Part shown: positions 1-64,000 of the stretch, piece by piece
How the letters are laid out: every line of letters starts with the position of its first letter
Position numbering within the stretch: position 1 is the first letter of the stretch
Translations under genes and position numbers: made by a program
The notes under the pieces: generated by a model
The model's input: only the letters and a program-made list of their open reading frames with translations
Database searches by the model: none
What the model was told of the DNA's origin: nothing
Assembly (NCBI GenBank): GCA_032718475.1
Contig: JAUCBJ010001800.1
Span: 16,862 to 80,861, forward strand
Origin: Nemertoderma westbladi
Lineage: Eukaryota; Animalia; Xenacoelomorpha
Length of the DNA stretch: 64,000 nucleotides
Direction of reading: 5' to 3'

Positions 1-1135
1 ACAGTCATTACCCCGCAAAAGCGAAGTTTGCTAGCTATAAATGGATTCGTTAGGGTTTGATGATTATCCTGGCAAGCATCTCAATAATACACTTGTGTTG
101 GATAGTTTGATAAATAATGTAGAAAGAATTTCCAGACATTTTTCAACTTCGCTTGAATTTACACCATGAAGTATTGGTTGGAATTGGTTGGAATTGCATT
201 GGTTTGGAATAATGACAGAATGATACTGTGATGACCAGATAGATTTCTCCATTATCTTTACAACATTACCTTTATAGACTGGTTCTTGGCTTCTTTGTGC
301 AGGATATCTTGGATACTTTTACCATACTACAGTTGTAATTTATCTACTGTGGTTATAGTCAGCTGATGCGATGCTCCGCCATGTGGCTTACCATTTACTT
401 TCAGTCCTTTGGCCAGTAAATCCCGGAGACTCTTTCAACATCATTTTTGAGTATGACCAATGTCATCTAGTTTCTCTACTCTATGACAGTCTGGTTTCTC
501 ATTTTCTAATGACTTCTCCATCTCAAATTCTAGCTTCTCATATCTGCAGTTATTTCCTGATAATCATACATCTGTCACATACACCATACGTAGGTATCCA
601 AAACTATGCTATATGCGGCAGAGTCACCATCACAGATCATAGATGTATAACTTAGCATATAATCCTCTTACCTAACTCCACATTTTCTTTGATACTGCTT
701 CAAGTATAATCTAGTAGACACTCTTATTGGTAATTCTCCATCCATTACGATAAGTATATTTTACATATGAACAATAATTACATTTAGAACAAATCTTGGA
801 GCAAAATCTAAAACCTTTCCTGTATTTAACAGTAATCACGAACCCAGCTCCATAGTTGGCAGTATGCCATAATTTTGACCATGTAGCATCAAAAGTAACT
901 TCAGTGTCTGTAATAATTTTATTAGCATATCAATGATCCCCTGGGCATTATCGTCGTAATGGCAATTTCTTTGCAGCAACGGGGTGTATGGTACTAAGAT
1001 GCTGCTGCTATACAGGTTTTGAAAATGAACAAGGACACCCCACGACTTCTTCATATGTTTTCAAGCCTTCTAACCCCACAGCAATCTCTAAACAGGCATT
1101 TGTATTGCGTTTGTTTATATATATCTGCAGTGGCT
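1..1135 (-). pseudogene. Degenerate DDE transposase of the Kolobok / 'Mutator-like' (PF20700-type) family; near-identical to 34854-36003
   Basis: Minus-strand fragments read ICDGDSAAY, GKPHGGASHQLTITTVDKLQL*YGKSI, MEKSIWSSQYH and LSNTSVLLRCLPG*SSNPNES. These match family motifs DGDS, GGxGRLT..IDKLQ.YYG.AIR and L..CL.G.T.N.NES. Many stops and frameshifts. Confidence 0.7.
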
Positions 1136-1144
1136 GATTGTTGC

Positions 1145-1270
1145 CAATTAATTTCATAATTGTCACCTGGGTAAAAATTATTAATCACCCGGGTGACAAT
1201 TATTTATCACCCAGTTTGACAATTATTTATCGCATGGTTGACAATCATTTGTCAGGCAGGTGACAAATAC
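1145..1270. repeat. Short degenerate tandem repeat (~22 bp, AATTATTTATCACCCGGGTGAC-like)
   Basis: About 5 imperfect copies are visible. Confidence 0.5.
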
Positions 1271-1673
1271 TGGAGTTTTTCAACAAGCGATCTTTATCCC
1301 TACAGTATGTTGTCATTATTACTTTCTTGCAGTGTCTGGTCTGCCTGTCTGGATATTAAAGTGGTAATTCCTATTCATCATCATGAGTGTAATTGATAAC
1401 GTGAATGAACGGTATTTCTGGTGGGGATATAAGTACAGTGAAATAGCACATCTTGTAAATTGTCAACAAGACTCATACAGGCTCTCAACTACAAGCCCTT
1501 GGGCGCATCAAAGATCGGATTAAGTACATCTTTCGCCTTCCATACATTGAAATCACAAGTCAAAGTCGCTCTGAAGATGCCCTCTAGGACAAATACATCA
1601 TCATTGGGCGCATTTGTGTAAACCTCAACCATATGTACAGAGGTATATTTATTTATTCTTTAAACCGGGCGGT

Positions 1674-2084
1674 TTAAAGAACCGGGCGGGCTATCGCCAC
1701 GGCCCTCGTATTATTGCAAACGAAGATAATGCCGTAGCGTTTCTCTGTATGCCGCATCACCATGATTTTAATCGGCCCAAACATGTCCACACCGCAGTGT
1801 GTGAACGGTGGGTCATGATGCATCACCCTGTTGGTCGGCAATGGCGCCATCTCCTGCACGGCCCTCTCCTTCTTCGTCCGTCGGCATGTCCGGCATTGCC
1901 CCACTACCGCCTTCACCATCTTCCTAAGCTGGATTACCCAGAATGTCTTCCGAATCTCGGTTAGGGTCTGGTTGGTACTCCCGTGTAATATGGACTTATG
2001 GGCGTCCCATATGATCTGGTAGATTATTGGTGACTTGTTGGGGATTATTATCGGCTTCGGTGGGATTAGGGCACTGTTGTTCAC
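1674..2084 (-). pseudogene. Bel/Pao integrase fragment (zinc finger plus start of catalytic core)
   Basis: AH..LH...C..C, then QEMAPLP..RV...PPFTHCGVDMFGP and RYGIIFVC...RAV. Confidence 0.85.
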
Positions 2085-2087
2085 CTA

Positions 2088-2310
2088 CCTGGAGTAAACT
2101 TGCACTCCTGCAGAAAAGAAGTTAAAGATTGACCTAGCAATTAATACTACGTGAAGAAGCATTACATGGACTAAGTGTTGAACATGTAACTGGAAAGAAA
2201 CAAGCAGCGGATGTCCTAACAAAGGAGATGCCTGGTGAAAAATTTTAAATCTAATAACTGATGGAATTATTGAATAAAAAAATATAATAAATAAATGGAA
2301 AGGGGAATAT
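2088..2310 (+). mobile_element. Ty1/Copia RNase H C-terminal fragment with possible PPT
   Basis: With one frameshift it reads EKKLKIDLA..LREE...VEHVTGKKQAADVLTKEM (Copia QxADxLTK motif), followed by purine tract GGAAAGGGGAA at about 2297. Confidence 0.6.
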
Positions 2311-2899
2311 TAGTCTATACTAGAATTTCATAAATGTGTGGTGGAGGTATTTTATGTATAACTAACATATTAATTAAAGTAGAGTGAGTGTTAGAGGTAT
2401 ATTGTATAGGCCATGCCTTACAGGTGGAGGTCGGGGTGCAGCTCTAAGTATGTACCGGTAAGAACGTGTATTTAACATGTCACCCTGCCCCCCCCCCCCC
2501 CTCCCCCCCCCCCCCCCCCCCCCCCTTCCCTGGGTATGTATTATATCCCTGCATATTATAGTCATACTGGTGTGCAGGTACCGGTAAAGGCCTAGCAGGT
2601 TCTTGCCTACTCACCAGTATGTAAGCCACGACCTCTGGGTCCAATCCCGGCATTCGCGCTACCCTTTCACCTACTGTACATTATCTCTCCCAGCAAGGCC
2701 TATAGTATGTGCAATAAGACCTACAGTATGTCCTGCAGTCTGCCTGTGTTCTTCTGGATTGAAGTTGAATCTTCTCGAATATTCCGAGAACTAGTCCCTG
2801 CGACTACCATATCATCGATCGGCAGCTACGTTCTGACGGGTAGTTTCCCTCCGATCCCTTCCTCTGTCTTCCTCCTCATACCAGTACACTCTTACAAAA

Positions 2900-3710
2900 T
2901 CTTATCTAACTTTGTTATTTACAATCCGTTTAAGATAAAACTTTGCAGGTGTCTAATTTAGCAAAGGCTGCATTTTTACAGAGACGCAGTTAAATCTGCA
3001 TTTCTCCAGTCTGCCGCTAGAGGGCGAAATCACTGAAAGTGACCACCTTCTCCAACTTTGTTATTTACAATCCGTTTAGACTGGAACTTGGTATGCATAT
3101 ATTACAGCATAGCCTGTACCTTTACGGAGTCTTAGAGTCGTATACAGTTCCCCCGTCTGCCGCTAGAGGGCGAATTGTCTGGTAGTGAAAACCTGATCTC
3201 ATTTGGTTGTTTTTAATTCTTTTCAGCTGAAACTTTGGTAGGTATCTACTACAGCATAGGCTCAATCTTTACGGAGTCGCTGAGTCGTCTATAGTTCCCC
3301 AGTCTTCAGCTAGAGGGCGAAATGTCTGAAAGTGAACATTTTCTCGAAATTTTGTTGTTTACATCTGTTTAAGCTGGAACTTGACAAGCAGGCATCTTAC
3401 TTCACTTCACCATAAACTCCATCTTTACAGAACTGCAGCGCCATCTGCATTTCACCAGTCGCAGTCTGCAGGTAGAGGGTAAAATGTCCGAAAGTGATCA
3501 TTTTCTCGAAATTAGGTTATTTACAATAAGCTGAAGCTAAAGTTGAAACTTGACAGTTATCTCCTATGGGGCGGTGTTTTATTTTATGATGGTGTCTGTT
3601 TCGTTGTAGTTCTCCAATCTGCGACACATTTCTCAACACATATTCATACTGTATATCCTCTGCACGATTACTAGAAAGCTGTGGCCCGAAGGGCCACAGG
3701 CTTTCTAGTA
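2900..3710 (+). repeat. ~147-bp tandem array (4-5 units) ending in a palindromic hairpin; Helitron/HINE-like non-autonomous element
   Basis: GCTAGAGGGCGAA-type motif at about 3016, 3162 and 3309, with a degenerate copy near 3471. Terminal palindrome ACTAGAAAGCTGTGGCCC-GAA-GGGCCACAGGCTTTCTAGT at 3670-3709. Confidence 0.55.
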
Positions 3711-3853
3711 GAATAATAAATATATAATAACAAACACCTCGAAAAATACAGCTTGCCAACACATTGTTACTATCAATAATATTTTTCCAAGTTATATAGG
3801 CCTATAGGCTGGTTCAACAAATGGTGGTTCTGGATCGAAGCGTTCTATCTGGT

Positions 3854-4204
3854 CTATAGGAAATTAGATATGCAAGGTAATAACGAGGACAAGTTCCGTT
3901 TAAACATTTTGTATGTTATCAAGGCTATTTTAAATTCAATGCGTCTTACAACAGGTAGCCAATGTACTGTAGCTGCTTTAAAGCGGGTGTTACATGGTCT
4001 CGTTTCCGCAGACCATAAATTAATCGTGCGGATGCATTTTTGACATATTGAAGTTTTTTCAAGATGTTGTTTGGCAGGCCATAATAGAGAGAGTTGTGGT
4101 TGTCGATCCTGCACAGAACTGTTCTGTGAACCAGAGTCTCTAGACCAGATCTGCTGAGAAATCTTTTTATTTTCGCCAAGTTACGCAGGTGAAAAAATGA
4201 TTCC
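3854..4204 (-). pseudogene. L2/CR1-group LINE ORF2 C-terminal fragment, part 1
   Basis: SFFHLRNLAKIKRFLS...RID..NSLYYGLP...KKLQYVKNASARLI...RDHVTPAL..HWLPV..RIEFKI. Confidence 0.85.
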
Positions 4205-4208
4205 TTAA

Positions 4209-5080
4209 GGGGGGGGTATACCCCCCCATGAACCTTTTTTTAAAATGGCTGTCAAATAGTGTTAAATGATAATATTGCTATTTTGTCATGGTCAACAACT
4301 GTATGGAAGGCCAAATAGCCTTTATAGTAAAATTTGAAAATTTGTAGCCTCCCCCTAGCGGCTGGCGGCGGAATTAAAGATTTCACTAAAATTGCTACTA
4401 GTCCCTCAATTTTGATCCAAATTTCTTGAAACCAACTTTTTTGGACTCAGCGTGATCGACTCTACAAAAGTTATCTTATAGAATTTTTAATTAGCCATTT
4501 TTATTTTAATTAATTATTTATTAATTAATTATCATATTTTTAATTAAAATTGGCTAATTATAAAAAATGGTAATATTTATCAAAATTCCATAAGATAACT
4601 TTTAAAGAGCTTCCAAAGCTCGTTCGAATGAGCCATAAAAGAAGAAAATTGGTTGAAAAATGACGGAGGAGTAGTAATTTGAAAATGAAAAATGTCATTC
4701 CGAGAAAATGCCCTTCAAAGTTTAAACCGTCCCGCCAAAACTGGCTGTCTGCGTTCTGGTTGGTTAATTATTTCTGGCACGAATGATGCACACCAACGAG
4801 CTAAAATGTTCATTACGGGGGTTTTCGGGGTCGCTGATTTCATTTCCGATGTCAGTTTTAATTTTTGGTGGAATCTAGTTTATCTGTCTGACTGTCGGTC
4901 TTCTGTCTTTCTTACAATTTGACGGACAGACCGTCATACGGAAAAACAGTGATAACTCGAGAACTGAAAGAGGTCTCACTAAGCGGTTTTCAGATTTGTA
5001 ATCCTCATTAAATTCTGCTCTAGGTGAAATAAAGAAACAAGAATTTGAAAATTTTACCTGAGGGGGGGTATACCCCCCCC
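4209..5080. mobile_element. Non-autonomous Kolobok-like DNA transposon (TTAA TSD, palindromic GGGGGGGGTATACCCCCCC TIRs)
   Basis: TTAA at 4205-4208 and 5081-5084 flanks matching TIRs that begin with GG. It interrupts the LINE. Confidence 0.75.
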
Positions 5081-5084
5081 TTAA

Positions 5085-5812
5085 TGTCGATGTTAATGCC
5101 TGATGTCGAAATTATTTCTATTTCTATTATAATGCACGATTAAATGGTGTTTCCAAATCTGAAAACCATTATTTAATAGCTCTTTTAGTTTTTTTTGTAA
5201 GTTGTGACAATTTTAATTTATTAGGTATTCCTATTGAAATTACTATTACTATGTATAATGAATGGTCGATTATCTCCAAACATTTTTTTTATGAAATTGT
5301 CAACTTCAAAACCCTACTACTTCTACAATTTTTGAGCAAATAGTCTGAAAATTTGTATGGGTGTCTACATAGCCACCCTGTATAAAAGTTACAGACAACT
5401 TTTCAAATTTTTTTGTTAATAAAATGTAATACCATTTATAACAAACCTAAAAAATTTGTATATATTTGCAGCGCCACCTAGCGGTGCAGAATTATTTTCA
5501 CAAAATTTCGCCTGATAGTTATGTTGCCTCATCTTTGATCTATCATACAGTATAAAAAAACTTTCATGTGATTAGATTCAAAACTGTAAAAGCCTTAGGG
5601 ATAAGCGCAACTAAGTTTTTTATTGTTAACTAGTATTAACTAAATATTAAATAGCGAAAAATAATTTTTTTCTGAGCTATCATGTGGAATAGCATCTTAG
5701 GTACCTATATCACAAATTACAGCCAAAACCAAACAATTTTGAAACGCTGAGAGTGATAAATCGAAGAGTTCTCCGAGAATGGTGTATCCCCCCCCCCCCC
5801 CCCCCCTCCCCC
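5085..5812. mobile_element. Second or partial Kolobok-like element end (…GTATCCCC(C)n terminus)
   Basis: Ends in a TIR-like GTATC(n) tract followed by TTAT, after which the LINE frame resumes. Confidence 0.5.
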
Positions 5813-5995
5813 TTATCAACTATGTGTATTCTTTTCTGCTTATCAAACAGTAGATAAGTGTCCATGATAATCCCAATGTTTCTAGCACATGGGCTGCTGG
5901 ATATAATATCATTACCGACCGATGCGGATTTTCAGTCCATTCAAAGTTGACCCGAACTTAGACTGGAACAACAGCATTTCTGTTTTATCGCTTTT
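5813..5995 (-). pseudogene. L2/CR1-group LINE ORF2 fragment, part 2 (upstream portion)
   Basis: Minus strand VGNDIISSSPCARNIGIIMDTYLLFDKQ..IVDK joins ESFFHLRNL across the 4205-5812 insertion. Confidence 0.75.
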
Positions 5996-8900
5996 ATTAG
6001 TGCTTTCAAAAGTGTAGCCTGGGTGCCCACTTTTTGACCAATTTGAAAATGACTATTATCATGAGGTTTATTGTTTTAGTACAAAAAATTGACCTTCTGA
6101 CAGTTAGATAATAGCTATTATTTTCATTTTGTTTACTAGTTAGTGTTGTGATATTATATGGTGGCGGTGAACTTGTATCACTTTCATGACTGCCTGACAC
6201 ATACTCAGGTGGTGGTAGGACAGTCCGCATGTCTGCATGTCATATTATCAGTATGGTAGTACATACTGCAGTATAGGTCAGTACACACTGTACGGGCTAC
6301 TGCATTGATGTACACGTAGACATTATTGTGTATATTGCATTTATGATTATATATTACATATGACTATCTGACTTATTCATCGTATCACCACAGTTAGTAC
6401 TATTTACTAGCTAGTAAAAAAAAATTTTAGAATTTTTTTTTAACGGATTATACTCATTCAGAACACTACTGTACCTGTGCTTATCGTGTACAAGATGCTG
6501 GCGGCCCACCCCTGCATGTATTTGCCGCCTATGCAGCGGTCAGGCGTCCACTGCCGCCCATGCGATGGGCTGCAATGGGCTGACCAACGTGGCTCGCCCC
6601 ACAACCCTCAGCCTCGCATTCCACCTTCAGCAAATATAAATATTACAATAGCCGATTTTATTTAAATAATAACCCCCTAATATGTGGCTGTGTAATTAAT
6701 ATTTATATCTATTTTATTTAATTTTACTATAATGTGCTTCCTATTACTGTATTAATTTTTATAAACTACTTATTTTACTTATCCGTTGGATAAATTAAAT
6801 GCCTTTATATCAAAATATTATTTTCTTGATCTTTTCCAGAGCATCCAAAAAAATTTATTGATTTATTTATCTTTTTATTAGTCATTTCGAGAATATATTG
6901 ATGATATGGAAATTGTCAAAATAAAAGGGGCACTACAAATTTTCTTTTGTAATTTTAAGATCACTAACTTTAAAAACACTAGCTACCATAATAAAAAATA
7001 AAAGGTAACCTCTCTCAGAAGGTGAAATTTACGTTCTAGAACACAAAACATCATGATAATACCCATTAACATGGTCAAAAATTGATCAAAAATTAGGTAC
7101 TAAAAATTTGGTTTTGTAATTTTAAAAACAGTAGCTACCTAAAAAAAAACACTGGCTACCATAAAAAAGCACTAGCTAATGTCTCACAGAAGAAGATATT
7201 TATGTTCTAAAACAAAAAGCCTCATGATAATAGCCATTAACATTGTCAAATAAATAAGTGGGTACCCATAACATATGTACAGTAGTAATGCCCAGTATGT
7301 GTACAACCATATTTTTTTACTATAGCTAGTTTTTGCTACGTTTTTTTTAGAACTATTCTATTTCATGTTAGCTATTGTTAAGTAAGTAAAAATATGTTCT
7401 AGAACAAATATTTTTTTGTTCTAGAACATTTAAAAGTAAAAATAAAAATTTATTAATAATTAGTTATTATGTGTAATAAATAGTTTATTTATCTATAAAC
7501 ATTAAATATCCAAATTATCAGGCTAGCTAGTGATTTTTCGAGTTTAGCTACCATTAAAAAAATTGTTATGTGTGATTAATAAATTGTTTAATTATCTATA
7601 AACATTAATAGCTACTAATTTTCAGGCTAGCTAGTAATTTTGCAAGTTAGCTACTGTATGTATATTCATCCACTTTTTGTGGAAACTAAATATTTTTATT
7701 TTATAAGAAATACAACATAATACTAATAAAAATTATAAGCCTAAGAAAATTTTAATTAATTTAACTAATTTGGGCAATTTATAGAGCCAAAAAAACAACA
7801 ACAAATTTGGACTAACTATGGACCTAAAAGTTAGTTATTATTTAAAAAAAAAAAATTTAGTACACCTAACAAATAATTTCTGAAATTTTTTTTTTAATGA
7901 TAGCTAAACACATTAGAACAGAAACACAATAGAAACACACACACACACACCCCTCTTTGTACAACCCCCATTCTGGGGACCGTTATTTCTATCGGTCGGT
8001 TCTGGGGTCGATATTGATTTCCTTATAACTTCTTTATTCTTGGTTTAAATTAAATTATTTTGGCACCAATAGACTCAGGAGACCATTTTACGTCATTCTA
8101 TTGTTTCAAAATTTATCAACTCTAAAGATTGCTTATTTGTTACTCATGGGTTGAAGTGGGGACATCATACATACACATTTCACTGGTGTGTTTAAGTTTT
8201 TGTCCAATCACGACCCGGTCCCCAGTGTGATTGAGCACATTTCAGGTAGAGTATACACAATCATTAACTCTACCGAATGTTAAACATTAAACAATGTGCT
8301 GCCGTGTCAGACGATATGTGATTGGATAACAAATAATGTTCTGGAATATTCTTGAGAAATAGAAAGGGTTCAATGGGCAGCCATAATCTTAAAATCCTTG
8401 TATTCGTAACTAACTCTGCAATATGATTTTGATGTGAGGAAACAATACGTAGATTTCCTTTTTGCTACCAATTTTAACTAAATATTTTAATATTTTTATT
8501 GCTATTTGTGATAATAATCAAAATAACCAATGAACTTGAAATAAATAATTAACTAAACCTGAGATACATTCATTTAATTTCGCAGCATAGTGCCTAATAA
8601 TTGTAGGTATATTATTGACTACATGATGTTCGTAACATTAATACAGTCAGATAATATAGTTAAATGCTTTAATTCTGAATTACTTAATATATAAGAAGAA
8701 AACAATACATGTATTATTTCGTTTCTAAAAATTTATATTTTAATAAGCGATTCATTTATTTCGTACTGAATATGGAGAAAAAATGATGTTGATGTAGATT
8801 TCATTTTAGCTACCAATTCATTCCGGGGACGTCCCAGGATTGTTAATCGTCCCCGGTTTGTCGTTGTGTATTCATGCAATTGTCCCCGGTATGAATCAGG

Positions 8901-9074
8901 TACAACGTAATCCTGTGTAATCCGTATCCGTATGTAATGTATATTTTTGAATACATATGATTGCATGAACATATCAAGTAGGATAGGGTACTAAGCAAGT
9001 TAAATTCTTTAGTACCGGTACTAAATACATAAAGAATGAAAACATACGATACGTTGGCCTAGGTATTATTTTAA

Positions 9075-9805
9075 GGCCCCGCGGTAGCGCTACATGGACA
9101 TAATTTTTATATTGCCTTGTTAGAGCAACTTCTCATTGTCAGAAACGACCATAACTTTCTATGAAGGTCAATGGAAGATTTGTAATTATGAATGAAAATA
9201 AAAAATTATAATTCAAATTTTTCAAAAATTTGGAAAAATATTGACAAATTTTTGGATAAAGATCCAAAAACCTTCAGCAGATTCAATTTTGAGTATTTTT
9301 CTTTCTAATTTTTCAAATCGCATCAAAAATGTTTGTATGCTCTTTCGATATCTCGAAGCAAAATTTCAAAAATTAATTAGCAATTGTCATTTTGGTGCTG
9401 TTTTTGGTTTTGTTTATTGTTTAATTTTGACAAATTAAAAATTATCAATATTATATTCAATTTTGGCCATTTATTTCCATAATGGAATAAAACAATCAGA
9501 ATTCGAGGTCGAGATATCTGAAGAGAGCACATCAGAGAAACCCTCTGAGTAAAATTTTTGAAAGTTTATTGAAAATTGAATTGTCTGAAGCTATTTTTAT
9601 GCAAAAAAATACCATTCCGAGATAATTGCCTTTAAAATTTGAACCTTCCCGCGTCAAAATTGTCTGTTAATATGTGAGAAAGTCTGTCAATATATATCTA
9701 TCAACAAGAAAGCATAAAACCATGCTAAGAATTTTGCTATGGGGGTTTTCCTGATCGCTGATTTCATTTTTGAGGTCAGTTTTCAATTTTAATGAAATCT
9801 AGTTT
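9075..9805. mobile_element. Kolobok-like non-autonomous element related to 4209-5080
   Basis: Starts TTAA|GG. Segment 9600-9805 is clearly similar to 4680-4880. Confidence 0.55.
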
Positions 9806-10795
9806 GTGAGTGGGGCAAGGTTGTCGGAGGTTGAAGGAGTGGGTGGGGCAGGGTTGTCGGAGGTTGAAGGAGTGGGTGGGGCAGGGTTGTCGGAGTTTAA
9901 AAGAGTGAGTGGGGCCGGGTTGTCGGAGGTTAAAGGTGTGGATGGGGCAGGGTCATCAAAGGAGGGGTGGTGCAGGGTCGTCGGAGTTTAAAGGAGTGAA
10001 TGGGGCAGGGTTGTCGGAGTTTAAAGGAGTGAGTGGGGCAGGGTTGTCGGAGGTTGAAGGAGTGGGTGGGGCAGGGTCGTTGAAGGTTGAAGGAGTGGGT
10101 GGGGCAGGGTCGTTGGAGGTTGAAGGAGTGGGTGGGGCAGGGTCGTTGAAGGTTGAAGGAGTGGGTGGGGCAGGGTCGTTGGAGTTTAAAGGAGTGGGTG
10201 GGGCAGGGTCATTGGAGTTTAAAGGAGTGGGTGGGGCAGGGTCGTTGGAGGTTGAAGGAGTGGGTGGGGCAGGGTTGTCGGAGGTTGAAGGAGTGGGTGG
10301 GGCTGGGTTGTCGGAGTTTAAAGGAGTGGGTGGGGCAGGGTCATTGGAGTTTAAAGGAGTGGGTGGGGCAGGGTCGTTGGAGGTTGAAGGAGTTGGTGGG
10401 GCAGGGTTGTCGGAGTTTAAAGGAGGGGATGGGGCAGGGTCATTGGAGTTTAAAGGAGTGGCTGGGGCAGGGTTGTCGGAGTTTAAAGGAGTGGGTGGGG
10501 CAGGGTTGTCGGAGTTTAAAGGAGTGGGTGGGGCAGGGTTGTCGGAGTTTAAAGGAGTGGGTGGGGCAGGGTTGTCGGAGTTTTAAGTAGTGAGTGGGGC
10601 AGGGTTGTCGGATGTCGAAGGAGTGGGTGGGGCAGGGTCATTGGAGTTTAAAGGAGTGAGTGGGGCAGTGTTGTCGGATGTCGAAGGAGTGAGTGGGGCA
10701 GGGTTGTCCGAGGTTGAAGGAGTGGGTGGGACGAGGTCGTTGGATGTTGAAGGAGTGGGTGGGGCCGGGTCGTTGGAGGAGGTTAGGGTTTGGGG
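9806..10795 (+). repeat. G-rich 33-bp minisatellite (~30 copies; GGAGTGGGTGGGGCAGGGTTGTCGGAGGTTGAA and variants)
   Basis: Direct tandem repeat. The 11-aa periodic ORFs here are by-products. Confidence 0.95.
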
Positions 10796-10814
10796 GCAAG
10801 GTTAACTGCGTCTG

Positions 10815-12775
10815 TTGTTGTTATTACCTCTACAAGACAAGGCGCAGAAAGAGTCCCGACTCAAACAGACTACAGCGGCCAAGAATGCAGTTAAGGTTGC
10901 ATCTAGGTCCCTGAACAGGCAGTACTATGTTAATTTACAGGAGCTAATAAACCAACAGGTTGATGCCATCAATGATGCTGACGACAGCAGGCAATCATCC
11001 CAGGCATGGAGATCGATCAACTTGCTTGCTGGTCGAAAAAGCCAACCAACCACCAAGGTTAAGGCTGAATCACCAGCCGATCGCCTCAATGGTTGGAAAG
11101 CCCACTTTGAAAAGCTCCTCAATAATGACAGGGTATTGCCTGATAACTTGATAGAAGTAAAAGTGTCTGAGTCTGTACTCCCAGATATTCCCATTGGTGA
11201 TATCTCCTTTGCAGAAGTGAAGGCTGCTGCAAAGAGCATTAAGACCAATCGTCCCAGTGGAGTATATGGTGTTCCCCTGAGGTCTTTAAAATACCTGAGT
11301 GTTTAAAGCTCATCTATCCCATCATAGTAGACATGTACCGAACAACAAGAGTCCCACAAGAAATGGAAACAAATAAGTTGGTGCCAGTTCCCAAGAAGGG
11401 CAACCTAACACTCTATGGTTCTTTTCGGCGAATCTCATTGATCGCGATTGCTGCAAAGCTATACAATAGAATTATATTAAATCGCATCAGGGATCCCATT
11501 GAGAGACTGCTCCGTGGAAATCAGAATGTGTTCCGTAAAGGTCGTGGGACCATGGAGCCCATTTTGGCACTTAGAAGGATAATTGAAGAGTTATCAAAAA
11601 AGAAAGAAAGGCATCTGGCTGTTATCTTTGTTGACTTCTTCAATGCCTTTGATTCATTCTCTCGCTCACGTATGTTCAGCATATTTTCATTATATGGGAT
11701 TCCTGATGAAATTATTGCAGCAATAAGATCAGTATACGATGGTTCGACAACATTTGTGTCTACTGTTGACGGTGACAGAACCATTTGAAGTGTTATGGGG
11801 CGTCCTCCAGGGAGGCACACTTGCAGCATTCTTATTCATAATTGTTGTTGACTATGTTCTACGCATGTCCTTAGATCATCATAATGATGATGGGGTGATG
11901 ATAACTCCACCTACTGGCTCCATAAGTCGAGGAAATCCTGCCAAGTACCTAACTAATCTAGACTTTGCTGATGACTTAGGAGTACTCTCAGAATCACTAG
12001 AGGGAGCCCAACGGCTCCTCAGTTCATTAGAACATGCTGCTTCTAGTGTTGGTCTTTTTATTAACTCCAGAAAGACCAAAATTTTGACAGTTAACTTTGA
12101 AAGTCCTCAGCAAGTCTCTGATCGGATGAGCATAAGCTCAAAGATAGTATGCTTGAGCATGTGGATGACTTCTGTTACCTGGGATCATGGATCCGGAATA
12201 AACCTTCGAATATGTAAAGGAAAGGCATGGGCAGCCTTGAATAGGCTTTCCAGGATTTGGAAGTCACCGAGAATTAATCGGACACGGTCCGATTATTTAG
12301 AGCAGCAGTAGTTCCAGTACTCCTCTATGGGAGTCCATGCTGGGCTCTAACTGCTGAGGACACCAAATCTCTGGATGGCACATTCACAAGAATGCTACGC
12401 CGGGTTCATTGTGTCAAGTACAATGCACACATCTCCAACCAGACACTATATAACATTGGAGGTGTCTCATTGGTTCCCCCAAGCTTGACACTAGAACAAA
12501 ATTGCCTCCGCTTTGCAGGACATTGCTTTCGCCGTGAGGACCAGCCAGTGCATAATCTTGTACTTTGGCAGCCTCATGGAGTGAATAAGCATGGTGGACA
12601 GCACATGACATTCTTGAGACGCATCTTAAAGGACACTGGCCTTGAAGATGCGGATGATCTAGCAAATGTCATGGGTGATAGGGAGTTGTGGCGGTGCAAT
12701 TTTGTCGGTAAGCCGGCACAGCATTCTTAAAAATGCAGCTGCAATGCAGCATGCCGATCCTAGTAGTAGTAGTTA
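10815..12775 (+). pseudogene. 5'-truncated RTE-clade LINE, frameshifted reverse transcriptase with (TAG)n tail
   Basis: PVPKKGNL..FRRISL..IAAKLYNRIILNRI, FRKGRGT, FVDFFNAFDS, GVLQGGTLAAFLF, LDFADDL, LRFAGHCFR. TAGTAGTAGTAG at about 12761. Confidence 0.9.
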
Positions 12776-13646
12776 TTGTTATGCAAACCATGCGTTCATG
12801 GCATGACTTATTTATCCGGCATTGAGTAACTGTGACATGGTCTGTGGTGATTCTCAAGAAGATAAAAACAATCTATGCAATTCTGATAGTGATTCGGAAA
12901 ATGTTTCTGGTAAAGATGATATGGATGTATTTCCAAGTAACTGAATTTGAATTTGAGTCAGAATCCGCTTATACAATTTATAGCAAGAAAACGAAACGTA
13001 ACGTTCTTAATGAATGTCCTTCATGAACCACTTTCAATTGTATATTGCAAATGTATATCAAGTTGTTAAAATTTGTCATAAAATTATATATTCGAACGAT
13101 TCGGGCGCCATATTCTGCTTTAAAACACGATTACTAAAGTATTTGATTTCCAAATTGGCACATTCGACATATATATTCTACTTACTTAAAATTAATCTCT
13201 ACTTTTTAGGTGACAATGAATTCCTAGTCCCCATTTTGAACCATGCCACACATACTGCTGCGATTGGTCAAAATGTTAAATTAGATCACAAAATATTAAT
13301 TACATTGTAGATTCCAGTCCCCACATTGAACAACAGCACCCATACTACAACGTGTGTTTGGAATGTTATATTAACTGTATGGAAAAGGGGACACTTGAAA
13401 CTATCGCATTATACTGGGGTCAGTGAAATTTTCAAAACTCAAACACAAATTTACACACGTATTTGACAGGTTTGGGTGGAACAGGGGACATCGCCGAAAT
13501 GATCTGAAATTTTCAGAATCCATTAATTTTAGTACGTAGATTCCATTTTTGATATCATTTCATTCCGGGGACGTCCCCGGATTGTAGATCGTCCCCAGTT
13601 TGTCGCTGTGTATTCATGCAATTGTCCCCTGTTTGAACCAGTTCAC

Positions 13647-13647
<1 letters not shown>

Positions 13648-13722
<75 letters not shown>
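13648..13722 (+). repeat. (CA)n microsatellite
   Basis: About 37 AC units. Confidence 0.97.
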
Positions 13723-13726
<4 letters not shown>

Positions 13727-14560
13727 GAACACACCCAAACACACTCCAAAAACTGCCGAAAACAATCGAACACAGTCGAAAATAGAAAGAGCACAACAAA
13801 ATAATACTGCTGTACTGGGTACCAACTTTTTGATACAATTAGCTACGCGTTGCTTTTCTATAAGAAAATTCCCAAAATTATTTAATAAAATTATCGCGAA
13901 ATTAAATATTCATTTCTTATCAGATCAGGCCTAGCCTAAGCTGACAACTAATAATTTAACATACAGTAGTAGTAGGCCTAAGATATGTGTGGTTAGCACC
14001 GGGACAGAGATCACTACCAGTAGGCCTACCTGCCAGGGTAGGTACCTAACCGGGACAAAGCTCTTTATATTCCAGTCCGCCAGTAGGCAGGTAGGTACCG
14101 GTACCGGTACCGGTACCTATGTTGTACGTGTACCGACGTGTTGTACCGTACATCCGGTACAGTATGTACGGTAACGGGCCTAACTTCCTAATTCATATCC
14201 TCAGCAATCAGTTCCAGACCAAGCTATTCCAGTACACAGGCAAACAGGCCTATTACTGTAGCTAACCCGCATTTACTATATATGTGACAGGTACGGTACC
14301 CGGTAGGTTTCCCTACATAGTTTGATTATACAGTACAGCAGTACACAACAAATGATAGGCCTACCTGATAAGAAAAGAATATTTAATTTCGCGACAATTT
14401 TATTCAATAATTTCGGAAATTTTCTTATAGAAAAGCAACACGTGGCTAATTTTATCTAAAAGTTGGAACCCGGTGTTATTTTTTGTGCTCTTTCTATTTT
14501 CGACTGTGTTTGATTGTGTTCGGCAGTTTTTGGAGTGTGTTCAGGTGTGTTCTTGTGTGT
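13720..14560. mobile_element. MITE / foldback element with ~200-bp imperfect terminal inverted repeats
   Basis: 13724-13923 is the approximate reverse complement of 14365-14560. The interior is rich in GGTACC and TAGGCCTA palindromes. Confidence 0.8.
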
Positions 14561-15064
14561 TCGCTTTTGTTCTGTAAAAATAACTATCCTAGTTACTACA
14601 AAAAAAATCCCGGTTATGGGTACACATACTGCAGTAGTGACCATTCTGATATTGTCTTTCTAATTCTTCTTCTCTTTCTTTCATCTTCTTTTAAAAATAC
14701 TAGCTACTGGTGTATGTAAATCACTAGTTATACCATTAAAAATAATAGCTAGCAATAACATATATGAAACACTGCCTAATAATAGCTAGAAATATATATA
14801 TGAAATGGGGATAAATACGGAAATCCTCCCTGTTACGTTATATACTAGAAAGTAGTGGTATGTATATCACCTATAGAAGACACCTACGCCAAAAATATGG
14901 TTCCTTTACCTATTATTAAATCATTGTTCACAATTATTTACACCAATAGGTAACTATCATACTATCACACTACTTATATGACACACAGCAGTAGCATAAC
15001 AGTTTCGTAACCTATGATGATAACTTTATAAGTGATTACTTTGATTATCCAAAGCTCATTGATA

Positions 15065-16477
15065 ATGTCTTCTATTAGAGATCAATCTTCGCTGAAGCAC
15101 CATTTTCCAAATACATCAGAAAGTGAGAGCGACGATGAACAATTAGAGCGAAAACAATATCACCCCGGTGATGAAAGCGAAGGTTCTGATTGGCAAAGGC
15201 TCCTCCCACAAGAAATACTTATACATTTGTTCAGGTTCCTACCAGAACGCGACCGTTTGTCCGCAGGCGAAACCTGTCGTCGATGGAATGAGATCCAGAA
15301 AGATGCAAGTCTTTGGAGAAGGAGAACAATTACCTTAAATGGTCATCAACAGAACGATTGGAATGAGATAGAAGTATTACGGCTATACCCACGCCATATG
15401 AAAAATGTAACAATATATGGCAGTGTCATAGTTAAATCGTTTGACATACCAAGTAATCTAATGCAACAGTTGATAACCGACGTAATTCAAGCAATGACCC
15501 TTCTCACGGAATCACAACTAACAGAATTCACTTTACACGGAAGATACTTTGACCCTGACAGTATCATGTTCTATCACCATCTGAATGAATTTATTGATTC
15601 ACAGAAAGTTCTAGAAAAACTAACTTTAAATTATATCCATATAAAACCTCTAACTGAAGCCACTCGACTCATAATGAATCTCGTCAGAAACAACCACAGG
15701 TCTCTTAGAAACCTCGATATATTTGGATTAATTGACTCTTCTGCCGCTTCCACAGAAAGTCCATTCTCATCTGCTATGGGACCGCTCAGCACTCTAGAGA
15801 AGTTGACAAATTTGAATATAACCTACAATTATCTAAATCGGGAATTATTACAGAGAATTCTCACTCACTGTCCTTCTCTCATTCTAATAAAATTGAGGCT
15901 GTTCATATATGCGCGAAAATCAGCTGATATTGAACCCCTCGCCTATGATAGCAACAGCAGCCCATGGAGAATGGCCAACCCCGAGCTCTCAGTTCACATA
16001 GATTTCGATTTCATCGGCACAGTTGACTTCGAATCGGTTATTCGATTGATAAAAGGGCGTCCTCCTCTGTCAATGTTGAGTTTGGAGGCTTACATGGAAA
16101 CAGTCGAGGATGTATCGAGTCTATTGCGATATCTGCGCGATAGATTCATGAACTGTATAGAAGATTTGAAATTGTTGTGCTGGGCTAAACAGAAGGGCGA
16201 AGCAATTAGAGCAGACTTTGTTTCTATGGTCAGAGATTGTAAGAAGTTAAGAAGCATAGTAGTTAGAGGATTTGCATTCCCTTTACAAACACAAGTTATA
16301 TCGGATATTTGCGATCTTAAGTTTAATAAACTAAGTATTCCTGAACTAAAGAAATGCTACATCAGTTTCAAGGTTATGGATAATGGAGCTGCATTAGGTT
16401 TGCTGAATGCTCAGTGGAAGGACAAGATCGATGTGATTGATTTCCAGACCTTTTGTAGGGTGATAATTATTATGTAA
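15065..16477 (+). CDS. Intronless F-box / LRR-like protein (FBXL/FBXO39-like), 470 aa from the first ATG
   Basis: F-box DWQRLLPQEILIHLFRFLPERDRLSAGETCRRWNEI...LWR, followed by leucine-rich repeats (LEKLTLNY, LRNLDIFG, LEKLTNLNI, CPSL, CKKLRSIVV). The ORF is uninterrupted. Confidence 0.85.
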   Translation: MSSIRDQSSLKHHFPNTSESESDDEQLERKQYHPGDESEGSDWQRLLPQEILIHLFRFLPERDRLSAGETCRRWNEIQKDASLWRRRTITLNGHQQNDWNEIEVLRLYPRHMKNVTIYGSVIVKSFDIPSNLMQQLITDVIQAMTLLTESQLTEFTLHGRYFDPDSIMFYHHLNEFIDSQKVLEKLTLNYIHIKPLTEATRLIMNLVRNNHRSLRNLDIFGLIDSSAASTESPFSSAMGPLSTLEKLTNLNITYNYLNRELLQRILTHCPSLILIKLRLFIYARKSADIEPLAYDSNSSPWRMANPELSVHIDFDFIGTVDFESVIRLIKGRPPLSMLSLEAYMETVEDVSSLLRYLRDRFMNCIEDLKLLCWAKQKGEAIRADFVSMVRDCKKLRSIVVRGFAFPLQTQVISDICDLKFNKLSIPELKKCYISFKVMDNGAALGLLNAQWKDKIDVIDFQTFCRVIIIM

Positions 16478-16617
16478 TGACGGATCTAGTTGAAGAAGGT
16501 TAAGAACCTGGGAGGAGTTGAAAGTAGCTTATTTTGCGTAACTATAAAATTCAACATTATAAAATAACATAAAAACATAATTGCGATCGTTCAGAGTTTA
16601 ATACTACTAATATATAT

Positions 16618-17152
16618 TTTTTTTTTTTTTTTTTGCCAAGTTCATTATAACAATTTTTTTTAATGCACATTTAAATAATAATAATAATAAAATACATGAC
16701 ATAATACAATTAACGAACAAAGCAACACAAAAACAGCACTGACAATGGGAAACAACAAAGAGTTAAAATTCGTCTGCCAGCCCAACACCGCGCAGACCCG
16801 CCCCGTCACCAAATCCGAGAGCCCGCCAAGACCGACGTCCCCCTCGGAGGCAGAGGGAGTTGGACCGGAGGAGCGCGAACTGCATCCGCCGGCGAACACC
16901 CCCCAGAACGCACGCGAGGCCCCTCTCTCTCATACCATCCCGCCTCGACACAAGTGTCTCGGCGAGATGGCGGATTAGGATCTGGGCCTCATCGCACCAT
17001 ACTCCATCAGTGGTGCCGACCAATGGGATGAAAGCCATCCTCCGGTCCTCGCATACGGTGCGGTAGTGCAGCTTCTTCAGCCTGCACCGCTGCTCCAATA
17101 GCGACTCGGTCGAATGGTTGGTCTGGGCGTAGGAGGTGGCGTCAGCGTTTAT
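16618..17152 (-). mobile_element. 3' end of a CRE-like (restriction-like endonuclease) non-LTR retrotransposon with poly(A) tail
   Basis: K..HY...C.....FIPLVGTTDG....EA....RHLA..L.....VRRRMQFALLRSNSLCLRG. Poly(T) on the + strand at 16618-16634. Confidence 0.75.
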
Positions 17153-17156
17153 TTAA

Positions 17157-17673
17157 AGCAATAATATGTACCAACATTTTCCTTTTTAAGTCTGCATGTC
17201 TCATTATTAAGAGAACTTTATCATATAACAATATCAGTTAGGTTTTTGCTTGAGAGTTCTTGTAATTTCTATTCATTTGAAATACATTACAATTGAACAA
17301 CTCAGTTTTAATCTTTCCTGATTGATTTTGAATGATCAACTCTCTTGAGTGTTATTTATACTAAAATGGCACATAAATGAAAAAATCTGATCAAGAAATC
17401 GAATTCATCATTAAAATTTGACATATGACACTGTGACAGTACTTGTTTTGCATTTGAATGTTCAGAAATGGCCGAGAGGGTAGACTTTGGAAAAGATGAT
17501 GCTTCCGATTGGAGCTGAGAAAAATGACTTTAAAGACGGCCGAAGATATTTTAATATGGAATGAAGTTGGAAAACAGGAAAGTAATCATACAGAAAAGGA
17601 ATAACGAGTTAATGATTGATGATGTAATTTATGTGGCAAGTTAATGTTAATCCTCCAGCTTCATAAGAAGATC
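17157..17673 (-). mobile_element. 3' terminal part of the Kolobok-like transposon interrupted by element A
   Basis: TTAA|AG terminus at 17153-17158. The minus strand near 17670 reads SYEAGG, a typical C-terminus, and continues from 34621 across the AGATC TSD. Confidence 0.5.
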
Positions 17674-18793
17674 TGTAAAGGCTTTTGCGTAATTAGCTGG
17701 TTATTTTCCCCGTAAAGTACTCTGTAGTTGGTTTAACCAGCATAAAAGGCCGTGTCCTTACTGTATTGTTGTTTTAGAGGACATAAAAGCCATTTCTTCC
17801 ATATGTGTACTTTAGCGGACATGATTAGCAATTCTATGACGCAATAAGCCGGATCCTCTTGAAACAGTGTAGATACCATGACGACGGCTAACAGCTGATA
17901 TTGCCACGTAGAACATCTCTTTGTTCTTTGTTCTCTCTTTGTTCGGTCGACCAATCAGAGCGTTTTTTGCCTCTGTGTTGGAGATAGTGTATAGAAACTA
18001 GGGAAGGGAGTCAGTATGTGATTTTTCCACAGCCTACAACACCGGCGTGGAACCTCCGTGTTTCAGTCTTTAGTCTTACATTAGTAGGCTTAATTATAGA
18101 ACGTATATCCGTTATCAATGCAATGCTTACTGATCATATCAAACTCAGTCACTCATAATCATTCATACCTTAACATTACTGCTTTTACTGTCGGTTATTC
18201 ATTATATTTGTTGATGGAACATTATATTCGGAATACTGATAAACAATCAGACACCCCAATCTTCTTGATATACTAAAGGTTAGAGAGACCGGATACATAT
18301 AACGATTGCGACTTACATTAAGTGGTTTGAAGTGAATCTAATGCTATTTTATAGGCCCTACACGTATTGTCTGTTGTTCTCCTTATATGTGACTAAAATT
18401 AGTGAAGGTCGGCAGATTGGTGTGCAGCATTGTGCAGCATTGTGTATGATTGTGATTGATAACGAAGCATCTCCTAAAGAATGCGCCATATACGTGAATC
18501 TATAGCCATTGTTAATATATATAGCCACTGTTAATATTTCCCGAAAGTGAATAATATTTGTCAGAGATTATATATATTAAGATCAGTCGAATAATACAGT
18601 AGGCCTATCCCGCAATACGATTAGGCTTCCGAATCCAGTCTCCCGGGTATATCCAGCGGGTGAATGATCGCGCATAGACTGGTTTCGGCTAATGTAGTGT
18701 ATCAAATATTTGTCGTAGGCTAAAGACTATCTATTATCTAGAAGACATCCTAATTTGGCAGGTTAAACTGCTAAAGGTCTGAAAGCGCGAACA
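17674..18793 (+). repeat. 5' LTR of element A (1120 bp)
   Basis: Near-identical to 33450-34615; about 6 substitutions and one indel seen. Confidence 0.95.
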
Positions 18794-18814
18794 ATAACGG
18801 ATATAGCTTCTGTA
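18794..18814 (+). promoter_or_regulatory. Non-tRNA primer-binding site of A, complementary to LTR 18095-18115
   Basis: ATAACGGATATA is the reverse complement of TATATCCGTTAT (18104-18115). Pairing extends to 21 nt with 2 mismatches and one G-U pair. No TGG. Confidence 0.7.
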
Positions 18815-19071
18815 TTGCAGTAGGCAATAAAGCTGAAGTACCGGCAACCGGTACCCAGTAGGCCTGACTACCTAACCACCCGGACCGGTACCTAGAGCAG
18901 TACAGGTACAGCAGTATTATTCGATTTTGATTATTATATACCAGTAGGTCTTAATAATTAATCGGGGATGCCTGGTTTTTATTGGGATTTTACTTAGGCC
19001 TATTTCTGTCAGTTTTATTTATTTGTAGGCTAATATTGAGCAGAAGGCGTGTAAGCCTGCTCAGATTGTAC

Positions 19072-19645
19072 AGATAATTTGTAGGCTGGACTGTTGTCTA
19101 ACTGTTGTTAAGTCTGAACGGATTGCAGTGTGTGTAGAGCATCTGTCCGATAAAGTGCTAGTTAGGAACGTAGGGGCTTCAAGTGCTGTGAGGTAAACCC
19201 CCTTTGAAAGAATAAGTCGTACTACTAGGTTAGAACGCATACTAACTAATCATTTCGGAGTCTGCATATACTGTAGTTTATTTAGGCTTGATAGTAGTCT
19301 GCCATCGTTTGGTCTGTACTTTGTTTGTGTAATCTGTACAGGTAGCGTATAATTCTTATTTAGATAATTTGTAGGCTGGATAGTTGTCTGGCTGTTGTTA
19401 GGTCTGAGGAAATTTCGGTGTGTGTAGAGTGTATGTCCGATAAAGTGCCAGTTGGGAACGTAGGGGCTTCCAGTGCTGTGAGGTAAACCCCCTCTGAAAG
19501 AATAAGTCGTACTACTAGGTTAGAACGCATACTAACTAACCATTTCGGAGTCTGCATATACCATAGTTTGTTTAGGCTTGATAGTAGTCTGTCAGTATTT
19601 GGTCTGCATTTTGTTTGAGTAGTCTGTACGCGTAGCGTAATATTT
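19072..19645 (+). repeat. ~290-bp tandem duplication in the leader of A
   Basis: Copies start AGATAATTTGTAGGCTGGA at 19072 and 19362. Confidence 0.9.
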
Positions 19646-20962
19646 ATTATTCAGAGTTTATGCGATTATTCGCAACATTCATTCCCCAAGTTTATTCCTA
19701 CAGTAATTGTGCTTGTTATACATACCGTTATAGTTAAACTAACCCCGGTACTACATCAGGGCTGCTCGGCGTAGGTAAAGACTGGAGATTTTGTGCTTCG
19801 GTCACTCCGGCAGATACCGTGGTTCTTTTGGCTGTTCAAGTATTTTTAACTACCGATTATTTGTTGTAGAAGTACTTGTACCTAATTTAGGGTTTAGTGT
19901 ACAGTGCTTTCCGAAGGTGATTAGCGTGTAGGCAGTATATTTGTGTTGTAAAGTGGTTAATAGGCACGTTGGTTCTGGTAGACCGCGGTAATTAACTTCT
20001 AGGTAGGAACACTCCGTGATACATAACGTAGTACTTATAGCGATACGGCTATAAGTCGTCAGACGGTGGTATTTTTCTATCTGGACAACGCAGTATATTT
20101 ACTACTACTTACTCTGTCCGTTGTAATAACCAGATAATCTAACCCTTTGTTAGACTGGTTTGTAGACTTCTTGTAAAATTACCCTAAAAAATTCGTATAT
20201 GTGTATTTGTAATTTTTTTGTGTTTATTTAGAGATTGTAATCTCAACCCGAATTGTACGTAATTTGTAGTATTAAGTAACTTAGGTAAATTAGAATTATT
20301 TGTTTTAGTGTCCAACAAGTAGCACTTCACTGAGAGCGCACAGCTTCTGTGTAGTGACTCCCCCAGAAATAATAACATTTATTTCAAATATTGACAAAAC
20401 CCATTAAACGGGTATATATATATTATAAATCAACTCAAAGATTTATAAATAGTAGGCCTGCCATACATCAATTAGGTCTAAATATCAGTTGGACTACTGC
20501 TTAAATAACGGTAATAAAGTAAGTTAAAGTAACCAAGTAACCCTTAAAAATTCAGAAATTCAGTTATTCTAAAATAATTGACATACCGGTATTTAACATA
20601 GGCCTATTATATTTATTTCTATAAATTTTAGGCTGAAATTATACCGGTATTCTGTAATTAATTCTAGTCTGTAATTATACTTATATATATACATTATAAG
20701 TGTAAGCTGTATACCGGTATTCACGATAGGCCTATTATATATTTATCAATTTAGGCTGAAATCATACCGGTATTCTGTAATTAATTCTAGTTAATAATTA
20801 TACTTATATACTATAAGCATACCGGTATTCTAATATATTATATATATCACGCTACGCTGAGTAGCAGTATCGGTAATTAATTACTAGGCTAACAGTGATA
20901 CTGAATTACTAGACTTGCTTAAACTGTAATAGAGCAGTAGGCATTCAACTGTACAAACAAAC

Positions 20963-23160
20963 ATGTCTGACACTAAGCAAAACCTGTCGGACAGTCTCCT
21001 AGATACAACCATCTGTGACCCAGACAGGAGTGTGGAACGTGAGGGACCGAAGTTCAATTCACCTCCTACCGTAAGAAAGATCATCCCTCCAGTAGTAATA
21101 TCAGAACCTAGGCTGGTCCAACACCGTAGGTCTATCATAGGCACTCGAGCTCAGGTCAAGCGGGACCAAGAAGCAGCGGAACAACAACAACCCGCAAGCC
21201 AAGAACTTATTTCTCAACGGCCCAACAGCTCCAGTAGTGAGGATACTGTAGAGCTGACACCCGACCGCGGAGCAAAGATGACGGATGCGGTTTATTCGGA
21301 TCCCCTTCTCATCCTTCCTGCAGCCGTACTCACTAGGTTATTGATTGCGGTGGAAGAACACCAGATCGATTGGGCGAGAAGTAAGCGATCGACTAAAGAT
21401 AGTTATGCGGGATATACAAGGGAAGAACTGAAGTCTATTGTCGAGTCGCAATGGAACTTCCCCGGACCCGGACTCCCGTTTGATTTATCAGAAGCTGCCT
21501 GGGAAGACATACACCGGATGGGAGTAGCCAAGGAAACCATCGATCCAGCTGTGTGGAAGAGGTCCGCAGCCGGATACGCACAGGGATTCTTCAGCTCTAT
21601 GGAGCGAGTAAAAGAACAACTGTTTCAACAACCTCAAGGACCTCAAGAGCAGGGATCGCTGCTTTATCAAGTTAGGGAAAGAATTCTACGAATCAGGCTA
21701 ATCTTATCAGCCTTTGAGGAGGCTTCTAAAAGAAGACAAGACACGTCGTTGCAAGTTGCTGTAAAGACTTGGTTTCAAAGGGTGAGTCTCCAGGTTCAAG
21801 GAACGGCTCAGTGGAAAGTTCAACTGGATGAGCGCTCAACCCATGGAGAATCAACAGACGCTACTTTTTCCCAAGTGGAAAGTGAAGCGACGGCAGAGAA
21901 ACCGCATAAGAGGCATGCCATTGACATCTATCTGTCAGACTATCAACGTTTTTTAGGTGATGAAGAGTTGAGGAGAAGACTAGAGGGACTTAGCCCTAAT
22001 AGTGAAGGAGCCAAGCTTGTGTTGGACGCAATCAATGTGGATAGGTTAGCTGCGAACCAAGCTAAATTCAATGAAAGCATCCGCATCGCTAAGGTTCAAG
22101 AAGAACAAGTAAAGAAAAAACGTATAGAAGATAGAAAGACAGCGGCAGTGGCAGCAGCAGTGGCAGAGGCAGAAGCGGAAAGAAAAGCAGCAGCAGCAGT
22201 GGCAGCTGCAGAAGCGGAAAGAAAAGCGGCAGTGGCAGCAGCAGTGGCAGCGGCAGAAGCGGAAAGAAAAGCGGCAGTGGCAGTGGCAGTGGCAGAGGCC
22301 GAAGCGGAAAGAAAAGCGGCAGCGGCAGTGGCAGAGGCCGAAGCGGAAAGAAAAGCGGCAGTGGCAACAGCAGAGGCAGTGGCAGAAGCAGAACGGAGGG
22401 CATCTGAAGAGACAACCCAACTAGAGTTGGAAAATCTTCAAGAGAGGCAAGACAACTTCAATAAACAGTTAACAGCTAGTAATATGCAGATGATGAGTCG
22501 ATCTACTCCCAAAAGACAGGGGTATACATCATCTGAGGAAGGCGATACCACCGATCCTGAAGGCGGAGGAAATCGATCTCGCCTAAGCAGACGTAAAAGA
22601 ATGTGCCACCGTCAGAAATTGCTTGATTTGCCCCCAGCTGTTAGAAGGCAACTAGCTAGCACAGATTTAGGTAGTACAGAACCCACAGACCAAATAATTA
22701 ACATAGAAAGACTCCCTACTATAGTAGATGAGCCTGAAATAATTAGGCCTGTTCTCGAAGCCACCCCTTCGGTGATAGAGACACCTGTACTCCCTGAACC
22801 TACCTCTAAATTCCCTCTGCACAGCACGAAGCTACCTGTGCCCCACAGAACCACCCCTGAAATTGTTCATGTCCTGGACTCCGAGCGAAATATTCATGAC
22901 TTGTCGCCCGTTGTCCCTTGTCCGCCCGCTACAACGTTGGCGCCTCCCGCTTCGGCGGTCGAGTGGTTAGATGAGGGACGACGGGAGATGGGTCTCCTGT
23001 TCGGACAGCTGAAGGAACAACATTCTCGCTCCTCTGGGCAGGCCCAGGAGATGGAGGGAACTGTGCAGCAGTTAAAGGGAACAATTAGAGAGAGTAGGTT
23101 AGAGTTGCAAGAAGTGCAGCAAAGTATCGCGCTAGAACGCGATACCCAAAGAGGTGAGGT
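20963..23160 (+). CDS. gag: Element A gag N-terminal region (coiled coil, AAVAxAEAERK repeats), cut by an inversion
   Basis: Long ORF after the leader, with Ala/Glu/Lys repeats at 22140-22400. Codons past 23160 are inverted sequence. Confidence 0.7.
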
Positions 23161-24131
23161 CTCTATAGGGGTGTCGCGAACAGGCGGCGGCGGACTCGTG
23201 AGGGTCTGGGGGCACGTTAAATACTCTATATAGTGCAGGGGAGTTACTGAAGGCCCTCGTGTCTTGCGAACCATGAATTAACATGGTGCCGTGGTACCGT
23301 CTAGTCGGCCTGTTGCCGTACTGCTAGTCCTGTACACAGTAGGGGTGGTGGCTTAGTGTGATCTGTGGTTTGTGTGTGTACGTAGTATACGTGAGTGTGT
23401 GTATGGCCACTGCGAGTGAGTGTGGGAAACCTTGCCGGTTGGTTCAGTCGCCGCCGGTTATTAGTAGGACCATATCTTTACTGCGCCCCAGCATACTTTT
23501 TGCACACAAAGTTATTTTGCCCTGACGGCAAAATAAGGTACTCTCGGCTCTTTATTAGTCGATACAATTTTGTCCCCTCTGATTTTGTCACCGATTTTGT
23601 CTTCCCCGATTATGTCCTCTGTGTGTGCATGGTATGTGTCCGATTTTGTGTTTACCGTTGTGTACTTGATTTCGTGAGCATCTATTGAGTACACGTGTAC
23701 AGTGACTAGTAAGTGGTGACTTGTTCTTAGCTTTTAAGCTAGTCAGTATTGTTGGCGGAACCGACTTCCCCTCAATACTGCCGGCGAGGCGGGTGAAAAC
23801 GGTCAATATTCCATGTTGGGTAGCGCAAGCCCACTTGGGACAAGACCGTCGGTTTGGCTCAAGGGCGACCTTGATGCTCGATCGCTATCGACTGGTTCAC
23901 CCGCCGGTTGACTCTCTGAGTTGGCTCAATGTACAGTCAGGCCACAGTAAGTTGACAGTAGGCGAACTTGGGTGGAAGTTCGGCTACACACGACGAGCTG
24001 TGCCGGTGTGATCGGGGGATTGAAAATTGAACCTGGGAAGCATCGGGCTACCCTCCGGCCCGGTCTGATAAAAACGGAGTCAGACTGGCCCCAAGGGTGG
24101 TGGGACAGCGTCCGCCTCATGGGTGCGCCTC
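23161..24131 (-). other. Internal ~970-bp inversion within gag of element A
   Basis: Strand composition flips. Re-inverting gives an in-frame join …PVRDTPIE|EPRRTQ…. Short inverted duplications GAGG and TAGAG sit at the breakpoints. Confidence 0.7.
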
Positions 24132-24428
24132 GTAGAGGAGCCCAGAAGGACGCAAGCGAAATTAGTAAACACACAAAAGGGTATACCACCACCCCCTGTA
24201 ACAATGTGTCAACCCGTTAGGTCTGAAGTATCTCATGCGCAAGGTGTGGAGCCTACACGCATCTATACTGCTAGCGAAGTAGAAACTCCTATAGTAAACC
24301 CTATTAAGGGTAATTATAGACCTGTTGATAGTGATATTCCCTATAGACCTGATCATAATCCGAGAAATTTATATACCGATAACTCGATATTAAATAACAC
24401 GATGGCCCAATAAAGTTTTACGCGTCAA

Positions 24429-27400
24429 ATGGCTAGAACCGAAGCCCGCCAAGCGGTAAAGGTGGGAGAGATAGTCAAGTTCAATGGATATGAGATGAAA
24501 TGGTTACCTTTTAATGAATATTACAAAGATAACATACAGAACTCTGTGCTATCTAATGGAGAGAAACTTAGATTCCTCATCGAGTGCTTGGAAGGATCTC
24601 CTAAGTTAATGGCGTTAAAGTTTATTGGACATCCAGACGGATTAAGACAAGTTTGGGATACACTAAACATCAGGTATGGTAATAGGAATAACATAGCTGG
24701 GTATTTGTATGCAAAGTTGGTAGCGCCCCGAAAGTTTATTAGCAGCGGGATTATAGAGTTTTCCGATGAGATTCAGGAGATCTGCAGACAATTAGATTGG
24801 CTAGGTAAGTCTCATGAGTATCAGAGTGCTATGGTTATTAGAGCAGTGGCTTCTACTTTACCGAAGGGTGGAGTAGGTACACGCTGGGACAAGAAAGTGT
24901 TATATATGATGGAACAACAACAACGAGACCCTACCATGGCTGATCTCATGTCATTCTTGGATGGCGAAGTGAAATTACAGCTCATAAAGCAGTCCAGAGA
25001 GAAGACAACGGAAAACAAGGTAAGTGAGAAACCCGTCTCTAGGAGAAAGGTAATACCAGTGTGTTATACAGATGACGGCGAAAGCCAGACTTCCCAAGGA
25101 GAGGATAGCGGGAAAGACACTGAAAGATCTTATTATGTCAATAAAACGCCTAAAGACCAGGTAAGTAAATTCAAGTCTCGAACCAATGACAGGAGAGAAC
25201 AGGTAAGAAAAACTCCTCCTACGTCTCCCAAGAGAATTCAGGTGAGAAAGCCCGAAGAAAGAACGAGTGTGCACAATTTTATTCAAAATAAGGTAAGTAA
25301 CATCAAACCGAAATGTGCGCTATGTGACGGGACTCACCGTTTGAATATGTGTGATGAATTCCTGAAGAAATCATTAGCGGAGAGACGGGAAGTCATGTGG
25401 GATAAGCGGTTGTGTTATAATTGCCTCAGACAAGGACACCAACGGCGAACCTGTTACTCCGACACAAGGTGTGCAAAGTGCGGTGCGAAACATCATATCT
25501 TGTTGCACACTGAATTCGAGCGAAATAGTCCGAGTCAGGTAAGTGATTCCGAACTACATGTCCAATTCAGTGATGTGAACGACACTGATCAATCTGAGAT
25601 GGAAGGATTCTATACGGACGAGTTCTCCGACGAAAACGAATCCTGTTACATGATAAATACCGCAGTGTATCGAGCACTCACGTATGAAAAAGATATAGAC
25701 AGCGACCTCACCCTAACTACTTCTGATCGACAACCATCTTGGAAAGCGCCATCTTCCAATGTAGGAATCCGAGAATTTCCTGTAGTACAGGTAAGGGTCC
25801 ACGGACCTAAAAGGAGTTATGTAGTGAACGCCCTCCTTGACTCCGGTAGTACAGGAACATTCATCGACAAAGAACTAGCCGAAGACATCTTTGCTGGACA
25901 ACCCAAGTTCCGAACTAAGCTAAACATGTCAGGAATTATGCAGGTTTGGAAATCTACAGTAATCGCGGATTATTATGTAGGTGCGTTGTCCACCCCCCAG
26001 GATGAACTAGGAGAACATAGTATAAGGTCAGTAAAAATGGTGGCGATAAAGAACTTCGCTACCACTCAAGTGGAACCTTATAACTGGGATGAGGACGATT
26101 TCACCCAGCAGCTGGAAATACCTAGATTCAACACCGATTACCCTGGAGTGCAAATACTCATCGGTCAAAACGCGCATGAAGCGCTCGAGACATTGGAGAA
26201 ATGGCCCGCTCAACCGCAACCACTACAAGCTTATGCGGGAAGAACTAGAGTGGGTTGGTACTTTACTGGCCCTTCCCGTAGAACTCTCATGGAAAGATTA
26301 CCGAAAGACCAGGTATGTCAAGTGAGAGAATGGGAAGTCGAGAGCAGTGAGTTAGACGATCCAACTGAGGGAACACCATACTCCTCAGATAATGACGATG
26401 TCCACCAACTTTTTGACGAGGAGAATGCCATCGATCTCCTTAAGGAAAACGAGACTTGGCAAAACCAAGTGAATTTATGTCAACTCCTTCTTCCATCAGA
26501 GCGAGACGACTATAACGACGAGCTTAATGACGTCATTGAACGTTATAATGCCAAGACTCGGGACGAACACGCCGTACGATTCTTTACTCAAGAGGCTGTA
26601 GAGCCCAATTCCTACGATAAGGCCCTATCGGTAGAGGAAGAAAGAGCCAAGCAGATCCAAGAGACAACTACACGTTTTCTTAAAGATCAAGGTAGATATG
26701 AGATCGGTCTACCTTTCCGAAAGCGAGAACCAAAGTTTGTAAACAACAGACCCTTGGCGGAGAAAAGAATTGCTCAACTACATCGACGCCTTACGGCAAA
26801 TTCTTCAGCTAAAGAAATGTATCAAACGCAGTTGAAGAAGTTTATTAGCAAGGGATATGCGGAGCTAGTACCGGAAGAAACACCTATAACTGAGAGAACG
26901 TATTATTTAACTCACCATTATGTTCCCAAACCCGGTAAACCCCATGAAGTACGAGTGGTGTTTGACGGCTCCGCCCTCTATATGGGCCAATCCCTTAATT
27001 CTGAATTGTTACCCGTACCCAACTTGCTCCAATCATTGTTGGGAATACTTTTAAGATTAAGACAATATTCCATTGCTTTCGCCTCAGATATAGAAGGCAT
27101 GTTCTTACAAGTCAAAGCGCTGGATAGGGATCGAGATAGCCTACGATTTCTGTGGTGGCCTGAAGGAGACCTCAACCAGAAACCGGTGGAGTACTGGATG
27201 ACCATCCAAGCTTTTGGGATAATCTCGAGCCCTTCAAACGCCTGTTCCGTGGTGCGCACCACTGCGGATGACAACCGAGACGCCTTCTCTAAAGAGGTGA
27301 TTGACAACATTAAGCGGGATATATACATGGACGACAATCTAAAGTCCCTTCCATCAGTCAAAGAAGCCATTGATGTCGCTAAAGGAACGGTAGAGTGCTT

Positions 27401-27497
27401 AAAAAGAGGTGGATTTCGATTAACTAAATTCACCAGCAACTCCCGTGAGTTTCTGGAGTCGATGATCGAGATCGAGGAGCAAAAGACCTGGATCTAA
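24429..27497 (+). pseudogene. pol: Element A gag core (DUF1759-like), 3 Cys/His knuckles, aspartic protease, RT (ends in a frameshift)
   Basis: KFNG...W..F, CALCDGTHRLNMC / CYNCLRQGHQRRTC / CAKCGAKHHILLH, ALLDSGSTGTF, RVVFDGS, SDIEGMFLQV, IYMDDN. Confidence 0.9.
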
Positions 27498-27643
27498 TAA
27501 AAGATGATCTCCCAGAAACTAAGACCCTTGGTTTGAAATGGGACACCGAAAGAGATATCCTGTTTTTCCAACTAAAACAGCGAGATAATCCAGTTCGGAC
27601 TAAACGGATTTGTTGAAGTATCCTGAGCACTTATTTTGATCCA

Positions 27644-28657
27644 TTGGGATTTATTAGCCCAGTTATATTGATTGCTCGGAGTTTAGTACAACAAATGTGG
27701 CTTGAAAACCACTCATGGGACGATCCACTTAAGGGAGAGTTGTTAAAGAAGTGGATGAAATGGGAAGATTCTCTACCAGCCATCGAGAACTTTATAATTT
27801 CCCGTTCATATTTTGGTCATGTTCTCCCTACGTATTCCTATCAACTCCATGTGTTTGGAGACGCCAGCGATATGGGAATAGGTATAGTAGCCTACCTAAG
27901 GGTGGAAACTCCGGACGGAATCAAAGTCGCCTTGGTTACTTCTAAGGCATTGATAAACAATAAGTTGAAAGTTCCTCGAGCGGAGTTAAAAGCGGCTCTA
28001 TATGCTACAGCCATCAGCCGGAATGTAACAGAACAGATCGACTATCCACCAGAGAAAACTGTCTATTGGACCGACGCTTTACTCGTGTTGGAGTATATAA
28101 CCAATGAAGTCTGTCAGTTCAGCGTCTTCGTTACCAACAGAGTAGCCATTATACTCAGTCGCACAACGATGGATCAATGGAGACATTGCCCCAGAACGAT
28201 TAATCCAGCAGACATTGCCTCCAGGGGAGCAACTCCACAAGAACTGGTAGACACTCCAGACTGGTTAGGTGGACCCGACTTCCTCTACAAAGAAGAAGAA
28301 GAATGGCCTCCTCATCTTACTACCACAGAGATTAGACAGGCCAAGGGAGCGGAGAAAGTCAAACCTAAAACTCGGGCGAGTAAATCGAAGTTATTCAAAC
28401 CTATGGTAGATCTGTCTGTACTACATACTTCCGGAGACGACGCTTTGGATCAGAAACCCACAGCCACAAATAAACTTGTTGTGGAAATCCGTGAGAAGGA
28501 TTGGAAATCTGGAATACCAGACGTCTCGCAAGGACTCTCACCTCTTCTGCAGAGAGCGATACATCACTACAGTTCCTGGAATCGACTCTGTAAGGCCGTT
28601 ACATATTTAAAGAGATGTTTTCACCATCACTACTCCGGGATGAAGGCCAAAAGGTGA
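27644..28657 (+). pseudogene. pol: Element A RNase H (Pao peptidase A17 region)
   Basis: FDPLGFISP upstream, LHVFGDAS, PRAEL.AA, YWTD, WRHCP..INPADIASRG. Confidence 0.9.
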
Positions 28658-28676
28658 TACCACTCCAATAACATCA

Positions 28677-30206
28677 GTGCAGATCCATGTTATTAAAGAT
28701 CTTCCCAAATATAAGATACCCGACAAGTTTCTGAAGGAGAAGATCAGTTATCAGGAGCATGAAGAAACCAACAAGCAGATGCTGAGACTCCTGCAATGCT
28801 ATGAAGATTCCGATAAGTATTTCCAGTTGTTGAGAAATCCACAGATGCGCTTAAGGGATCGTTTCTCTAGCACAATGATAGATGGGTTGATACGTGTTGG
28901 AGGAAGATTAACGAATGCTCCATTATCCTTTGACACTAAGTTCCCCATACTCATTAGAAATCTTGAAATACAAGTCAAGATGATTGTAGATGTTCACAGC
29001 AAACTTTATCATGCTGGTAGGGAACGAGTTCTTAGCGAAATTCGAACTCGCTATTATTTTTATAAACCCCATAGAGCTCTGAACCAAGTTCTTAGGAACT
29101 GCATACCCTGTAGGAAAGCATTCAGTAGGCCTTTAACACAGCGAGAGGCAGAATTACCTAGGGAACGAGTAAGCTTCTATGAACCACCCTTTACTAATAC
29201 CGGTGTGGATTTATTTGGCCCTATTGAAGTATATCGTGCTAGGACTATTGTCAAGAGATGGTGTGTAATCTTTGTTTGTATGACTTGTAGAGCTATCCAT
29301 CTCGATATGGTGAACGATTTATCGACCAACAGCTTCCTATTAAGCTTACGACGACAGATCGCTCGCTTTGGCACTAGTAACACGATGAGATCTGATAAGG
29401 GAACTAACTTCATTGGTGCCAACAATGAAATCAAAGCTTACGTCAAAGATTGGAACCAAAGACAGGTGGACGATCAGCTACGAGTAACAGCGTCTAGCTG
29501 GACCTTCAACGCCGCCGACGCCCCTTGGTGGGGAGGAAGTTGGGAGAGATTAATAAGAAGTGTGAAGACAGCATTTCACTTTATAGTGCCTTGCCGCGCG
29601 TATCTCACCGACGAACTTTTGCGGACGTTAATGGAGGAAATCGCCGCCTATCTCAACGAGAGACCGCTTATGCCAGTCTCATCGAGTCCCGATTCCCTGG
29701 AAGCGCTAACACCCGCGCACTTCCTACTGAAGAAACCTGTAGCCATGCTACCACAATCGGAAATCACAGACGGAGACGAATACTGCCGGCAAACTTGGCA
29801 ACTCATGCAGTTGTTATCCCGTCGTTTCGCTGATCATTTCGAAAAACATTATCTGCCCACGCTACAACTTCGAACTAAGTGGTTTGCGCAGCAAGAAAAC
29901 GTCAGCGCTGGAGACATGGTTCTTATTGTGGATGTAGATCTTCCACGTAAGCGGTGGCAGACAGGTCGTATCATCGAGACTCACATCTCGGATGACGGTT
30001 TGGTGCGATCGGTAGAACTCGTCGTCATGCGACGTAACTTCAAGAAACCGGGAATTGTCTTCGAAACGCAGCAGCTCAATCGCCCAGTTGGTCGCTTATG
30101 TTTACTGGAAAGAGACAGAGAACTCTCCGGAAACTATGGGAGGCAAGATACTCTTCCCACGACCACCTCCCTAATCCAACAAACATATAGGGACTCCCCA
30201 GCTTAG
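28677..30206 (+). pseudogene. pol: Element A integrase plus DUF5641-like C-terminus
   Basis: RVGGRL, H..HAG...C..C, GVDLFGP, SDKGTNF, GGSWERLI, LTPAHFL, DGLVRSV. Confidence 0.9.
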
Positions 30207-30744
30207 TAGCATATGGAGTGGGTGTGTGACCATATTATTTTATATTCTTATTATTTTATATTTATGTATGTATTATTATGTAATTTTATTATAATCGTTT
30301 TATTTAATTTTATTTAGTAGCATGTTATTTTAGCGATTATTTAGTAGATTAGTGCAATATGTTCGCGTTTATTACGTAATTACTTATATTATATATTTAG
30401 TGCGAATGCAAGAAATAATTATTTTCTCTTTCCTTACTGCCCGTATTACATTACGAATACGTAACTACAGTAAGATGAAATGTCCGTACTTATTAAAGTA
30501 CAATAAAGCCACTACTATATTCAAGTATTATTGGTAGGCAGAGTATTAGGAATGCAAAGTTCAGATCCTCGTGTCTCGGCTAAACCAAGCTCTGGGTAGA
30601 CCTTGGAAACGACTTGCCTCTTCACACTGACATTGCTTCGTGCGATATTGCTCTCATACCGTATATTAAATAATACATATAGTAGCGTGATGTCCCTTTA
30701 ACAGTAGCGTATAACGCAAAATAAATCTGTTAAACCCTTTGACC

Positions 30745-31015
30745 ATCTGCAATTCTAGTCGATTAAGATATCGCGGCACCCACCGATATACTTGAAAGAC
30801 AAAATTCTAGAATCAGTGGTTAACGTCCCCAGACAACTGGAATAAACTGGTGCCCATCCTAAATATTAATTATTAATATTTACAAAATCTGTCAAAATTT
30901 AGATCCTTTAAAATTCTAGTCGATTAAGATATCGTAGCACTTACCGATACTCTTAAAAAGACAAATTCCTAGAATCTAGGATCCCAGTCCCCAGACACGT
31001 TCTGGAATAAAATTA
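30745..31015 (+). repeat. ~160-bp direct duplication in the pol-ORF3 spacer of A
   Basis: AATTCTAGTCGATTAAGATATCG…GACAAA…CTAGAATC…TCCCCAGACA…CTGGAATAAA occurs at about 30751 and 30912. Confidence 0.8.
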
Positions 31016-31847
31016 CGTTTATTTAACATTAAATAATAAAATTTACGGGAATAAATTTAAATTCATATATTTCAATGAATTTAATAAATTGTCATTTTAT
31101 ACAATTTATAACATTCCCAAAATTCCATTAATTAATAGATCATGGGAGCGGAGATTCACTCTATTAAGTGTATTGGTGTGCGAGAATCTCCAATATATAG
31201 TCAATAGCCGATAAAATTCATAAAATCATGTATAAAGAGAAATATTGACAATTAAAGAATTACTATTAAATAGCATCCCAGATCTGTATGCATGAGAATT
31301 ACCCTAATTCTACCGCTAGCTTTCCATAATGTCACCATGGCAACAACCACGCTAGAATTAGAAGTGAGTTAAAAGAACAATAGAAGGCTTGCCCCACTGA
31401 ATAGCATAGGGAATAAATAGCGCACTGCTAGTATCCAAAGATACATAATAAATAAAGTGACATTCTGGAAGGTACTTGACTAACGGACAAATGACCCGAA
31501 TGTGTGATAGAATGTGTACCATTTGTGACAGTTACGTGGAATTTGTGCGTTTGTAGGTGAATGTTACTACTAAGTTGTGTTTACAGTAGTGAGTCGCAAT
31601 TGTGAAAGTAACGCTAACTCTCCAGTAAGAACCTGAAGTACATCTAAGCCTTTGGGACGGACAGTGGAGTGACTTGTGCCAGTTATTGTTGTCGTTGTGT
31701 AGCTACATCGTTGGCGAAAGCACAGCGACGACGGTACATCGGCGCTGAGGATCTTGCACTGTCCGGGGGCAAAAGAGGGGTAGGCAGCGACGCCCGCTAG
31801 CCTAAATATAAACTCATTATAATATTGATAATCTCATATAGCAGATA

Positions 31848-33369
31848 TGACTAAGTTGATAGAAGATGATCTTGGTATCAGGGAGCGATATACTCTAAGT
31901 TTACAAACGTTTGTTGATAGCTTGATACGCGGCGACGCTGGTCCAACTACTACGGAGGACGATGGTCGTTATATCTAAGCGCCAATGTCCCGGGAGCAAC
32001 TTGCGCGTGGGTTGGACTGTAGAAAATTCACCGCTCGCTGTGCGCGTCGTAAATGGTACGTATATGGACTTCTTAACTACTGGTCATCCTATCGACCTAC
32101 ACGATACGAACGATATAGACACCAAAAGGGAAATGGTTTTATTTAAATATCATACCCAGCGGAAGCGGAACGATAAACTGAGACTCGAACACGAAAATTC
32201 TATTCGAAACCGACTCGAAAGTGCAGATGTTGAAGAGCCGGATAAACGCAGCGACTTCACCAAATACCTGGAATTCTTGAGAGAAACCTATTTCGATATT
32301 ACCAGTCAACAGAATCTAGAAACTCGATATCCTCAAGGTATACATCATGACCGCATGGTAGAACTCAAACGGCTCTATTCCACTATGATGTATCTTACCG
32401 CCGATCGACCGCTACCTGTTGTACCGGATAGCTTCGAACAGATGGAGGAATATTGTAAAACTGGAGAACGATCACCCACGTTTCCCCTACAAGACGTGCG
32501 TCTTTAGTATTATTGCAATGAATGCCCAAGACCCAACCAACAAACGAAAAGACATAAACATCCGCGGAGACGTTGCTTTAAACACGGTTTTACTCGCTAT
32601 ATTTACGGGAGTTTCGAGCGAAACTTGTTCGATGTATCACCTACGCTCGTTCGACTCGGACGATCCTTAAATAAACCAATGATCAGAGTTTCGGAATACT
32701 CGATCAGACCTCCTCATTCCCTAGTGAGACCTCAGACTCTTGATCCTATTAGTATGACGGATCCTCCCGAGCTGTACTCACTGCTCAAAGATCTAGTGTT
32801 ACCTGAACAATTAGTCGGTGGCACCCCGGTTGTGGGCTTCCTAGATATTAGCCCATCCTACCTAGCCGGATTGGGACGCGGACATTTAATATCGCCGTTT
32901 AACCCTTACCATCGTCCCGGCTTAACACGATATAACCTGTCACCAAAGTGGCGGAGAGCATTGTACCAAATGAGTTAGACGCTATTCTACAAAGATCAGA
33001 AAAGGAACTTATGCTTGTTCAGATAAACGTAAATTGCACTAGCAAGTCCAAGCGGTAAACAAAGTAACTATATCTCAGTTCGATCGGGAAATCCAGAATC
33101 TCTAAGAAGTTATCGAACTTGGACGACCCTATTCTCTGCGAGAGTTTTTGGATGAACGTATCCAGCTACGAGGAGGAAAATCAGCTCGAGGAGAAGCATA
33201 TCGAAACGGCGGATACCCCGACCATAATCCTACACCTTCTGATGCAATCATATTGCACCCTTCACCCAGGATTTATAGCCCTCCTAGTAAAGTGGCTCGC
33301 CCCAAAGAGAAAAGGACTCTTGCTAGCCTCAAAAAACTGCGTAAACGCCGTCCTCGTAAGAAAGACTAA
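31848..33369 (+). pseudogene. Element A ORF3 (disrupted), homologous to the N-terminal domain of element B ORF3
   Basis: 31962-32507 and 32625-32978 are in the same frame across a TAG. ELKRLYSTMMYLTADRPLPVV..F..M..Y + YYCNEC…RCFKH aligns with B ORF3. Basic tail KKLRKRRPRKKD. Confidence 0.65.
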
Positions 33370-33449
33370 CTGTTTAGAGTAACTTTATATTTTAGAAACT
33401 GTGATTTGTTATATTTTATAGACTTAATAATCCCATTTTCTGGGAGCGG

Positions 33450-34615
33450 TGTAAAGGCTTTTGCGTAATTAGCTGGTTATTTTCCCCTTAAAGTACTCTG
33501 TAGTTGGTTTAACCAGCATAAAAGGCCGTGTCCTTACTGTATTGTTGTTTTAGAGGACATAAAAGCCATTTCTTCCGTATGTGTACTTTAGCAGACATGA
33601 TTAGCAATTCTATGACGCAATAAGCCGGATCCTCTTGAAACAGTGTAGATACCATGACGACGGCTAACAGCTGATATTGCCACGTAGAACATCTCTTTGT
33701 TCTTTGTTCTCTCTTTGTTCGGTCGACCAATCAGAGCGTTTTTTGCCTCTGTGTTGGAGATGGTGTATAGAAACTAGGGAAGGGAATCAGTATGTGATTT
33801 TTCCACAGCCTACAACACCGGCGTGGAACCTCCGTGTTTCAGTCTTTAGTCTTACATTAGTAGGCTTAATTATAGAATGTATATCCGTTATCAATGCAAT
33901 GCTTACTGATCATATCAAACTCAGTCACTCATAATCATTCATACCTTAACATTACTGCTTTTACTGTCGGTTATTCATTATATTTGTTGATGGAACATTA
34001 TATTCGGAATACTGATAAACAATCAGACACCCCAATCTTCTTGATATACTAAAGGTTAGAGAGACCGGATACATATAACGATTGCGACTTACATTAAGTG
34101 GTTTGAAGTGAATCTAATGCTATTTTATAGGCCCTACACGTATTGTCTGTTGTTCTCCTTATATGTGACTAAAATTAGTGAAGGTCGGCAGATTGGTGTG
34201 CAGCATTGTGCAGCATTGTGTATGATTGTGATTGATAACGAAGCATCTCCTAAAGAATGCGCCATATACGTGAATCTATAGCCATCCCGTTGTGTCTGGT
34301 TTAAGTCATAACTCTGTTTATATATTTAAAGCGCCACGTCCTAAAGGAACTGTTAATATTTCCCGAAAGTGAATAATATTTGTCAGAGATTATATATATT
34401 AAGATCAGTCGAATAATACAGTAGGCCTATCCCGCAATACGATTAGGCTTCCGAATCCAGTCTCCCGGGTATATCCAGCGGGTGAATGATCGCGCATAGA
34501 CTGGTTTCGGCTAATGTAGTGTATCAAATATTTGTCGTAGGCTAAAGACTATCTATTATCTAGAAGACATCCTAATTTGGCAGGTTAAACTGCTAAAGGT
34601 CTGAAAGCGCGAACA
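33450..34615 (+). repeat. 3' LTR of element A (1166 bp), preceded by short PPT TGGGAGCGG
   Basis: Direct repeat of 17674-18793, followed by TSD AGATC. Confidence 0.95.
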
Positions 34616-34620
34616 AGATC

Positions 34621-36003
34621 CCTCTCCATCTCTGGCCCTCTCCTCTTCAATGACCTTGTGCTGTTGGAGTCAGCAGCATTTACCTTCCCTTTGGCCTTTT
34701 ATCTATTTACGGAATCATTACAAGTTCTTTCTTCGTGATATATCTTCTACCACATAATTGACATTGACTGTATGGCCACATCCACCTAGAACTAAACTGT
34801 GTGAAATTTATCCAAGGTTATAGTAGATGAGTGCACTCAACAAGGCGAAACAGACAGTCATTACCCCGCAAAAGCGAAGTTTGCTAGCTATACATATAGG
34901 GTTTGATGATTATCCTGGCAAGCATCTCAATAATACACTTGTGTTGGATAGTTTGATAAATAATGTAGAAAGAATTTCCAGACATTTATCAACTTCGCTT
35001 GAATTTACACCATGAAGTATTGGTTGGAATTGGTTAGAATTGCATTGGTTTGGAATAATGACAGAATGATACTGTGATGACCAGATAGATTTCTCCATTA
35101 TCTTTACTACATTACCTTTATAGACTGGTTCTTGGCTTCTTTGTGCAGGATATCTTGGATACTTTTACCATACTACAGTTGTAATTTATCTACTGTGGTT
35201 ATAGTCAGCTGATGCGATGCTCCGCCATGTGGCTTACCATTTACTTTCAGTCCTTTGGCCAGTAAATCCCGGAGACTCTTTCAACATCATTTTTGAGTAT
35301 GACCAATGTCATCTAGTTTCTCTAATCTATGACAGTCTGGTTTCTCATTTTATAAATGACTTCTCCATCTTCCCTCAGGTTCTTGTCAAATTCTAGCTTC
35401 TCATATCTGCAGTTATTTCCTGATAATCATCAAATCTGTCACATACACTATACGTAGGTATCCAAAACTATGCTATATGAGTCACCATCACAGATCATAG
35501 ATGTATAACTCAGCATATAATCCTCTTACCTAACTCCACATTTTCTTTGCTACTGCTTCAAGTATAATCTAGTAGACACTCTTATTGGTATTTCTCCATA
35601 CATTACAATTAGTATATTTTACATATGGACAATAATTACATTTAGAACAAATCGTGGAGCACATAGCATAATCTAAAACCTTTCCTGTATTTAACAGTAA
35701 TCACGAACCCAGCTCCATAGTTGGCAGTATGCCATCGTTTTGACCATGTAGCATCAAAAGTAACTTCAGTAGTGTCAGTAATAATTTTATTAGCATATCA
35801 ATGATCCCCTGGGCATTATCGTCGTAATGGCAATTTCTTTGCAACAACGGGGTGTATGGTACTAAGATGCTGCTGCTATACAGGTTTTGAAAATGAACAA
35901 GGACACCCCACGACTTCTTCATATGTTTTCAAGCCTTCTAACCCCACAGCAATCTCTAAACAGGCATTTGTATTGCGTTTGTTTATATATATCTACAGTG
36001 GCT
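34621..36003 (-). pseudogene. Degenerate Kolobok / Mutator-like transposase, second copy
   Basis: 34854-36003 matches 1-1135, with the same motifs and many shared stops. Confidence 0.7.
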
Positions 36004-36029
36004 CTCCCCATCTACAGTGGACTATCTCT

Positions 36030-36600
36030 CTTTGACTATTTAATCGATTTAATTCAAAATCGATATTAGTTAATTGTTTCATTTTATTGTTTACAGCTTC
36101 CTGCATGGCTTGCAGGTTTAGTGGGGACTCGTTTACTTTTTCCCTATAAAGGGAGTCCTCGTTCGCCCGGGCGACCTTTTTACTCGCCCCTGTGGGCCCC
36201 ATGTCCCCCACCGACTCAACTGAACCAATGGACACGGCCGGCCATAAGGCGGCATGGTGTCCATCACGAGAGTCGGTGATGGGGGATAAAATAGGGCCCA
36301 GACTTTGGGTGTTATGGGGATGGGCGAAGGGGGTACTAGATTGGCTGGATAAACACGAATATTATGATACCCCGGTCGTTGTTGGTATGATTTCTACATC
36401 TCTGCCCAAAGGCAGAGTGTATCCACAAGATGGGATCGCAACGTACTGAATGCGCTACTCAATAACAAACCAGCTCTGGGCATGAAGGACTTCATAAAAT
36501 ACCTCGATTATGAATCCTCGTTACTTATGATTACTCAACGCCGTGAACGCAACGCGGACCCGAAACTCGACAAAAATCCTACAACTAAACGTCGAGAGTG
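36030..36600 (+). pseudogene. Rearranged gag remnants of Bel/Pao element C
   Basis: 36335-36580 reads LDWLDKHEYYDTPVVVGMISTSLPKG/VSTRWDRNVL…MKDFIKYLDYE, matching A gag LDWLGKSHEY…STLPKGGVGTRWDKKVL…MADLMSFLDGE. 36030-36335 appears inverted. Confidence 0.6.
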
Positions 36601-36853
36601 AGTATCAATATCTGATATCAATATAATAATGCTTGCTATATTTGGGTCAGATATATATATACTGTATATATCAGTATATAGCCGGTACAACAATACCAGA
36701 ATACAGTCAGGCAGTTGGCACGGCATAAGCAGACACATTCAGTACACAGTCAGACAAAGGTAATAAGGTACCGGTAATACTGTTGTAGGCTATATCAGCC
36801 ATACTAAAATATAACCACCACCAAGATAATATATAATTAAGGTACTGTATAAC

Positions 36854-37148
36854 TTGGAACACATATGTGAAAATGCCCTACCCGACATTGAAAACTTCTG
36901 GGTACCCAGAGCTTATTTCCCTAACGCTCTGCCATCGCACACGTACCAATTACACGTGTTCGGTGACGCTAGTGACAAGGGCATTGGTATCATAGCCTAT
37001 TATAGGGCCACTACACCCCAAGACACTCGGGTGTCATCACTAGTACTGTAGCGTCCAAATCTTTGATAAAATGCAAAGATTTAACAGTGCCAAGAACTGA
37101 ACTAAAGGCCGCACTGTTTGCAACTACTGTTGCCAAAAATATCCCTGA
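36854..37148 (+). pseudogene. Element C RNase H fragment (interrupted by B)
   Basis: YQLHVFGDASDKGIGI…VPRTELKAALFA..VAKNIP continues as DETDFVISRTVLWTD at 55770. Confidence 0.85.
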
Positions 37149-39053
37149 TATAGAATTATATTCTCTAAATGCCGTGGATTTTCAAAATTTTTATTTTATT
37201 CGAATTAACTTTGTTAAAAGATTACATTAAGTCCTCATTTGTATTTGCTATATCTATTTGTACGATGATTAGTCAAGTGGTTCAGTAGCTCAGTCGGTAG
37301 AGCGTTGGAAATTATATGTAGTGTGTATTGAGTTCGAATCCTTATTATTTTTTGTGCAGAATTTCAACTCATTTAAATTGACCGCTACAAATTAATTGCA
37401 TTTGCTCGAAGTAAGATTAACCAATGAGACTGTAGTTATTAGATTGTAACCAATGTCGTACAAGTTATATATTTGCTGGACCAATAGCTATCTTTAAAAA
37501 CCTGTTAGAACTCATAGAACAATCGAGAATTTTCTCGATTGATTGCGGCACAAATTTGGTATAAAAGGTGCGATTTCGTTCATTAGTTATATATCTAAAT
37601 CAGATTATATCTAAATCTCAGTCTATATCTCAATCATTCGTGATTTAGATTATCTTTATCTATTAGTTTCTTGTTACGTTTATGTATATCTTCTGTAATA
37701 AAGTCAGAATTATCGCTAATCTGCCCTTTTTCTATCTGTTCTACTATGCTTCACCACGGTGAACTCAACTGAGGGACAGGATGGCTGGCTAAACATCGGG
37801 CCACAGCAATGAACGGGAACATCTAAGGAATGTAGACAGGAGACAACCCGCAATATCACTCTTAGTTATTCGCCCATCGCCTGAAAGGTTAGACAGCGTT
37901 CGATGCCTTGCTACCTAAGTATAAGACCAAAGATCGAAGGTAGAGGTAGTGACACGCTGTACGCCTAAAATTACATCTAGGGACTGTACTGTTTTAATTC
38001 GGGAAAAAACCGCAGTAGACCTTCATATTCCTACGGGGGGAGAGCAGGCAGAGATACTAGTACGCAGATAGGACGTAGGCACACCGGTACAAAGCATACA
38101 CATTGGTAGGGTGCAGCAAACTGTACGCCTAACTCTTGCTAAGTACAGGTGCGTCTGTGACTATTTGTAGTACAACGGTGTCCATTGCATTAGAACTTGT
38201 AGGCCAGGAGGGTTACTGTGTTTCACCTGAATTAGGATTGTACCGTTCAGGCGGTAGGGCAGTTTACGACTAGGCGCAAATAAATTGAGGCTAATTAGGG
38301 ATACTAACATCTACCGTGTCCCCGCCGACATCCTGATAGGAAGTTACCAAGCCCACCTAGGTAACCAAAATTCTAGATAGGACGCCAGGCTAGCTATTAG
38401 TAACCGTACGCCTACTGTAGTAAACTAACACATTTCTTCTTAGCATTAGGGACCTGGTAAATTAAAATTGCCGAATTCTGGGCGTAGCATTAACCTTATG
38501 CCCGAATTTGAGTCCTGGAAATACGCAAGAGGGGAAGGAGCCTTATCATTCGTGAGTATTGGACCTACAAGTTACAAAATTAGAATATTCGTAAAATGCA
38601 CACCGTACCCAGTAATTATATATATGAAGGAGCAAAACTGATCTTGACGGTTCAGAATTAACACACGCGAGTTAGAAATTATTTACACCTCAAAATATAT
38701 AAAATTAACTTTTGTCCGTACTGCACTTTGCCCGCTAGTTAGACATCTCCAGATCTCTGCACCTAGCTAGCGTCCTTTTCGCCCAACCATATAAATCACA
38801 CCGCGGCAAAGTATACGAGCCCCTTAGTCCGTCAGTGAGTCAGCCTGATTTTAGGATTCGCTGCGCGGGATTTTGTTTTATCGAAGTTTGTCCGTTCGTA
38901 GACTGTTTTCTGCCTCACCGGTTATAAGAGACCGATACTGCAATATATTCGCTTACTTGGAGTTTACTGTTTTGGTGATAAGGTCGGATTTATGATTTGA
39001 TTCACAAACTCTACAGTAGGATATTGCAGGTATTGTTACTGTCTCTTCATTTA
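37149..39053 (+). repeat. 5' LTR of element B (1905 bp; termini TA…TA)
   Basis: Direct repeat of 53854-55769. TATA-like TATAAAAG at 37560; AATAAA at about 37697 and 38279. Confidence 0.95.
37279..37353 (+). ncRNA. tRNA-like Pol III cassette (A box, B box, T-tract) inside the LTR of B; second copy at about 53985-54069
   Basis: TAGCTCAGTCGGTAGAGC (D-arm / A box), GAGTTCGAATCC (B box), then a T tract. Acceptor and anticodon stems do not pair well. Confidence 0.55.
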
Positions 39054-39072
39054 GTAGGAATATGAAGGTCTA
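39054..39072 (+). promoter_or_regulatory. Non-tRNA primer-binding site of B, perfectly complementary to LTR 38016-38034
   Basis: GTAGGAATATGAAGGTCTA is the exact reverse complement of TAGACCTTCATATTCCTAC (38016-38034 and 54732-54750). Confidence 0.8.
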
Positions 39073-39633
39073 AAGTTATTTGAAAATTTTTGTATTTTGA
39101 GGTAAAATTTATATTTGATTAGCTAAGTGCTAATTTTTTGAAATAAAATTTGATTTGAACCGCGTGTAAAATATTTTGCAATTGAATACCGGTGTTTAAA
39201 AGGGTTTAAATACCATATTGTACCGGTACAAAATTTTCGTAAAAGTAAAACCTAACTCTTTTGTTTTTCAGGATTCAGAACTCATTTCTAGACTGTAACG
39301 AGAGCAAGACCGTGTTTAGCAAGTTTGGGAGATAGATAACCCAACAACTTTGGTTGGGAAAATCGCACTTCGTCCGCAACGCTGGAAACGGAAAGGTTCA
39401 CGTCCGGTTTGTATCTGGGAATCTGTTTTTCTGGAGAATTATTGGAGTGGGTGAGTTTGAAAAGTTGCATAAATAAGTTAGGCATTACCGTATTAGTTAA
39501 AATTATTGTGGGTTCCACTGTCTCAAGTATTTATGCATTCTGTACGATTTCTTTGTTCATTGCTGAATTAGTCCGTATTATTGTATTTAATTTACATTTT
39601 GATAACGCATATCGTTATCCGATTTATTTGTTA

Positions 39634-39757
39634 TAAAATTGGCCGCTAGGCTAATTTTATTATATACTTATTCCGTGACATTTATTTGCTGTAAAATTGG
39701 CCGTTTAGGCTAATTTTATCCATCTGCTATAAAATCGGCCGGTAGGCTAATTTTATA
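39634..39757. repeat. Three palindromic hairpins AAAATTGGCC-NNN(N)-AGGCTAATTTT in the leader of B
   Basis: Copies at about 39634, 39693 and 39731. Confidence 0.7.
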
Positions 39758-39842
39758 TGACTGTAATTAGTACCGTTTTGATATAAATACGGTAAATTTG
39801 ATACTTTGACACTCACATTTTACTTGACTTACAACTACCGAA

Positions 39843-42800
39843 ATGAGTGACAAACAAGACTATACGAAGAATACACCTACCGACTATGACTCATGTGACG
39901 CGGATAAGTCAGCAGCGGAAGAACTACAAGGGAAGACTTGTGAGCCTACCGAACCTACACCGTGTGCGTCACCAGTACATCCAACGGGAGTACCGGATGC
40001 CGTAGTACGAGGCGACGGCAGGACTGAGGATTTCCTAACGGTCCCGCAACCTAGATACAGGGAAACGGAGATGGTAAGTTCAGTAGGAAGCACAGAAAGT
40101 GTGGTTAGAAGCGTCGGAGGCTACATGGCGCATATTACTAGGAGTATTGGAGAAGGCCAACGCGTATTAGACGAGTTGACCGCTCCGATGTCTCGATTCG
40201 AGTTCTACACCCTCCAGGTTAGAGTACAAAGTAGAGTACATAAGTACGTAGATAATCTAATTGGTCTACAAGATCTAGCTAGACAGAGACAGGATGTGGA
40301 TACTCAACTTAGAATCCTCGAGAAACTAATGATCGCTAGAGAGAAACTGATTCAGTTTAAGTCGACGATTAGGCAGATACAACAGGAACAAGCGGACCAG
40401 TTGTTAGGTGAGTCAGTTTCGGACGAATTATTGCAGCCCGAGGAAGAACAGGAACTGTACCGACTGGATGGACAATTGAAACATCTGACGGACCACTTAC
40501 GTATGTGCGGTGAAGACGTCGGCGATTTGGAAACCGTGCCGGAATATACGAGGGAAACTTCACCCGTACAAATCGAATCGGCACCGGGAATACTGGACCA
40601 ATCGTTAGTGAGTATTGGCGAGGTAAGTATAGTGACGTCAGAAATTTCCAGACAGCAACAACAGCACTATAGACAACAACGGGAAATTGAGGAACAAACT
40701 CAACTGTTGACGGTACAAGCGGCGGTAGAAGAAGAAAAACTACGCGTTGCAAATGTTGCAAGAATCTCTCATCTGCAAGAACAAGCCGAGTTGGAAGCAG
40801 CTGAGATGGAAAGGTTGGAGCTAGAAATAGCACAGCGAACAGCGGCAGCTGAGTTAGCGCAACAAGCGGCAGCAGCTGAGTTAGAACGACGAGCGGCAGC
40901 AGCTGAGTTAGAACGACGAGCAGCAGCAGCGGAACTAGAGCGACGAGCAGCGGAGTTGGAAGAACACAAGCGAGTTTCGGAAGTAAGAGCTGAGATGAAA
41001 AAACGGCAAATAAAGGCTCAATCAGCTATACGACAAGCGGAGTTCGAGGCGCAACAACAACAGACGGAACAACGCGAGAAAGAAGTTAAACTTCATTTCG
41101 AACTCGAGAAGAAGGCGAGAGAATTAGCCAACGCGAAGGAAGATCTGGATCTACAAGCCCGCGATCGATCGATGAGATCTCGTGACGGACATGATTTGGA
41201 CCAGATAGAGGTAAGGCACCGCCAAATTCAGGAACGAATGAAGGAAGGAAGTGTAGGGGCACCTGGGCGAGAAAGACAATTAGTTAAAGACTTATGTCAA
41301 AGATTCCCTCAAGTAACTCCTATGTTTGCACCAGTTACGACTAAGGAACCTGTTTCGATTGCTGGTAGTAGTAATATTTCTCCTATCCATGGTGCGACGG
41401 AACACAGGTTTGTTATTCCGGACAAGTTTACACCGCCAAGAGCAACGTCATCGCCTATTCTGAAAGTCAAGGTAAGTAACCCACCGATTATAGATCGTAG
41501 TAGTTTGTTGACCAGACCTGCACTGCTGACGACTAAACAGGTGAGTCCACCTTTGACACCAAAACCCGTTACGCACTACACGTACCCAATGACGTTTAGG
41601 CCTACAAGGCCTTTAGATTCAAACGCTGTCATTCGACCACCGTTTAATCAGTTTACATCGCAATCTACAACTTCGAGGAAGACTTGTGAGCCTACCAAAC
41701 AACGGAGAACAGTGGATACGCGACCGTTTAATCAGTTTACATCGCAATCTACAACTTCGAGGAAGACTTGTGAGCCTACCGAACAACGGAGAACAGTGGA
41801 TACGCGACCGTTTAATCAGTTTACATCGCAATCTACAACTTCGAGGAAGACTTGTGAGCCTACCGAACAACGGAGAACAGTGGATGATGTTCCGAAACGG
41901 AATGTTAGAATTCGAACGACACAACGGACGCGAGCACGTCGACCAACATATCCAGGTGACAGTAGTACTTCAAGCGAGTCGGATTACCCGGAACGCGAGG
42001 TATTTAGAACAGGAGCGGCCGACGAATATAAACGTGAGCGTTCAGATAACTCCTTTATCGATAATCCTCCACACAATACACCAACACAGAAAGCGTTACA
42101 ACCAACAGACGCGATTAGTACGCAACAATTCGCCGATCTAATGCGACCAGTTGTAGACAAGTTGGCCCAGATAGAAGAACGTTTAGAAGAAACTCAAACT
42201 GATAGTTCGCGAGGTAACGAACACTCTAGACACCCGAAGCAGCAAAGAAAACAACCCTCGAGAAACACCTCGTATCAAGGAAAAGCGCCAAGACGAGAGA
42301 ACATCAACTCGATTGCCAACCAAGGACGCGAAACTTTGAACGTGGCCGAGGAGATAGCAAAATTTGCAGCGAGACAAGGACTACCGGTGCAACAACCACT
42401 GAAGTTTTCCGGTAACTCGAAACATTGGCACACCTTTGAGGACTACATCGAAACACAAATAGCAGCGTGCGCCTTTACATCAAGGGAAAAATTCAACTAC
42501 CTGCTACAAACGCTGACGGGAGAACCGAAACGTTTAGCGGAGACCTTTGTCGGTGTACCAGACGCCTTCGAACTAGCGTACGATCGCTTAACTTCGATTT
42601 ACGGAGGCACCGTAAGCATGGCTAAGTCAGTCATAGAAGAACTCTGTAAGGGGGGGGCTATAACAAAACCCGTTGACTTACTGAAATTAGCTGACGAGAT
42701 TAAGAACGCCATTACTACACTACGCTCGATTGGACAACTTGACTACGCGAACACTCCGACAGTCCTATTGAAAATAATAGGAAGATTACACCATCGACTT

Positions 42801-42860
42801 CGTCGGGAGTGGCGAAAGATAGAATATCAGCGAGAAGAGAGGAGAAGAGCGGATTCTTGA
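39843..42860 (+). CDS. gag: Element B gag (coiled coil plus DUF1759-like core), ends at a frameshift
   Basis: PLKFSGNSKHWHTF…EKFNYLLQTLTGEPK. Contains AAAELERR repeats and an 84-bp x3 repeat at 41635-41885. Confidence 0.85.
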   Translation: MSDKQDYTKNTPTDYDSCDADKSAAEELQGKTCEPTEPTPCASPVHPTGVPDAVVRGDGRTEDFLTVPQPRYRETEMVSSVGSTESVVRSVGGYMAHITRSIGEGQRVLDELTAPMSRFEFYTLQVRVQSRVHKYVDNLIGLQDLARQRQDVDTQLRILEKLMIAREKLIQFKSTIRQIQQEQADQLLGESVSDELLQPEEEQELYRLDGQLKHLTDHLRMCGEDVGDLETVPEYTRETSPVQIESAPGILDQSLVSIGEVSIVTSEISRQQQQHYRQQREIEEQTQLLTVQAAVEEEKLRVANVARISHLQEQAELEAAEMERLELEIAQRTAAAELAQQAAAAELERRAAAAELERRAAAAELERRAAELEEHKRVSEVRAEMKKRQIKAQSAIRQAEFEAQQQQTEQREKEVKLHFELEKKARELANAKEDLDLQARDRSMRSRDGHDLDQIEVRHRQIQERMKEGSVGAPGRERQLVKDLCQRFPQVTPMFAPVTTKEPVSIAGSSNISPIHGATEHRFVIPDKFTPPRATSSPILKVKVSNPPIIDRSSLLTRPALLTTKQVSPPLTPKPVTHYTYPMTFRPTRPLDSNAVIRPPFNQFTSQSTTSRKTCEPTKQRRTVDTRPFNQFTSQSTTSRKTCEPTEQRRTVDTRPFNQFTSQSTTSRKTCEPTEQRRTVDDVPKRNVRIRTTQRTRARRPTYPGDSSTSSESDYPEREVFRTGAADEYKRERSDNSFIDNPPHNTPTQKALQPTDAISTQQFADLMRPVVDKLAQIEERLEETQTDSSRGNEHSRHPKQQRKQPSRNTSYQGKAPRRENINSIANQGRETLNVAEEIAKFAARQGLPVQQPLKFSGNSKHWHTFEDYIETQIAACAFTSREKFNYLLQTLTGEPKRLAETFVGVPDAFELAYDRLTSIYGGTVSMAKSVIEELCKGGAITKPVDLLKLADEIKNAITTLRSIGQLDYANTPTVLLKIIGRLHHRLRREWRKIEYQREERRRADS

Positions 42861-44632
42861 AGTTGGAAGACGTCTACTTACTGATATCCAGAGAGGCAGT
42901 AGTCGAGACGCGTTCGAACTACACGGACCACCATATTGTGGCGGAAGGAATAACCTTACCATCCTCCAACAGACAAAAACCACCGATGACATCCACAAAG
43001 ACGGTTACCTACGCAACATCGACCGACACCCGACAATTTTCGGACAGTAATAAGGTATCCGCACCAATTGGAACCAAACAGATCCGACAGCAACTGAGCA
43101 CAGACTTTAGCGGTTGCCAATATTGCGAACGGCTAGGTTAATGACATACTAGCCATAAACTGAGAGGTTTTCGACTATTCCGCGAATTGAACTCGGAGGA
43201 ACGACGACTGCAAATACGGCCATTGGACTCTTGTTGGCGGTGTACGCTACATGGACATGTCCGTAAAGACTGCCCAAATACAGACACCTGTCCTTCCTGT
43301 GGACGCAACCATGGCGGTTTGCTCAACACAGACAGTCATACGCCGACAAAACGCTTCACCAGGGAACACCCGGAAGCGGCAGCAAGATGCAACACAGCAT
43401 ATAAGGGTCGAGAGTCAAAAACAACACCGACTTTCGTGACATACATTAGAGATTGCTTCTCGGAACAATCAGGATCGTCGGATGAAGAGTCGGAAGACGA
43501 AGACGTTTACTTTGATACTGGAGACGAACAACCATCGATTGCGCTTCTGACGCCTGATCAACTAAAGGGGTTTAGTATAATTCCTGTCAAGATTACTGGC
43601 ACCAAAGGGAGCAAAAGGATCTACGCTATCCTGGATTCAGCCTCATCTCATAGCTACGTGGATGAGAAAGTAGCTGATGTTGTGACGGATCTCCGACAAG
43701 GTAAGAACGTCAGTTACACCGTAAGTAGTATGCATGGACAACGTGCAATACCAGTGACACGAGTTAAGTTGAACTTAGACACTCTTCTTCCGAAATCACA
43801 ACATAGCGAAAAGGAGAGGTCTTTGTTACCCTTTAAAGATTTAACCGTTGCGGCCACAAAGGACTTTAGTAACCTACTAGGTCCTGTCCCAGAACAATCC
43901 TTGGAGGACCGTAAGTACTTCAGACACCTTGGTGTACCTGAATGTCCTGTCAACTATAGGTCGGTAGCAATGCTGATCGGGACAGATCAATTCAACCTAC
44001 ATCAAGTGTGGGAAACCAGACCATCGGCAGTCGTAGCGGGAAACGCATACGCCTGTAGAACGCCGATAGGGTGGTATACTCGAGCGCCTGTGCGCACACT
44101 GGATATAAGTGACGAGGAAGACGATATACAAAGTACATGTAGTTTATTAACTACAACTTCGACTCATTCCTTTTCACACGACGTAGACTATACTACACTA
44201 CATTCGACAAAACATGACACGACGTGTGTAGTGAGTATGATAAGTCACAAGGAGCAGCTAATCCACCAGGTGAGTTTAGAACTTGGGAAGAAGACGAGTC
44301 AGCCAGAGATTCCATCGACGACAGATGATAACGCCGGAAGGCTTGCGAGTCTACCTCAACCAATAACCTCAACAATGCCCGTCGATATCGATGATGACGC
44401 GTTAAGAAATCATCAAGTGGAACAAGCTGCACTGGACAAAGAATTAACGGAGAAGACTATCAGGTGGTTAGAACAAGATACAGCCGAACCTGGTAGCTAT
44501 GAACCATGTATGTCGGAACAAGAGAAACAATCTTTGAAGATCATGGAAGATACTATCCGCCAGACGAAAGACGGACATTATGAGGTAGGGGTGCTATGCC
44601 GTAACCAACGTCCTAAACTTATAAATAACTAG
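42809..44632 (+). pseudogene. pol: Element B gag knuckles plus aspartic protease (broken by a stop or frameshift)
   Basis: CQYCERLG*, CWRCTLHGHVRKDC, CPSCGRNHGGLL, AILDSASSHSY, LIGTD. Confidence 0.8.
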
Positions 44633-44706
44633 CCTTAAGACGTTTACACTCAATACGACAACGTCTATTAAAGGACGAGAAAGCCCATCTGCAGTATAAT
44701 ACTCAG

Positions 44707-47700
44707 ATGGAGACGTATTTAACGAAGGGATACGCTATCAGAATAACTAACCCAGAGATTGTGACTGACCAGACATACTACTTGCCACATCACTACGTGA
44801 GACACCCCGACAAACCAGACAAAGTACATGTAGTCAATGACTGCGCGGCGCTGTTTGAGGGAATGTCCCTCAATAGTGAGTTAATGGATGGACCAAACAT
44901 GAATAATTATCTCATGGGGGTGATTATGCGCTTCCGTCAGCGTCAAGTAGCCTTTACTTGTGACGTCGAAGCTATGTTTCACCAAGTGCGAGCGTTAGAG
45001 CGAGACAGAGACAGTTTTAGGTTCCTCTGGTACCCGGAAGGAGACTTAAGTCTACCACCGGCGACTTACCAAATGCAAGTTCGCGTTTTCGGTGCCAGGG
45101 ACAGCCCAAACTGTACGATGTACGCCCTAAAGCAAGCCGCTAGGGATCAGAAACATATATATGACCCAGAGATAATCAAGATCGTAGAACGCGACTTTTA
45201 TGTAGATGACGGATTACAGAGTTATGACACAGTAGAACGTGCTATAACAGTAGCACATCAATTACGGGACTGCTTAGCGGGCGGAGGTTTTAACCTCACC
45301 AAATTCGCCTCAAACAGTGCCGAATTGGTAGACTCATTCGGAACGACTGAGCGTGGAGGTGGTGACATTGACCTAGAGTTCGAACTACTACCGACGACCA
45401 AGGTGTTGGGGCTCTTTTGGGACCCAAACACGGACAACTTTCGAGTGAAGGTGAGACTGGACACTCAAGAAAACACTCTGACAAAGAGATCCTGCTTGTC
45501 AAAATTGAGTCGATTGTTCGATCCATTAGGTTTCATCAGCCCAATAATACTGCAAGCCAGAATTTATATGCGCAGTATTTGGAAGGATGGACTGACATGG
45601 GACGAGCCGATCTCATCAGAACAAGTGGACTTATGGAAAACCTGGGAGGCAGAATTATCTTCACTAGAGGATTATTCCATACCCAGAGTGTACTTTCCAT
45701 TACAAACGACATTTCCTGACAATTTGGAATTACATTGTTTTTCCGATGCCAGTGACAACGGCTTTGGTGTGGCAGCGTATTTACGCAGACAAGTAGACTC
45801 AGACGAGTTTGATGTTTCGCTCATTACTTCTAAGGCTAAAACCATGCCTACTAAGTATATGACGACACCATGCGCTGAGCTACAAGCCGCAACCCTGTCA
45901 ACCACAATCGTGAACCTTATACAGACGGAACTACAGTCAAGTTTACAGATATTTTATTGGACTGACGCGACGTTGGTTTTATTTTACATAAACAACGACA
46001 CACTTGAATTCAAGACATTCGTAGCTAACCGTCGCGCAGAAATTCTAGACCGTTCAATAAAGGAAGATTGGCGACATTGTCCCGGACCACAAAACCCAGC
46101 CGATATTGCGTCACGAGGAATGATGCCCGAGGAATTCTGTAAACCGGAGAACAAAGAATTTTGGCAGCACGGACCACAATTCTTGCAAAGATCAACACTA
46201 CATTGGCCGCCACTATACGACAACAAGTCTAACACTATCCCTAAAGACGCCGAAATTAAAAAACCAAAGAAAGGGAAAGCAAAGAAAAGGACGGCGGCTA
46301 AACTCAAGAAAAAACCAAAGGCGAAATGGAAAGATATAACTTCAAAGGTCAAGAACGGAAGACTTGCGAGCCTTTCTACACCAGACATATCGCCAGATGA
46401 TCAACCAGACACGTTACCAGACGTATCGCCAGACGCGTTACTAGACGGTCAACCAGACGTTTTGCCAGACATGTCACTAGATATTTCGCCGGATGTTCCG
46501 CGAAACATTTTACCAGACATGTCACAAAATGTTCTACCAGACACTAGTAACATATTGACAAATAGTAAAGCCGCAGTTTCTCTATTGGAGCGGCCTTCTA
46601 TTGACAAACAACCAGACGCGTTACTAGACGGTCAACCAGACGTTTTGCCAGACACGTCACTAGATATTTCACCAGATGTTCCGCGAAACATTTTACCAGA
46701 CATGTCACAAAATGTTCTACCAGACACTAGTAACATATTGACAAATAGTAAAGCCGCAGTTTCCCTATTGGAGCGGCCTTGTATTGACAAACTACCAAAT
46801 TTGACACACTTGAGCAACCATAAGCACAGTGAAACCTCATGTATTACAGATGTGGGTAGTACCTACGCTAATGTAAATACAGGTGTTACTTTGCGCTCAA
46901 GAGACATACCAAACTTGCAACCTATGGTGAGAACCGGGATTAATATCGGCAGAAAATTAAGTTTACCGAAACCCAGTGACCCCATAGAGTTCAAACCACC
47001 ATTAACGATCGACTTACAAAGTACCGACAATCAAGGTAAGAAGACAAAGAAGGACAAATTACTTGTAGACCCGGATGGATCAACAGTCAACAAGGGAATA
47101 CCTACCGGCGCACCCATGGGCCCTTCTAGTAATTCAAAACCTTCCAAATTCTCCATTGACTTACCTGATGACGTCACAAATACTTACGTCGACCGTATTG
47201 TAAACTTAACAGATTCTTGGACAAACGCTTGCCGAAAATTAGCGTGGATTGTACGTTTTGTACAATACGTTAAAGGCAAACGAGACTTTACACGTCGACT
47301 TACATTGACTGAGATTGACAGGTGTGAAATTAAATTAATTCGCCATTACCAACTGCGATATTTTGCGCGCGAATTCACATCTATAAGTCAAGGTCAACCA
47401 ATCAAGTCGTCACCAATATTGAGTTGGAGTCCGATAATTTATAATGGCTTAATTTGTCATAAATCTCGGCTTCAAAACATTGACTTTAACACAAACTTTA
47501 GATACCCAATAATAATACCGCAGCATCACGAATTACAACGTGCAATGATACTGGACGCACATTTACATCTGAAACACGCTGGAAGACACCACTGTCTTTC
47601 CTACTTACGTACAAGATTTGTATTAATTAGACCCAGTAAAGCGTTAAGTTTAGTGACACGTACGTGTATTATTTGTAAAAAGGTACATTCTAGAATAGGT

Positions 47701-48696
47701 ACCCAAGAAATGAGTGAACTTCCACAAGCACGACTTCAAGCATTCAGACCACCTTTTACAGAGACTGGAATTGATTGCTTTGGTCCCATACATACGAAAC
47801 GTGGACGTATACTAGTAAAACGCTGGGGACTGATTTTCACATGTATGTCCAGTAGGGCAGTTCATATTGAACGTGTGATGGATCTTTCCACCAACGCGTT
47901 TATACTAGCATTGCGGCGATTTATCGCTAGACGCGGACTAGTGAAATGCTTGTACTCAGACCAAGGGACAAACTTTGTTGGTGCTCGAAATGAGATTGCT
48001 AGAGCCTTTAAGAAATTAGATCATGATCAAATCTCAAACGAACTACGTCCTTACAAGATTGTTTGGAAGTTTAATCCTCCAGATAGTCCATGGAGAGGCG
48101 GAGTCTGGGAGAGATTGATTAGATCTATAAAAACAGCCATGGCAAAGGTCATTCCAGTAAACCACATCTTGACAGACGACCAACTGACAACACTGTTTGT
48201 TGAAATCGAGGCAATACTAAATACTAGACCAATAGTATTAGTACCCGATGACAAACAATCCCAGTTTGCTTTAACACCAGCACACCTGCTTATGCAGGCA
48301 CCGACTACATTAACGCCTATTTCTTTTCCAATGGAAGGCGATAGCTACGGTAGAAAAGCGTGGAAAATCACGCAACTACTAGCTAACAAATTCTGGGAAA
48401 TATGGCAAAACCATTATTTGCCCTCTATTTCTGCCAGAACAACATGGTACAATAACACCCGCGCATTAAAGCCGGGAGATCACGTGCTGTTAGCAGAAGT
48501 GAATCTAAAAAGACGCTTCTGGATAACAGGTGTAATTTTAGACACACATCCATCTATGGATGGAGTAACAAGAACTGTGACGGTACGGACAATTGACGGT
48601 CGTACAGTAGACAGACCGACTCAACGTCTCGTACTTCTTGAAGAGTCTCGAAACGAGTCTGGAGACTACAAATCTCCAACAAATGTTAGTAAATAA
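44707..48696 (+). CDS. pol: Element B RT-RNase H-integrase
   Basis: CDVEAMFHQV, FYVDDG, FDPLGFISP, LHCFSDAS, NPADIASRG, GIDCFGP, SDQGTNF, GGVWERLI. A 198-bp x2 duplication lies in the RH-IN linker (about 46410-46790). Confidence 0.92.
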   Translation: METYLTKGYAIRITNPEIVTDQTYYLPHHYVRHPDKPDKVHVVNDCAALFEGMSLNSELMDGPNMNNYLMGVIMRFRQRQVAFTCDVEAMFHQVRALERDRDSFRFLWYPEGDLSLPPATYQMQVRVFGARDSPNCTMYALKQAARDQKHIYDPEIIKIVERDFYVDDGLQSYDTVERAITVAHQLRDCLAGGGFNLTKFASNSAELVDSFGTTERGGGDIDLEFELLPTTKVLGLFWDPNTDNFRVKVRLDTQENTLTKRSCLSKLSRLFDPLGFISPIILQARIYMRSIWKDGLTWDEPISSEQVDLWKTWEAELSSLEDYSIPRVYFPLQTTFPDNLELHCFSDASDNGFGVAAYLRRQVDSDEFDVSLITSKAKTMPTKYMTTPCAELQAATLSTTIVNLIQTELQSSLQIFYWTDATLVLFYINNDTLEFKTFVANRRAEILDRSIKEDWRHCPGPQNPADIASRGMMPEEFCKPENKEFWQHGPQFLQRSTLHWPPLYDNKSNTIPKDAEIKKPKKGKAKKRTAAKLKKKPKAKWKDITSKVKNGRLASLSTPDISPDDQPDTLPDVSPDALLDGQPDVLPDMSLDISPDVPRNILPDMSQNVLPDTSNILTNSKAAVSLLERPSIDKQPDALLDGQPDVLPDTSLDISPDVPRNILPDMSQNVLPDTSNILTNSKAAVSLLERPCIDKLPNLTHLSNHKHSETSCITDVGSTYANVNTGVTLRSRDIPNLQPMVRTGINIGRKLSLPKPSDPIEFKPPLTIDLQSTDNQGKKTKKDKLLVDPDGSTVNKGIPTGAPMGPSSNSKPSKFSIDLPDDVTNTYVDRIVNLTDSWTNACRKLAWIVRFVQYVKGKRDFTRRLTLTEIDRCEIKLIRHYQLRYFAREFTSISQGQPIKSSPILSWSPIIYNGLICHKSRLQNIDFNTNFRYPIIIPQHHELQRAMILDAHLHLKHAGRHHCLSYLRTRFVLIRPSKALSLVTRTCIICKKVHSRIGTQEMSELPQARLQAFRPPFTETGIDCFGPIHTKRGRILVKRWGLIFTCMSSRAVHIERVMDLSTNAFILALRRFIARRGLVKCLYSDQGTNFVGARNEIARAFKKLDHDQISNELRPYKIVWKFNPPDSPWRGGVWERLIRSIKTAMAKVIPVNHILTDDQLTTLFVEIEAILNTRPIVLVPDDKQSQFALTPAHLLMQAPTTLTPISFPMEGDSYGRKAWKITQLLANKFWEIWQNHYLPSISARTTWYNNTRALKPGDHVLLAEVNLKRRFWITGVILDTHPSMDGVTRTVTVRTIDGRTVDRPTQRLVLLEESRNESGDYKSPTNVSK

Positions 48697-49358
48697 TTAG
48701 GAGTTTACAAATAGATTTCCACGTACCTGTACACTGTAGTAAGGACAGCGGTAGAATTCCATTGTCTTTATATGTGAACATTGAGGGTAGTACCCTTATG
48801 TGTCACATAGGAGCGGGATTTGTAGGTATAAGAAATGGAATTCTACTTGGAACTCACAATATTGAGACATTTTCGAAATTTTAGACAATCCATTTGGATT
48901 TGAAAATTTTTTAAAATTTTCTCCAGTGAATAGATTTCAGGGTACAGTCGGGTGGAACTTAAAATTTGAGAAACAAGAGAGGAAGACTTGCGAGCCTTTC
49001 TTAAAAATTTTAATTAAATTTTACACGGTCTTGTTTCAATAAGTTACGTCAAAATAGACTTCCCTATATTTATTACTAATTCTTGACTGCTTATTTTCTG
49101 ATAATAGTTTGGGATCAAAAAGTGAGTATTTTAGACTCACAGCCAGTTTAGCCCAAATTCGTTTTTATTTTCGGCAAAAAATTTTAGATAAGAAGCAGCG
49201 TGTCATTAAAGAAACCCTAGATCTTAGGCTATGGGTAGGAGGTTAGAGCGTTGTCGAGCCAAAAGGGCAGACGAAAACTCTCACATCTCCTCACAACTAA
49301 CTACAAACTCTGTTGTATTCCCTCTAGTAGTAATGATTATGTAACTACACCTCTAATT

Positions 49359-52300
49359 ATGGAGAAGGAGATACATGGAGAGCCGAGATGGGGATATGAT
49401 ATCCAAGAGGAAGTAGCAGCGCCATTCGAGAGATTTGGAGCCAAAGACTACACTATATTTGGTATAAAGGAATTATCAGAAAGTACAGCGAAACTCGCGA
49501 GAACTAAATATGACTCAAACGTATTAAAGAGAAGGCAAAACGCATTAAATGAAAGAATCAAAAGTTTGCGCAAAACCTTCAATGAACTTTACCCGTACGA
49601 CGCTTTGTGTGATACGGGAGACATTAGCGAAGACCCCGATACTGAAATTAGTCGTTTGTATCATACCATGCAATACCTAAAGGCGCACGAACCTATGCCT
49701 GCGGTACACGTTGAATTCGATGGAATGCACCTTTACAGACGAACTCGAGGGGACGATAGAGAAACAAAGGAAGCATTTTCAGTTTATAAACTTTATTATC
49801 AATGCGGTTCTTGTATGCGCAAACAACGAAATGCGATTCCAATGCGTTTGAATAAGGAAAATCCCGAACCGATATTGGCGAGGTGTTCGAACCATCAACG
49901 ACTACGCTACCAGGAAGGAGGGTATCCTTTATCAAATCCATATCATTCGTTTGCTATGACTGGACCAAAGGCGGGAGAAACTGTCGTTTACCCACCTAAG
50001 GTTGTTGAACCCGATGCATTTGAACTTACGCTGGACGAGGCGAATCAGTCAACCCGCGAAAAGAAAGAAGCTCTTAGCCTATACAGAGCCTACAAGGCTT
50101 TCGAGAAAGGTGAGATGGAAGAATGGGGCGGAAGACTCGCGAGCCTACCTTACCATTGGACGTCACACGATCAAACTCCAGCTAAGGAGATGACACCGGA
50201 AGTTTTCGAGAGCATAAACTTTGCTCAAAACGTTATTCAGAGACTACAGATTGCATCCCCGGAGAGGACAAGAGAAATGCAACCATATAGTACTTCGACT
50301 ACGAAACCATTGAGTACGACACTCAATTTTCCTATTAGTATACCAGTCCGACAGGATACGACGTACGAAATACCCATCGTGGATCATCCAGAAATCATTT
50401 CAAACTTGGAGTTCCTTCCTGCAGTTGTTTTTAGCGATATGAGTAAGATATATGATTTACGTAGACATATTACTCAAAAGGTCGTGTATAACGTTCCACC
50501 TCATATTCAAGACTTTAGGGAACTGGATAGAGCTGGTGCTGATATAGCTCCGAGTAATTTGAAAGGATATTTAACCAGAACGATTCGTTTATGGATTGGA
50601 ACTGGAACCTTCGAGTTGGATACAGATATTGCCGCGGATTGGCAAGGTAAGCTTATTCGTTTTGAAGATGATAAGGACATAGAGAAGATTTGGCAACCTT
50701 CGGAAGAATTGTTGGACGAATGGAATAGAACGTTTAGATCGTTTCAGGAAAATGGTTACATGTTTTACGATAACGAGGGCGGCAGTCATCAACAGAGTTT
50801 GACTTCTAAGACTATACAAATTAGAGCGGCGGACGGAGTCTTGCACGTTTTCAGTAGACAAAGGAGCGACAAACGAATGCCGATACCTCCAGCAAATACA
50901 AAGCGACACCATCTCATCACTGACATAGTAAAGAAGATGGACCAAGCTTGTAATATCGATGCTAGAATGCTACCGAAGATGGTAAGAAATATGATTTTAG
51001 ATAAAACTGTCGTAAAGATTGGATCAGGAGTAAGAGAGGACTTAATTAGCGACTTCGCCGGCATGACGGACAGCAATGACCGACTACCGACACCGTACGT
51101 CGACACTCGACCTCTTATTTTGTGGTCTATAGAACAGGGATATTTTCGTGAGTATAATACTCAGAAGACTGGAACTGGATACATTTCCTACCTGTTATTC
51201 AATTGGGATTATAAGGAAAGTAAGAGAGCTAAGTATATTGAGACTTATGGAGAAGGTGATACTCCAGATATGAGTGAGTTTGAATCACAGCTCAAATGGA
51301 GAGGATGCGTGTATTGGGCTATTACGTCACCTCCAAGAGCGGTCTTACAATATTATTTAGCAATAGAGTCGTCAGTGAATGTTTGCTTAATCGCCGACAT
51401 TGTGTCTCGGACTCTTAAAAGACATCCACTTTGTCTCGGAGAAGATCATACGTTCTACATGGAAGGGAGAATTCATACCGACGTGTTTAGACGATTTCTT
51501 GAACCCTTCTACAACTCCGACGCTCAGTGTAATGCCTTTACTCGAGCAGGATTTAGTATATTTCGAGACGTGTATCTTCGCTGTGCGGGATCTCTTATCG
51601 AAAGACCATCTATGTTTACATTGTTACCCTATGAAGGAGAACGTATCGTGGAGGTTATGGATGAATCACGGCAGACGCGCGCGCCTATCGGTCACCTTGG
51701 TGATGATTTCGAAGTAACGACAACAATCACTGACGATCCTTTAGAGGAACTTCTTGAGATAGAAAGGAACCTCCCGAAGAAATCTCAGACGGAGATTCGA
51801 CAACTTGAAGCAACAGATGCTGTAGTTTGTATACAACCTTCAGAAACATACCAACCCATAGATCCAGATGATTATGATTATAGTGTGGGAGGAAGCGCTC
51901 GACCAATTGGAGATCTTATATACGAACGAGTGTGGTACCCTGCCAATACGATGTGTGGTAAATGTGGCGTCGCTGGACATCATTTGACCAAGTGCAGTGG
52001 AAAGCACATTACTACGACTCAACTAATCTGTGGATGGTGTGGAGATCAAGGGTCTCATACCTTTTATACTTGCTGGAGATTTATGGCTCAATGTACTTAT
52101 TGCAATATAAAAGGGCATCGAGCATCTGAATGCCAACTAAGAGACATACCTTATGAACACGAATCTGTAAAACTCGTGAGAAAACTATTCGATGAGTGGG
52201 AATATTTAGCCGACGAACATGTATCGGCACAAAGAAGACGATTTCCGATGAGAGCGCATCTTGGATTTTGGGCGGTAAATCCTCAAACTATGATGTCGGA

Positions 52301-53051
52301 AGGATACATCTCCGCTATGCCCCAATATGACGAACTTATCGAGGAAGTCGACATTTTGCCTCACGATAGTGGATATAGAGTGGTGCGCGAGTATCTATTA
52401 CAGATTCACCCGGACAACAAGAACACGTGGAATTTTCAGAAAGTTGTGAATCGTATCACGTATGGTGAATTTGATCGTTTCCGAACTGAAAAGCGGAATA
52501 AGGGAGCTTGGTTAACCGTCGCATGGGCATACCGAGCCGCGTTTTACCACAAACGTATACGAGCGAGCGTATTCGAGGAAGAGGAGATCCTAGAGGCGAC
52601 AAATATACCAGCCACTCCGGTTGCGCCGTCTGCACGTCACCCTCGGGAGGACGGACAGGGTAGGATCATAAGGGTCAAGAAAGTGAGCCAACAATTAAAG
52701 AAGTCTATTAATATAGAAGAACGCAAGGGAGTTGAGCCGACCATTCGAATTACTCGGGATACGGTATCGCTTCCTAGAGAACCAACAGGAGGATCGGGAC
52801 ATACACCAGCTGATCAAAAGGGGGTGCAAGCTACTCTTGGGTCTGCATCGTCCGCTTCCCGCGCGTTCCCAGACGTTTTACCAACTGTAGTGACAACTGA
52901 TCGGTCACGAGGAATCGGTCGAGGTTTTGGGATACCAAATAGACGAATTTGCGAGGAAATAGTCGCACCGTCTCCCAACGTACAAGCAAAACCAGTGACT
53001 CGCCCCACGAGTCCCATATCGCGAGCAAAGTCACCTGTGCGCAGTTTTTGA
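49359..53051 (+). CDS. Element B ORF3: Cys/His N-terminal domain, DnaQ-like (WRN/EXD/Mut-7 type) 3'-5' exonuclease, and 3 CCHC zinc knuckles
   Basis: ExoI-like MFYDNEG..TIQI; ExoII-like LPKMVRNMILDKTVVKIGSGVREDL, YVDTRPL; ExoIII-like W…PPRAVLQYYLAIE. Knuckles CGKCGVAGHHLTKC, CGWCGDQGSHTFYTC and CTYCNIKGHRASEC. Open for 1230 aa from the ATG. Confidence 0.75.
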   Translation: MEKEIHGEPRWGYDIQEEVAAPFERFGAKDYTIFGIKELSESTAKLARTKYDSNVLKRRQNALNERIKSLRKTFNELYPYDALCDTGDISEDPDTEISRLYHTMQYLKAHEPMPAVHVEFDGMHLYRRTRGDDRETKEAFSVYKLYYQCGSCMRKQRNAIPMRLNKENPEPILARCSNHQRLRYQEGGYPLSNPYHSFAMTGPKAGETVVYPPKVVEPDAFELTLDEANQSTREKKEALSLYRAYKAFEKGEMEEWGGRLASLPYHWTSHDQTPAKEMTPEVFESINFAQNVIQRLQIASPERTREMQPYSTSTTKPLSTTLNFPISIPVRQDTTYEIPIVDHPEIISNLEFLPAVVFSDMSKIYDLRRHITQKVVYNVPPHIQDFRELDRAGADIAPSNLKGYLTRTIRLWIGTGTFELDTDIAADWQGKLIRFEDDKDIEKIWQPSEELLDEWNRTFRSFQENGYMFYDNEGGSHQQSLTSKTIQIRAADGVLHVFSRQRSDKRMPIPPANTKRHHLITDIVKKMDQACNIDARMLPKMVRNMILDKTVVKIGSGVREDLISDFAGMTDSNDRLPTPYVDTRPLILWSIEQGYFREYNTQKTGTGYISYLLFNWDYKESKRAKYIETYGEGDTPDMSEFESQLKWRGCVYWAITSPPRAVLQYYLAIESSVNVCLIADIVSRTLKRHPLCLGEDHTFYMEGRIHTDVFRRFLEPFYNSDAQCNAFTRAGFSIFRDVYLRCAGSLIERPSMFTLLPYEGERIVEVMDESRQTRAPIGHLGDDFEVTTTITDDPLEELLEIERNLPKKSQTEIRQLEATDAVVCIQPSETYQPIDPDDYDYSVGGSARPIGDLIYERVWYPANTMCGKCGVAGHHLTKCSGKHITTTQLICGWCGDQGSHTFYTCWRFMAQCTYCNIKGHRASECQLRDIPYEHESVKLVRKLFDEWEYLADEHVSAQRRRFPMRAHLGFWAVNPQTMMSEGYISAMPQYDELIEEVDILPHDSGYRVVREYLLQIHPDNKNTWNFQKVVNRITYGEFDRFRTEKRNKGAWLTVAWAYRAAFYHKRIRASVFEEEEILEATNIPATPVAPSARHPREDGQGRIIRVKKVSQQLKKSINIEERKGVEPTIRITRDTVSLPREPTGGSGHTPADQKGVQATLGSASSASRAFPDVLPTVVTTDRSRGIGRGFGIPNRRICEEIVAPSPNVQAKPVTRPTSPISRAKSPVRSF

Positions 53052-53853
53052 GGACGCGGCAGGGCTCGATCTACTAAGCGATAAAAGGGAGGGCAAGGGT
53101 GGACGGAAGACTCGTGAGCCTTTCTTGTGAATTTGTGATTTATTTGATTAGTAAGTTTTGTATTCTGGAAGAACTCATATTTAGTAAGATTTATATTTAG
53201 TAAGAATTTATATTTTGCAAGATTTATATTTTATATTTGTGATTATTCCGAACTTATGCAATTTATATTGTTCCGAATACTATGCAATTTATATCTTATA
53301 AGCAGTATTTGTATTTACAGTGAAATAGAAAGTAAGAGTAGATGGAAGACTCGTGGGCCTTTCTTATAGTAAAGTGTAAAGTGTTATATTTGTATTTAGA
53401 AAGTTTTATAGTTAGAAAGTTTTGTACTTAGAAAGACTCATATTTGTAATTATTCCGAACTTATGCAATCTACATTTAGGCACGAAAGTATTTGTAATTA
53501 TTTGAATTTATGCAATATTTGAGATGCAATAGTAGATGGAAGACTCGCGAGCCTTTCTTATGATTTTCATTTATTTGTATTTGTAATTGTTTGAATTTAT
53601 GCAATATTGAGATGCAATAGATTTATATTGGTGAATTTAATTTAGATTTATATTGTACTTACTTAGTAAAGCCTTAAATATGTAAAGTTTGAATTTGTAA
53701 TTATTTTGTATCGAATCATTATGTAGAAAGGAAGTATTGCTTGAAATTTAATTTGTAAATATGTAAGTACGCCCTAAGTATTCTATAATTTGATTGATTA
53801 TTGGTGAAAACCGTATATTTTATGCACGATAATATCCTGTTTTCATGGAGCGG

Positions 53854-55769
53854 TATAGAATTATATTCTCTAAATGCCGTGGATTTTCAAAATTTTTATT
53901 TTATTCGAATTAACTTTGTTAAAAGATTACATTAAGTCCTCATTTGTATTTGCTATTATCTATTTGTACGATGATTAGTCAAGTGGTTCAGTAGCTCAGT
54001 CGGTAGAGCGTTGGAAATTATATGTAGTGTGTATTGAGTTCGAATCCTAGTAGGTGCGAATTATTTTTTGTGCAGAATTTCAACTCATTTAAATTGACCG
54101 CTACAAATTAATTGCATTTGCTCGAAGTAAGATTAACCAATGAGACTGTAGTTATTAGATTGTAACCAATGTCGTACAAGTTATATATTTGCTGGACCAA
54201 TAGCTATCTTTAAAAACCTGTTAGAACTCATAGAACAATCGAGAATTTTCTCGATTGATTGCGGCACAAATTTGGTATAAAAGGTGCGATTTCGTTCATT
54301 AGTTATATATCTAAATCAGATTATATCTAAATCTCAGTCTATATCTCAATCATTCGTGCTTTAGATTATCTTTATCTATTAGTTTCTTGTTACGTTTATG
54401 TATATCTTCTGTAATAAAGTCAGAATTATCGCTAATCTGCCCTTTTTCTATCTGTTCTACTATGCTTCACCACGGTGAACTCAACTGAGGGACAGGATGG
54501 CTGGCTAAACATCGGGCCACAGCAATGAACGGGAACATCTAAGGAATGTAGACAGGAGACAACCCGCAATATCACTCTTAGCTATTCGCCCATCGCCTGA
54601 AAGGTTAGACAGCGTTCGATGCCTTGCTACCTAAGTATAAGACCAAAGATCGAAGGTAGAGGTAGTGACACGCTGTACGCCTAAAATTACATCTAGGGAC
54701 TGTACTGTTTTAATTCGGGAAAAAACCGCAGTAGACCTTCATATTCCTACAGGGGGAGAGCAGGCAGAGATACTAGTACGCAGATAGGACGTAGGCACAC
54801 CGGTACAAAGCATACACATTGGTAGGGTGCAGCAAACTGTACGCCTAACTCTTGCTAAGTACAGGTGCGTCTGTGACTATTTGTAGTACAACGGTGTCCA
54901 TTGCATTAGAACTTGTAGGCCAGGAGGGTTACTGTGTTTCACCTGAATTAGGATTGTACCGTTCAGGCGGTAGGGCAGTTTACGACTAGGCGCAAATAAA
55001 TTGAGGCTAATTAGGGATACTAACATCTACCGTGTCCCCGCCGACATCCTGATAGGAAGTTACCAAGCCCACCTAGGTAACCAAAATTCTAGATAGGACG
55101 CCAGGCTAGCTATTAGTAACCGTACGGCTACTGTAGTAAACTAACACATTTCTTCTTAGTATTAGGGACCTGGTAAATTAAAATTGCCGAATTCTGGGCG
55201 TAGCATTAACCTTATGCCCGAATTTGAGTCCTGGAAATACGCAAGAGGGGAAGGAGCCTTATCATTCGTGAGTATTGGACCTACAAGTTACAAAATTAGA
55301 ATATTCGTAAAATGCACACCGTACCCAGTAATTATATATATGAAGGAGCAAAACTGATCTTGACGGTTCAGAATTAACACACGCGAGTTAGAAATTATTT
55401 ACACCTCAAAATATATAAAATTAACTTTTGTCCGTACTGCACTTTGCCCGCTAGTTAGACATCTCCAGATCTCTGCACCTAGCTAGCATCCTTTTCGCCC
55501 AACCATATAAATCACACCGCGGCAAAGTATACGAGCCCCTTAGTCCGTCAGTGAGTCAGCCTGATTTTAGGATTCGCTGCGCGGGATTTTGTTTTATCGA
55601 AGTTTGTCCGTTCGTAGACTGTTTTCTGCCTCACCGGTTATAAGAGACCGATACTGCAATATATTCGCTTACTTGGAGTTTACTGTTTTGGTGAGAAGGT
55701 CGGATTTATGATTTGATTCACAAACTCTACAGTAGGATATTGCAGGTATTGTTACTGTCTCTTCATTTA
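53854..55769 (+). repeat. 3' LTR of element B (1916 bp), preceded by short PPT ATGGAGCGG
   Basis: Direct repeat of 37149-39053, followed by TSD CCTGA. Confidence 0.95.
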
Positions 55770-57598
55770 CCTGACGAGACTGATTTTGTAATATCTAGAA
55801 CTGTTCTATGGACAGACGCAGCCATAGTGCTGGAATATTTGACTAACACCATCTGCGGTTTTAGCGTATACATTACAAACCGAGTATCAATAATACTCAA
55901 CCGCACCAAGTTAGACCAATGGAGGTACATCCCCGGACCTCAAAATCCGGCTGACATACCCTCCCGTGGTGCGACCCCTAGTGACCTCTTAAATTCGACC
56001 TGTTGGTTGAATGGACCCGATTTCCTTTCCAAACCGGAAGACCAATGGCCTCCTCATATTACCCCGGAGGAAATGAGGCAAGTCAAGGGTCTAGAAATCG
56101 TTACGCAAAAAAACAGGCCCTCTAAGTCAAAGCTTTTTAAGCCTGTTGACATGGCAACCAACAGCTATGTAAACAAAACTAATAGTCAAATTCCAAACCT
56201 TCCCCCGAATTTTGATTTCCAACCCAAAACTCCCATTAACGACCCTGAAAAATCCACTGACCAACTACTGTTACCAAATGTGGATATGGGCTTATCCCCG
56301 CTAATATCTCGAGCCATTAATCATTATAAAATGTGTAGGGCTATAACCATACTAAAACAACTCTTTCACTATCGATACAGTACTACAGTAAGACCGACTG
56401 CTAATGAGGTAGATAAATCCAATTTACAGTTATTAAGAGTTTCACAAAGACTGGAAAAGCCTGAGAAATATAACCAGCTCAGTGTTGACCCCCTAACTCC
56501 ATTAGCGGATAAATTCTCCAGTATAATGATAAATGGTTTGATTCGAGTTGGAGGACGCCTTACTAACGCTCCGATCTCTAGAGACACCATGTAACCAGTA
56601 TGTTTCCCATACTAGTATTCAACCCGGAAATTCAGACCAAGTTGATACAGGACGTTCACTATCGTCTCTATCATGCCGGGAGGGAACATATATTAAGCGA
56701 GATTAGAACGCGATATTACCGGGTACACCCTCGCGCAGCTCTCAACCAAATATTACGAAACTGTACACCTTGCAAAAGGATTTATAGCAAACCGATGACT
56801 CAACTAGAAGCGGCACTCCCTAGGGAACGAGTCGAATGTTACCAACCCCCGTTCACCCACACCGGCGTAGATCTCTTCAGACCCTTCGAGGTCAAGCGCG
56901 CCCGTACAATGGTGAAATGATGGTGTGTCATCTTTGTTTGCATGACTTTTCGAGCGATTTACTTGGATATGGTTAACGATATGTCAATGAAAAGTTTTAT
57001 CCTTTGCTTGAGAAGATAAATCGGTCGATTTGGTACTAGCCGCACTATGAGATCCGACCAGGGAACGAATTTTGTGGGCGCCAACAAGGAAATCACTAAA
57101 TTCATAGCCGATTGGAACGATCACCAGCTAGAAGAGCACCTAAGGGTATCGGCATCAACATGGACGTTTAACGCAGCCGATGCGCCTTGGTGGGGAGGAA
57201 GTTGGGAATGACTAATTAAGAGTACGAAGATCGCGTTCCACCATATCATTCCATGTAAAGCCTATCTAACCGATGAGCTACTCCGAACTCTCTTAGAGGA
57301 AATAGCGAGTTATTTAAATATTAGGCCATTTACCTGTTTCATCTAATCCACAAGCCATGGAGCCACTAACACCATCCCATTTTATGTTGAGAAAACCAGT
57401 AACCATGTTACCGAAATCCACACCACAGGACGGTGATGAGCTGTTGAGACGCACCTGGCAAATGATGCAATTATTATCCCGTCGATTTGCTACACATTTT
57501 GAAGACACTACTTACCGTCGGTCTAGCTCAGAACCAAATGGTTTTCTAAGAAGGAAAATGTGTCAGTCGGCGATATTGTTCTCTTAGTGGATCAAGAC
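55770..57598 (+). pseudogene. Element C RNase H / integrase (degenerate), closely related to A
   Basis: WTD, NPADIPSRG, RVGGRL, HAGRE, GVDLF, SDQGTNF, APWWGGSWE. Many stops. Confidence 0.9.
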
Positions 57599-60500
57599 TG
57601 TGGCGACCCTGGAACTAGAACGTTAGCTGATAGGTTTCCCAGCTAGGATGCTGGATATGTTGCTAGGCAACACAACAAAACAATGATTCATATAGCTAGC
57701 TAGATCACTACACTTTGTACTGAAAAACGCGTATATGTATTAATACTTTTATTACGTATTATTTTAATGATCAAAAGATAATAATACACTAAACTTAGCT
57801 CACGCTAAACTGGTGACCCGGATGCCGAACTCATTTTACCAAGCAAAAACACACGCGATGGATCAAAACGACATTCAGCTACTAGCTCAGGCCATCAAAA
57901 ACCTAACCACGCCTGTCACTGATCCATCTCCTGCACCAGTAATTTCGTCCGTTTCTGTCAAACTCCCTGTGTTCTGGACAGCCGAACCAGAAGTTTGGTT
58001 TGCTCAAGTGGAGGCGCAGTTTGACACGAGAACACCCCCGATTACTGTAGACAAGACAAAGTTTAATTACATCGTTGCAGCTCTGGACAATGCCACTGCT
58101 AAAGAAGTTAGATCGATTATCCTCTGCCCTCCAATTGATGATCGCTATGAAACTCTGAAGACAGCCCTCATCAAGTAAATCTCAAGCGGCCAAAGACAAT
58201 GAATTACTGTCATTATCTGGTCTTGGGGATCGTACACCATCGGGACTGCTTCGACACATGCGTTCTCTCAATGGCAACCCTGAGACAATATTCCGTGCTC
58301 TTTTCCTAGCTCAAATGCCTATCGAAGTGCGCCATATCCTGGCTGGCAAAAAAACGTCGGAGCTTGACCAACTGGCAATAGAGGCAGATAACATTATTGA
58401 AGCTTCATGCAATGATTTCGGCCACCCAGGCATCAACTCTACACATTCCGCGCCACCTCCTTCAAAGCAAAGAACAAAAGCCCGGAATGAACTTTGTTAT
58501 TTCCACAATAGATTTGGAGAAAATGCCCGTAAATGCAACCATGATGGTTGCATCCTCCATCACCTTGTACCGAATGCAGCCACCCCAATCCGGCCCAAGT
58601 TTTTAACCTCGGGAAACTCCCAGGCCGGCTGCTAGACGTCTCCACGGTCGGCCTTGATCAAATGACGATGAGAAAAACAATGATGGTCAGTGACTGCCAC
58701 TCTGGTTGCAACTTCCTAGTCGACTGCGGTGCAGATTACTCAGTCTACCCTGCCTCTGCCCACGACAAACGGTTCAACTCGTGTACTGAGTCTCTCATAG
58801 CCACTAATGACACCATCATCCACACTTGGGGTACACGAAATATCCCTCTTCTCCTAGGTCGTCGATCATTCACCCACGAGTTTCGTCTCGCTGATGTTTC
58901 TCGACCCATACTCGGCGCCAATTTTTTTCGCAGCTAACCATTTAGCTATCGACATGGCTGGACGCCGCCTCCTAGACATGGAGCTGCTTTCCACGATCCC
59001 ATCACGGGAATCCACTGTTCAGGCCTCCATTTCCGGCATCCATGCCCCATCTGAGAGAGCCTTTGAAAAGATTATAGACGAGTACCCTGATCTCCTTATT
59101 CCTCGTTTCTTTGCTGAAGCCTCCAATAAACATGGCGTGGAGCACCACATTCTCACAAAGGAGGGACCACCTCTCCACGCTCGTGCACGACGCCTCGATG
59201 CAGACAAGTTAGCCATCGCCAAGGCAGAATTTGGCAAAATGGAGGAACTCGGAATTATTCTCCGATCTAATTCACCTTGGTCCTCTCCCCTCCATATCGC
59301 CCCCAAACCTGGCGGTGGCTGGCGCCCATGTGGAGACTTCCGCCGGCTCAACGATGTCACCATAGATGATCGTTATCCACTACCCCACATCCATGACTTT
59401 AATGCTAGCCTCGATAACATGAGGATTTTCTCAAAGATCGACTTGGTGCGAGGTTTTCACCACATACCTGTACACGCCAGTGATATACCGAAAACTGCCA
59501 TTATAACACCATTCGGGCTATTCGAGTTCCTACGAATGCCATTCGGTCTTAAGAATGCAGTGCAAGCCTTTCAGCGTCTTATGGATGGTATCCTTCATGG
59601 TGTCCCTTTGCTTTTGTATATCTCGATGACATCCTCGTTGCTAGCGCCACTTCAGAGGAACATGTCAACCACTTACAGCAGGTATTCCGCCTCCTCCTGG
59701 ACAATGGGATGGGATGGTAGTAAACAGAGGTAAATGTGTGTTCAGTCTATCAGAACTAACATACCTTGGCCACAGCGTCAGTGCTTCTGGTATCGCTCCG
59801 CTTCCCTCTAAAGTTGCAGCTATCCTCGAATACCCACTACGAACACTTCCAACACTTTATTGAAGGCCGGAAGTTCCATATCCTAACCGACCACAAGCCT
59901 TTGACTTTCGCCCTTTCTACATCCACCGACAGATCACCATGACAAACTCGTCAACTCTCATACATATCAGAGTTTACCACCGATGTTTGCCATATCAATG
60001 GTTCTGATAATGTGGTTGCTGATGCACTCTCTCGGGCAGTCAGTCCAACAATCTCTGCGATTCATGTTCCTACTATCGATTACCGCCAATTGGCAGCTGA
60101 CCAGGTTTCTTCCAATGAAATCGCTTCCTATCGGACAGCTATATCTGGACTCAACCTCAGAGATGATTCTTTCGGCGATTATACCTCCTGTGCGACATCT
60201 CTACAGGCAGCAATCGTCCCATAGTGCCAGCTTCATGGACTAAGCACATTTTCAACACAATTCACAATCTGGCACATACTGGTTGCCGCCCAACGCAACG
60301 CGCCATATCCTCCAGGTTTGTTTGGCACAAATTAAAATCTGATGTCAGAAGATGGTGCCGAGAGTGCCATCCGTGCCAGGCATCAAAAGTGCAACGTCAT
60401 GTACATGCCGCCCTTACACATCGGCCACGACCCGACCAACGGTTTGCCAGTCTCCATGTTGACCTTGTGGGACCCCTTCCTGAATCAGAAGGCAATTCGT

Positions 60501-61627
60501 ATCTGTTTACCATCATAGACCGCTTCACTCGCTGGCCAGAGGCAATTCCTCTGCAGAACGCCACCACTGAGTCCTGTGCCCGTGCACTCATTAGGCACTG
60601 GATTGCTCGGTTTGGTGTTCCCATCGACATTGTCTCAGATCGCGGCTCCCAATTAACTTCGCACTTGTGGTCGAAGCTACATCAACTACTAGGCATCTCT
60701 GCCTCGTCCACTACAGCCTACCACCCTCAAGCTAACGGTATTGTAGAGCGGATGCACCGTCAACTTAAAGCTGCCCTAAAGGCTCGCCTCAACAACCCAA
60801 ACTGTATGGATGAGTTACCCCTCGTTCTCCTCGGAATGCGGACTGCCTGACGTGAAGACAGCGACTGCTCATCTGCCGACCTTGTTTACGGCACAGCTCT
60901 ACACCTCCCAGGGGAATGTCTACAGCGCAGATCTCCTACTGACTGTCCGGATAATGAATTTCTGCTACGTCTTCAAACTGCAATGCATTCCGCACTCCCT
61001 CCGTCTTTCAACTATCATGGCCAACGACATGAACACTTTCCAAACCACTTATCATCAACTGGATTCGTTTATGTCCGAGTAGACAAACACCACGGACCCC
61101 TGGAGCGGCCCTATTCAGGTCCATTCAAAGTCTTGGAGGCGGGTGATAAATGTTTCTTACTCGACATCAATGGTAAACAAGACTCCATCTCTGTTGACAG
61201 ACTCAAAGTAGCATATAAATCGCAGTTGTCAACCACAGCTCCAAATCCACCCGCGCTAAAATCTACACCCACACCCACAAACCACTCACCGGAGCCAACC
61301 CCAGCAACATTGGAAAAAGTTTCACATTCAGGCCGTATAATAAAGCCCCCGAACTATTGTGGTTTCCAGGCATCATCGCTTCAGTCAGTTCACTGCCCTC
61401 CGCTGGGGGGAGCCATGTGGCGACCCTGGAACTAGAACGTTAGCTGATAGGTTTCCCAGCTAAGGATGCTGGATATGTTGCTAGGCAACACAACAAAACA
61501 ATGATTCATATAGCTAGCTAGATCACTACACTTTGTACTGAAAAACGCGTATATGTATTAATACTTTTATTACGTATTATTTTAATGATCAAAAGATAAT
61601 AATACACTAAACTTAGCTCACGCTAAA
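57599..61627 (+). mobile_element. Ty3/Gypsy LTR retrotransposon, CsRn1-like, defective; inserted in the integrase of C
   Basis: LTRs 57599-57809 and 61416-61627, TSD AGAC, PBS TGGTGACCCGG (tRNA-Trp type), PPT GGGGGGAG. Gag VKLPVFW…WFAQVE and CYFH.RFG..ARKC; FLVDCGA; WRPCGDFRRLN; integrase DLVGPLP…GIVERMH. RNase H partly deleted. Confidence 0.93.
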
Positions 61628-61631
61628 AGAC

Positions 61632-61862
61632 CAACCTAGAAAAAACTGGGAAACAGGCCAGATAACGGAAATTCATCAAGGGAATGATGGTTTGGTACGC
61701 TCAGTTGAACTAGCTATTTGGAGAGCTACACCTAAACCAAAGGTACACTATTTCAACCGACCCATTGGACGCCTTTGTTTATTAGAACTAGCAAGGGAAC
61801 GTTCTGGTAACTACGGGCAACAGAGAGTTAGACCAAGCAGTCTAACATACAAACTTGAGTAA
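61632..61862 (+). pseudogene. End of element C integrase
   Basis: VDQD|QPRKNWETGQITEIHQGNDGLVRSVEL…NRPIGRLCLLELARERSGNYGQ matches the end of A pol. Confidence 0.88.
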
Positions 61863-62849
61863 CGTCTTGTAGTAGATTACGATTGAGTGTGTAATTATTA
61901 TTAACCACTTGGTATAATGTAGGTGTTAGTATTAGACTACACTGCAGGTAGCAACAAAACGTACTTGTGTTAATTGTACGTTGTATATGACGGCCGCATG
62001 TGCAACAATTTAATTTAACAGTAAATTATTTGACTTAAAACTTAAATAATTAAAAATAAGTGACTAATTACTAACGACAATACTCAATCGTGGAAGCGGA
62101 TTTGTGTGACGTTACCAGCATAGAAATATGCGAAAAATTTTCAAAATTTTGTATTTAATACAAATTAATAATAATAACCAAAATTAATACAACCAAAATT
62201 AATATCGCCATAAATGCCCAAATAACTATTACAGTAGTTACTAATGTGAAATAAGTGTGAGAGGTGAGCATTCTAATTTCTATTTGTCAATATGTCACGG
62301 AACAATTAATTAAATAACAACGAAACAACGTGTTCCCAGTAAACATAGTTAGAACTCGTACAACTGTAAATGCAATTGCTTAACACAGCTTGTATGAGAA
62401 AGGTAACATTGTTATTATGGATACACAAACAGTGATATTCTGGTAAATATTAAATATGTCTTTCGAACCGTATTTTGACTTTAAATTAAATTAAAATACG
62501 TGAATGACCTTTAAATTAAGCTAAAACGTGTGAATAATAAATATATCGTGTGAGTTCGTGTGAAGCGTATACAATTGTCCAACCTTTCATTGATGGGAGG
62601 ATTGTAACAGACACATCTGGCTCCGGACCAGTCCCCCGTCTCCCTGGCTTGATGAGAGTTTAGCATATAGCCACGATGCTTCGGTACCGCTGGTAGTTGC
62701 AAACTCGAGTCTCGCCATTCAGGGATCGACCAGGGACTGTGTTGCGGCGTGTGGCTGTCTGGCTGGGTTGGTGACGTCCGCCTACCCCCGTTGCAGTCAT
62801 ATACTCCAACTCGCACCTCGATATGTTGAAACACCCTCTTCCAATAAAC

Positions 62850-63700
62850 GAGGTTCTCGGGACAGCATGCGGAGATGATGGATACGATGACGGCTGATCT
62901 CACTGGTGAATCTACCGAACTCAATCAGAGTATGTCGCCCCGTATGGACGTGTATACGAAGAGCGGATGTAGCGCGGACGATTGAACGACGAACGCGAAT
63001 CAGCTTCTTTGGTCCAACCCGCGGTCCAGACTTTAATGGAAGGGTTGCAAGGTAAAGCACGTATTCACATGCCTGGGTCTGTAAAGCGTTTTTGGTGTCG
63101 CTTACAGTCAAACCCGACCGATACCTCTCAACACTGACATCTCCAACCCCGATTTATTTGTGGATGCTCCGATGTTGTAAGTTCACATCGTAGAGCCTAT
63201 ATGCGACGATATTAATGAATTGATTATCGCTCCTCCCGGACGAGCTTATCAAACAAAGACTTTAATTCGGGATAATTACCTCGAAAGACCTCCTCTCCAT
63301 TCCCGTGCTATGGGCCTCAGGACCACCCGGATTTCGTCTCGCTCGGTTGACATTGTGTAACGAAACCCGAGCATTGTGGATTTCCTATCTCTGGTTAATC
63401 CCCTCGACGACACCGAAGTCGAGCCCCTGCAAAAATATCTTGACCATATAACAGAGTCAAATATCTTTGACTCGACCCAAGGGTTATTGCGCTATTCTCC
63501 CAGAAGGACGAAAACGCCCACATCAATCGTGGTTAGCGAACCTTAACCGGGAACATCTACTGGTGGACCAACCGTACGAACTGTTGTACCCCCTTCTGAC
63601 TCATTGGAATTTCATGCTTCCGCCACTGAGGGGCTACAAGTGCAAATTCTCCAGCTCCGATACCTGGTAATGGCTCCCCGCCACCGAAACGTCGCAAGCG
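62850..63700 (+). pseudogene. Possible degenerate ORF3 of element C
   Basis: SWLANLNREHLL…PLLTHWN (about 63525-63610) resembles A ORF3 SYLAGLGRGHLI…PGLTRYN, in the same position after pol. Confidence 0.4.
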
Positions 63701-63819
63701 ACCCCCCATAAAGAAAAGGAACCCAAAAAATAAACGTTATTTTTTTTGGTTACTTTTTATTACGGCGGTTCTACTTTATGCAACTTATGTTCATACTTTA
63801 TATTATATGTAAAATAAGT

Positions 63820-63995
63820 ACGTGGTATCCCCAATAATTCATTTAGCTTATTTGTTCACGAGCTGAGATTTTTTATTTGTATTAGATATACTCTTTAGCC
63901 CTATAGTTTGCTTATTTAGAAGTAATTGGTACCCAATAATTCATTTAATTGATTTGTTCACGAGCTGAAACCATTTATATATGTATTGGACACTC
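63820..63995 (+). repeat. ~104-bp tandem repeat, probably continuing past the window
   Basis: CCCAATAATTCATTTA…ATTTGTTCACGAGCTGA occurs twice. Confidence 0.7.
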
Positions 63996-64000
63996 TTGGT

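Follow-up and report, generated by a model that had tools for sequence, protein, structure and literature searches.

BEL/Pao is one of the three big superfamilies of LTR retrotransposons in animals, and priming by a tRNA is only assumed there (PMC8742986). In the ICTV description of the family (Belpaoviridae, Semotivirus) the primer binding site (PBS) comprises 18 nt for host tRNA-Arg or tRNA-Gly, genomes measure 4.2-10 kb and LTRs 0.2-1.2 kb, and replication is called poorly understood (PMC8742986). Self-priming has been described for Tf1/sushi and Tcn1, both Ty3/gypsy chromoviruses, in the passages of two papers that treat it (PMC10085805, PMC4600332). In Tf1, according to the relevant part of the source, the PBS is paired with the first 11 bases, which an RNase H cut separates from base 12 (PMC7175516). 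For the TAR lineage of plant Ty1/copia elements (Houba, Osr-1) self-priming was predicted, in the section of the paper on these elements, from a complement of at least 10 bp located 0-5 bp after the LTR (PMC6317226). A literature search, with Repbase, supplements and subscription journals outside its scope, found no description of BEL/Pao self-priming or of a spliced self-primer in the portions of text returned, and term look-ups in three BEL/Pao papers found no PBS discussion in the passages retrieved (PMC554778, PMC6238403, PMC3118150).

The window, i.e., the whole stretch of 64,000 nucleotides that was analysed, contains two BEL/Pao elements, A and B, in which the sequence directly behind the 5' LTR is complementary to a segment of the same LTR.

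Elements A and B and their family

The LTR pairs of A and B were found by self-comparison of the window, and their ends were set by the target duplications. Element A has the following features:

17674..34615, + strand, element A, a BEL/Pao LTR retrotransposon of 16.9 kb with broken coding region and target duplication AGATC
17674..18793, + strand, 5' LTR of A with TG..CA ends; 8 substitutions and 3 gap runs compared to the 3' LTR
18095..18101, + strand, anti-PBS of A, second helix
18104..18115, + strand, anti-PBS core of A, predicted self-primer with 3' end AU, then CA
18794..18805, + strand, PBS core of A, flush with the LTR end, no TGG
18808..18814, + strand, PBS of A, second helix
20933..30206, + strand, gag-pol of A in several broken frames: DUF1759, Cys-His knuckles, protease, RT (YMDD), Peptidase_A17/RNase H region, integrase, DUF5641
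31926..33382, + strand, remnant of an extra ORF of A with homology only to the N-terminal part of ORF3 of B
33442..33449, + strand, polypurine tract of A
33450..34615, + strand, 3' LTR of A, carrying a copy of the anti-PBS core at 33880-33891

Element B lies further downstream:

37149..55769, + strand, element B, BEL/Pao, 18.6 kb, with TA..TA ends and target duplication CCTGA, inserted in the RNase H region of a third BEL/Pao element
37149..39053, + strand, 5' LTR of B
38016..38034, + strand, anti-PBS of B, 19 nt with 3' end AC; copy in the 3' LTR at 54732-54750
39054..39072, + strand, PBS of B, flush with the LTR end, no TGG
39828..48696, + strand, gag-pol of B in three frames, with RT (YVDD), RNase H region and integrase in one frame of 1355 aa
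49239..53051, + strand, ORF3 of B, 1270 aa, with a weakly DEDDy-exonuclease-like domain and zinc knuckles
53854..55769, + strand, 3' LTR of B

Since the 5-bp AGATC duplication and the TG..CA ends fix the LTRs of A, 18794 is the first base after the LTR. Both insertions are recent, as each LTR pair differs by 8 substitutions and few gaps. The termini of B read TA..TA at both ends, not TG..CA, which is a symmetric change of the integrase recognition ends; they are fixed by the CCTGA duplication inside the coding sequence of the third element, C. This element is a decayed BEL/Pao relative of A (59% identity; 36336-37148, 55770-57598 and 61629-63740), interrupted by B and by a small gypsy element, and no LTR of C was found within the window.

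By protein sequence A and B belong to BEL/Pao, as seen from domain content and order and from RT-RNase H homology. Both have DUF1759 and Cys-His knuckles in Gag, the order PR-RT-RH-IN, Peptidase_A17 and DUF5641. The LTRs, target-site duplication and polypurine tract of the family are present, with TA..TA rather than TG..CA ends in B. The RT-RNase H search gave 1415 matches at E <= 1e-30 among 7991 scored; the 120 matches listed all carry PF05380 at 38-43% identity, and the closest named database proteins among the matches listed are mostly from marine invertebrates. A and B share 44% pol identity and form, together with fragment C, one long branch (support 1.0) against 113 homologs, in trees that were midpoint-rooted without outgroup and did not include the named BEL/Pao reference elements Sinbad, Sparrow, Surcouf, Suzu and Tas. 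Long-branch attraction may be the cause of this grouping.

The ORF3 of B aligns with DEDDy exonucleases over 65 columns (hhalign 64.6%, E 6e-5), which is a weak assignment. The best PDB match of the exonuclease-like domain is EXD2 at E 0.74, no Pfam match was obtained for ORF3 itself, and structure models reached a pLDDT of 30-33 and were unusable. Homolog searches yielded no more than 4 weak representatives, of which 2 extend across the exonuclease-like region. In an alignment of 3 sequences D-x-E and a later D do not vary, and the ExoIII D is not conserved in B. The exonuclease-like domain is absent from the remnant at 31926-33382 in A. ORF3 has three zinc knuckles, and the unnamed proteins P0122 and P0124 show the same layout.

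Several other features were observed around the elements. The 2.1-kb leader of A contains two tandem copies of about 290 nt that are 88% identical (19072-19655), and an uninterrupted F-box ORF of 481 aa (15032-16477) lies 1.2 kb upstream of A. A repeat of 1.1 kb and unknown kind (94% identity) occupies 1-1135 and 34854-36003, outside the coverage of run X1; the copy at 34854-36003 was considered as an LTR and rejected, as no intact leader follows it. The U3 of LTR B holds a tRNA-like segment (37270-37345; about 53975-54060 in the 3' LTR) with A-box- and B-box-like motifs and a T run; it is unrelated to the PBS and was called neither by ARAGORN nor by Rfam. ARAGORN reported 0 tRNAs, and Rfam over 17000-57000 gave 0 matches at E <= 1 and therefore no known ribozyme.

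Pairing of the PBS with the LTR

No TGG is present directly after LTR A or LTR B. In A, bases 18794-18805 are the exact complement of 18104-18115 and its 3' LTR copy, and past a 2x2 mismatch 18808-18814 pairs with 18095-18101 (7 bp, one G-U). This pairing had been described in the earlier note, and the coordinates all check. The computed energy of the duplex is -22.5 kcal/mol. A 12-bp run anchored at +1 was obtained in 3/2000 dinucleotide shuffles of the LTR, and the score of the full 21-nt pairing was matched in 0/500. The run at +1 is the sole one of 12 bp and the best among 14,626 internal offsets, and none of 300 random internal 40-mers paired with the LTR as well as the PBS did. In B, 39054-39072 is a perfect 19-bp complement of 38016-38034 (0/2000 shuffles), with a sequence unrelated to that of A. 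The two elements have both retained such a duplex at a pol identity of only 44%. In both elements the pairing starts exactly at the first base after the LTR (offset 0), as had been claimed. The small gypsy element in the same window (57599-61627; LTRs of about 210 bp, 99.5% identical) served as a control and has an ordinary TGG site and a self-complement of at most 4 bp.

Chance, or a one-off inverted duplication by an RT error, is hardly credible as the origin of these sites. The AT-rich 12-bp match of A taken alone does appear in a few shuffles, and both copies are broken elements. However, the 19 bp of B, the match exactly at +1 in both and its repetition in 23 related families with different letters speak against it. 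The judgement that chance is unlikely was thus borne out by the shuffles (21 nt in A, 19 bp in B) and by the related families.

Two further statements on the LTRs held in part. The anti-PBS had been placed about 40-46% into the LTR, and it is found at 39.5% in A and 46.5% in B, but this percentage position is not a conserved feature among the relatives. The LTRs had been said to share no visible similarity, and over their whole length it is indeed not significant (115/200 shuffles as high), whereas one segment picked after looking, 18094-18251 of A against 37560-37708 of B, aligns marginally (14/500 shuffles).

A splice junction that improves the duplex was searched for in both elements. In A there were 0 candidates, and among the joints listed none of the GT..AG type lies inside the LTR; in B only weak donors giving 2-4 extra pairs were found, and the junction was rejected. 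In the 3' LTR of B (54732-54753) the AG after the anti-PBS forms a pyrimidine-rich, splice-acceptor-like site, with a G as the first of these bases in the 5' LTR. One contig of run X1, whose contigs are of uncertain kind, has 2 differences at PBS core positions, which counts against the self-primer, and 18106-18161, with most of the anti-PBS core, lies outside X1 coverage.

Related loci and the geometry of the pairing

With an RT alignment of A and B 85 loci were fetched: 80 from metagenomes, the best among 457 confirmed matches there, and 5 from genome contigs; three scans of viral contigs gave no loci. In 12 loci the LTR end is fixed by a direct repeat. Neither a TGG nor a contiguous 11-bp complement was present in any of them (0/12 each). 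In ten of the 12 the element's own LTR contains a GT-AG intron, and the PBS is perfectly complementary to its exon-exon junction over 11-13 bp; the remaining two are decayed, with 10 of 11 positions paired. A complement of at least 11 bp across an LTR splice junction was found in 33/85 loci, compared to 7/600 in a shuffle control run on 15 loci. Many of the other loci, of which a part was inspected singly, are uninformative, as they have no LTR or leader.

Clustering at 85% identity left 20 usable families, without L052, whose upstream LTR matches another family, and inspection added three to give 23. All 23 pair with their own LTR and none has a tRNA-type site. In 21/23 families the paired LTR segment spans the splice junction of a GT-AG intron within the LTR, and in two (L029, L082) it is contiguous; in the tree these two sit among junction-type families, and A+B are a third contiguous case. 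Some loci needed individual treatment: in L084 the acceptor of the junction match lay beyond the LTR, and rescoring gave 10 of 11, the repeat of L085 belongs to a different element, and L063, by eye a decayed copy, was mis-parsed yet kept in the 22-row counts given below, which it weakens. L081-L085 are BEL/Pao elements in contigs deposited as bacterial genomes; animal host DNA that entered the bins is the most likely source. In the sub-clade of L012 and L073 the LTR closes with a stem-loop immediately in front of the PBS, which recalls a U5 inverted repeat. The design of A and B had been proposed to be lineage-wide, with related elements lacking the enrichment named as evidence to the contrary; in the related loci the result went the opposite way.

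The geometry of the pairing was compared in 22 rows, consisting of 20 families, A and B. Over core positions 1-11 own pairs match at a mean of 10.8 of 11 positions and cross-pairs at 5.5 (0/10,000 permutations), and at position 12 pairing falls to 9/22 rows. The core starts 0-6 nt from the LTR end. The base pair at the primer 3' end is C:G in 20/22 rows and T:A in the other two (A and L003), so by the last base the primer ends with AC in 20 rows and with AU in A and L003, and the next base is C in 16/22. The three families resolved later all end with AC followed by C. A second helix is formed by the 14 nt upstream of the core and the 14 nt downstream of the PBS core (0/20,000 permutations versus cross-family pairs). 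Its signal holds without A and B and vanishes beyond the 14 nt next to the core; taken singly, 8/22 rows (A: 16/300) and one of the three later families are at or below 5% of shuffles. In B the second helix is fused with the core, giving the 19 bp. As the families are related, all these permutation counts overstate independence. Flanking duplexes of the Tf1 type were not detected, since the post-primer sequence shows no excess pairing with the U5 end or with the post-PBS sequence (3651 and 4840 of 5000 permutations).

Core length, primer end and location upstream of the poly(A) signal are the conserved features. In most relatives the complement appears to arise only when an intron within the LTR is spliced out. 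The 22 rows contain 18 different 11-mers, each matching only its own LTR. This bears on the idea that the duplex is a regulatory leader structure, e.g., a splicing-coupled switch for packaging, dimerisation or translation, and that a host RNA, for instance a fragment of a tRNA, is the real primer. Retroelements often have leader-U5 pairings, and the PBS of one sub-clade resembles what we take to be a tRNA T-loop motif; both count for such a structure. But no single set of host RNAs would track the different 11-mers, and the core lies within 6 nt of the LTR end, where a primer must sit, without a TGG site. We consider this explanation improbable.

Predicted promoter signals, proposed origin of the primer and known systems

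Promoter and poly(A) signals were predicted in both 5' LTRs:

17990..17997, + strand, TATA-like box of A, predicted promoter, 126 nt upstream of the primer end, with an initiator-like motif at 18011-18016
18238..18243, + strand, GATAAA of A, possible variant poly(A) signal, 122 nt after the primer end
37920..37927, + strand, predicted TATA-like box of B, 115 nt upstream of the primer end
38279..38284, + strand, AATAAA of B, 244 nt after the primer end

AATAAA is absent from LTR A, and LTR B has a second TATA/AATAAA pair at 37560/37697. Among 15 families examined, 14 have AATAAA or ATTAAA 7-119 nt after the primer end, and in 5 a TATA box precedes the donor by 34-224 nt. The spacing of the poly(A) and TATA signals would place the anti-PBS in R. 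In L079 a TATA lies 34-36 nt before the donor at 1169; it is the only family whose TATA spacing would start the transcript at the first base of the primer, and it also lacks a second helix, which would be expected if the primer were 5'-terminal and strictly of the Tf1 kind.

The segment of A that aligns marginally with B (18094-18251) corresponds to the upstream TATA..AATAAA block of B. If this alignment is taken at face value, the anti-PBS of A would lie over the TATA box and that of B in U5, and neither fits priming in cis. The conserved second helix, however, appears to argue against reading the alignment in this way.

Our preferred reading is that A and B probably prime minus-strand DNA with a piece of their own RNA, the 5' R copy placed on the PBS, and not with a tRNA; it draws on sequence and on the analogy to Tf1. 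In place, polarity and length the duplex corresponds to a primer, and its 3' end points into U5. Transcription would start about 85-100 nt upstream of the primer end, which puts the anti-PBS in R. The 5' anti-PBS copy would then fold onto the PBS with a core of 11-12 bp and the second short helix. The RNA would be cut immediately 3' of the core, behind AC or AU and in most cases with C as the next base, to leave a 3'-OH at 18115 in A and 38034 in B. The cutter may be the RNase H of the element's own RT, as in Tf1. RT would copy U5 and the rest of R and then jump to the 3' R copy. Most relatives would have to splice the LTR intron to assemble the primer, of which A and B would be the intron-less form. 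The geometry in 23 families with different letters thus supports the lineage-wide priming mechanism proposed in the earlier note, with priming itself inferred. With tRNA primers, plus-strand synthesis copies the primer into the next PBS. If this applies here, the covariation would be partly automatic, and the 19 bp of B could be a longer copy event.

Equilibrium folding gave different results for the two elements. In B the core duplex has a probability of 1.0 for transcripts from 37945 and of 0.27 from 37586. In A it forms in only 0-4% from the predicted start at 18015-18020, and values above 0.9 are reached only if transcription begins at 18080 or beyond. The second helix and the TATA-like boxes speak for an internal primer; a transcription start near the primer would agree with the folding results for A and with the position of the TATA in L079.

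The long-range fold, disfavoured for A, is not needed if the primer comes from another RNA copy, i.e., if the PBS is bound by a short capped LTR-only transcript (spliced in the relatives) or by the 3' R copy of genomic RNA, which would then be shortened to the end of the duplex by trimming or by a cut. This would also account simply for introns surviving in both LTRs, as in L073 and L078, whose intron-bearing LTRs are 99% identical, because the genomic RNA can stay unspliced, and it agrees with a poly(A) signal close behind the primer. In B the exonuclease-like domain of ORF3 could do the trimming, and its resemblance to DEDDy exonucleases and EXD2 given above counts in favour. However, that assignment is weak and the models have low pLDDT, A lacks the domain, the relatives are mostly elements of 6-7 kb, and the fixed AC/AU end before C or G would suit an endonucleolytic cut better than trimming. 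A primer from another copy is the main rival but seems unlikely to us. Taken together with our preferred reading, priming in cis, it makes a self-encoded primer of either kind very probable.

A wider picture can be drawn, which we put forward tentatively, at a little below even chances. A large animal BEL/Pao clade would have left tRNA priming for a self-primer in the R region, normally spliced from an LTR intron and cut after AC, so that the start of reverse transcription is coupled to splicing. A and B would be a giant intron-less branch with pre-assembled primer, and the captured exonuclease/zinc-knuckle protein of B may help to mature it.

Such a self-primer in BEL/Pao, if true, would mean that tRNA-free priming arose independently once more, besides Tf1/sushi and the predicted TAR case, here with an internal and usually spliced primer. 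For Cer7, a BEL/Pao element of C. elegans, a tRNA-like primer encoded by the element itself has reportedly been proposed. This would be a precedent for a self-encoded primer in the superfamily, although Cer7 is said to use a tRNA mimic and not an R-region duplex.

Compared to the ICTV description of Belpaoviridae, A and B are alike in LTRs, polypurine tract and the content and order of gag and pol domains; they differ in the self-complementary PBS in place of a tRNA-type site, and with 16.9 and 18.6 kb and LTRs of 1.1 and 1.9 kb they are outside the described sizes (PMC8742986). They depart from the family description yet group with the family by protein sequence. With the bdelloid rotifer elements Juno and Vesta, as far as the relevant part of the source describes their DEDDy-type ORF3, B shares an extra ORF after pol with exonuclease-like motifs (PMC5408684); in B it has 1270 aa with zinc knuckles and only a weak match, and A is without the domain.

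With Tf1/Tf2 and Tj1 of fission yeasts, and with Tf1/sushi and Tcn1 in general, the locus has in common that no tRNA site is present and that a PBS beside the 5' LTR is complementary to an LTR segment with a core of about 11 nt, according to the sections on priming in the sources (PMC7175516, PMC4600332, PMC10085805). A PBS complementary to the element's own LTR over at least 10 bp, 0-5 nt after the LTR, is taken as a mark of Tf1/sushi self-priming, and A and B have 12 and 19 bp at offset 0. However, they belong to another superfamily, with BEL/Pao domains and no chromodomain found, the three-duplex pretzel was not detected, and most BEL/Pao relatives need splicing for the primer. The complements of A and B also agree with the rule used for TAR copia elements, which are plant elements and for which the part of the paper concerned describes neither an intron nor a second helix (PMC6317226). 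The site of A and B would operate in the manner of Tf1 self-priming, although the elements do not belong to the Tf1 group. LTR finders that require a tRNA PBS would miss elements of this type. What the locus adds to the known systems are two divergent, very large intron-less members, and contiguous and spliced forms that appear to share one two-helix geometry and one predicted cut site.

Follow-up and report, generated by a model that had tools for sequence, protein, structure and literature searches.

BEL/Pao elements are known from animals, and two young LTR retrotransposons of this type, here called A and B, are found in the window (the whole stretch of 64,000 nucleotides analysed), where nested LTR retrotransposons are accompanied by one F-box gene. 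Both carry a third reading frame, ORF3, between the integrase and the 3' LTR. The question raised by this locus is whether a segment shared by the two ORF3s is a genuine domain, to which kind of protein it belongs, and what it may do for the element. The original prediction had described it as an unrecognised domain with a pattern suggestive of zinc binding, and had taken ORF3 for an ancestral modular accessory gene of this lineage, co-occurring with a self-complementary primer site.

A and B are identified as BEL/Pao elements by the Pfam families DUF1759, Peptidase_A17, Integrase_H2C2 and DUF5641; in both, the domain order is PR-RT-RH-IN, with a DUF1759 gag and an integrase with DUF5641. The two LTRs of A differ by 8 mismatches and 3 gaps (46 bases), and diverge by only 0.7%, while 8 mismatches and 2 gaps over 1916 columns separate those of B. 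LTR ends are of the TG...CA type in A, and TA...TA in B. The pol gene that B interrupts belongs to a third BEL/Pao element, C. The pol identity is 44% between A and B, and 60% between C and A. The position of the relevant features is reported in Table 1.

Table 1. Features of elements A and B, with their coordinates in the window; residue numbers of B refer to its ORF3 frame.
Feature	Position	Strand	Remarks
Element A	17674-34615	+	LTR pair, target duplication AGATC
A target duplication AGATC	17669-17673 and 34616-34620
A 5' LTR	17674..18793	+	TGT...ACA ends
A LTR stretch complementary to primer site (candidate self-primer)	18104..18115	+	duplex runs 7 pairs further
A non-tRNA primer site	18794..18805	+	12 nt, flush with LTR end
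A gag-pol, BEL/Pao type	20933..30206	+	several frames, broken; Pfam DUF1759, Peptidase_A17, Integrase_H2C2, DUF5641
A ORF3 remnant	31926..33369	+	first in-frame ATG 31962; at least 4 breaks; basic tail at end
A copy of shared module	32340..32615	+	helical stretch, then C-x2-C-x16-C-x2-H
A match to B 353-402 (directly before nuclease)	32664..32852	+	weak, in order
A match to B 1038-1080	32929..33087	+	weak, in order; VNKVTISQFDR at 33055
A YRNGGYP..NP segment and basic NLS-like tail	33199..33366	+	weak, out-of-order match to B 224-258
A polypurine tract GGAGCGG	33443..33449	+	identical in B
A 3' LTR	33450..34615	+
Element B	37149-55769	+	LTR pair, target duplication CCTGA
B 5' LTR	37149..39053	+	TA...TA ends; target duplication CCTGA
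B LTR stretch complementary to primer site	38016..38034	+	19 nt
B non-tRNA primer site	39054..39072	+	19 nt, flush with LTR end
B gag-pol, BEL/Pao type	39828..48696	+	Pfam families as in A; 4 breaks in 39843-48693
B ORF3	49239..53051	+	unbroken; first ATG 49359, 1,230 residues from there; no transmembrane segment
B copy of shared module	49623..49925	+	frame residues 129-229; helical stretch, then C-x2-C-x23-C-x2-H
B DEDDy-type 3'-5' exonuclease-like domain	50718..51404	+	candidate active-site residues D511, E513, D601, Y706, E710
B three CCHC zinc knuckles	51954..52133	+	residues 906-965
B C-terminal block	52161..52478	+	partly common to relatives P0004 and P0006
B 3' LTR	53854..55769	+	polypurine tract 53847-53853 just before

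Pairwise alignment of the two ORF3 regions produced a module core of 101 columns with 33% identity. Its Smith-Waterman score of 115 is to be compared with 40.6 +/- 4.9 (maximum 65) in 500 shuffles, with a maximum of 82 in 1000 shuffles of B in 25-residue blocks, and with a score of 51 for the best of 318 other 350-residue segments of the window. When the whole window was used as subject of a tblastn search, the module match had an E of 4.6e-6 and was the sole non-self match at E<=1; a six-frame search of the window retrieved A and B only, and these are the two copies from which the module is known. The alignment is therefore significant and the shared segment of the original prediction is real; the peptides quoted there were also found at their places when the coordinates were re-read.

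The two halves of the module were also evaluated separately. The helical half scores 83, a value reached by none of 2000 shuffles, and the Cys half scores 48, reached by 4 of 2000; the Cys/His part is the weaker of the two signals. The CxxC...CxxH pattern, on which the idea of zinc binding had been based, is present in both copies, and all four candidate ligands (C 32514, C 32523, C 32574 and H 32583 in A; C 49803, C 49812, C 49884 and H 49893 in B) are aligned, with spacers of 16 vs 23 residues. The A copy is interrupted by a stop codon at 32505-32507.

No DNA-level similarity is left between the two modules, so that their conservation is at the protein level. The module identity falls between the values obtained for gag (25%) and protease (24%) and those for RT (45%), RNase H (43%) and integrase (44%), which fits common descent under constraint. 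It could be objected that an identity of one third over about a hundred columns, flanked by matches which are insignificant alone, may arise by chance; however, the score is reached by 0 of 500, 0 of 1000 and 0 of 318 controls, and the segment has the same position in A and B, so that a chance similarity is hardly credible. According to these comparisons, the modules of A and B are almost certainly homologous.

A homology extending upstream of the core was rejected, since 1624 of 2000 shuffles were as good. The two weaker matches listed in the original prediction are present, but neither is significant alone: the YRNGGYP match is equalled by 8 of 500 shuffles, or by 9 of 2000 when restricted to the next 100 residues of B, and is out of order, while the VNKVTISQFDR match has an E of 4.1. 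The latter forms an in-order chain with the match to B 353-402, which is reached by 1 of 150 full shuffles and 4 of 300 block shuffles. This chain hints that A may have kept both ends of a B-like protein, without its middle.

The ORF3 of A contains at least 4 breaks, compared with 13.8 +/- 2.0 (minimum 8) in 300 shuffles; as these are far fewer than in shuffled DNA, the region was once coding. Its break density (4 in 1.4 kb) is higher than that of the A pol stretch 24414-30203 (3 in 5.8 kb). Given the small divergence of the A LTRs, the decay of ORF3 probably predates the last insertion. Neither a nuclease nor knuckles were detected in the A remnant, and the recent insertion of A with a broken ORF3, in which no nuclease is seen, indicates that the gene is dispensable in cis for this element. 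The remnant ends in the basic, NLS-like tail reported in the original prediction (about 33304-33366). The post-pol region of C matched neither the A nor the B ORF3, though C is nearer to A by pol, and a by-eye match of this region to A was rejected on testing. The region, where the window ends, looks non-coding (8 breaks vs 8.3 by the same measure); it ends in a basic run resembling the tail of A.

The module was compared with a number of collections, and no described family was recognised in any library tried, in agreement with the original prediction. Pfam, NCBIfam and PHROGs returned chance-level rows only, PDB sequences a single row at E 0.6, and the Atlas a best value of 0.79, which is at chance level. 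Word-index protein searches yielded no relative among 5131 candidates, when B 41-500 was used against proteins of near length, and none at E<=0.1 among 1710 candidates, when the A/B module alignment was used against longer proteins. A phmmer search of 1.84 billion representatives with B 41-1154 gave 4 matches to ORF3, 0 of them on the module. The module pattern was found 229, 25 and 54 times in metagenome, viral and prokaryote contigs, respectively, and none of these pattern matches was confirmed. The collections searched hold few animal transposon proteins, so that blank results do not show absence; the repeat libraries Repbase, Dfam and GyDB were outside their scope. The module is thus an orphan in the sense that no relative was found in the collections searched, not in the sense of a demonstrated absence.

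Structure prediction followed by Foldseek, the check suggested with the original prediction, was carried out and did not recover a fold. The AlphaFold model of the module has a pLDDT of 40: its N-terminal part is modelled as helices, while the Cys region stays below 50 and is unreliable; 0 Foldseek matches were obtained at E<=0.001, a result which is uninformative at this pLDDT. By profile comparison, the probability was 0.1% against a DEDDy exonuclease profile and 0.3% against the knuckle-bearing alignment, indicating that the module is unrelated to either.

Known Cys/His domains were considered one by one. A CCHC knuckle was rejected because the pattern is C-x2-C-x16/23-C-x2-H and not C-x2-C-x4-H-x4-C. 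THAP domains are of the C2CH type, with a spacer of 35-50 residues and conserved Pro, Trp and Phe; the module has spacers of 16 and 23 residues, a finger without Trp and no Pfam match at E<=1. LIM domains consist of two tandem fingers with eight ligands, and were discarded because only four Cys/His are shared, again with no Pfam match at E<=1. FLYWCH/WRKY fingers follow the pattern C-xn-C-xn-H-x-H, with a Trp before the first Cys; here the ligand pattern differs, and the Atlas lead was only 0.77, with the family on 28% of members, which is chance level.

The spacing C-x2-C...C-x2-H is also that of treble-clef fingers, THAP and the second LIM finger among them, and the module resembles them in having two Cys from a knuckle, followed by C-x2-H. 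It differs from them in being a single finger, with a spacer of 16-23 residues, shorter than that of THAP, and without the THAP Trp. On the basis of the aligned ligands, the module probably binds one zinc ion through C-C-C-H. It may represent a new small zinc-binding family; between A and B, its conservation exceeds that of gag and protease.

The protein to which the module belongs can be read in B, where the domain order of ORF3 is: module, DEDDy-type exonuclease-like domain, three CCHC knuckles and C-terminal block. The module is the N-terminal part of this predicted exonuclease and three-knuckle protein. Two of the four phmmer matches, P0004 and P0006, align with the middle and C-terminal part of B, with 28% and 23% identity, and are without the module, though with nuclease and knuckles. 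The other two, P0003 and P0005, match only the knuckles and were rejected as unrelated genes. When the nuclease-knuckle alignment was used as query, no further members were found among 3375 candidates and in viral contigs; three metagenome loci retrieved by this search match knuckles only, and were also discarded as unrelated genes.

The nuclease assignment was evaluated by comparing the untrimmed alignment of B, P0004 and P0006 with 11 known RNase D/Pol I-type exonucleases. The resulting match has a probability of 93% and an E of 3.4e-7, and spans Exo I and Exo II, with D511, E513 and D601 aligned with D28, E30 and D85 of RNase D. Exo III is beyond the reach of the profile alignment, and Y706 and E710 were placed by eye, as Y-x3-E in B and P0006, and Y-x3-D in P0004; the last acidic residue is E in B and D in the 11 known enzymes. 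When B 485-760 was submitted to the Atlas, 24 of 30 matches were PF01612 3'-5' exonuclease clusters (best 0.92). Scored as single sequences on the profile of the 11 enzymes, P0006 reaches 16.8 bits (0 of 300 shuffles as high), B -0.2 bits (4 of 300) and P0004 -1.9 bits (33 of 300). Pfam gave no match on the nuclease region of B, and the AlphaFold model of the nuclease alignment has a pLDDT of 29.7. Taken together, the profile and Atlas results make it very likely that the middle of B ORF3 has a nuclease fold of the DEDDy 3'-5' type.

The knuckles of B match nucleocapsid structures with an E of about 6e-4; two are exact C-x2-C-x4-H-x4-C motifs, and the third has five residues before the His. 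An envelope function, also considered for ORF3, was rejected, as the highest 19-residue hydropathy is 1.38 in B and 1.25 in the main frame of A, with no Pfam match; the absence of a membrane segment indicates that B ORF3 is not an envelope gene.

Since B carries nuclease and knuckle domains unseen in A, ORF3 can be called modular, as had been claimed, and the level of module identity fits the ancestral descent also claimed; a lineage-wide occurrence does not follow from two elements, with no match in C. The original prediction overlooked the membership of the module in an exonuclease and three-knuckle protein, a kind of ORF3 for which there is published precedent.

Selection on B ORF3 was analysed by using one public low-depth run of contigs, 90-99% like B ORF3, which covers 19 of 30 bins and leaves the module uncovered. 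Between the first ATG and position 52460 there are 31 differences, 21 silent and 10 residue-changing, with 0 stops, among the 40 of 57 differences listed. Under neutrality, a share of 0.27 would be silent (with an assumed transition weight of 4); for the differences listed, the observed counts give a p-value of 2.4e-6 and a dN/dS of about 0.18. The low-complexity tail accounts for 7 of the listed differences, split 3 vs 4, and 2 lie before the ATG; the 4 indels among those listed are all before the ATG or in the tail. The middle and C-terminal part of B ORF3 are under selection.

These data bear on the view that ORF3 is an inert passenger, acquired from another mobile element or from a host gene. 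Exonuclease ORFs are described as swapping between unrelated retroelements (PMC5408684), and occur in DNA transposons as well; polypurine-tract-like words are found directly behind pol in both A and B, as if ORF3 had been added past an older end, and A lets its ORF3 decay. On the other hand, B ORF3 runs for 3.7 kb without a break, where 37.9 would be expected, silent changes are in excess among B-family copies, and the gene has the same location in two elements whose pol is only 44% identical. An inert passenger thus appears very improbable.

In the reading we favour, with somewhat less than even confidence, ORF3 encodes a protein predicted to act as a 3'-end trimmer of RNA from the element itself, and the module, which likely binds zinc, would serve this protein for binding RNA or for docking. 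Its fusion, in B, to three knuckles and a domain predicted to trim RNA makes it likely that the module helps the accessory protein to handle element RNA. ORF3s are typically expressed from a spliced message (PMC5408684); B ORF3, near which candidate splice acceptors are found at 48926 and 49327, would likewise be read from a separate, probably spliced, message. The module would bind zinc through C-C-C-H, the nuclease, with its putative D-E-D-Y-E site, would trim RNA 3' ends, and module and knuckles together would hold it on the RNA-protein particle of the element. In the A lineage the gene would have been shortened, keeping both ends and losing nuclease and knuckles, before decay began. For the exonuclease ORF3s of rotifer elements, 3'-end processing of element RNA is the role proposed (PMC5408684). 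The targeting of the element's own RNA is the weakest step of the RNA-trimming reading.

Alternatively, the ORF3 protein might counteract silencing by host small RNAs, either by destroying or capturing these RNAs or by imitating host factors of the Mut-7/EXD1 type; the module would then be a contact to a host protein. Small-RNA pathways include host proteins with a DEDDy fold, and such a role has been discussed for rotifer ORF3s (PMC5408684); moreover, a nuclease with several CCHC knuckles recurs in the relatives of B ORF3, and the altered last acidic residue might fit binding rather than cutting. The same source, however, reports no clear link of such ORFs to copy number (PMC5408684), and we regard this explanation as unlikely.

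The A remnant is short, still contains the module and has a basic tail at its end, which could suggest instead that the module is the core of a Rev- or CERV-like nuclear regulator, exporting or stabilising unspliced RNA, with the short form of A as the basic unit, to which B added the nuclease. A similar basic run ends the post-pol region of C, and CERV, a protein required for export, combines a Cys-rich region with a candidate NLS (PMC10309623). Against this, the tail of A is a compositional feature only and the likeness to CERV is by description; B is without such a terminal tail, the gene of A is decaying, and the in-order weak matches flanking the nuclease of B suggest a loss in A rather than a gain in B. 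An export factor is accordingly quite unlikely.

The primer sites of A and B, which the original prediction had described as self-complementary, are so indeed: complements as long as those observed (12 nt in A, 19 nt in B) were matched at 0 of 2000 random internal positions, while a neighbouring gypsy element has a TGG-type primer site without complement. In both elements the geometry suits self-priming of the Tf1 type. Tf1/Tj1 elements have in common with A and B a primer site complementary to their own LTR, and not to a tRNA; in the available text, self-priming is described for the Tf1/Sushi, Tcn1 and plant TAR lineages, not for BEL/Pao, and no accessory nuclease is named (PMC4600332, PMC6317226). 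A tie between ORF3 and self-complementary primer sites, as originally proposed, cannot be shown from two cases, A and B, which are too few to establish it.

Such a tie would gain a meaning if the ORF3 protein prepared the self-primer: after pairing and cut, the knuckles would anneal the strands and the 3'-5' nuclease would remove the loose tail as far as the duplex, so that the 3' end lies flush with the LTR, and the module would recognise the structure. In A and B the first base past the LTR is paired with the predicted 3' end of the primer, trimming of structured RNA ends is an activity of RNase D-type enzymes (PMC5408684), and it is B that combines the longer duplex with an intact, predicted ORF3 nuclease. 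Conversely, A shares this primer layout, and its recent movement took place with no nuclease detected in its ORF3; the cut in Tf1 needs the RNase H of RT, according to a title in the reference list of PMC4600332; and exonuclease ORF3s are carried by rotifer elements, in the description of which (PMC5408684) the term 'PBS' is absent from the text. A function in primer preparation is therefore improbable. Equally improbable, in our estimate, is its extension to a whole self-priming BEL/Pao branch encoding its own primer-maturation enzyme, in which a zinc module would read the LTR/primer-site fold, the knuckles anneal and the exonuclease trim, and A-like elements would borrow the nuclease from B-like helpers. 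For such a primer-maturation step, no accessory enzyme was found described in any retroelement.

Returning to the RNA-trimming reading, the nearest enzymes for comparison are the RNase D/Pol I proofreading/WRN-type exonucleases (PF01612), which share with B the aligned Exo I and Exo II and the profile and Atlas scores reported above; B differs from them in its last acidic residue, in long insertions, in the fusion to knuckles and module, and in the lack of a Pfam match. DEDD nucleases also ride in the DNA transposons Dada and KolobokD (PMC3706591, PMC9587614). CERV, from Cer1 of C. elegans, is likewise an orphan accessory protein of an LTR element, in which a candidate NLS accompanies a Cys-rich loop; it is, however, spliced from the gag region, with a predicted C4 finger and a G-protein-like domain, whereas B ORF3 lies behind pol and includes a predicted nuclease (PMC10309623). 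An exonuclease ORF3 in BEL/Pao was not found in the open-access literature: two marine LTR surveys, consulted by keyword, returned no exonuclease or additional ORF (PMC6238403, PMC8556966), and no BEL/Pao extra ORF is described in the available text of a third (PMC8220671). Why some LTR retrotransposons carry nucleases at the envelope position is a question for which one described case, that of rotifers, was found. In B, which belongs to another superfamily, a gene of this predicted type is unbroken and under selection, its domain order can be read, and a possible substrate, the self-complementary primer site, lies in the same element; should it be merely another captured nuclease with a lineage-specific leader, it would extend the catalogue of transposon cargo only modestly.

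Juno and Vesta are gypsy-type LTR retrotransposons of bdelloid rotifers. Together with Terminons, they carry an ORF3 coding for a DEDDy exonuclease with a DEED motif, with a proposed function (PMC5408684); exonuclease ORF3s of rotifer elements are also covered in PMC6431247. As in B, the ORF3 of Juno and Vesta lies downstream of pol and is not an envelope gene; its product is RNase D-like, its acidic motif is altered and a membrane segment is absent (PMC5408684). The differences, compared by description, are that the host elements are not BEL/Pao, that the motif is DEED there and apparently D-E-D-E in B, and that neither a triple CCHC knuckle nor an N-terminal C2CH module is reported in the available text (PMC5408684). 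A nuclease ORF3 is in itself already known; what is new here is that an ORF3 predicted to be of this type occurs in BEL/Pao, and that it combines three knuckles with a module, at its N-terminus, that has no known relative.

The window holds three BEL/Pao LTR retrotransposons, A, B and C, and one gypsy-type element, and the coordinates of the features described here are collected in the table below. C is interrupted by both B and the gypsy-type element, and its pol is 60% identical to that of A. Downstream of C pol lies a GC-richer stretch, which ends in a basic run resembling the tail of A and gave no match to ORF3 of either A or B.

Features of the window
Feature	Position	Strand	Details
Direct repeat, two copies	1-1135; 34854-36003		1.15 kb, 94.5%
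BEL/Pao integrase fragment	1686-2018	-	
Tandem array	9742-10924		33-bp units; + strand G-rich
F-box gene adjoining A	15032-16477		481 codons, uninterrupted
Interval between two gag segments of A	23233-24414		1.2 kb; stops in all three + frames
Polypurine-tract-like words	30215; 31145; 48810		GGAGTGGG, GGAGCGG
Element C	about 36300-37148; 55770-57598; 61628-64000		
LTRs of B	37149-39053; 53854-55769	+	1.9 kb each
tRNA-like stretch near B LTR start	37277-37342		A-box and B-box words
Candidate self-primer of B with preceding CAG	38010-38034		
Repeats in B gag	41639-41890		three of 84 bp
Tandem duplication in B pol	46429-46797		183 bp, in frame
Gypsy-type element	57599-61627		LTRs of 211 bp

The LTRs of B carry TA at both ends, rather than TG...CA, and despite these termini the element is flanked by a clean target duplication of 5 bp. 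The tRNA-like stretch, which recurs in the 3' LTR, received no call from ARAGORN or Rfam in either copy. The CAG found directly ahead of the candidate self-primer, an LTR stretch complementary to the non-tRNA primer site of B, could serve as a splice acceptor. The primer site of the gypsy-type element is of the TGG type and is without a self-complement, which makes this element a useful internal control within the window.

The duplication in B pol falls in the interval between RNase H and integrase. In both A and B, polypurine-tract-like words are found between pol and ORF3; they perhaps mark where the element ended at an earlier stage, or internal sites of plus-strand initiation.

Two unnamed proteins related to B ORF3, P0004 and P0006, are 558 and 648 residues long, respectively. 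Both resemble B ORF3 in having the predicted exonuclease domain, the knuckles and the C-terminal block, but differ from it in lacking the module, the segment of about 100 residues common to ORF3 of A and B.

Follow-up and report, generated by a model that had tools for sequence, protein, structure and literature searches.

According to the ICTV, replication of Bel/Pao retrotransposons is tRNA-primed and poorly understood, and Belpaoviridae have an 18-nt PBS for tRNA-Arg or tRNA-Gly, lengths of 4.2-10 kb, with LTRs that measure 0.2-1.2 kb (PMC8742986). For Tf1, the accessible part of PMC7175516 describes that the RNA pairs with the PBS through its 11 initial bases and that RNase H cuts after base 11. 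Self-priming has also been proposed for Tj1, Tcn1 and the Copia elements TAR, Houba and Osr-1 (accessible parts of PMC4600332 and PMC6317226), and the fungal Copia element GalEa, which has no tRNA PBS, carries a conserved hairpin (an inverted complement) at the PBS position (accessible part of PMC5445492). 

The window (the whole stretch of DNA analysed, 64 kb) contains a Bel/Pao retrotransposon, hereafter element B, with the following features:
37149-55769: element B, 18,621 bp
37144-37148 and 55770-55774, + strand: 5' and 3' TSD, CCTGA
37149-39053, + strand: 5' LTR, 1905 bp, with TA...TA ends
53854-55769, + strand: 3' LTR, 1916 bp
38016-38034, + strand: anti-PBS (predicted primer segment) in the 5' LTR
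54732-54750, + strand: identical copy of the anti-PBS in the 3' LTR
39054-39072, + strand: PBS position, 19 nt exactly complementary to the anti-PBS, without TGG
39828-42860, + strand: gag-region ORF with PF03564 (DUF1759), followed by a frame break before the next ORF
43145-44632, + strand: zinc knuckle/protease region ORF, the frame shifting again near 44630
44629-48696, + strand: RT-RNase H-integrase ORF with PF05380, PF17921 and PF18701
49239-53051, + strand: extra ORF of 1270 aa with three CCHC-like knuckles
53847-53853, + strand: PPT end GGAGCGG, common to element A (see below)

The two LTRs of B are 99.06% identical (blastn), being eight substitutions and two indels apart, and their termini are TA...TA rather than TG...CA despite a young insertion with a clean 5-bp TSD. 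The flanks of B are two halves of a single Bel/Pao RNase H region, and the CCTGA TSD is supported by the fact that they join into one interrupted region. The decayed Bel/Pao to which they belong (RNase H-integrase part, 36869-37148 and 55770-57598) hosts both the nested B and a Gypsy element. The coding frames of this copy of B are broken near 42860-43145 and near 44630. For the extra ORF, there was no Pfam or PDB match and no match to an env family, the only lead being an Atlas score of 0.83; it shows weak similarity to an extra ORF in element A (32340-32615). The closest RT-RNase H relatives of B are only about 43% identical, and PF05380 was present in 120 of 120 homologs among those listed. 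The family of B is represented by thousands of variant contigs in sequencing runs of one organism (from several studies), and a second organism carries a related copy.

By its domains, B has a Pao-type Gag and Pol in the order PR-RT-RH-IN, and it also has the paired LTRs, TSD and PPT of the group; the gag-PR-RT-RH-IN order, the Pao-specific Pfam families and the PPT are shared with Belpaoviridae (PMC8742986). B differs from them in its size (18,621 bp, with LTRs of 1905 and 1916 bp, which exceeds the descriptive range), TA...TA ends and extra ORF, and in the absence of a tRNA site: a self-complement without TGG stands in the place of the 18-nt tRNA-Arg/Gly PBS. We assigned B to Bel/Pao on account of its proteins, and its departure at the PBS is the finding reported here.

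The 19 nt that follow the 5' LTR were described in the preliminary account as the perfect reverse complement of a segment present in both LTRs, with pairing that stops at the TSD-defined LTR boundary and without TGG, and sequence comparison bore out each of these points. The pairing starts at the first base past the 5' LTR (offset 0), and the anti-PBS lies 868 nt into the LTR, about 1 kb away from the PBS. A 19-nt match is expected by chance at 9e-8 (LTR length x 7 offsets), it was reached by 0 of 100 shuffled PBS sequences, and the pair 39054-39072/38016-38034 is the sole inverted match longer than 11 nt within 37149-39400. The predicted duplex has a stability of -33.3 kcal/mol with about 19 bp. 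On the other side, variation of PBS and anti-PBS within the family of B was not seen among the 40 differences listed, none of which falls in either 19-mer, and the broken frames of this copy also count against the reading given next.

The reading that we prefer, with a probability of about 0.62, is that B primes minus-strand synthesis in cis from its own LTR RNA, in the manner of Tf1, instead of from a tRNA. In the unspliced genomic RNA, 38016-38034 would fold onto 39054-39072, and a cut directly 3' of 38034, for which the RNase H of B is the probable enzyme by analogy with Tf1, would leave a 3'-OH adjoining the end of the LTR. RT would copy 39053 back to 38035, with subsequent transfer to the 3' repeat. 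Plus-strand synthesis would copy the primer and thereby rewrite the PBS from the LTR, which would keep PBS and anti-PBS in exact complementarity. For most relatives, this duplex would be complete only once an LTR intron has been spliced, whereas in B and in element A it would form from one piece.

B resembles Tf1 and Tf2 of S. pombe, Tj1 and Tf1/sushi elements, which, in the parts of the sources available, likewise have no tRNA site and a PBS complementary to their own LTR RNA. Unlike in Tf1/sushi, the Pol of B is Pao-type and not of the Ty3/gypsy chromovirus type; in comparison with the Tf1 group and the Copia cases, the match is 19 nt long and starts after 868 nt of a 1.9-kb LTR, and its status as the first bases of the RNA is putative; a further difference is that the match is completed by splicing in most relatives. 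We consider B a Bel/Pao by its proteins that likely works like Tf1 without belonging to the Tf1 group. The hairpin of GalEa is a local one that follows the LTR downstream, and an LTR complement was not found by the authors (accessible part of PMC5445492), whereas in B the complement is LTR sequence. A further Bel/Pao comparison can be made within the nematodes. There, Cer7 of C. elegans has reportedly been proposed to encode its own primer, by means of a tRNA-like module outside the LTR and a tRNA-type PBS; the primer segment of B is, in contrast, LTR sequence without tRNA likeness.

The start, end and splicing of the RNA of B bear directly on this reading, and the relevant features are:
37278-37343 (+ strand) and 53984-54060: tRNA/SINE-like piece in U3, the copy in the 5' LTR being 10 nt shorter
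37421-37565, + strand: three CCAAT and TATAAAA, a predicted upstream Pol II promoter (function inferred) with a start near 37590
37888-39271, + strand: candidate GT..AG intron, which would excise anti-PBS and PBS and give a translation-only mRNA
38012-38016, + strand: GCAGT, Inr-like; its internal CAG makes a poor acceptor, with pyrimidines at 2 of 12 positions and place 78 among the 83 scored
38279-38284, + strand: AATAAA downstream of the anti-PBS, with a 3' counterpart at 54995

The U3 piece contains motifs resembling an A-box and a B-box, and ARAGORN found 0 tRNA genes within the 64-kb window. The GCAGT directly before the match and the AATAAA at 38279, both mentioned in the preliminary description, are present; to these we add a second AATAAA at 37697, upstream of the anti-PBS, and the predicted promoter with three CCAAT and a TATA, which lies about 450 nt upstream of GCAGT and is the stronger of the two. 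Strand transfer in the cis model would need polyadenylation downstream of the anti-PBS (AATAAA at 38279/54995); the model would fail if the AATAAA at 37697 is used, so that only the signal at 38279 fits it. As to whether the complement forms the first bases of the transcript, as in Tf1, the Inr-like site and the predicted fold speak for it, the probability of the duplex being 0.99 with a start at 38014 and 0.13 with a start at 37590, the latter value coming from 1.5-kb RNA folds, which are unreliable. The upstream promoter speaks for an upstream start, as does a joint 37887->39272 at GT..AG in one contig of run X4, which has a short side of 22 letters and comes from a run whose type, like that of run X5, was guessed, contig depth not being counted as evidence. 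The acceptor at 39272 ranks first among the 83 scored. If this joint reflects RNA, some transcripts of B begin upstream of 37887 and have primer segment and PBS spliced out. Two promoters in B, or a long primer, are possible, and a transcript start at 38014 is unproven. That the CAG of B is in use as an acceptor, with an exon that pairs, was considered as well, and rejected on the basis of its rank (78 of 83) and the absence of a donor with a PBS-matching exon end.

The window holds a second giant Bel/Pao, element A, and a small Gypsy element:
17674-34615: element A, 16.9 kb, with TSD AGATC and TG...CA ends
17674-18793, + strand: 5' LTR of A
33450-34615: 3' LTR of A
18095-18115, + strand: anti-PBS of A, with 12 nt exact at 18104-18115 (also at 33880-33891), a 2x2 loop and seven further pairs
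18794-18814, + strand: PBS position of A, offset 0, without TGG
57599-61627: Gypsy element with 211-bp LTRs and an ordinary TGG PBS at 57811, serving as a control within the window

The RTs of A and B are 44% identical, and A pairs with its own LTR in the same register as B, with letters unrelated to those of B. The 12-nt match of A has a chance expectation of 1.6e-3, its duplex reaches -23.6 kcal/mol with about 19 bp, and the predicted probability of the duplex is 0.34-0.42; AATAAA is absent from the LTR of A.

The preliminary description proposed to examine relatives for the type of their PBS and for conserved complementarity. We collected 95 loci: 15 came from genome_contigs, and the others were the 80 best out of 457 in metagenome_contigs (scans of viral_contigs yielded no loci). 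The 3' end of the LTR was set by a repeat pair in 15 of the 95, most others being without a usable LTR pair; a repeat in L013 with no RT inside, a palindromic one in L140 and overlaps of contig ends were discarded as LTR pairs. A TGG PBS was found in 0 of the 15, and self-pairing is kept across related families although the letters differ. What the preliminary description overlooked is that in most relatives the complement forms only across a splice junction: the short match in the LTR starts straight after a pyrimidine tract and YAG, and the following PBS bases equal the exon end before a strong upstream splice donor. A perfect match of 11-13 nt to the predicted exon junction was found in 12/15 (9/15 in a first pass, the rule having been relaxed after inspection to an offset of <=6 and a looser acceptor filter), each being reached by 0-1 of 500 shuffles. 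In these twelve, perfect pairing over 11-13 nt is obtained only if the LTR intron is removed at the predicted junction. As for the other three, L078 gives a match via its 5' LTR copy, L008 matches over 11 nt apart from one mismatch, and in L007, which has no intron, 11 nt match contiguously.

The commonest match length among the relatives is 11 nt, and the own LTR gave the best or tied-best score for the PBS in 14/14 rows. Between L003 and L004, which belong to one family (80% RT identity), matched changes are seen in exon end and PBS. The spliced duplex was more stable than the unspliced one in 11/11 cases, with 13-22 pairs in total and usually a second helix past a bulge. A form without such an intron was also encountered: L065, at 98% identity to L051, is missing precisely the 263 nt predicted there as a GT..AG intron, and is the one case in which a joined junction was recovered in another locus, among 17 predictions looked up. 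Among loci without an independently fixed LTR end, 18 of 25 had a junction match of 11-15 nt behind a motif like an LTR end, and seven (L016, L020, L025, L044, L048, L049 and L050) had no match of at least 11 nt in guessed ranges with uncertain LTRs. L136, L001 and L044 are three further cases, L044 with a contiguous match of 12 nt after the earlier non-match. Altogether, the 36 paired loci correspond to 22 families at 80% RT identity (25 at 90%, 13 at 70%). Where a TATA is present in the relatives, its distance to the donor is 36-224 nt, and hence the paired segment is not always formed by the first RNA bases. A second PBS-like copy in U5, which could pair with the spliced 5' end, was noticed in L051 (581-593) and L075 and is possibly a switch. 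Several bacterial MAG records (L001, L003, L004, L007-L009, L013, L015, L126-L142) contain a whole animal-type Bel/Pao, which probably indicates contamination with host DNA.

To these data we added 17 further regions of two genomes, which gave five TGG-type Bel/Pao loci (L126-L129 and L132); they are about 30% identical to B, and their best self-complement is 4-7 nt. Self-pairing in the register of the LTR end is thus found in B, in A and in 22 families, and is absent from TGG-type Bel/Pao. The suggestion of the preliminary description that an LTR-derived RNA acts as primer gains strong comparative support from sequence in this way, whereas its placement of the RNA start at GCAGT has the fold for it and the promoter and the X4 joint against it. 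We regard priming by LTR-derived RNA as highly probable overall, whether it takes place in cis or in trans.

Supply of the primer in trans, in which a short LTR transcript would be trimmed and annealed to the PBS of uncut genomic RNA, appears unlikely to us, although it is the best of the alternatives. In the relatives, its source would be an RNA spliced and polyadenylated at the AATAAA of the LTR, and for B it may be a small RNA or part of the excised 37888-39271 intron. It would explain how the LTR intron is retained through replication in the relatives, and AATAAA or ATTAAA lies 8-104 nt beyond the acceptor in 11/12 junction matches. Moreover, the joined part of L065 terminates 10 nt past AATAAA. 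However, L065 can equally be read as a full transcript's 3' end after splicing, the trans primer in B is putative, and folding in cis is favourable with an RNA start near 38014.

The duplex could also be structural or regulatory (packaging, dimer formation or a translation switch), with another RNA as the true primer. Alternative folds do compete for both arms, and priming cannot be shown from sequence alone. We nevertheless hold this to be improbable, since the paired arm begins 0-6 nt past the LTR end in 12/12 junction matches, and directly at that end (offset 0) in A and B, which is the register that a primer requires; there is no TGG site at the PBS position, and eleven nt is the length of the Tf1 primer. 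It is very improbable that the present copy of B arose in a single event of mispriming or template switching, in a family whose PBS is normally different. The complete sequence was read for a single copy of B only, and four contigs of run X3 follow the PBS for 9 nt and diverge at 39062, possibly representing a subfamily with another PBS; against this, contigs of two DNA runs span the PBS bin, element A is independently alike, and so are the relatives, family after family. Least probable of all is priming by a fragment of a host tRNA or by some other RNA of the host, of which the LTR segment would be a captured copy: half-tRNA primers are known in Copia lineages (accessible part of PMC6317226) and a tRNA-like piece lies elsewhere in the U3 of B, but Rfam gave 0 matches at E<=5 in 36500-40000, and the PBS letters vary freely among families yet track their own LTR.

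Returning to priming in cis, B and A need no splicing, and their duplexes equal the spliced duplexes of the relatives; in neither is there a donor whose exon end matches an extension of the PBS. In the trees, all of them quick, with long branches and comprising fetched loci only, without named Bel/Pao references, B falls in a non-TGG RT-RH group apart from TGG-type Bel/Pao (SH-aLRT 94 and 100 in two trees), A and B are sisters in two trees (SH-aLRT 98 and 96) and stand at the base, without resolution, in a third. With TGG outgroups, A and B are placed inside the non-TGG group and outside its main clade of 19-20 rows (SH-aLRT 97 in both trees), though long branches may be pulling them to the base. 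Since spliced families surround L007 and L044 in the trees, there were probably two or more losses of the LTR intron, unless L044 is a spliced transcript. The contiguous primer of A and B may go back either to loss of an intron or to its ancestral absence. B may represent a contiguous, possibly early, form in a lineage that, judging from its sequences, otherwise apparently assembles its primer by splicing. As a tentative joint reading, a branch of marine-animal Bel/Pao may have swapped the tRNA for a self-made primer, of which B and A would keep the first stage (contiguous, with a tRNA-length 19-bp duplex), and the intron-split primer assembled by the spliceosome in 20-odd families would be derived from it; in B, splicing would have the inverse role of excising primer and PBS, so as to part mRNA from genome.

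If self-priming in this lineage is true, it would reach a third LTR superfamily, with at least 22 families, and assembly of the primer would fall to the host spliceosome in most of these, a connection that was not found in the literature searched. Among titles and abstract starts, with subscription journals, Repbase and supplements outside the search, no report of self-priming or splice-junction priming in Bel/Pao, or of such a group, was found. Self-priming of Bel/Pao is not described in the accessible parts of PMC3601003, PMC5445492, PMC4558846 and PMC8220671, and a look-up of terms in the accessible parts of the Sinbad paper (PMC554778) and the BEL/Pao survey (PMC3118150) retrieved no discussion of the PBS. 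Such priming would explain the many Bel/Pao without a recognisable PBS, would presumably free them from tRNA supply and from silencing by tRNA fragments, and would provide a sequence rule for annotating LTR ends and introns of Bel/Pao. B, with one 19-nt segment and a defined 3' end, would be the clearest single test case.

Several other features were observed in the window: a direct repeat of 1.15 kb (94.7%) at 1-1135 and 34854-36003, without LTR hallmarks; a 33-bp tandem array at 9742-10924; a foldback element at 13717-14560 with arms of about 200 bp; and an F-box ORF at 15032-16477.

Follow-up and report, generated by a model that had tools for sequence, protein, structure and literature searches.

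A dispersed two-armed 20-nt motif as a candidate self tag in a BEL/Pao retrotransposon of Nemertoderma westbladi

A young BEL/Pao LTR retrotransposon of Nemertoderma westbladi, termed element B (37149-55769 of the window, the 64-kb stretch of DNA analysed here), carries 13 copies of a 20-nt motif, all on the + strand. The copies are likely to be a family-specific tag because evenly spaced, near-self-complementary sites occur together with an extra gene, ORF3, whose product is predicted to trim and to bind RNA. That these sites form a multivalent self tag on the RNA of element B, read by ORF3, is the explanation we tentatively prefer.

Results

The host retrotransposon

Element B has a Gag with DUF1759, the domain order PR-RT-RH-IN, a Pao RNase H (PF05380), and DUF5641, together with LTRs of 1.9 kb and a 5-bp target-site duplication (CCTGA, at 37144-37148 and 55770-55774). 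The 5′ LTR (37149..39053, +; 1905 bp, with a TATA box at 37560 and AATAAA at 37697) differs from the 3′ LTR (53854..55769, +) by seven mismatches and small gaps over 1905 aligned bases, and sequencing run X3 contained a joint matching the empty site of the insertion. All coding regions lie on the + strand: the gag and protease region (39843..44632; DUF1759 and Gag knuckles), which in this copy consists of two open frames, with stops at ∼42858 and 43139-43144; pol (44629..48696), encoding RT, Pao RNase H (Peptidase_A17), and integrase (H2C2, DUF5641); and an intact ORF3 of 1230 aa (49359..53051). Of the 7991 candidates scored in the pol search, 1285 were homologous at E ≤ 1e-60, the best of them with 43% identity. 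The RH-IN linker is expanded to 480 aa; across 103 homologues, its median length is 197.

In typical BEL/Pao elements, the termini are TG..CA and the site for the tRNA primer begins with TGG. Element B departs from this pattern, as its termini are TA..TA and its primer-binding position (39054..39072, +), which lacks the TGG start, consists of 19 nt exactly complementary to bases 38016-38034 of its own LTR; ARAGORN found no match. Placed by pol ancestry, element B is an atypical BEL/Pao member. Two GT..AG introns on the + strand are predicted from joints in contigs of run X4, which are recorded as "DNA?": one in the U5/leader region (37888..39271) and one, also backed by its site sequences, joining the leader to ORF3 (39451..49327). 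The latter joint suggests that the ORF3 message is spliced; the predicted intron contains 8 of the 13 motif copies.

Copies of the motif in element B and beyond

Eleven copies had been listed in the earlier note, and all of them are present at the coordinates given there, whereas 100 shuffles of the sequence yielded on average 0.03 matches when ≤3 mismatches were allowed. Nine are exact, that at 53344 has one mismatch, and that at 44336 has two. The region assignments and reading frames given in that note are also correct. Its copy number, however, needs revision in two ways: the 11 copies represent only seven independent sites, because the gag triplet is a tandem repeat and the 3′-UTR trio lies in duplicated blocks, and two further copies (47581 and 51670) had been overlooked.

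The first copy (39931..39950) lies in the Gag N-terminus at aa 30; neither the leader nor anything else before 39931 contains one. Copies 2-4 (41677, 41761, and 41845; 41677..41864) belong to an 84-bp tandem repeat in gag. Copy 5 (44336..44355), a G6/T15 variant, is situated in the PR-RT linker and copy 6 (46357..46376) in the expanded RH-IN linker. The newly found copy 7 (47581..47600), located in the coding sequence of the integrase H2C2 domain, combines two perfect arms with a foreign centre, ACCACT. Copy 8 (48981..49000) falls in the pol-ORF3 spacer and copy 9 (50130..50149) at aa 258 of ORF3. The second new one, copy 10 (51670..51689), lies in an ORF3 linker at aa 771; it has three mismatches, one of them in an arm, and its positions 8 and 13 are jointly altered to G-C. 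Copies 11-13 (53105, 53344, and 53538; 53105..53557) are in the 3′-UTR. The sites are evenly spaced, ∼1.7 kb apart (P 4e-4 to 6e-3 over the tests). For the seven independent sites, the coefficient of variation was 0.30 (P 0.006); P was 0.002 under a linker-only null and 0.0004 for nine sites.

The motif appears to be specific to the element. Scanning upheld its reported absence from the LTRs of B and from the neighbouring element A, and it was also absent from 79 distant BEL/Pao loci, only six of which extend >2 kb past integrase. Long duplications aside, neither A nor these loci contained a comparable dispersed family at ≥4 sites. The idea of a genome-wide micro-insertion was checked within the window, where the only match outside B is an arm-only one at 4305 with positions 8/13 unpaired (0.14 expected); no separate antisense copy occurs there. 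The exact motif had no match in viral contigs and nine scattered single matches in prokaryotic genomes, as chance would give. Element A retains only the N-terminus of ORF3, including its finger, and lacks the exonuclease-knuckle module; the link between motif and ORF3 hangs on this one neighbour.

Architecture, variation, and predicted folding

The motif consists of two inverted 7-nt arms around a 6-nt centre, GRWAGRC-N6-GYCTWYC. The arms are retained and the centre is dispensable. The arms are two-fold symmetric, each invariant at the same four positions, and the spacer is free. At most sites the 20-nt edges are sharp and the flanks unrelated. The motif is read as KTCEPT in gag and as GRLASL in pol and ORF3, and further copies are non-coding, which bears out the earlier claim that the constraint acts on the nucleic acid; a protease-site or peptide constraint was rejected on the same grounds. 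A role as internal polypurine tract was also rejected, as the motif is unlike the tract adjoining the 3′ LTR.

Four of the eight pairs are invariant. Positions 8/13 can pair in all 13 copies (U-A, U-G, A-U, or G-C), a covariation that depends on three events, whereas 6/15 are unpaired in seven of nine distinct rows. Among changes at the centre, C>T occurs nine times and G>A never, and as few as two to four ancestral changes may lie behind this excess. In four runs, the three UTR copies showed no substitutions or indels at ≥8%, vs 11 substitution rows and at least 12 indel rows in their flanks, a contrast that is weak alone (P about 0.07). The G6/T15 changes at 44336 do keep pairing through G-U, as had been claimed, but they are synonymous as well and equivalent to an inversion of the inner segment. 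At the 47581 site, in the integrase zinc domain, B carries a Cys where all 69 DNA loci compared have V, T, or S and none of 111 homologous proteins has Cys; the arms have no mismatch in B and three in the closest relative.

A stable free hairpin, as proposed in the earlier note, is not borne out. The standard copy contains an A.C mismatch at 6/15, to which the TACC type adds A.A at 3/18, and the predicted energy of the hairpin core is −0.4 to −2.0 kcal/mol, only the 44336 copy reaching −4.9. When the 11 first-listed copies were folded within 100 nt of context, only one was predicted to form the hairpin; over all 13, it was predicted in two sense-strand contexts vs seven antisense. Nor is the YGYG loop required, as the 47581 copy has the loop CCAC, which offers no G for reading by a knuckle. 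Duplexes between copies are predicted to be far more stable (−8 to −32 kcal/mol). The 44336 copy is the best predicted partner for each of the other eight standard sites tested (−26 to −32), and motif-to-motif pairing was predicted in 25 of 45 context pairs vs 11 of 200 controls.

The ORF3 protein

ORF3 resembles, by its sequence, a 3′-5′ exonuclease of the DEDDy/RNase D type followed by three CCHC zinc knuckles. The predicted exonuclease domain (50700..51410, +) comprises ExoI (D471, E473), ExoII (D561), and an ExoIII-like YLAIE; the knuckles (51954..52133, +) span aa 866-925. Alignment with the 3′-5′ exonuclease family by hhalign (90.8%, P 1.2e-6, 93 columns) placed D471, E473, and D561 on invariant columns of PF01612-type DEDDy exonucleases. 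In YLAIE (aa 665-670), which is beyond the hhalign match, E replaces the D of the ExoIII YxxxD. When searched against PF01612, the ORF3 domain alone gave no match and one of three aligned members matched at E 0.035; the Atlas lead for ORF3 was PF01612+PF00098 (0.83). The knuckle region of a three-sequence profile matched HIV NC at E 2e-6. The representative search with ORF3 yielded four proteins at E ≤ 0.001, two of them knuckle-only and two true architectural relatives; the latter two, both distant, have the exonuclease, the knuckles, and a C-terminal block in common with ORF3. Other homology searches with ORF3 gave no match, and both AlphaFold models were of low confidence (pLDDT 32 and 44). 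The N-terminus contains helices and a CxxC..CxxH finger; no support was found for a bHLH-like fold. Identity as Env was rejected, as ORF3 has neither a signal peptide nor a transmembrane anchor (19-residue hydropathy maximum 1.38; N-terminal maximum 0.19). The earlier proposal of ORF3 as a reader of the motif is plausible, and the predicted RNase D-type exonuclease and NC-like knuckles strengthen it.

Discussion

As a self tag, the sites would work as follows. ORF3, produced from its spliced message, would engage each site as a short stem stabilized by the protein or as a copy-to-copy duplex, as the hairpin by itself lacks the necessary stability. With a site occupied every 1-2.6 kb, the 17-kb RNA would be labelled as self, and RNA so labelled would be shielded from decay and collected into a particle-forming RNP. 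Of the possible outcomes (protection, packaging, or transport), protection together with RNP assembly is our choice ahead of nuclear export. Because the predicted spliced RNA also carries 5 of the 13 copies, the tag alone could not select genomic RNA. Action at the RNA level is favoured by the pairing of 8/13 in every copy and by the one-sided changes at the centre, which contrast with the split of 3 TG to 4 CA among CpG-type differences of this copy; the rarer prediction of the hairpin on the sense than on the antisense strand, the four invariant pairs, and the mostly unpaired 6/15 count against it. In a further step, which we consider quite unlikely, the exonuclease-knuckle protein would spare tagged RNA, or be docked by it, and break down competitor or defence RNA that lacks the tag. 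This would be a self/non-self system acting on RNA in an animal retrotransposon, with tag and reader co-evolving in each family much like VANC motifs at the DNA level.

The main rival, an unlikely one in our estimate, places recognition on double-stranded DNA: the motif would be an operator for a dimeric protein of the element, namely ORF3 acting through its N-terminal helices and finger, and its evenly spaced binding would prevent silencing in a VANC-like manner. Two-fold symmetric arms with four shared invariant positions and a free spacer fit such an operator, mismatches that destroy an RNA stem carry no cost in DNA, and the copies have spread partly via same-orientation tandem duplication, as described for VANC motifs (PMC5735166). 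The single orientation is no proof of RNA action either, because VANC DNA motifs are likewise same-oriented in that account (PMC5735166). This copy also shows CpG-type decay (7 among the 23 listed differences examined, 3 TG and 4 CA), while third codon positions in B show a preference for C ahead of G (0.48 vs 0.38; P 3e-5, inflated by tandem repeats), compared with 0.45 vs 0.47 in A. On the other hand, no CpG gradient exists near the sites (P 0.79), G>A is absent at the centre, the LTR promoter is without a site, the recognizable domains of ORF3 are single-strand-acting, and A, although motif-free, has the N-terminal finger as well.

Pairing between RNAs could also suffice by itself, the self-complementary 20-mers joining two genomes or compacting one, with Gag as chaperone and 44336 as hub. 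The predicted duplexes, far beyond the hairpins in stability, the excess of motif-motif contacts over controls, and the ability of YGYG centres to pair via G-U agree with this, and Ty1 is described as dimerizing by its PAL1/PAL2 palindromes (PMC6844567). Nevertheless, we judge it very unlikely: the retained A.C mismatch weakens the duplex, the self-duplexes of three copies did not clearly exceed shuffled ones (fractions 0.015, 0.056, and 0.80), the 47581 centre is unable to pair, and pairing would not by itself fix arm identity. A host RNA-binding protein, transcription factor, or small RNA might read the site, with ORF3 unrelated. One antisense guide would tolerate, via G-U, every change in the 11 standard copies except that at position 18, but the two extra copies disrupt guide pairing at the centre, Rfam gave no match at E ≤ 1 across 36500-56500, the window holds no separate antisense copy, and the site is unused by A and the 79 other loci; this explanation is highly improbable. 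There is a similarly slender chance that the family is a neutral by-product, a short palindrome spread by template jumps of reverse transcriptase and tolerated in linkers, its seed possibly being the codons for G-R-x-x-x-L-S in integrase. The family copies are young, some have common flanks, tandem and UTR duplications occur, and the equivalent of the integrase site reaches up to 7/8 pairs in 2 of 69 relatives. Against this stand the abrupt 20-nt boundaries, beyond which most sites have unrelated flanks, the even spacing, the unusual integrase Cys, and the lack of a comparable dispersed family in A or the 79 loci. As for template-switch (TRS-like) signals, which would leave junctions at the motif, none among the best-supported 15 of 89 joints connects distant copies.

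Several known systems resemble the preferred RNA tag in part. The LTR retrotransposons Juno and Vesta of bdelloid rotifers encode DEDDy-exonuclease ORF3s of unknown function (PMC5408684). As in these elements, the third ORF of element B is family-specific, has an RNase D-like domain, and lacks a transmembrane segment, and its message, typically spliced there, is predicted to be so here; unlike them, for which the available text mentions neither CCHC knuckles nor a repeated cis motif, it is a BEL/Pao element with 13 cognate-looking sites (PMC5408684). VANC proteins of VANDAL transposons are described as counteracting silencing through family-specific DNA motifs (PMC5735166). Both systems pair an extra element protein with a family-specific short motif in a single orientation, multiplied by tandem duplication. 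However, VANDALs are plant DNA transposons with 8-9-bp non-palindromic motifs, described as clustering in non-coding regions (PMC5735166), whereas the 20-nt two-armed site of B is singly dispersed through coding regions and the ORF3 domains are of RNA type.

RSV NC is described as binding a UGCG loop (PMC5035970), and UGCG is among the centre variants of B. Self-complementary RNA and CCHC readers are likewise common to B, Psi/DIS signals, and Ty1 PAL1-PAL2, but those signals are described as confined to the 5′ leader and as marking unspliced RNA (PMC5035970, PMC6844567). The first copy in B is at 39931, past the motif-free leader, and stable stem-loops with G-containing loops are not the rule. 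The Psi- or RRE-like confinement to unspliced RNA implied by the earlier note is not supported, as five copies lie past the predicted ORF3 acceptor; instead of the single large structured element in a retained intron known from Rev/RRE, 13 short sites flank this acceptor on both sides. Egalitarian is described as binding RNA by an exonuclease-homology domain and requiring two RNA elements (PMC13186709). The Egalitarian-BicD signals, including the I factor ILS, resemble the proposed tag in the use of such a domain for RNA stems and in ≥2 elements counted per transcript, but Egalitarian is a host protein and its signals are described as long, bent stems that have little sequence in common (PMC13186709). 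In B, the site is short and near-identical, and the candidate reader is element-encoded and keeps acidic active-site residues.

A literature search, covering main texts and few subscription journals, found no paper on a family-specific site scattered through a BEL/Pao element. The role that additional ORFs play in LTR retrotransposons is an open question in the parts of the literature consulted (PMC7264820, PMC5408684). In element B, an extra ORF with recognizable RNA-acting domains adjoins a sharply defined candidate target, and therefore a single binding assay, RNA vs duplex DNA, could assign its function. If the DNA operator were correct, element B would provide an animal counterpart of VANC anti-silencing. 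If the RNA tag is correct, a 17-kb retroelement marks its own RNA as self with no need for a leader-confined signal.

Number and form of the motif copies

All 11 copies of the 20-nt motif that the earlier note had placed on the + strand were recovered at their positions (11/11; shuffled sequence gives 0.03 matches). In a matrix scan, they scored 30–36 bits, against at most 9.3 for anything in the window outside element B, a BEL/Pao LTR retrotransposon. An 84-bp tandem repeat accounts for three of the copies, and duplicated 3′ UTR blocks hold another three; the 11 copies thus amount to seven independent sites. The motif is translated as KTCEPT in gag and as GRLASL in pol and ORF3 (the extra ORF following pol, 49359..53051), and four copies are non-coding. 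Selection therefore acts on the nucleic acid, as had been proposed. A scan for the arms alone added two copies, named by their starts 51670 and 47581. In the former, G-C replaces U-A at motif positions 8 and 13 and there is one arm mismatch; in the latter both arms are perfect and the centre reads ACCACT. About 0.02 sites scoring at least as high as the weaker of the two are expected per 14.8 kb. With both included, the form of the site becomes GRWAGRC-N6-GYCTWYC.

The seven original sites are evenly spaced (gap CV 0.30; P 0.006 versus uniform placement, P 0.002 when placement is restricted to linkers). Adding 51670 and 47581 gave gaps of 1.1–2.6 kb with a CV of 0.26 (P 0.0004, post hoc).

Copy 47581 is located within the integrase zinc domain, and its likeness to the motif owes partly to conserved G-R-x-x-x-L-S codons. 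At the equivalent place, 7/8 pairs were reached in two of 69 relatives, all of which have at least three arm mismatches. The invariant C7 and G14 of the motif belong to the codons of a His and a Cys of the B integrase, the His being shared by 1/69 loci and the Cys by 0/69 loci and 0/111 proteins. In our view, 47581 either arose as a site in spite of the constraint on the protein or is the ancestor from which the motif came; on either reading, the arms matter and the YGYG centre is dispensable.

Confinement to element B and its family

The reported absence of the motif from the neighbouring element A was borne out; no copy was found there or in 79 metagenome BEL/Pao loci (586 kb; best E 0.14) with 36–42% identity in RT-RH. 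A general detector for comparable dispersed families found nothing in A or in 72 of these loci; four gave three loose AT-rich matches, and three gave paired matches with a spacing indicative of long duplications. Because just six of the 79 reach >2 kb beyond the integrase, and an exonuclease was found in none, these loci are no test of a link between ORF3 and the motif.

Contigs of the B family were found in four sequencing runs. Across these, the three UTR copies showed zero differences at ≥8%, and their flanks 11 substitution rows, 13 indel rows (12 listed) and 14 joints, a contrast of about P 0.07 by our own arithmetic. Among the 40 listed of 1466 whole-element differences, one falls within the motif, at 39939, a position occupied by C in the other copies; CpG decay private to the B copy in the window thus accounts for some of the YGYG variation.

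RNA structure of the motif

As originally drawn, the hairpin folds weakly. An A.C mismatch is present in 11 of the 13 copies (with a second mismatch in the TACC type), and within 220-nt contexts the hairpin was predicted for 2/13 on the sense and 7/13 on the antisense strand. Its energy ranges from −0.4 to −2.0 kcal/mol in ten original copies and is −4.9 in 44336. Four of the eight pairs are invariant, and a two-sided change occurs at positions 8 and 13 only. The variant at 44336 had been noted to keep pairing through G-U; its two changes are synonymous and also equivalent to an inversion of positions 6–15, and so are no proof of RNA structure. Pairing between copies is predicted at −8 to −32 kcal/mol, with 44336 being the best partner for each of the other eight standard sites.

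Organization of element B

Element B (37149–55769) has 1.9-kb LTRs that are ∼99% identical and a CCTGA duplication; its LTRs end in TA..TA (37149, 55769), versus TG..CA in A. Pfam and homologues assign it to BEL/Pao (best identity 43%), and those homologues that carry names point to an animal host. The gag-protease region of this copy is interrupted by stops; RT-RH-IN and ORF3 are open. Two introns are predicted from GT..AG joints in run X4, at 37888–39271 and 39451–49327, the second joining the leader to ORF3. These joints are no more than a hint that B is transcribed, since the X4 contigs are recorded only as ‘DNA?’. B itself was inserted into another BEL/Pao element, the third in the window and now decayed, within its RNase H region (36830–37148, 55770–57600), and an empty-site joint is present in run X3.

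A TGG primer site is absent from B. The 19 nt after its 5′ LTR (39054–39072) are exactly complementary to its own U5 (38016–38034, and 54732–54750), a stretch falling inside the first predicted intron; judged from sequence, B is likely self-priming. In A, 12 nt at the primer position (18794–18805) are complementary to its own LTR (18104–18115). In U3 of both B LTRs, A and B boxes like those of tRNA genes precede a T run (37286–37341, 53992–54047); this stretch, which drew no ARAGORN or Rfam call, is perhaps a Pol III unit or SINE head. Third codon positions in B (39843–53048) prefer C before G (0.48 vs 0.38), and CpG o/e is 1.14 in B, 0.92 in A and 0.69 in the left flank.

Element A has LTRs at 17674–18793 and 33450–34615 and an AGATC duplication. 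Elsewhere in the window are a 1.1-kb direct repeat of 94% identity (1–1135 and 34854–36003), an intronless F-box gene within a repeat-rich region (15032–16477), and a 146-bp tandem repeat (2900–3525) containing GCTAGAGGGCG, which we take to be CTCF-site-like.

Domains of ORF3

Word-indexed searches with ORF3 gave no match; a full HMMER search gave four proteins at E ≤ 0.001. Two of these, P0122 and P0124, align to the central domain, the knuckle cluster and the C-terminal block. Both are unnamed proteins on 7–9 kb contigs with the exonuclease, knuckles and WGF block in common with ORF3; this family appears to be unannotated. Compared with an alignment of eight bacterial PF01612 domains, the central-domain profile matched with 90.8% probability (P 1.2e-6), and D471, E473 and D561 fall on its invariant acids. 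Of the three PDB matches of the profile, one was to EXD2 (E 0.65) and another to Egalitarian (E 0.68), neither of them strong; an Atlas match to a PF01612+PF00098 cluster (0.83) is a lead only. Three CCHC knuckles (aa 866–925) follow the exonuclease-like domain, and no membrane segment was found in ORF3. The predicted exonuclease could in principle trim a self-primer of B.

The counterpart of ORF3 in element A is related to the N-terminal part only (aa 89–189, E 4e-6), and exonuclease, knuckles and motif are all absent from A. This decayed ORF3 (31926–33382) has a CxxC..CxxH finger in common with that of B, and a basic tail at its end.

How the motif may be read

The nameable parts of ORF3 are domains acting on single-stranded nucleic acid; the motif and these domains occur together in B and are both missing from A; positions 8 and 13 are paired in every copy (once as U-G); and the centre changes C>T only. 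Together, these observations suggest that the sense RNA of B carries the motif copies as a multivalent tag, which ORF3 would read as a protein-stabilised stem or as a copy-to-copy duplex, covering the RNA along its whole length; we hold this reading tentatively, at slightly less than even probability. The symmetry, free spacer and poor folding are accounted for equally well by a DNA operator bound by a dimer, and VANC motifs, bound by anti-silencing proteins of VANDAL transposons, also form same-strand arrays (PMC5735166); we regard an operator as unlikely. Action through pure RNA pairing between the copies is more doubtful again. Recognition by a host factor, or the spread of the copies by neutral copying, we consider quite improbable.

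In the literature searched, no description of such a dispersed-motif system in BEL/Pao was found. According to the excerpts available, exonuclease ORF3s are reported in rotifer LTR elements with function unassigned there (PMC5408684), Ty1 dimerisation is driven by leader-confined palindromes (PMC6844567), a UGCG loop is read by RSV NC (PMC5035970), and the exonuclease-like domain of Egalitarian counts RNA stems (PMC13186709); the excerpt of PMC13524379, which deals with env-carrying elements, has nothing on the motif. The proposal of a packaging, dimerisation or RRE-like signal holds in part: by the defining tests the motif is neither a Psi/DIS nor an RRE, the retroviral packaging/dimerisation and export signals, but it may act as these do, in dispersed form.

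Follow-up and report, generated by a model that had tools for sequence, protein, structure and literature searches.

A young BEL/Pao retrotransposon of Nemertoderma westbladi with a conserved env-position reading frame that encodes zinc knuckles and a predicted DEDDy exonuclease

The window analysed here comprises 64,000 nucleotides of the xenacoelomorph Nemertoderma westbladi (assembly GCA_032718475.1, contig JAUCBJ010001800.1, positions 16,862 to 80,861 of the forward strand) and contains the retroelements referred to as elements A and B (Table 1). Element B is a young, multi-copy BEL/Pao LTR retrotransposon that interrupts an older BEL/Pao RNase H frame, which resumes past the insertion, and its two LTRs are 99.6% alike, differing by 8 substitutions and 2 indels. 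The Pfam families DUF1759, Peptidase_A17 and DUF5641 were all recovered above their cut-offs in gag-pol (3/3), the order of the pol domains as read from the frames is PR-RT-RH-IN, and the breaks of which the initial annotation had counted at least three lie near 42860, 43140 and 44630. BEL/Pao elements usually have TG...CA termini and a tRNA PBS. Element B departs from this in its TA...TA ends and in a primer-binding position that is complementary to its own LTR.

Table 1. Features of element B and the related remnant in element A (positions in the window).
Feature	Position	Strand	Basis or remark
Element A ORF3 remnant, broken, N-terminal domain homolog only	32340..32615	+	tblastn
5' TSD CCTGA	37144..37148	+	repeated at 55770-55774
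5' LTR of element B, 1905 bp, non-canonical TA...TA ends	37149..39053	+	
Anti-PBS, 19 nt, candidate self-primer	38016..38034	+	perfect complement of post-LTR sequence
Primer-binding position, no TGG start	39054..39072	+	
Splice donor GTGAGT	39451..39456	+	exon end 39450
BEL/Pao gag-pol, at least 3 breaks	39828..48696	+	Pfam and frames
Splice acceptor (pyrimidine tract and AG)	49318..49327	+	ORF3 exon start 49328
ORF3, 1230 aa, intact	49359..53051	+	between pol and 3' LTR
N-terminal domain (aa 89-189), C-x2-C...C-x2-H motif	49623..49925	+	tblastn
DnaQ/DEDDy-type 3'-5' exonuclease domain (aa 431-700; predicted)	50649..51458	+	profile, structural model, alignment
Three CCHC zinc knuckles	51954..52133	+	motif; zf-CCHC E 0.004
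Conserved helical region after the knuckles	52149..52400	+	also in P0003, P0005
Purine tract GGAGCGG before the 3' LTR	53847..53853	+	common to elements A and B
3' LTR of element B, 1916 bp	53854..55769	+	

ORF3 occupies the env position, and the uninterrupted length estimated for it at the outset proved accurate, its only stop being terminal while the remaining five frames carry 47-88 stops; its reading as a chance ORF was rejected. The motifs pointed out in the initial annotation were recovered, with YDNEG at 50766 (given there as about 50760), KIGSGVREDL at 51015, YYLAIES at 51351 and knuckles starting at 51954, 52029 and 52092. Two of the three knuckles have the canonical spacing C-x2-C-x4-H-x4-C, the middle one reads C-x2-C-x5-H-x4-C, and the family profile matches retroviral NC (E 4e-4). 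An acidic linker of 160 aa separates the exonuclease domain from the knuckles. The N-terminal domain is common to ORF3 and the ORF3 remnant of element A (tblastn E 2e-7), the part with the Cys/His motif alone being not significant (E 0.2). Hydropathy scans found neither a TM segment in ORF3, the top 19-residue value of 1.38 lying on the ExoIII helix, nor a signal peptide (0.7 within the first 45 residues), and an env glycoprotein identity was thus rejected, as had been argued before.

A search of 1.84 billion proteins returned four matches (P0002, P0003, P0004 and P0005). P0002 and P0004 were dropped as homologs, being knuckle-only gag/pol matches; P0003 and P0005, encoded on ENA contigs of 7,460 and 9,449 bp, are remote homologs with the same order of exonuclease, CCHC knuckles and C-terminal region. 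Although the three sequences share just 21-33% identity, D471 and E473 (the ExoI D-x-E), D561 (ExoII) and Y666 (ExoIII) are invariant in all of them. The fourth acid, in the ExoIII Y-x3-D, is Asp in P0003 and Glu in P0005 and in ORF3 (E670), which bears out the earlier remark on Glu where Asp is expected. When aligned with 29 bacterial RNase D/PolA exonuclease domains, the three-sequence profile reached a probability of 91% (P 9e-7) and a score of 48 against a maximum of 16 among 35 column shuffles, whereas the integrase control gave P 0.38. ExoI and ExoII of ORF3 align in register with RNase D/PolA and insertions separate the motifs; the profile alignment put the template ExoIII on an earlier Tyr, and its placement at Y666/E670 comes from aligning the three sequences and from structural alignments through that helix.

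The single-sequence fold of ORF3 (pLDDT 30) was of no use, and the structure was modelled from ORF3, P0003 and P0005 only, at low confidence (mean pLDDT 42). EXD2 was the top match of this model in Foldseek (E 3e-3), in a set of 48,161 representatives (rmsd 8.0 over 123 aligned, Z 7.7) and after re-alignment (Z 8.4, rmsd 5.0, 112 aligned), with Z values of 7-8 falling in the range that the structural tool calls common. The leading matches are mostly of the DnaQ family, EXD2/PolA-type structures ranking high and Nibbler and WRN matching more weakly (Z 4.1-4.5). Atlas neighbours of P0003 and P0005 were mostly PF01612 clusters and serve as leads only, as does the first cluster for each (0.87 and 0.86), which combines PF01612 with zf-CCHC, is mostly euglenozoan and is probably the TbRND family. 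Together, profile and model suggest that the domain has a DnaQ fold closest to the EXD2/WRN type, in line with the DnaQ-like identity first proposed, as is the outcome of the structure prediction that had been suggested as a check. The Pfam check proposed alongside it came out in part: the knuckles were recognised as zf-CCHC, whereas ORF3 had no exonuclease match, falling short of the gathering cut-off of PF01612 (DNA_pol_A_exo1), for which the P0005 domain also stayed under the cut-off (E 0.05). ORF3 alone was not significant against DEDDy profiles in hmmsearch (6/300 shuffles score equally high) or hhalign (P 0.056), PHROGs returned no exonuclease match to it, and PDB sequences returned none to ORF3 alone or to the domain profile. 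Word-indexed searches of proteins of up to 2153 aa gave no homolog, one of them missing even P0003/P0005; no relative of ORF3 was found in metagenome contigs, and none of the integrase, P0003 or P0005 in viral contigs. Exonuclease catalysis is a prediction, and the Glu at the fourth position may lower or abolish activity.

ORF3 is likely made from an env-style spliced messenger. In one contig of X4, a run only presumed to be DNA, leader and ORF3 are connected precisely at GT..AG sites, and its 29-nt loose end matches 39421-39449 when the full 29 nt are compared by eye; the junction is represented by this one contig.

The reading frame is characteristic of the family and evolves under purifying selection. 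Among the 40 of 50 differences from run X4 that were listed, 31 are synonymous and 9 are replacements, giving an omega of 0.07-0.10, or 0.22 if the remaining 10 are all counted as replacements, with P < 1e-6 even in this worst case; D471, E473, D561, Y666 and E670 are untouched by the 40 differences. None of the 12 indels listed (of 34) falls in ORF3, and the exonuclease region has no indel. Contigs about 18% diverged span parts of the exonuclease domain with 0-3 gaps and a divergence as in pol, and in X4 the alignments of more distant relatives fall mostly on motif islands, ExoI included. Derivatives deleted across the domain were seen in X1, X3 and X4, and it was found in 0 of 79 more distant BEL/Pao loci, just 18 of which have at least 2 kb downstream. 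Long ORFs after the integrase in these loci were rejected as ORF3s, being mostly gag/pol of adjacent copies. A captured host sequence that is just carried along and does nothing for the element would fit the common deletion derivatives and the fact that the intactness of this single copy is not significant: an intact ORF3 beside a broken gag-pol was rejected as selection evidence, P being 0.35 with three breaks placed uniformly. This reading is already largely refuted and retains hardly any credibility, as omega is about 0.1, ORF3 escapes the listed indels, dedicated splice sites are present and diverged subfamilies retain the domain, and the one-off capture that the initial annotation had weighed was rejected.

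The 19-nt complementarity between the LTR and the primer-binding position is reached by 0 of 5000 shuffled LTRs (shuffle maximum 11), and a 4x4 loop terminates the predicted anti-PBS/PBS duplex at the 3' end of the primer. A Tf1-like three-duplex structure is unsupported in element B, the flanking duplexes not being best partners within the LTR; ARAGORN and Rfam scans of the LTR gave no match, and no hammerhead core pattern was found. Element A, with an integrase 46% identical to that of element B, has similarly young LTRs with TG...CA ends and an anti-PBS of 12 nt, a length attained by 1 of 5000 shuffles. Its 3' ORF matches ORF3 at aa 89-189 only and has no exonuclease match, as the initial annotation had suspected.

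A particle-borne exonuclease could shorten an RNA derived from the LTR as far as the end of the 19-bp anti-PBS/PBS duplex, or polish 1-4 unpaired bases after an RNase H cut, and so give RT its 3'-OH; the perfect anti-PBS, the missing TGG-type PBS and the loop at the primer 3' end speak for such maturation of a self-primer, which we nonetheless consider unlikely. The knuckles resemble retroviral NC and, on this reading, might carry the exonuclease into particles. In its fullest form, a self-priming BEL/Pao lineage would have recruited a TbRND-like exonuclease-knuckle enzyme, env-style spliced, to cut an RNA from the LTR back to the border of the PBS duplex and make the RT primer exonucleolytically, not from a tRNA or an RNase H cut, and this too seems improbable. 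Several points speak against it: element A has the same kind of LTR/PBS complementarity and young LTRs without an exonuclease, self-priming has been described for Tf1/sushi and for plant TAR elements (PMC6317226; 10.1101/2022.12.06.519325), ORF3 appears to be spliced separately and not made within Gag-Pol, and a TATA at 37560 and an AATAAA at 37697 would leave about 430 nt of transcript ahead of the anti-PBS.

Two further explanations concern the activity and the substrate. The domain might be an RNA-binding module of little or no catalytic activity, similar to EXD1/Maelstrom, that shields the element RNA or decoys host trimming or piRNA factors. A paper on bdelloid elements (PMC5408684) states that inactive DEDD derivatives have roles in piRNA biology; the fourth Asp is replaced by Glu in ORF3 and P0005, insertions lie between the motifs, and such a module would give an identical purifying-selection signal; it is, however, not very probable, given that D471, E473, D561 and Y666 are invariant at such low identity, that the fourth position stays acidic and that the distant X4 relatives are alignable chiefly at the motifs. 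A DNA substrate, with the enzyme proofreading for RT or cleaning up the ends of the cDNA prior to integration, would suit the non-canonical LTR ends and a fold that includes proofreading domains, with EXD2/PolA-type structures ranking high. This appears distinctly unlikely for a separate ORF without fusion to RT in an element whose relatives replicate without the exonuclease, and RNA is the more plausible substrate because of the CCHC knuckles, by analogy with TbRND.

A role in small-RNA counter-defence is tentatively preferred, and over self-primer maturation because element A has the self-priming signature without the exonuclease. ORF3 would be an accessory exoribonuclease of the DEDDy 3'-5' type that grips RNA through its CCHC knuckles, is likely expressed by env-style splicing, and likely acts in trans on host piRNA-type small silencing RNAs by trimming or degrading them. 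In this putative anti-silencing role ORF3 would be an optional booster outside the core replication cycle. The state of element A, the deletion derivatives and the distant loci suggest that the exonuclease is optional, and the recurrence of DEDDy ORFs in unrelated retroelements (PMC5408684) is consistent with a function that does not depend on how the element is primed. If true, an enzymatic antagonist of piRNA-type silencing encoded by an animal transposon would be of wide interest. Elements A and B form a natural comparison of a self-priming signature without and with the exonuclease, and with an intact ORF3 the attack on host small RNAs and the processing of the element's own RNA can therefore be directly tested against each other with one protein.

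Tf1/sushi elements resemble element B in that the sequence following the 5' LTR can pair with LTR RNA of the same element; they belong to Ty3/gypsy and have the primer at the 5' end of the RNA, in a three-duplex structure whose extra duplexes found no support in element B. Tf1/sushi and plant TAR elements are not known to carry an exonuclease ORF. EXD2, WRN-exo, Nibbler and Mut-7 (PF01612 clan) share 13-19% identity with ORF3, which has insertions between its motifs, lies below Pfam detection and is not assignable to any single subfamily. TbRND of Trypanosoma brucei (PMC7797062) trims the 3' ends of small guide RNAs, its fingers holding the RNA, and shares with ORF3 a DEDD exonuclease followed by a CCHC array; the likeness observed is in architecture. 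TbRND itself belongs to the cell and works in the mitochondrion, and it has a canonical DEDD and four fingers on a short linker. The novelty that the initial annotation implied for an exonuclease in the env position finds no support, as DEDDy ORF3s were published in 2017 for the bdelloid LTR retrotransposons Juno and Vesta and for Athena/Terminon (Rodriguez, Kenefick and Arkhipova; PMC5408684). That paper describes ORFs that resemble ORF3 of element B in position, in the absence of a TM segment, in family-specific presence and in an Asp to Glu change within the tetrad (DEED in bdelloids, the fourth position here), and reports them without a function and with no clear tracking with copy number. 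The bdelloid sequences came up in none of the searches made here. In the main text of that paper, variation was tested only in env and GDSL ORFs, whereas purifying selection was measured here on the exonuclease ORF itself, and the carriers are gypsy-type elements and Athena, in contrast to BEL/Pao here, where ORF3 has 1230 aa, an N-terminal Cys/His domain, three CCHC knuckles and an accompanying self-priming signature. In the open-access literature, where the slash name was unmatched and Repbase reports lay outside the scope, no report was found of an exonuclease ORF in BEL/Pao, nor in open-access literature of an exonuclease-knuckle fusion in such an ORF. What element B adds to the bdelloid precedent is thus the BEL/Pao carrier, the knuckle array, the purifying selection and the splice junction.

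ORF3, a frame of 1230 aa on the + strand in the env position of the BEL/Pao LTR retrotransposon element B, lies where the initial annotation had placed it, with three exonuclease-like motifs and three CCHC knuckles at the positions described and, as also claimed, with neither signal peptide nor transmembrane segment. ORF3 is indeed intact and the gag-pol of the window copy carries at least three breaks, but this contrast within a single copy carries little weight (P = 0.35). In element B gag-pol, DUF1759, Peptidase_A17 and DUF5641 all exceed the Pfam cut-offs; the LTRs differ by eight substitutions and two indels and have a CCTGA duplication on both sides, and the insertion splits an RNase H frame of an older BEL/Pao element. 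The tRNA-like segment of the LTRs received no call from ARAGORN or Rfam, and the zero chance count of its pattern test is inflated, the test having been devised after the segment was noticed.

Features of the window in and around elements A and B
Feature	Position	Remarks
F-box ORF	15032-16477	intronless, ~470 aa, shortly before element A
Element A, BEL/Pao	17674-34616	TG...CA LTRs, TSD AGATC; ORF3 broken, C-terminal part unlike that of B
Element A anti-PBS	18104-18115	
Element B, BEL/Pao	37149-55769	18.6 kb, encloses ORF3
Element B termini	37149-37150, 55768-55769	TA...TA, not TG...CA; adjoin 5-bp TSD directly
Decayed older BEL/Pao element	36850-37148, 55770-57600	insertion target of B
tRNA-like segment in element B LTRs	37286-37340, 53992-54046	A box/B box, then T-run; LTRs differ by an 11-bp indel right after B box
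TATA, element B	37560	
AATAAA, element B	37697	
Splice donor	39451	GTGAGT
Tandem duplication, gag	41639-41890	84 bp x3, in frame
Tandem duplication, pol	46429-46797	183 bp x2, in frame, between RNase H and integrase
Splice acceptor	49327	AG with pyrimidine tract
Upstream ORF	49333-49344	three codons, between acceptor and ORF3 start
ORF3	49359-53051	+ strand
Deletions in other B copies	49498-51531, 49514-51643	independent, out of frame; N-terminal and exonuclease domains gone, knuckle region kept
Gypsy-type element	starts near 57600	

Taken alone, the sequence of ORF3 makes a weak case for a putative DnaQ exonuclease. Pfam, to which the initial annotation had looked for the domain, returned no exonuclease match, nor did PHROGs or PDB sequence searches; the best match of a local RNase D profile fell on ExoII but was equalled by 6 of 300 shuffles, and hhalign gave P 0.056. 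Among 1.84 billion representatives searched, four proteins matched, two of them set aside as matching through the knuckles only, while the remote homologues P0003 and P0005 align across the exonuclease region (33% and 21% identity, respectively), the knuckles and the helical region that follows. The profile of these three sequences matched 29 bacterial RNase D/PolA exonuclease domains with a probability of 91% (P 9e-7) and a score of 48, against a maximum of 16 over 35 shuffles, an integrase profile giving P 0.38 as control. A model folded from the three sequences only is of low confidence (pLDDT 42) with the expected strand/helix order, and EXD2 was its top structural match in three comparisons, which are not independent because one model underlies them all. 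Atlas neighbours of both homologues, serving as leads, belong mostly to PF01612 clusters. The ORF3 domain very probably has the DnaQ exonuclease fold.

Contigs of four public sequencing runs were mapped onto positions 47000-53850, where three host-organism runs, one of which may be the source sample, cover all 30 bins. Pieces diverged by ~18% span pol as well as parts of the exonuclease region. None of 12 listed indels (of 34) falls in ORF3, and among 40 listed differences of 493, ORF3 holds 27 (14 synonymous, 13 replacement; P 0.006) and pol 11 (7 synonymous, 4 replacement). Against run X4, the exonuclease region shows 31 synonymous and 9 replacement changes and no indel among 40 listed of 50 differences; the dN/dS comparison across copies proposed initially thus yields an omega of 0.07-0.10, or 0.22 if all unlisted differences are replacements. 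No listed X4 change touches a predicted catalytic residue, and more distant X4 relatives align mainly at motif islands, one precisely over ExoI. One X4 contig continues from position 49327 into 29 bases matching the leader up to 39449, and a well-placed ATG lies 31 bases after the acceptor; on the support of this one contig, the junction is a predicted env-style subgenomic arrangement, and X4 either is RNA or carries the spliced message as a retro-copy. That ORF3 truly begins at 49359 is supported by other copies, which lack 1 nt at 49352.

Element A (46% integrase identity to B) shares the N-terminal ORF3 domain without the exonuclease. An exonuclease homologue was found at 0 of 79 more distant BEL/Pao loci (35-40% identity, from the best 80 of 260 matches), only 18 of which reach at least 2 kb beyond integrase. 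At six metagenome BEL/Pao loci (L009, L010, L014, L055, L060, L072) a new gag begins ~0.6-2.1 kb past integrase, which suggests head-to-tail or shared-LTR arrays. Exonuclease ORF3s in retroelements are already known: bdelloid Juno, Vesta and Athena elements carry DEDDy ORF3s with a DEED tetrad and of unknown function (Rodriguez, Kenefick, Arkhipova 2017, PMC5408684), and PMC6338049 and, for Terminons, PMC6431247 count the DnaQ-like domain among well-known accessory domains. Neither a BEL/Pao carrier nor the knuckle fusion was found in the open-access text searched.

Neither element has a TGG-type PBS. The stretch that follows the LTR is complementary to a segment within the LTR: 19 nt in element B, a length reached by 0 of 5000 shuffles, and 12 nt in element A, reached by 1 of 5000, with longer imperfect pairing besides. 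PMC6317226 and 10.1101/2022.12.06.519325 provide the background on self-priming LTR elements. Going by the TATA and AATAAA of element B, the transcript would begin ~430 nt before the anti-PBS, the candidate self-primer; flanking duplexes like those of Tf1, looked for in element B, found no support. Element A points to self-priming signature and exonuclease not being tied, and maturation of the self-primer by the ORF3 exonuclease is unlikely. Residues D471, E473, D561, D582 and Y666 are invariant in ORF3, P0003 and P0005, whereas the residue at 670 is an Asp in P0003 but a Glu in both ORF3 and P0005; the exonuclease is predicted to be probably active, and a weak or dead RNA-binding module is doubtful, if marginally less so than self-primer maturation. 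ORF3 is a real, conserved gene, and other copies of element B have deletions spanning the exonuclease domain; that it is a passenger is scarcely credible.

The preferred reading, itself tentative, is that the ORF3 product, made from the spliced message, may act in trans as an RNA 3'-trimming enzyme, with host small silencing RNAs as putative target; that the exonuclease is optional, and that it recurs among unrelated retroelements, accords more readily with a role directed at the host than with a core step. DNA proofreading or end-processing is improbable as the function of the exonuclease. In TbRND, according to PMC7797062, CCHC fingers grip the substrate of the DEDD domain, an arrangement which the knuckles of ORF3 beside its predicted exonuclease resemble and which would, by analogy, imply an RNA substrate.
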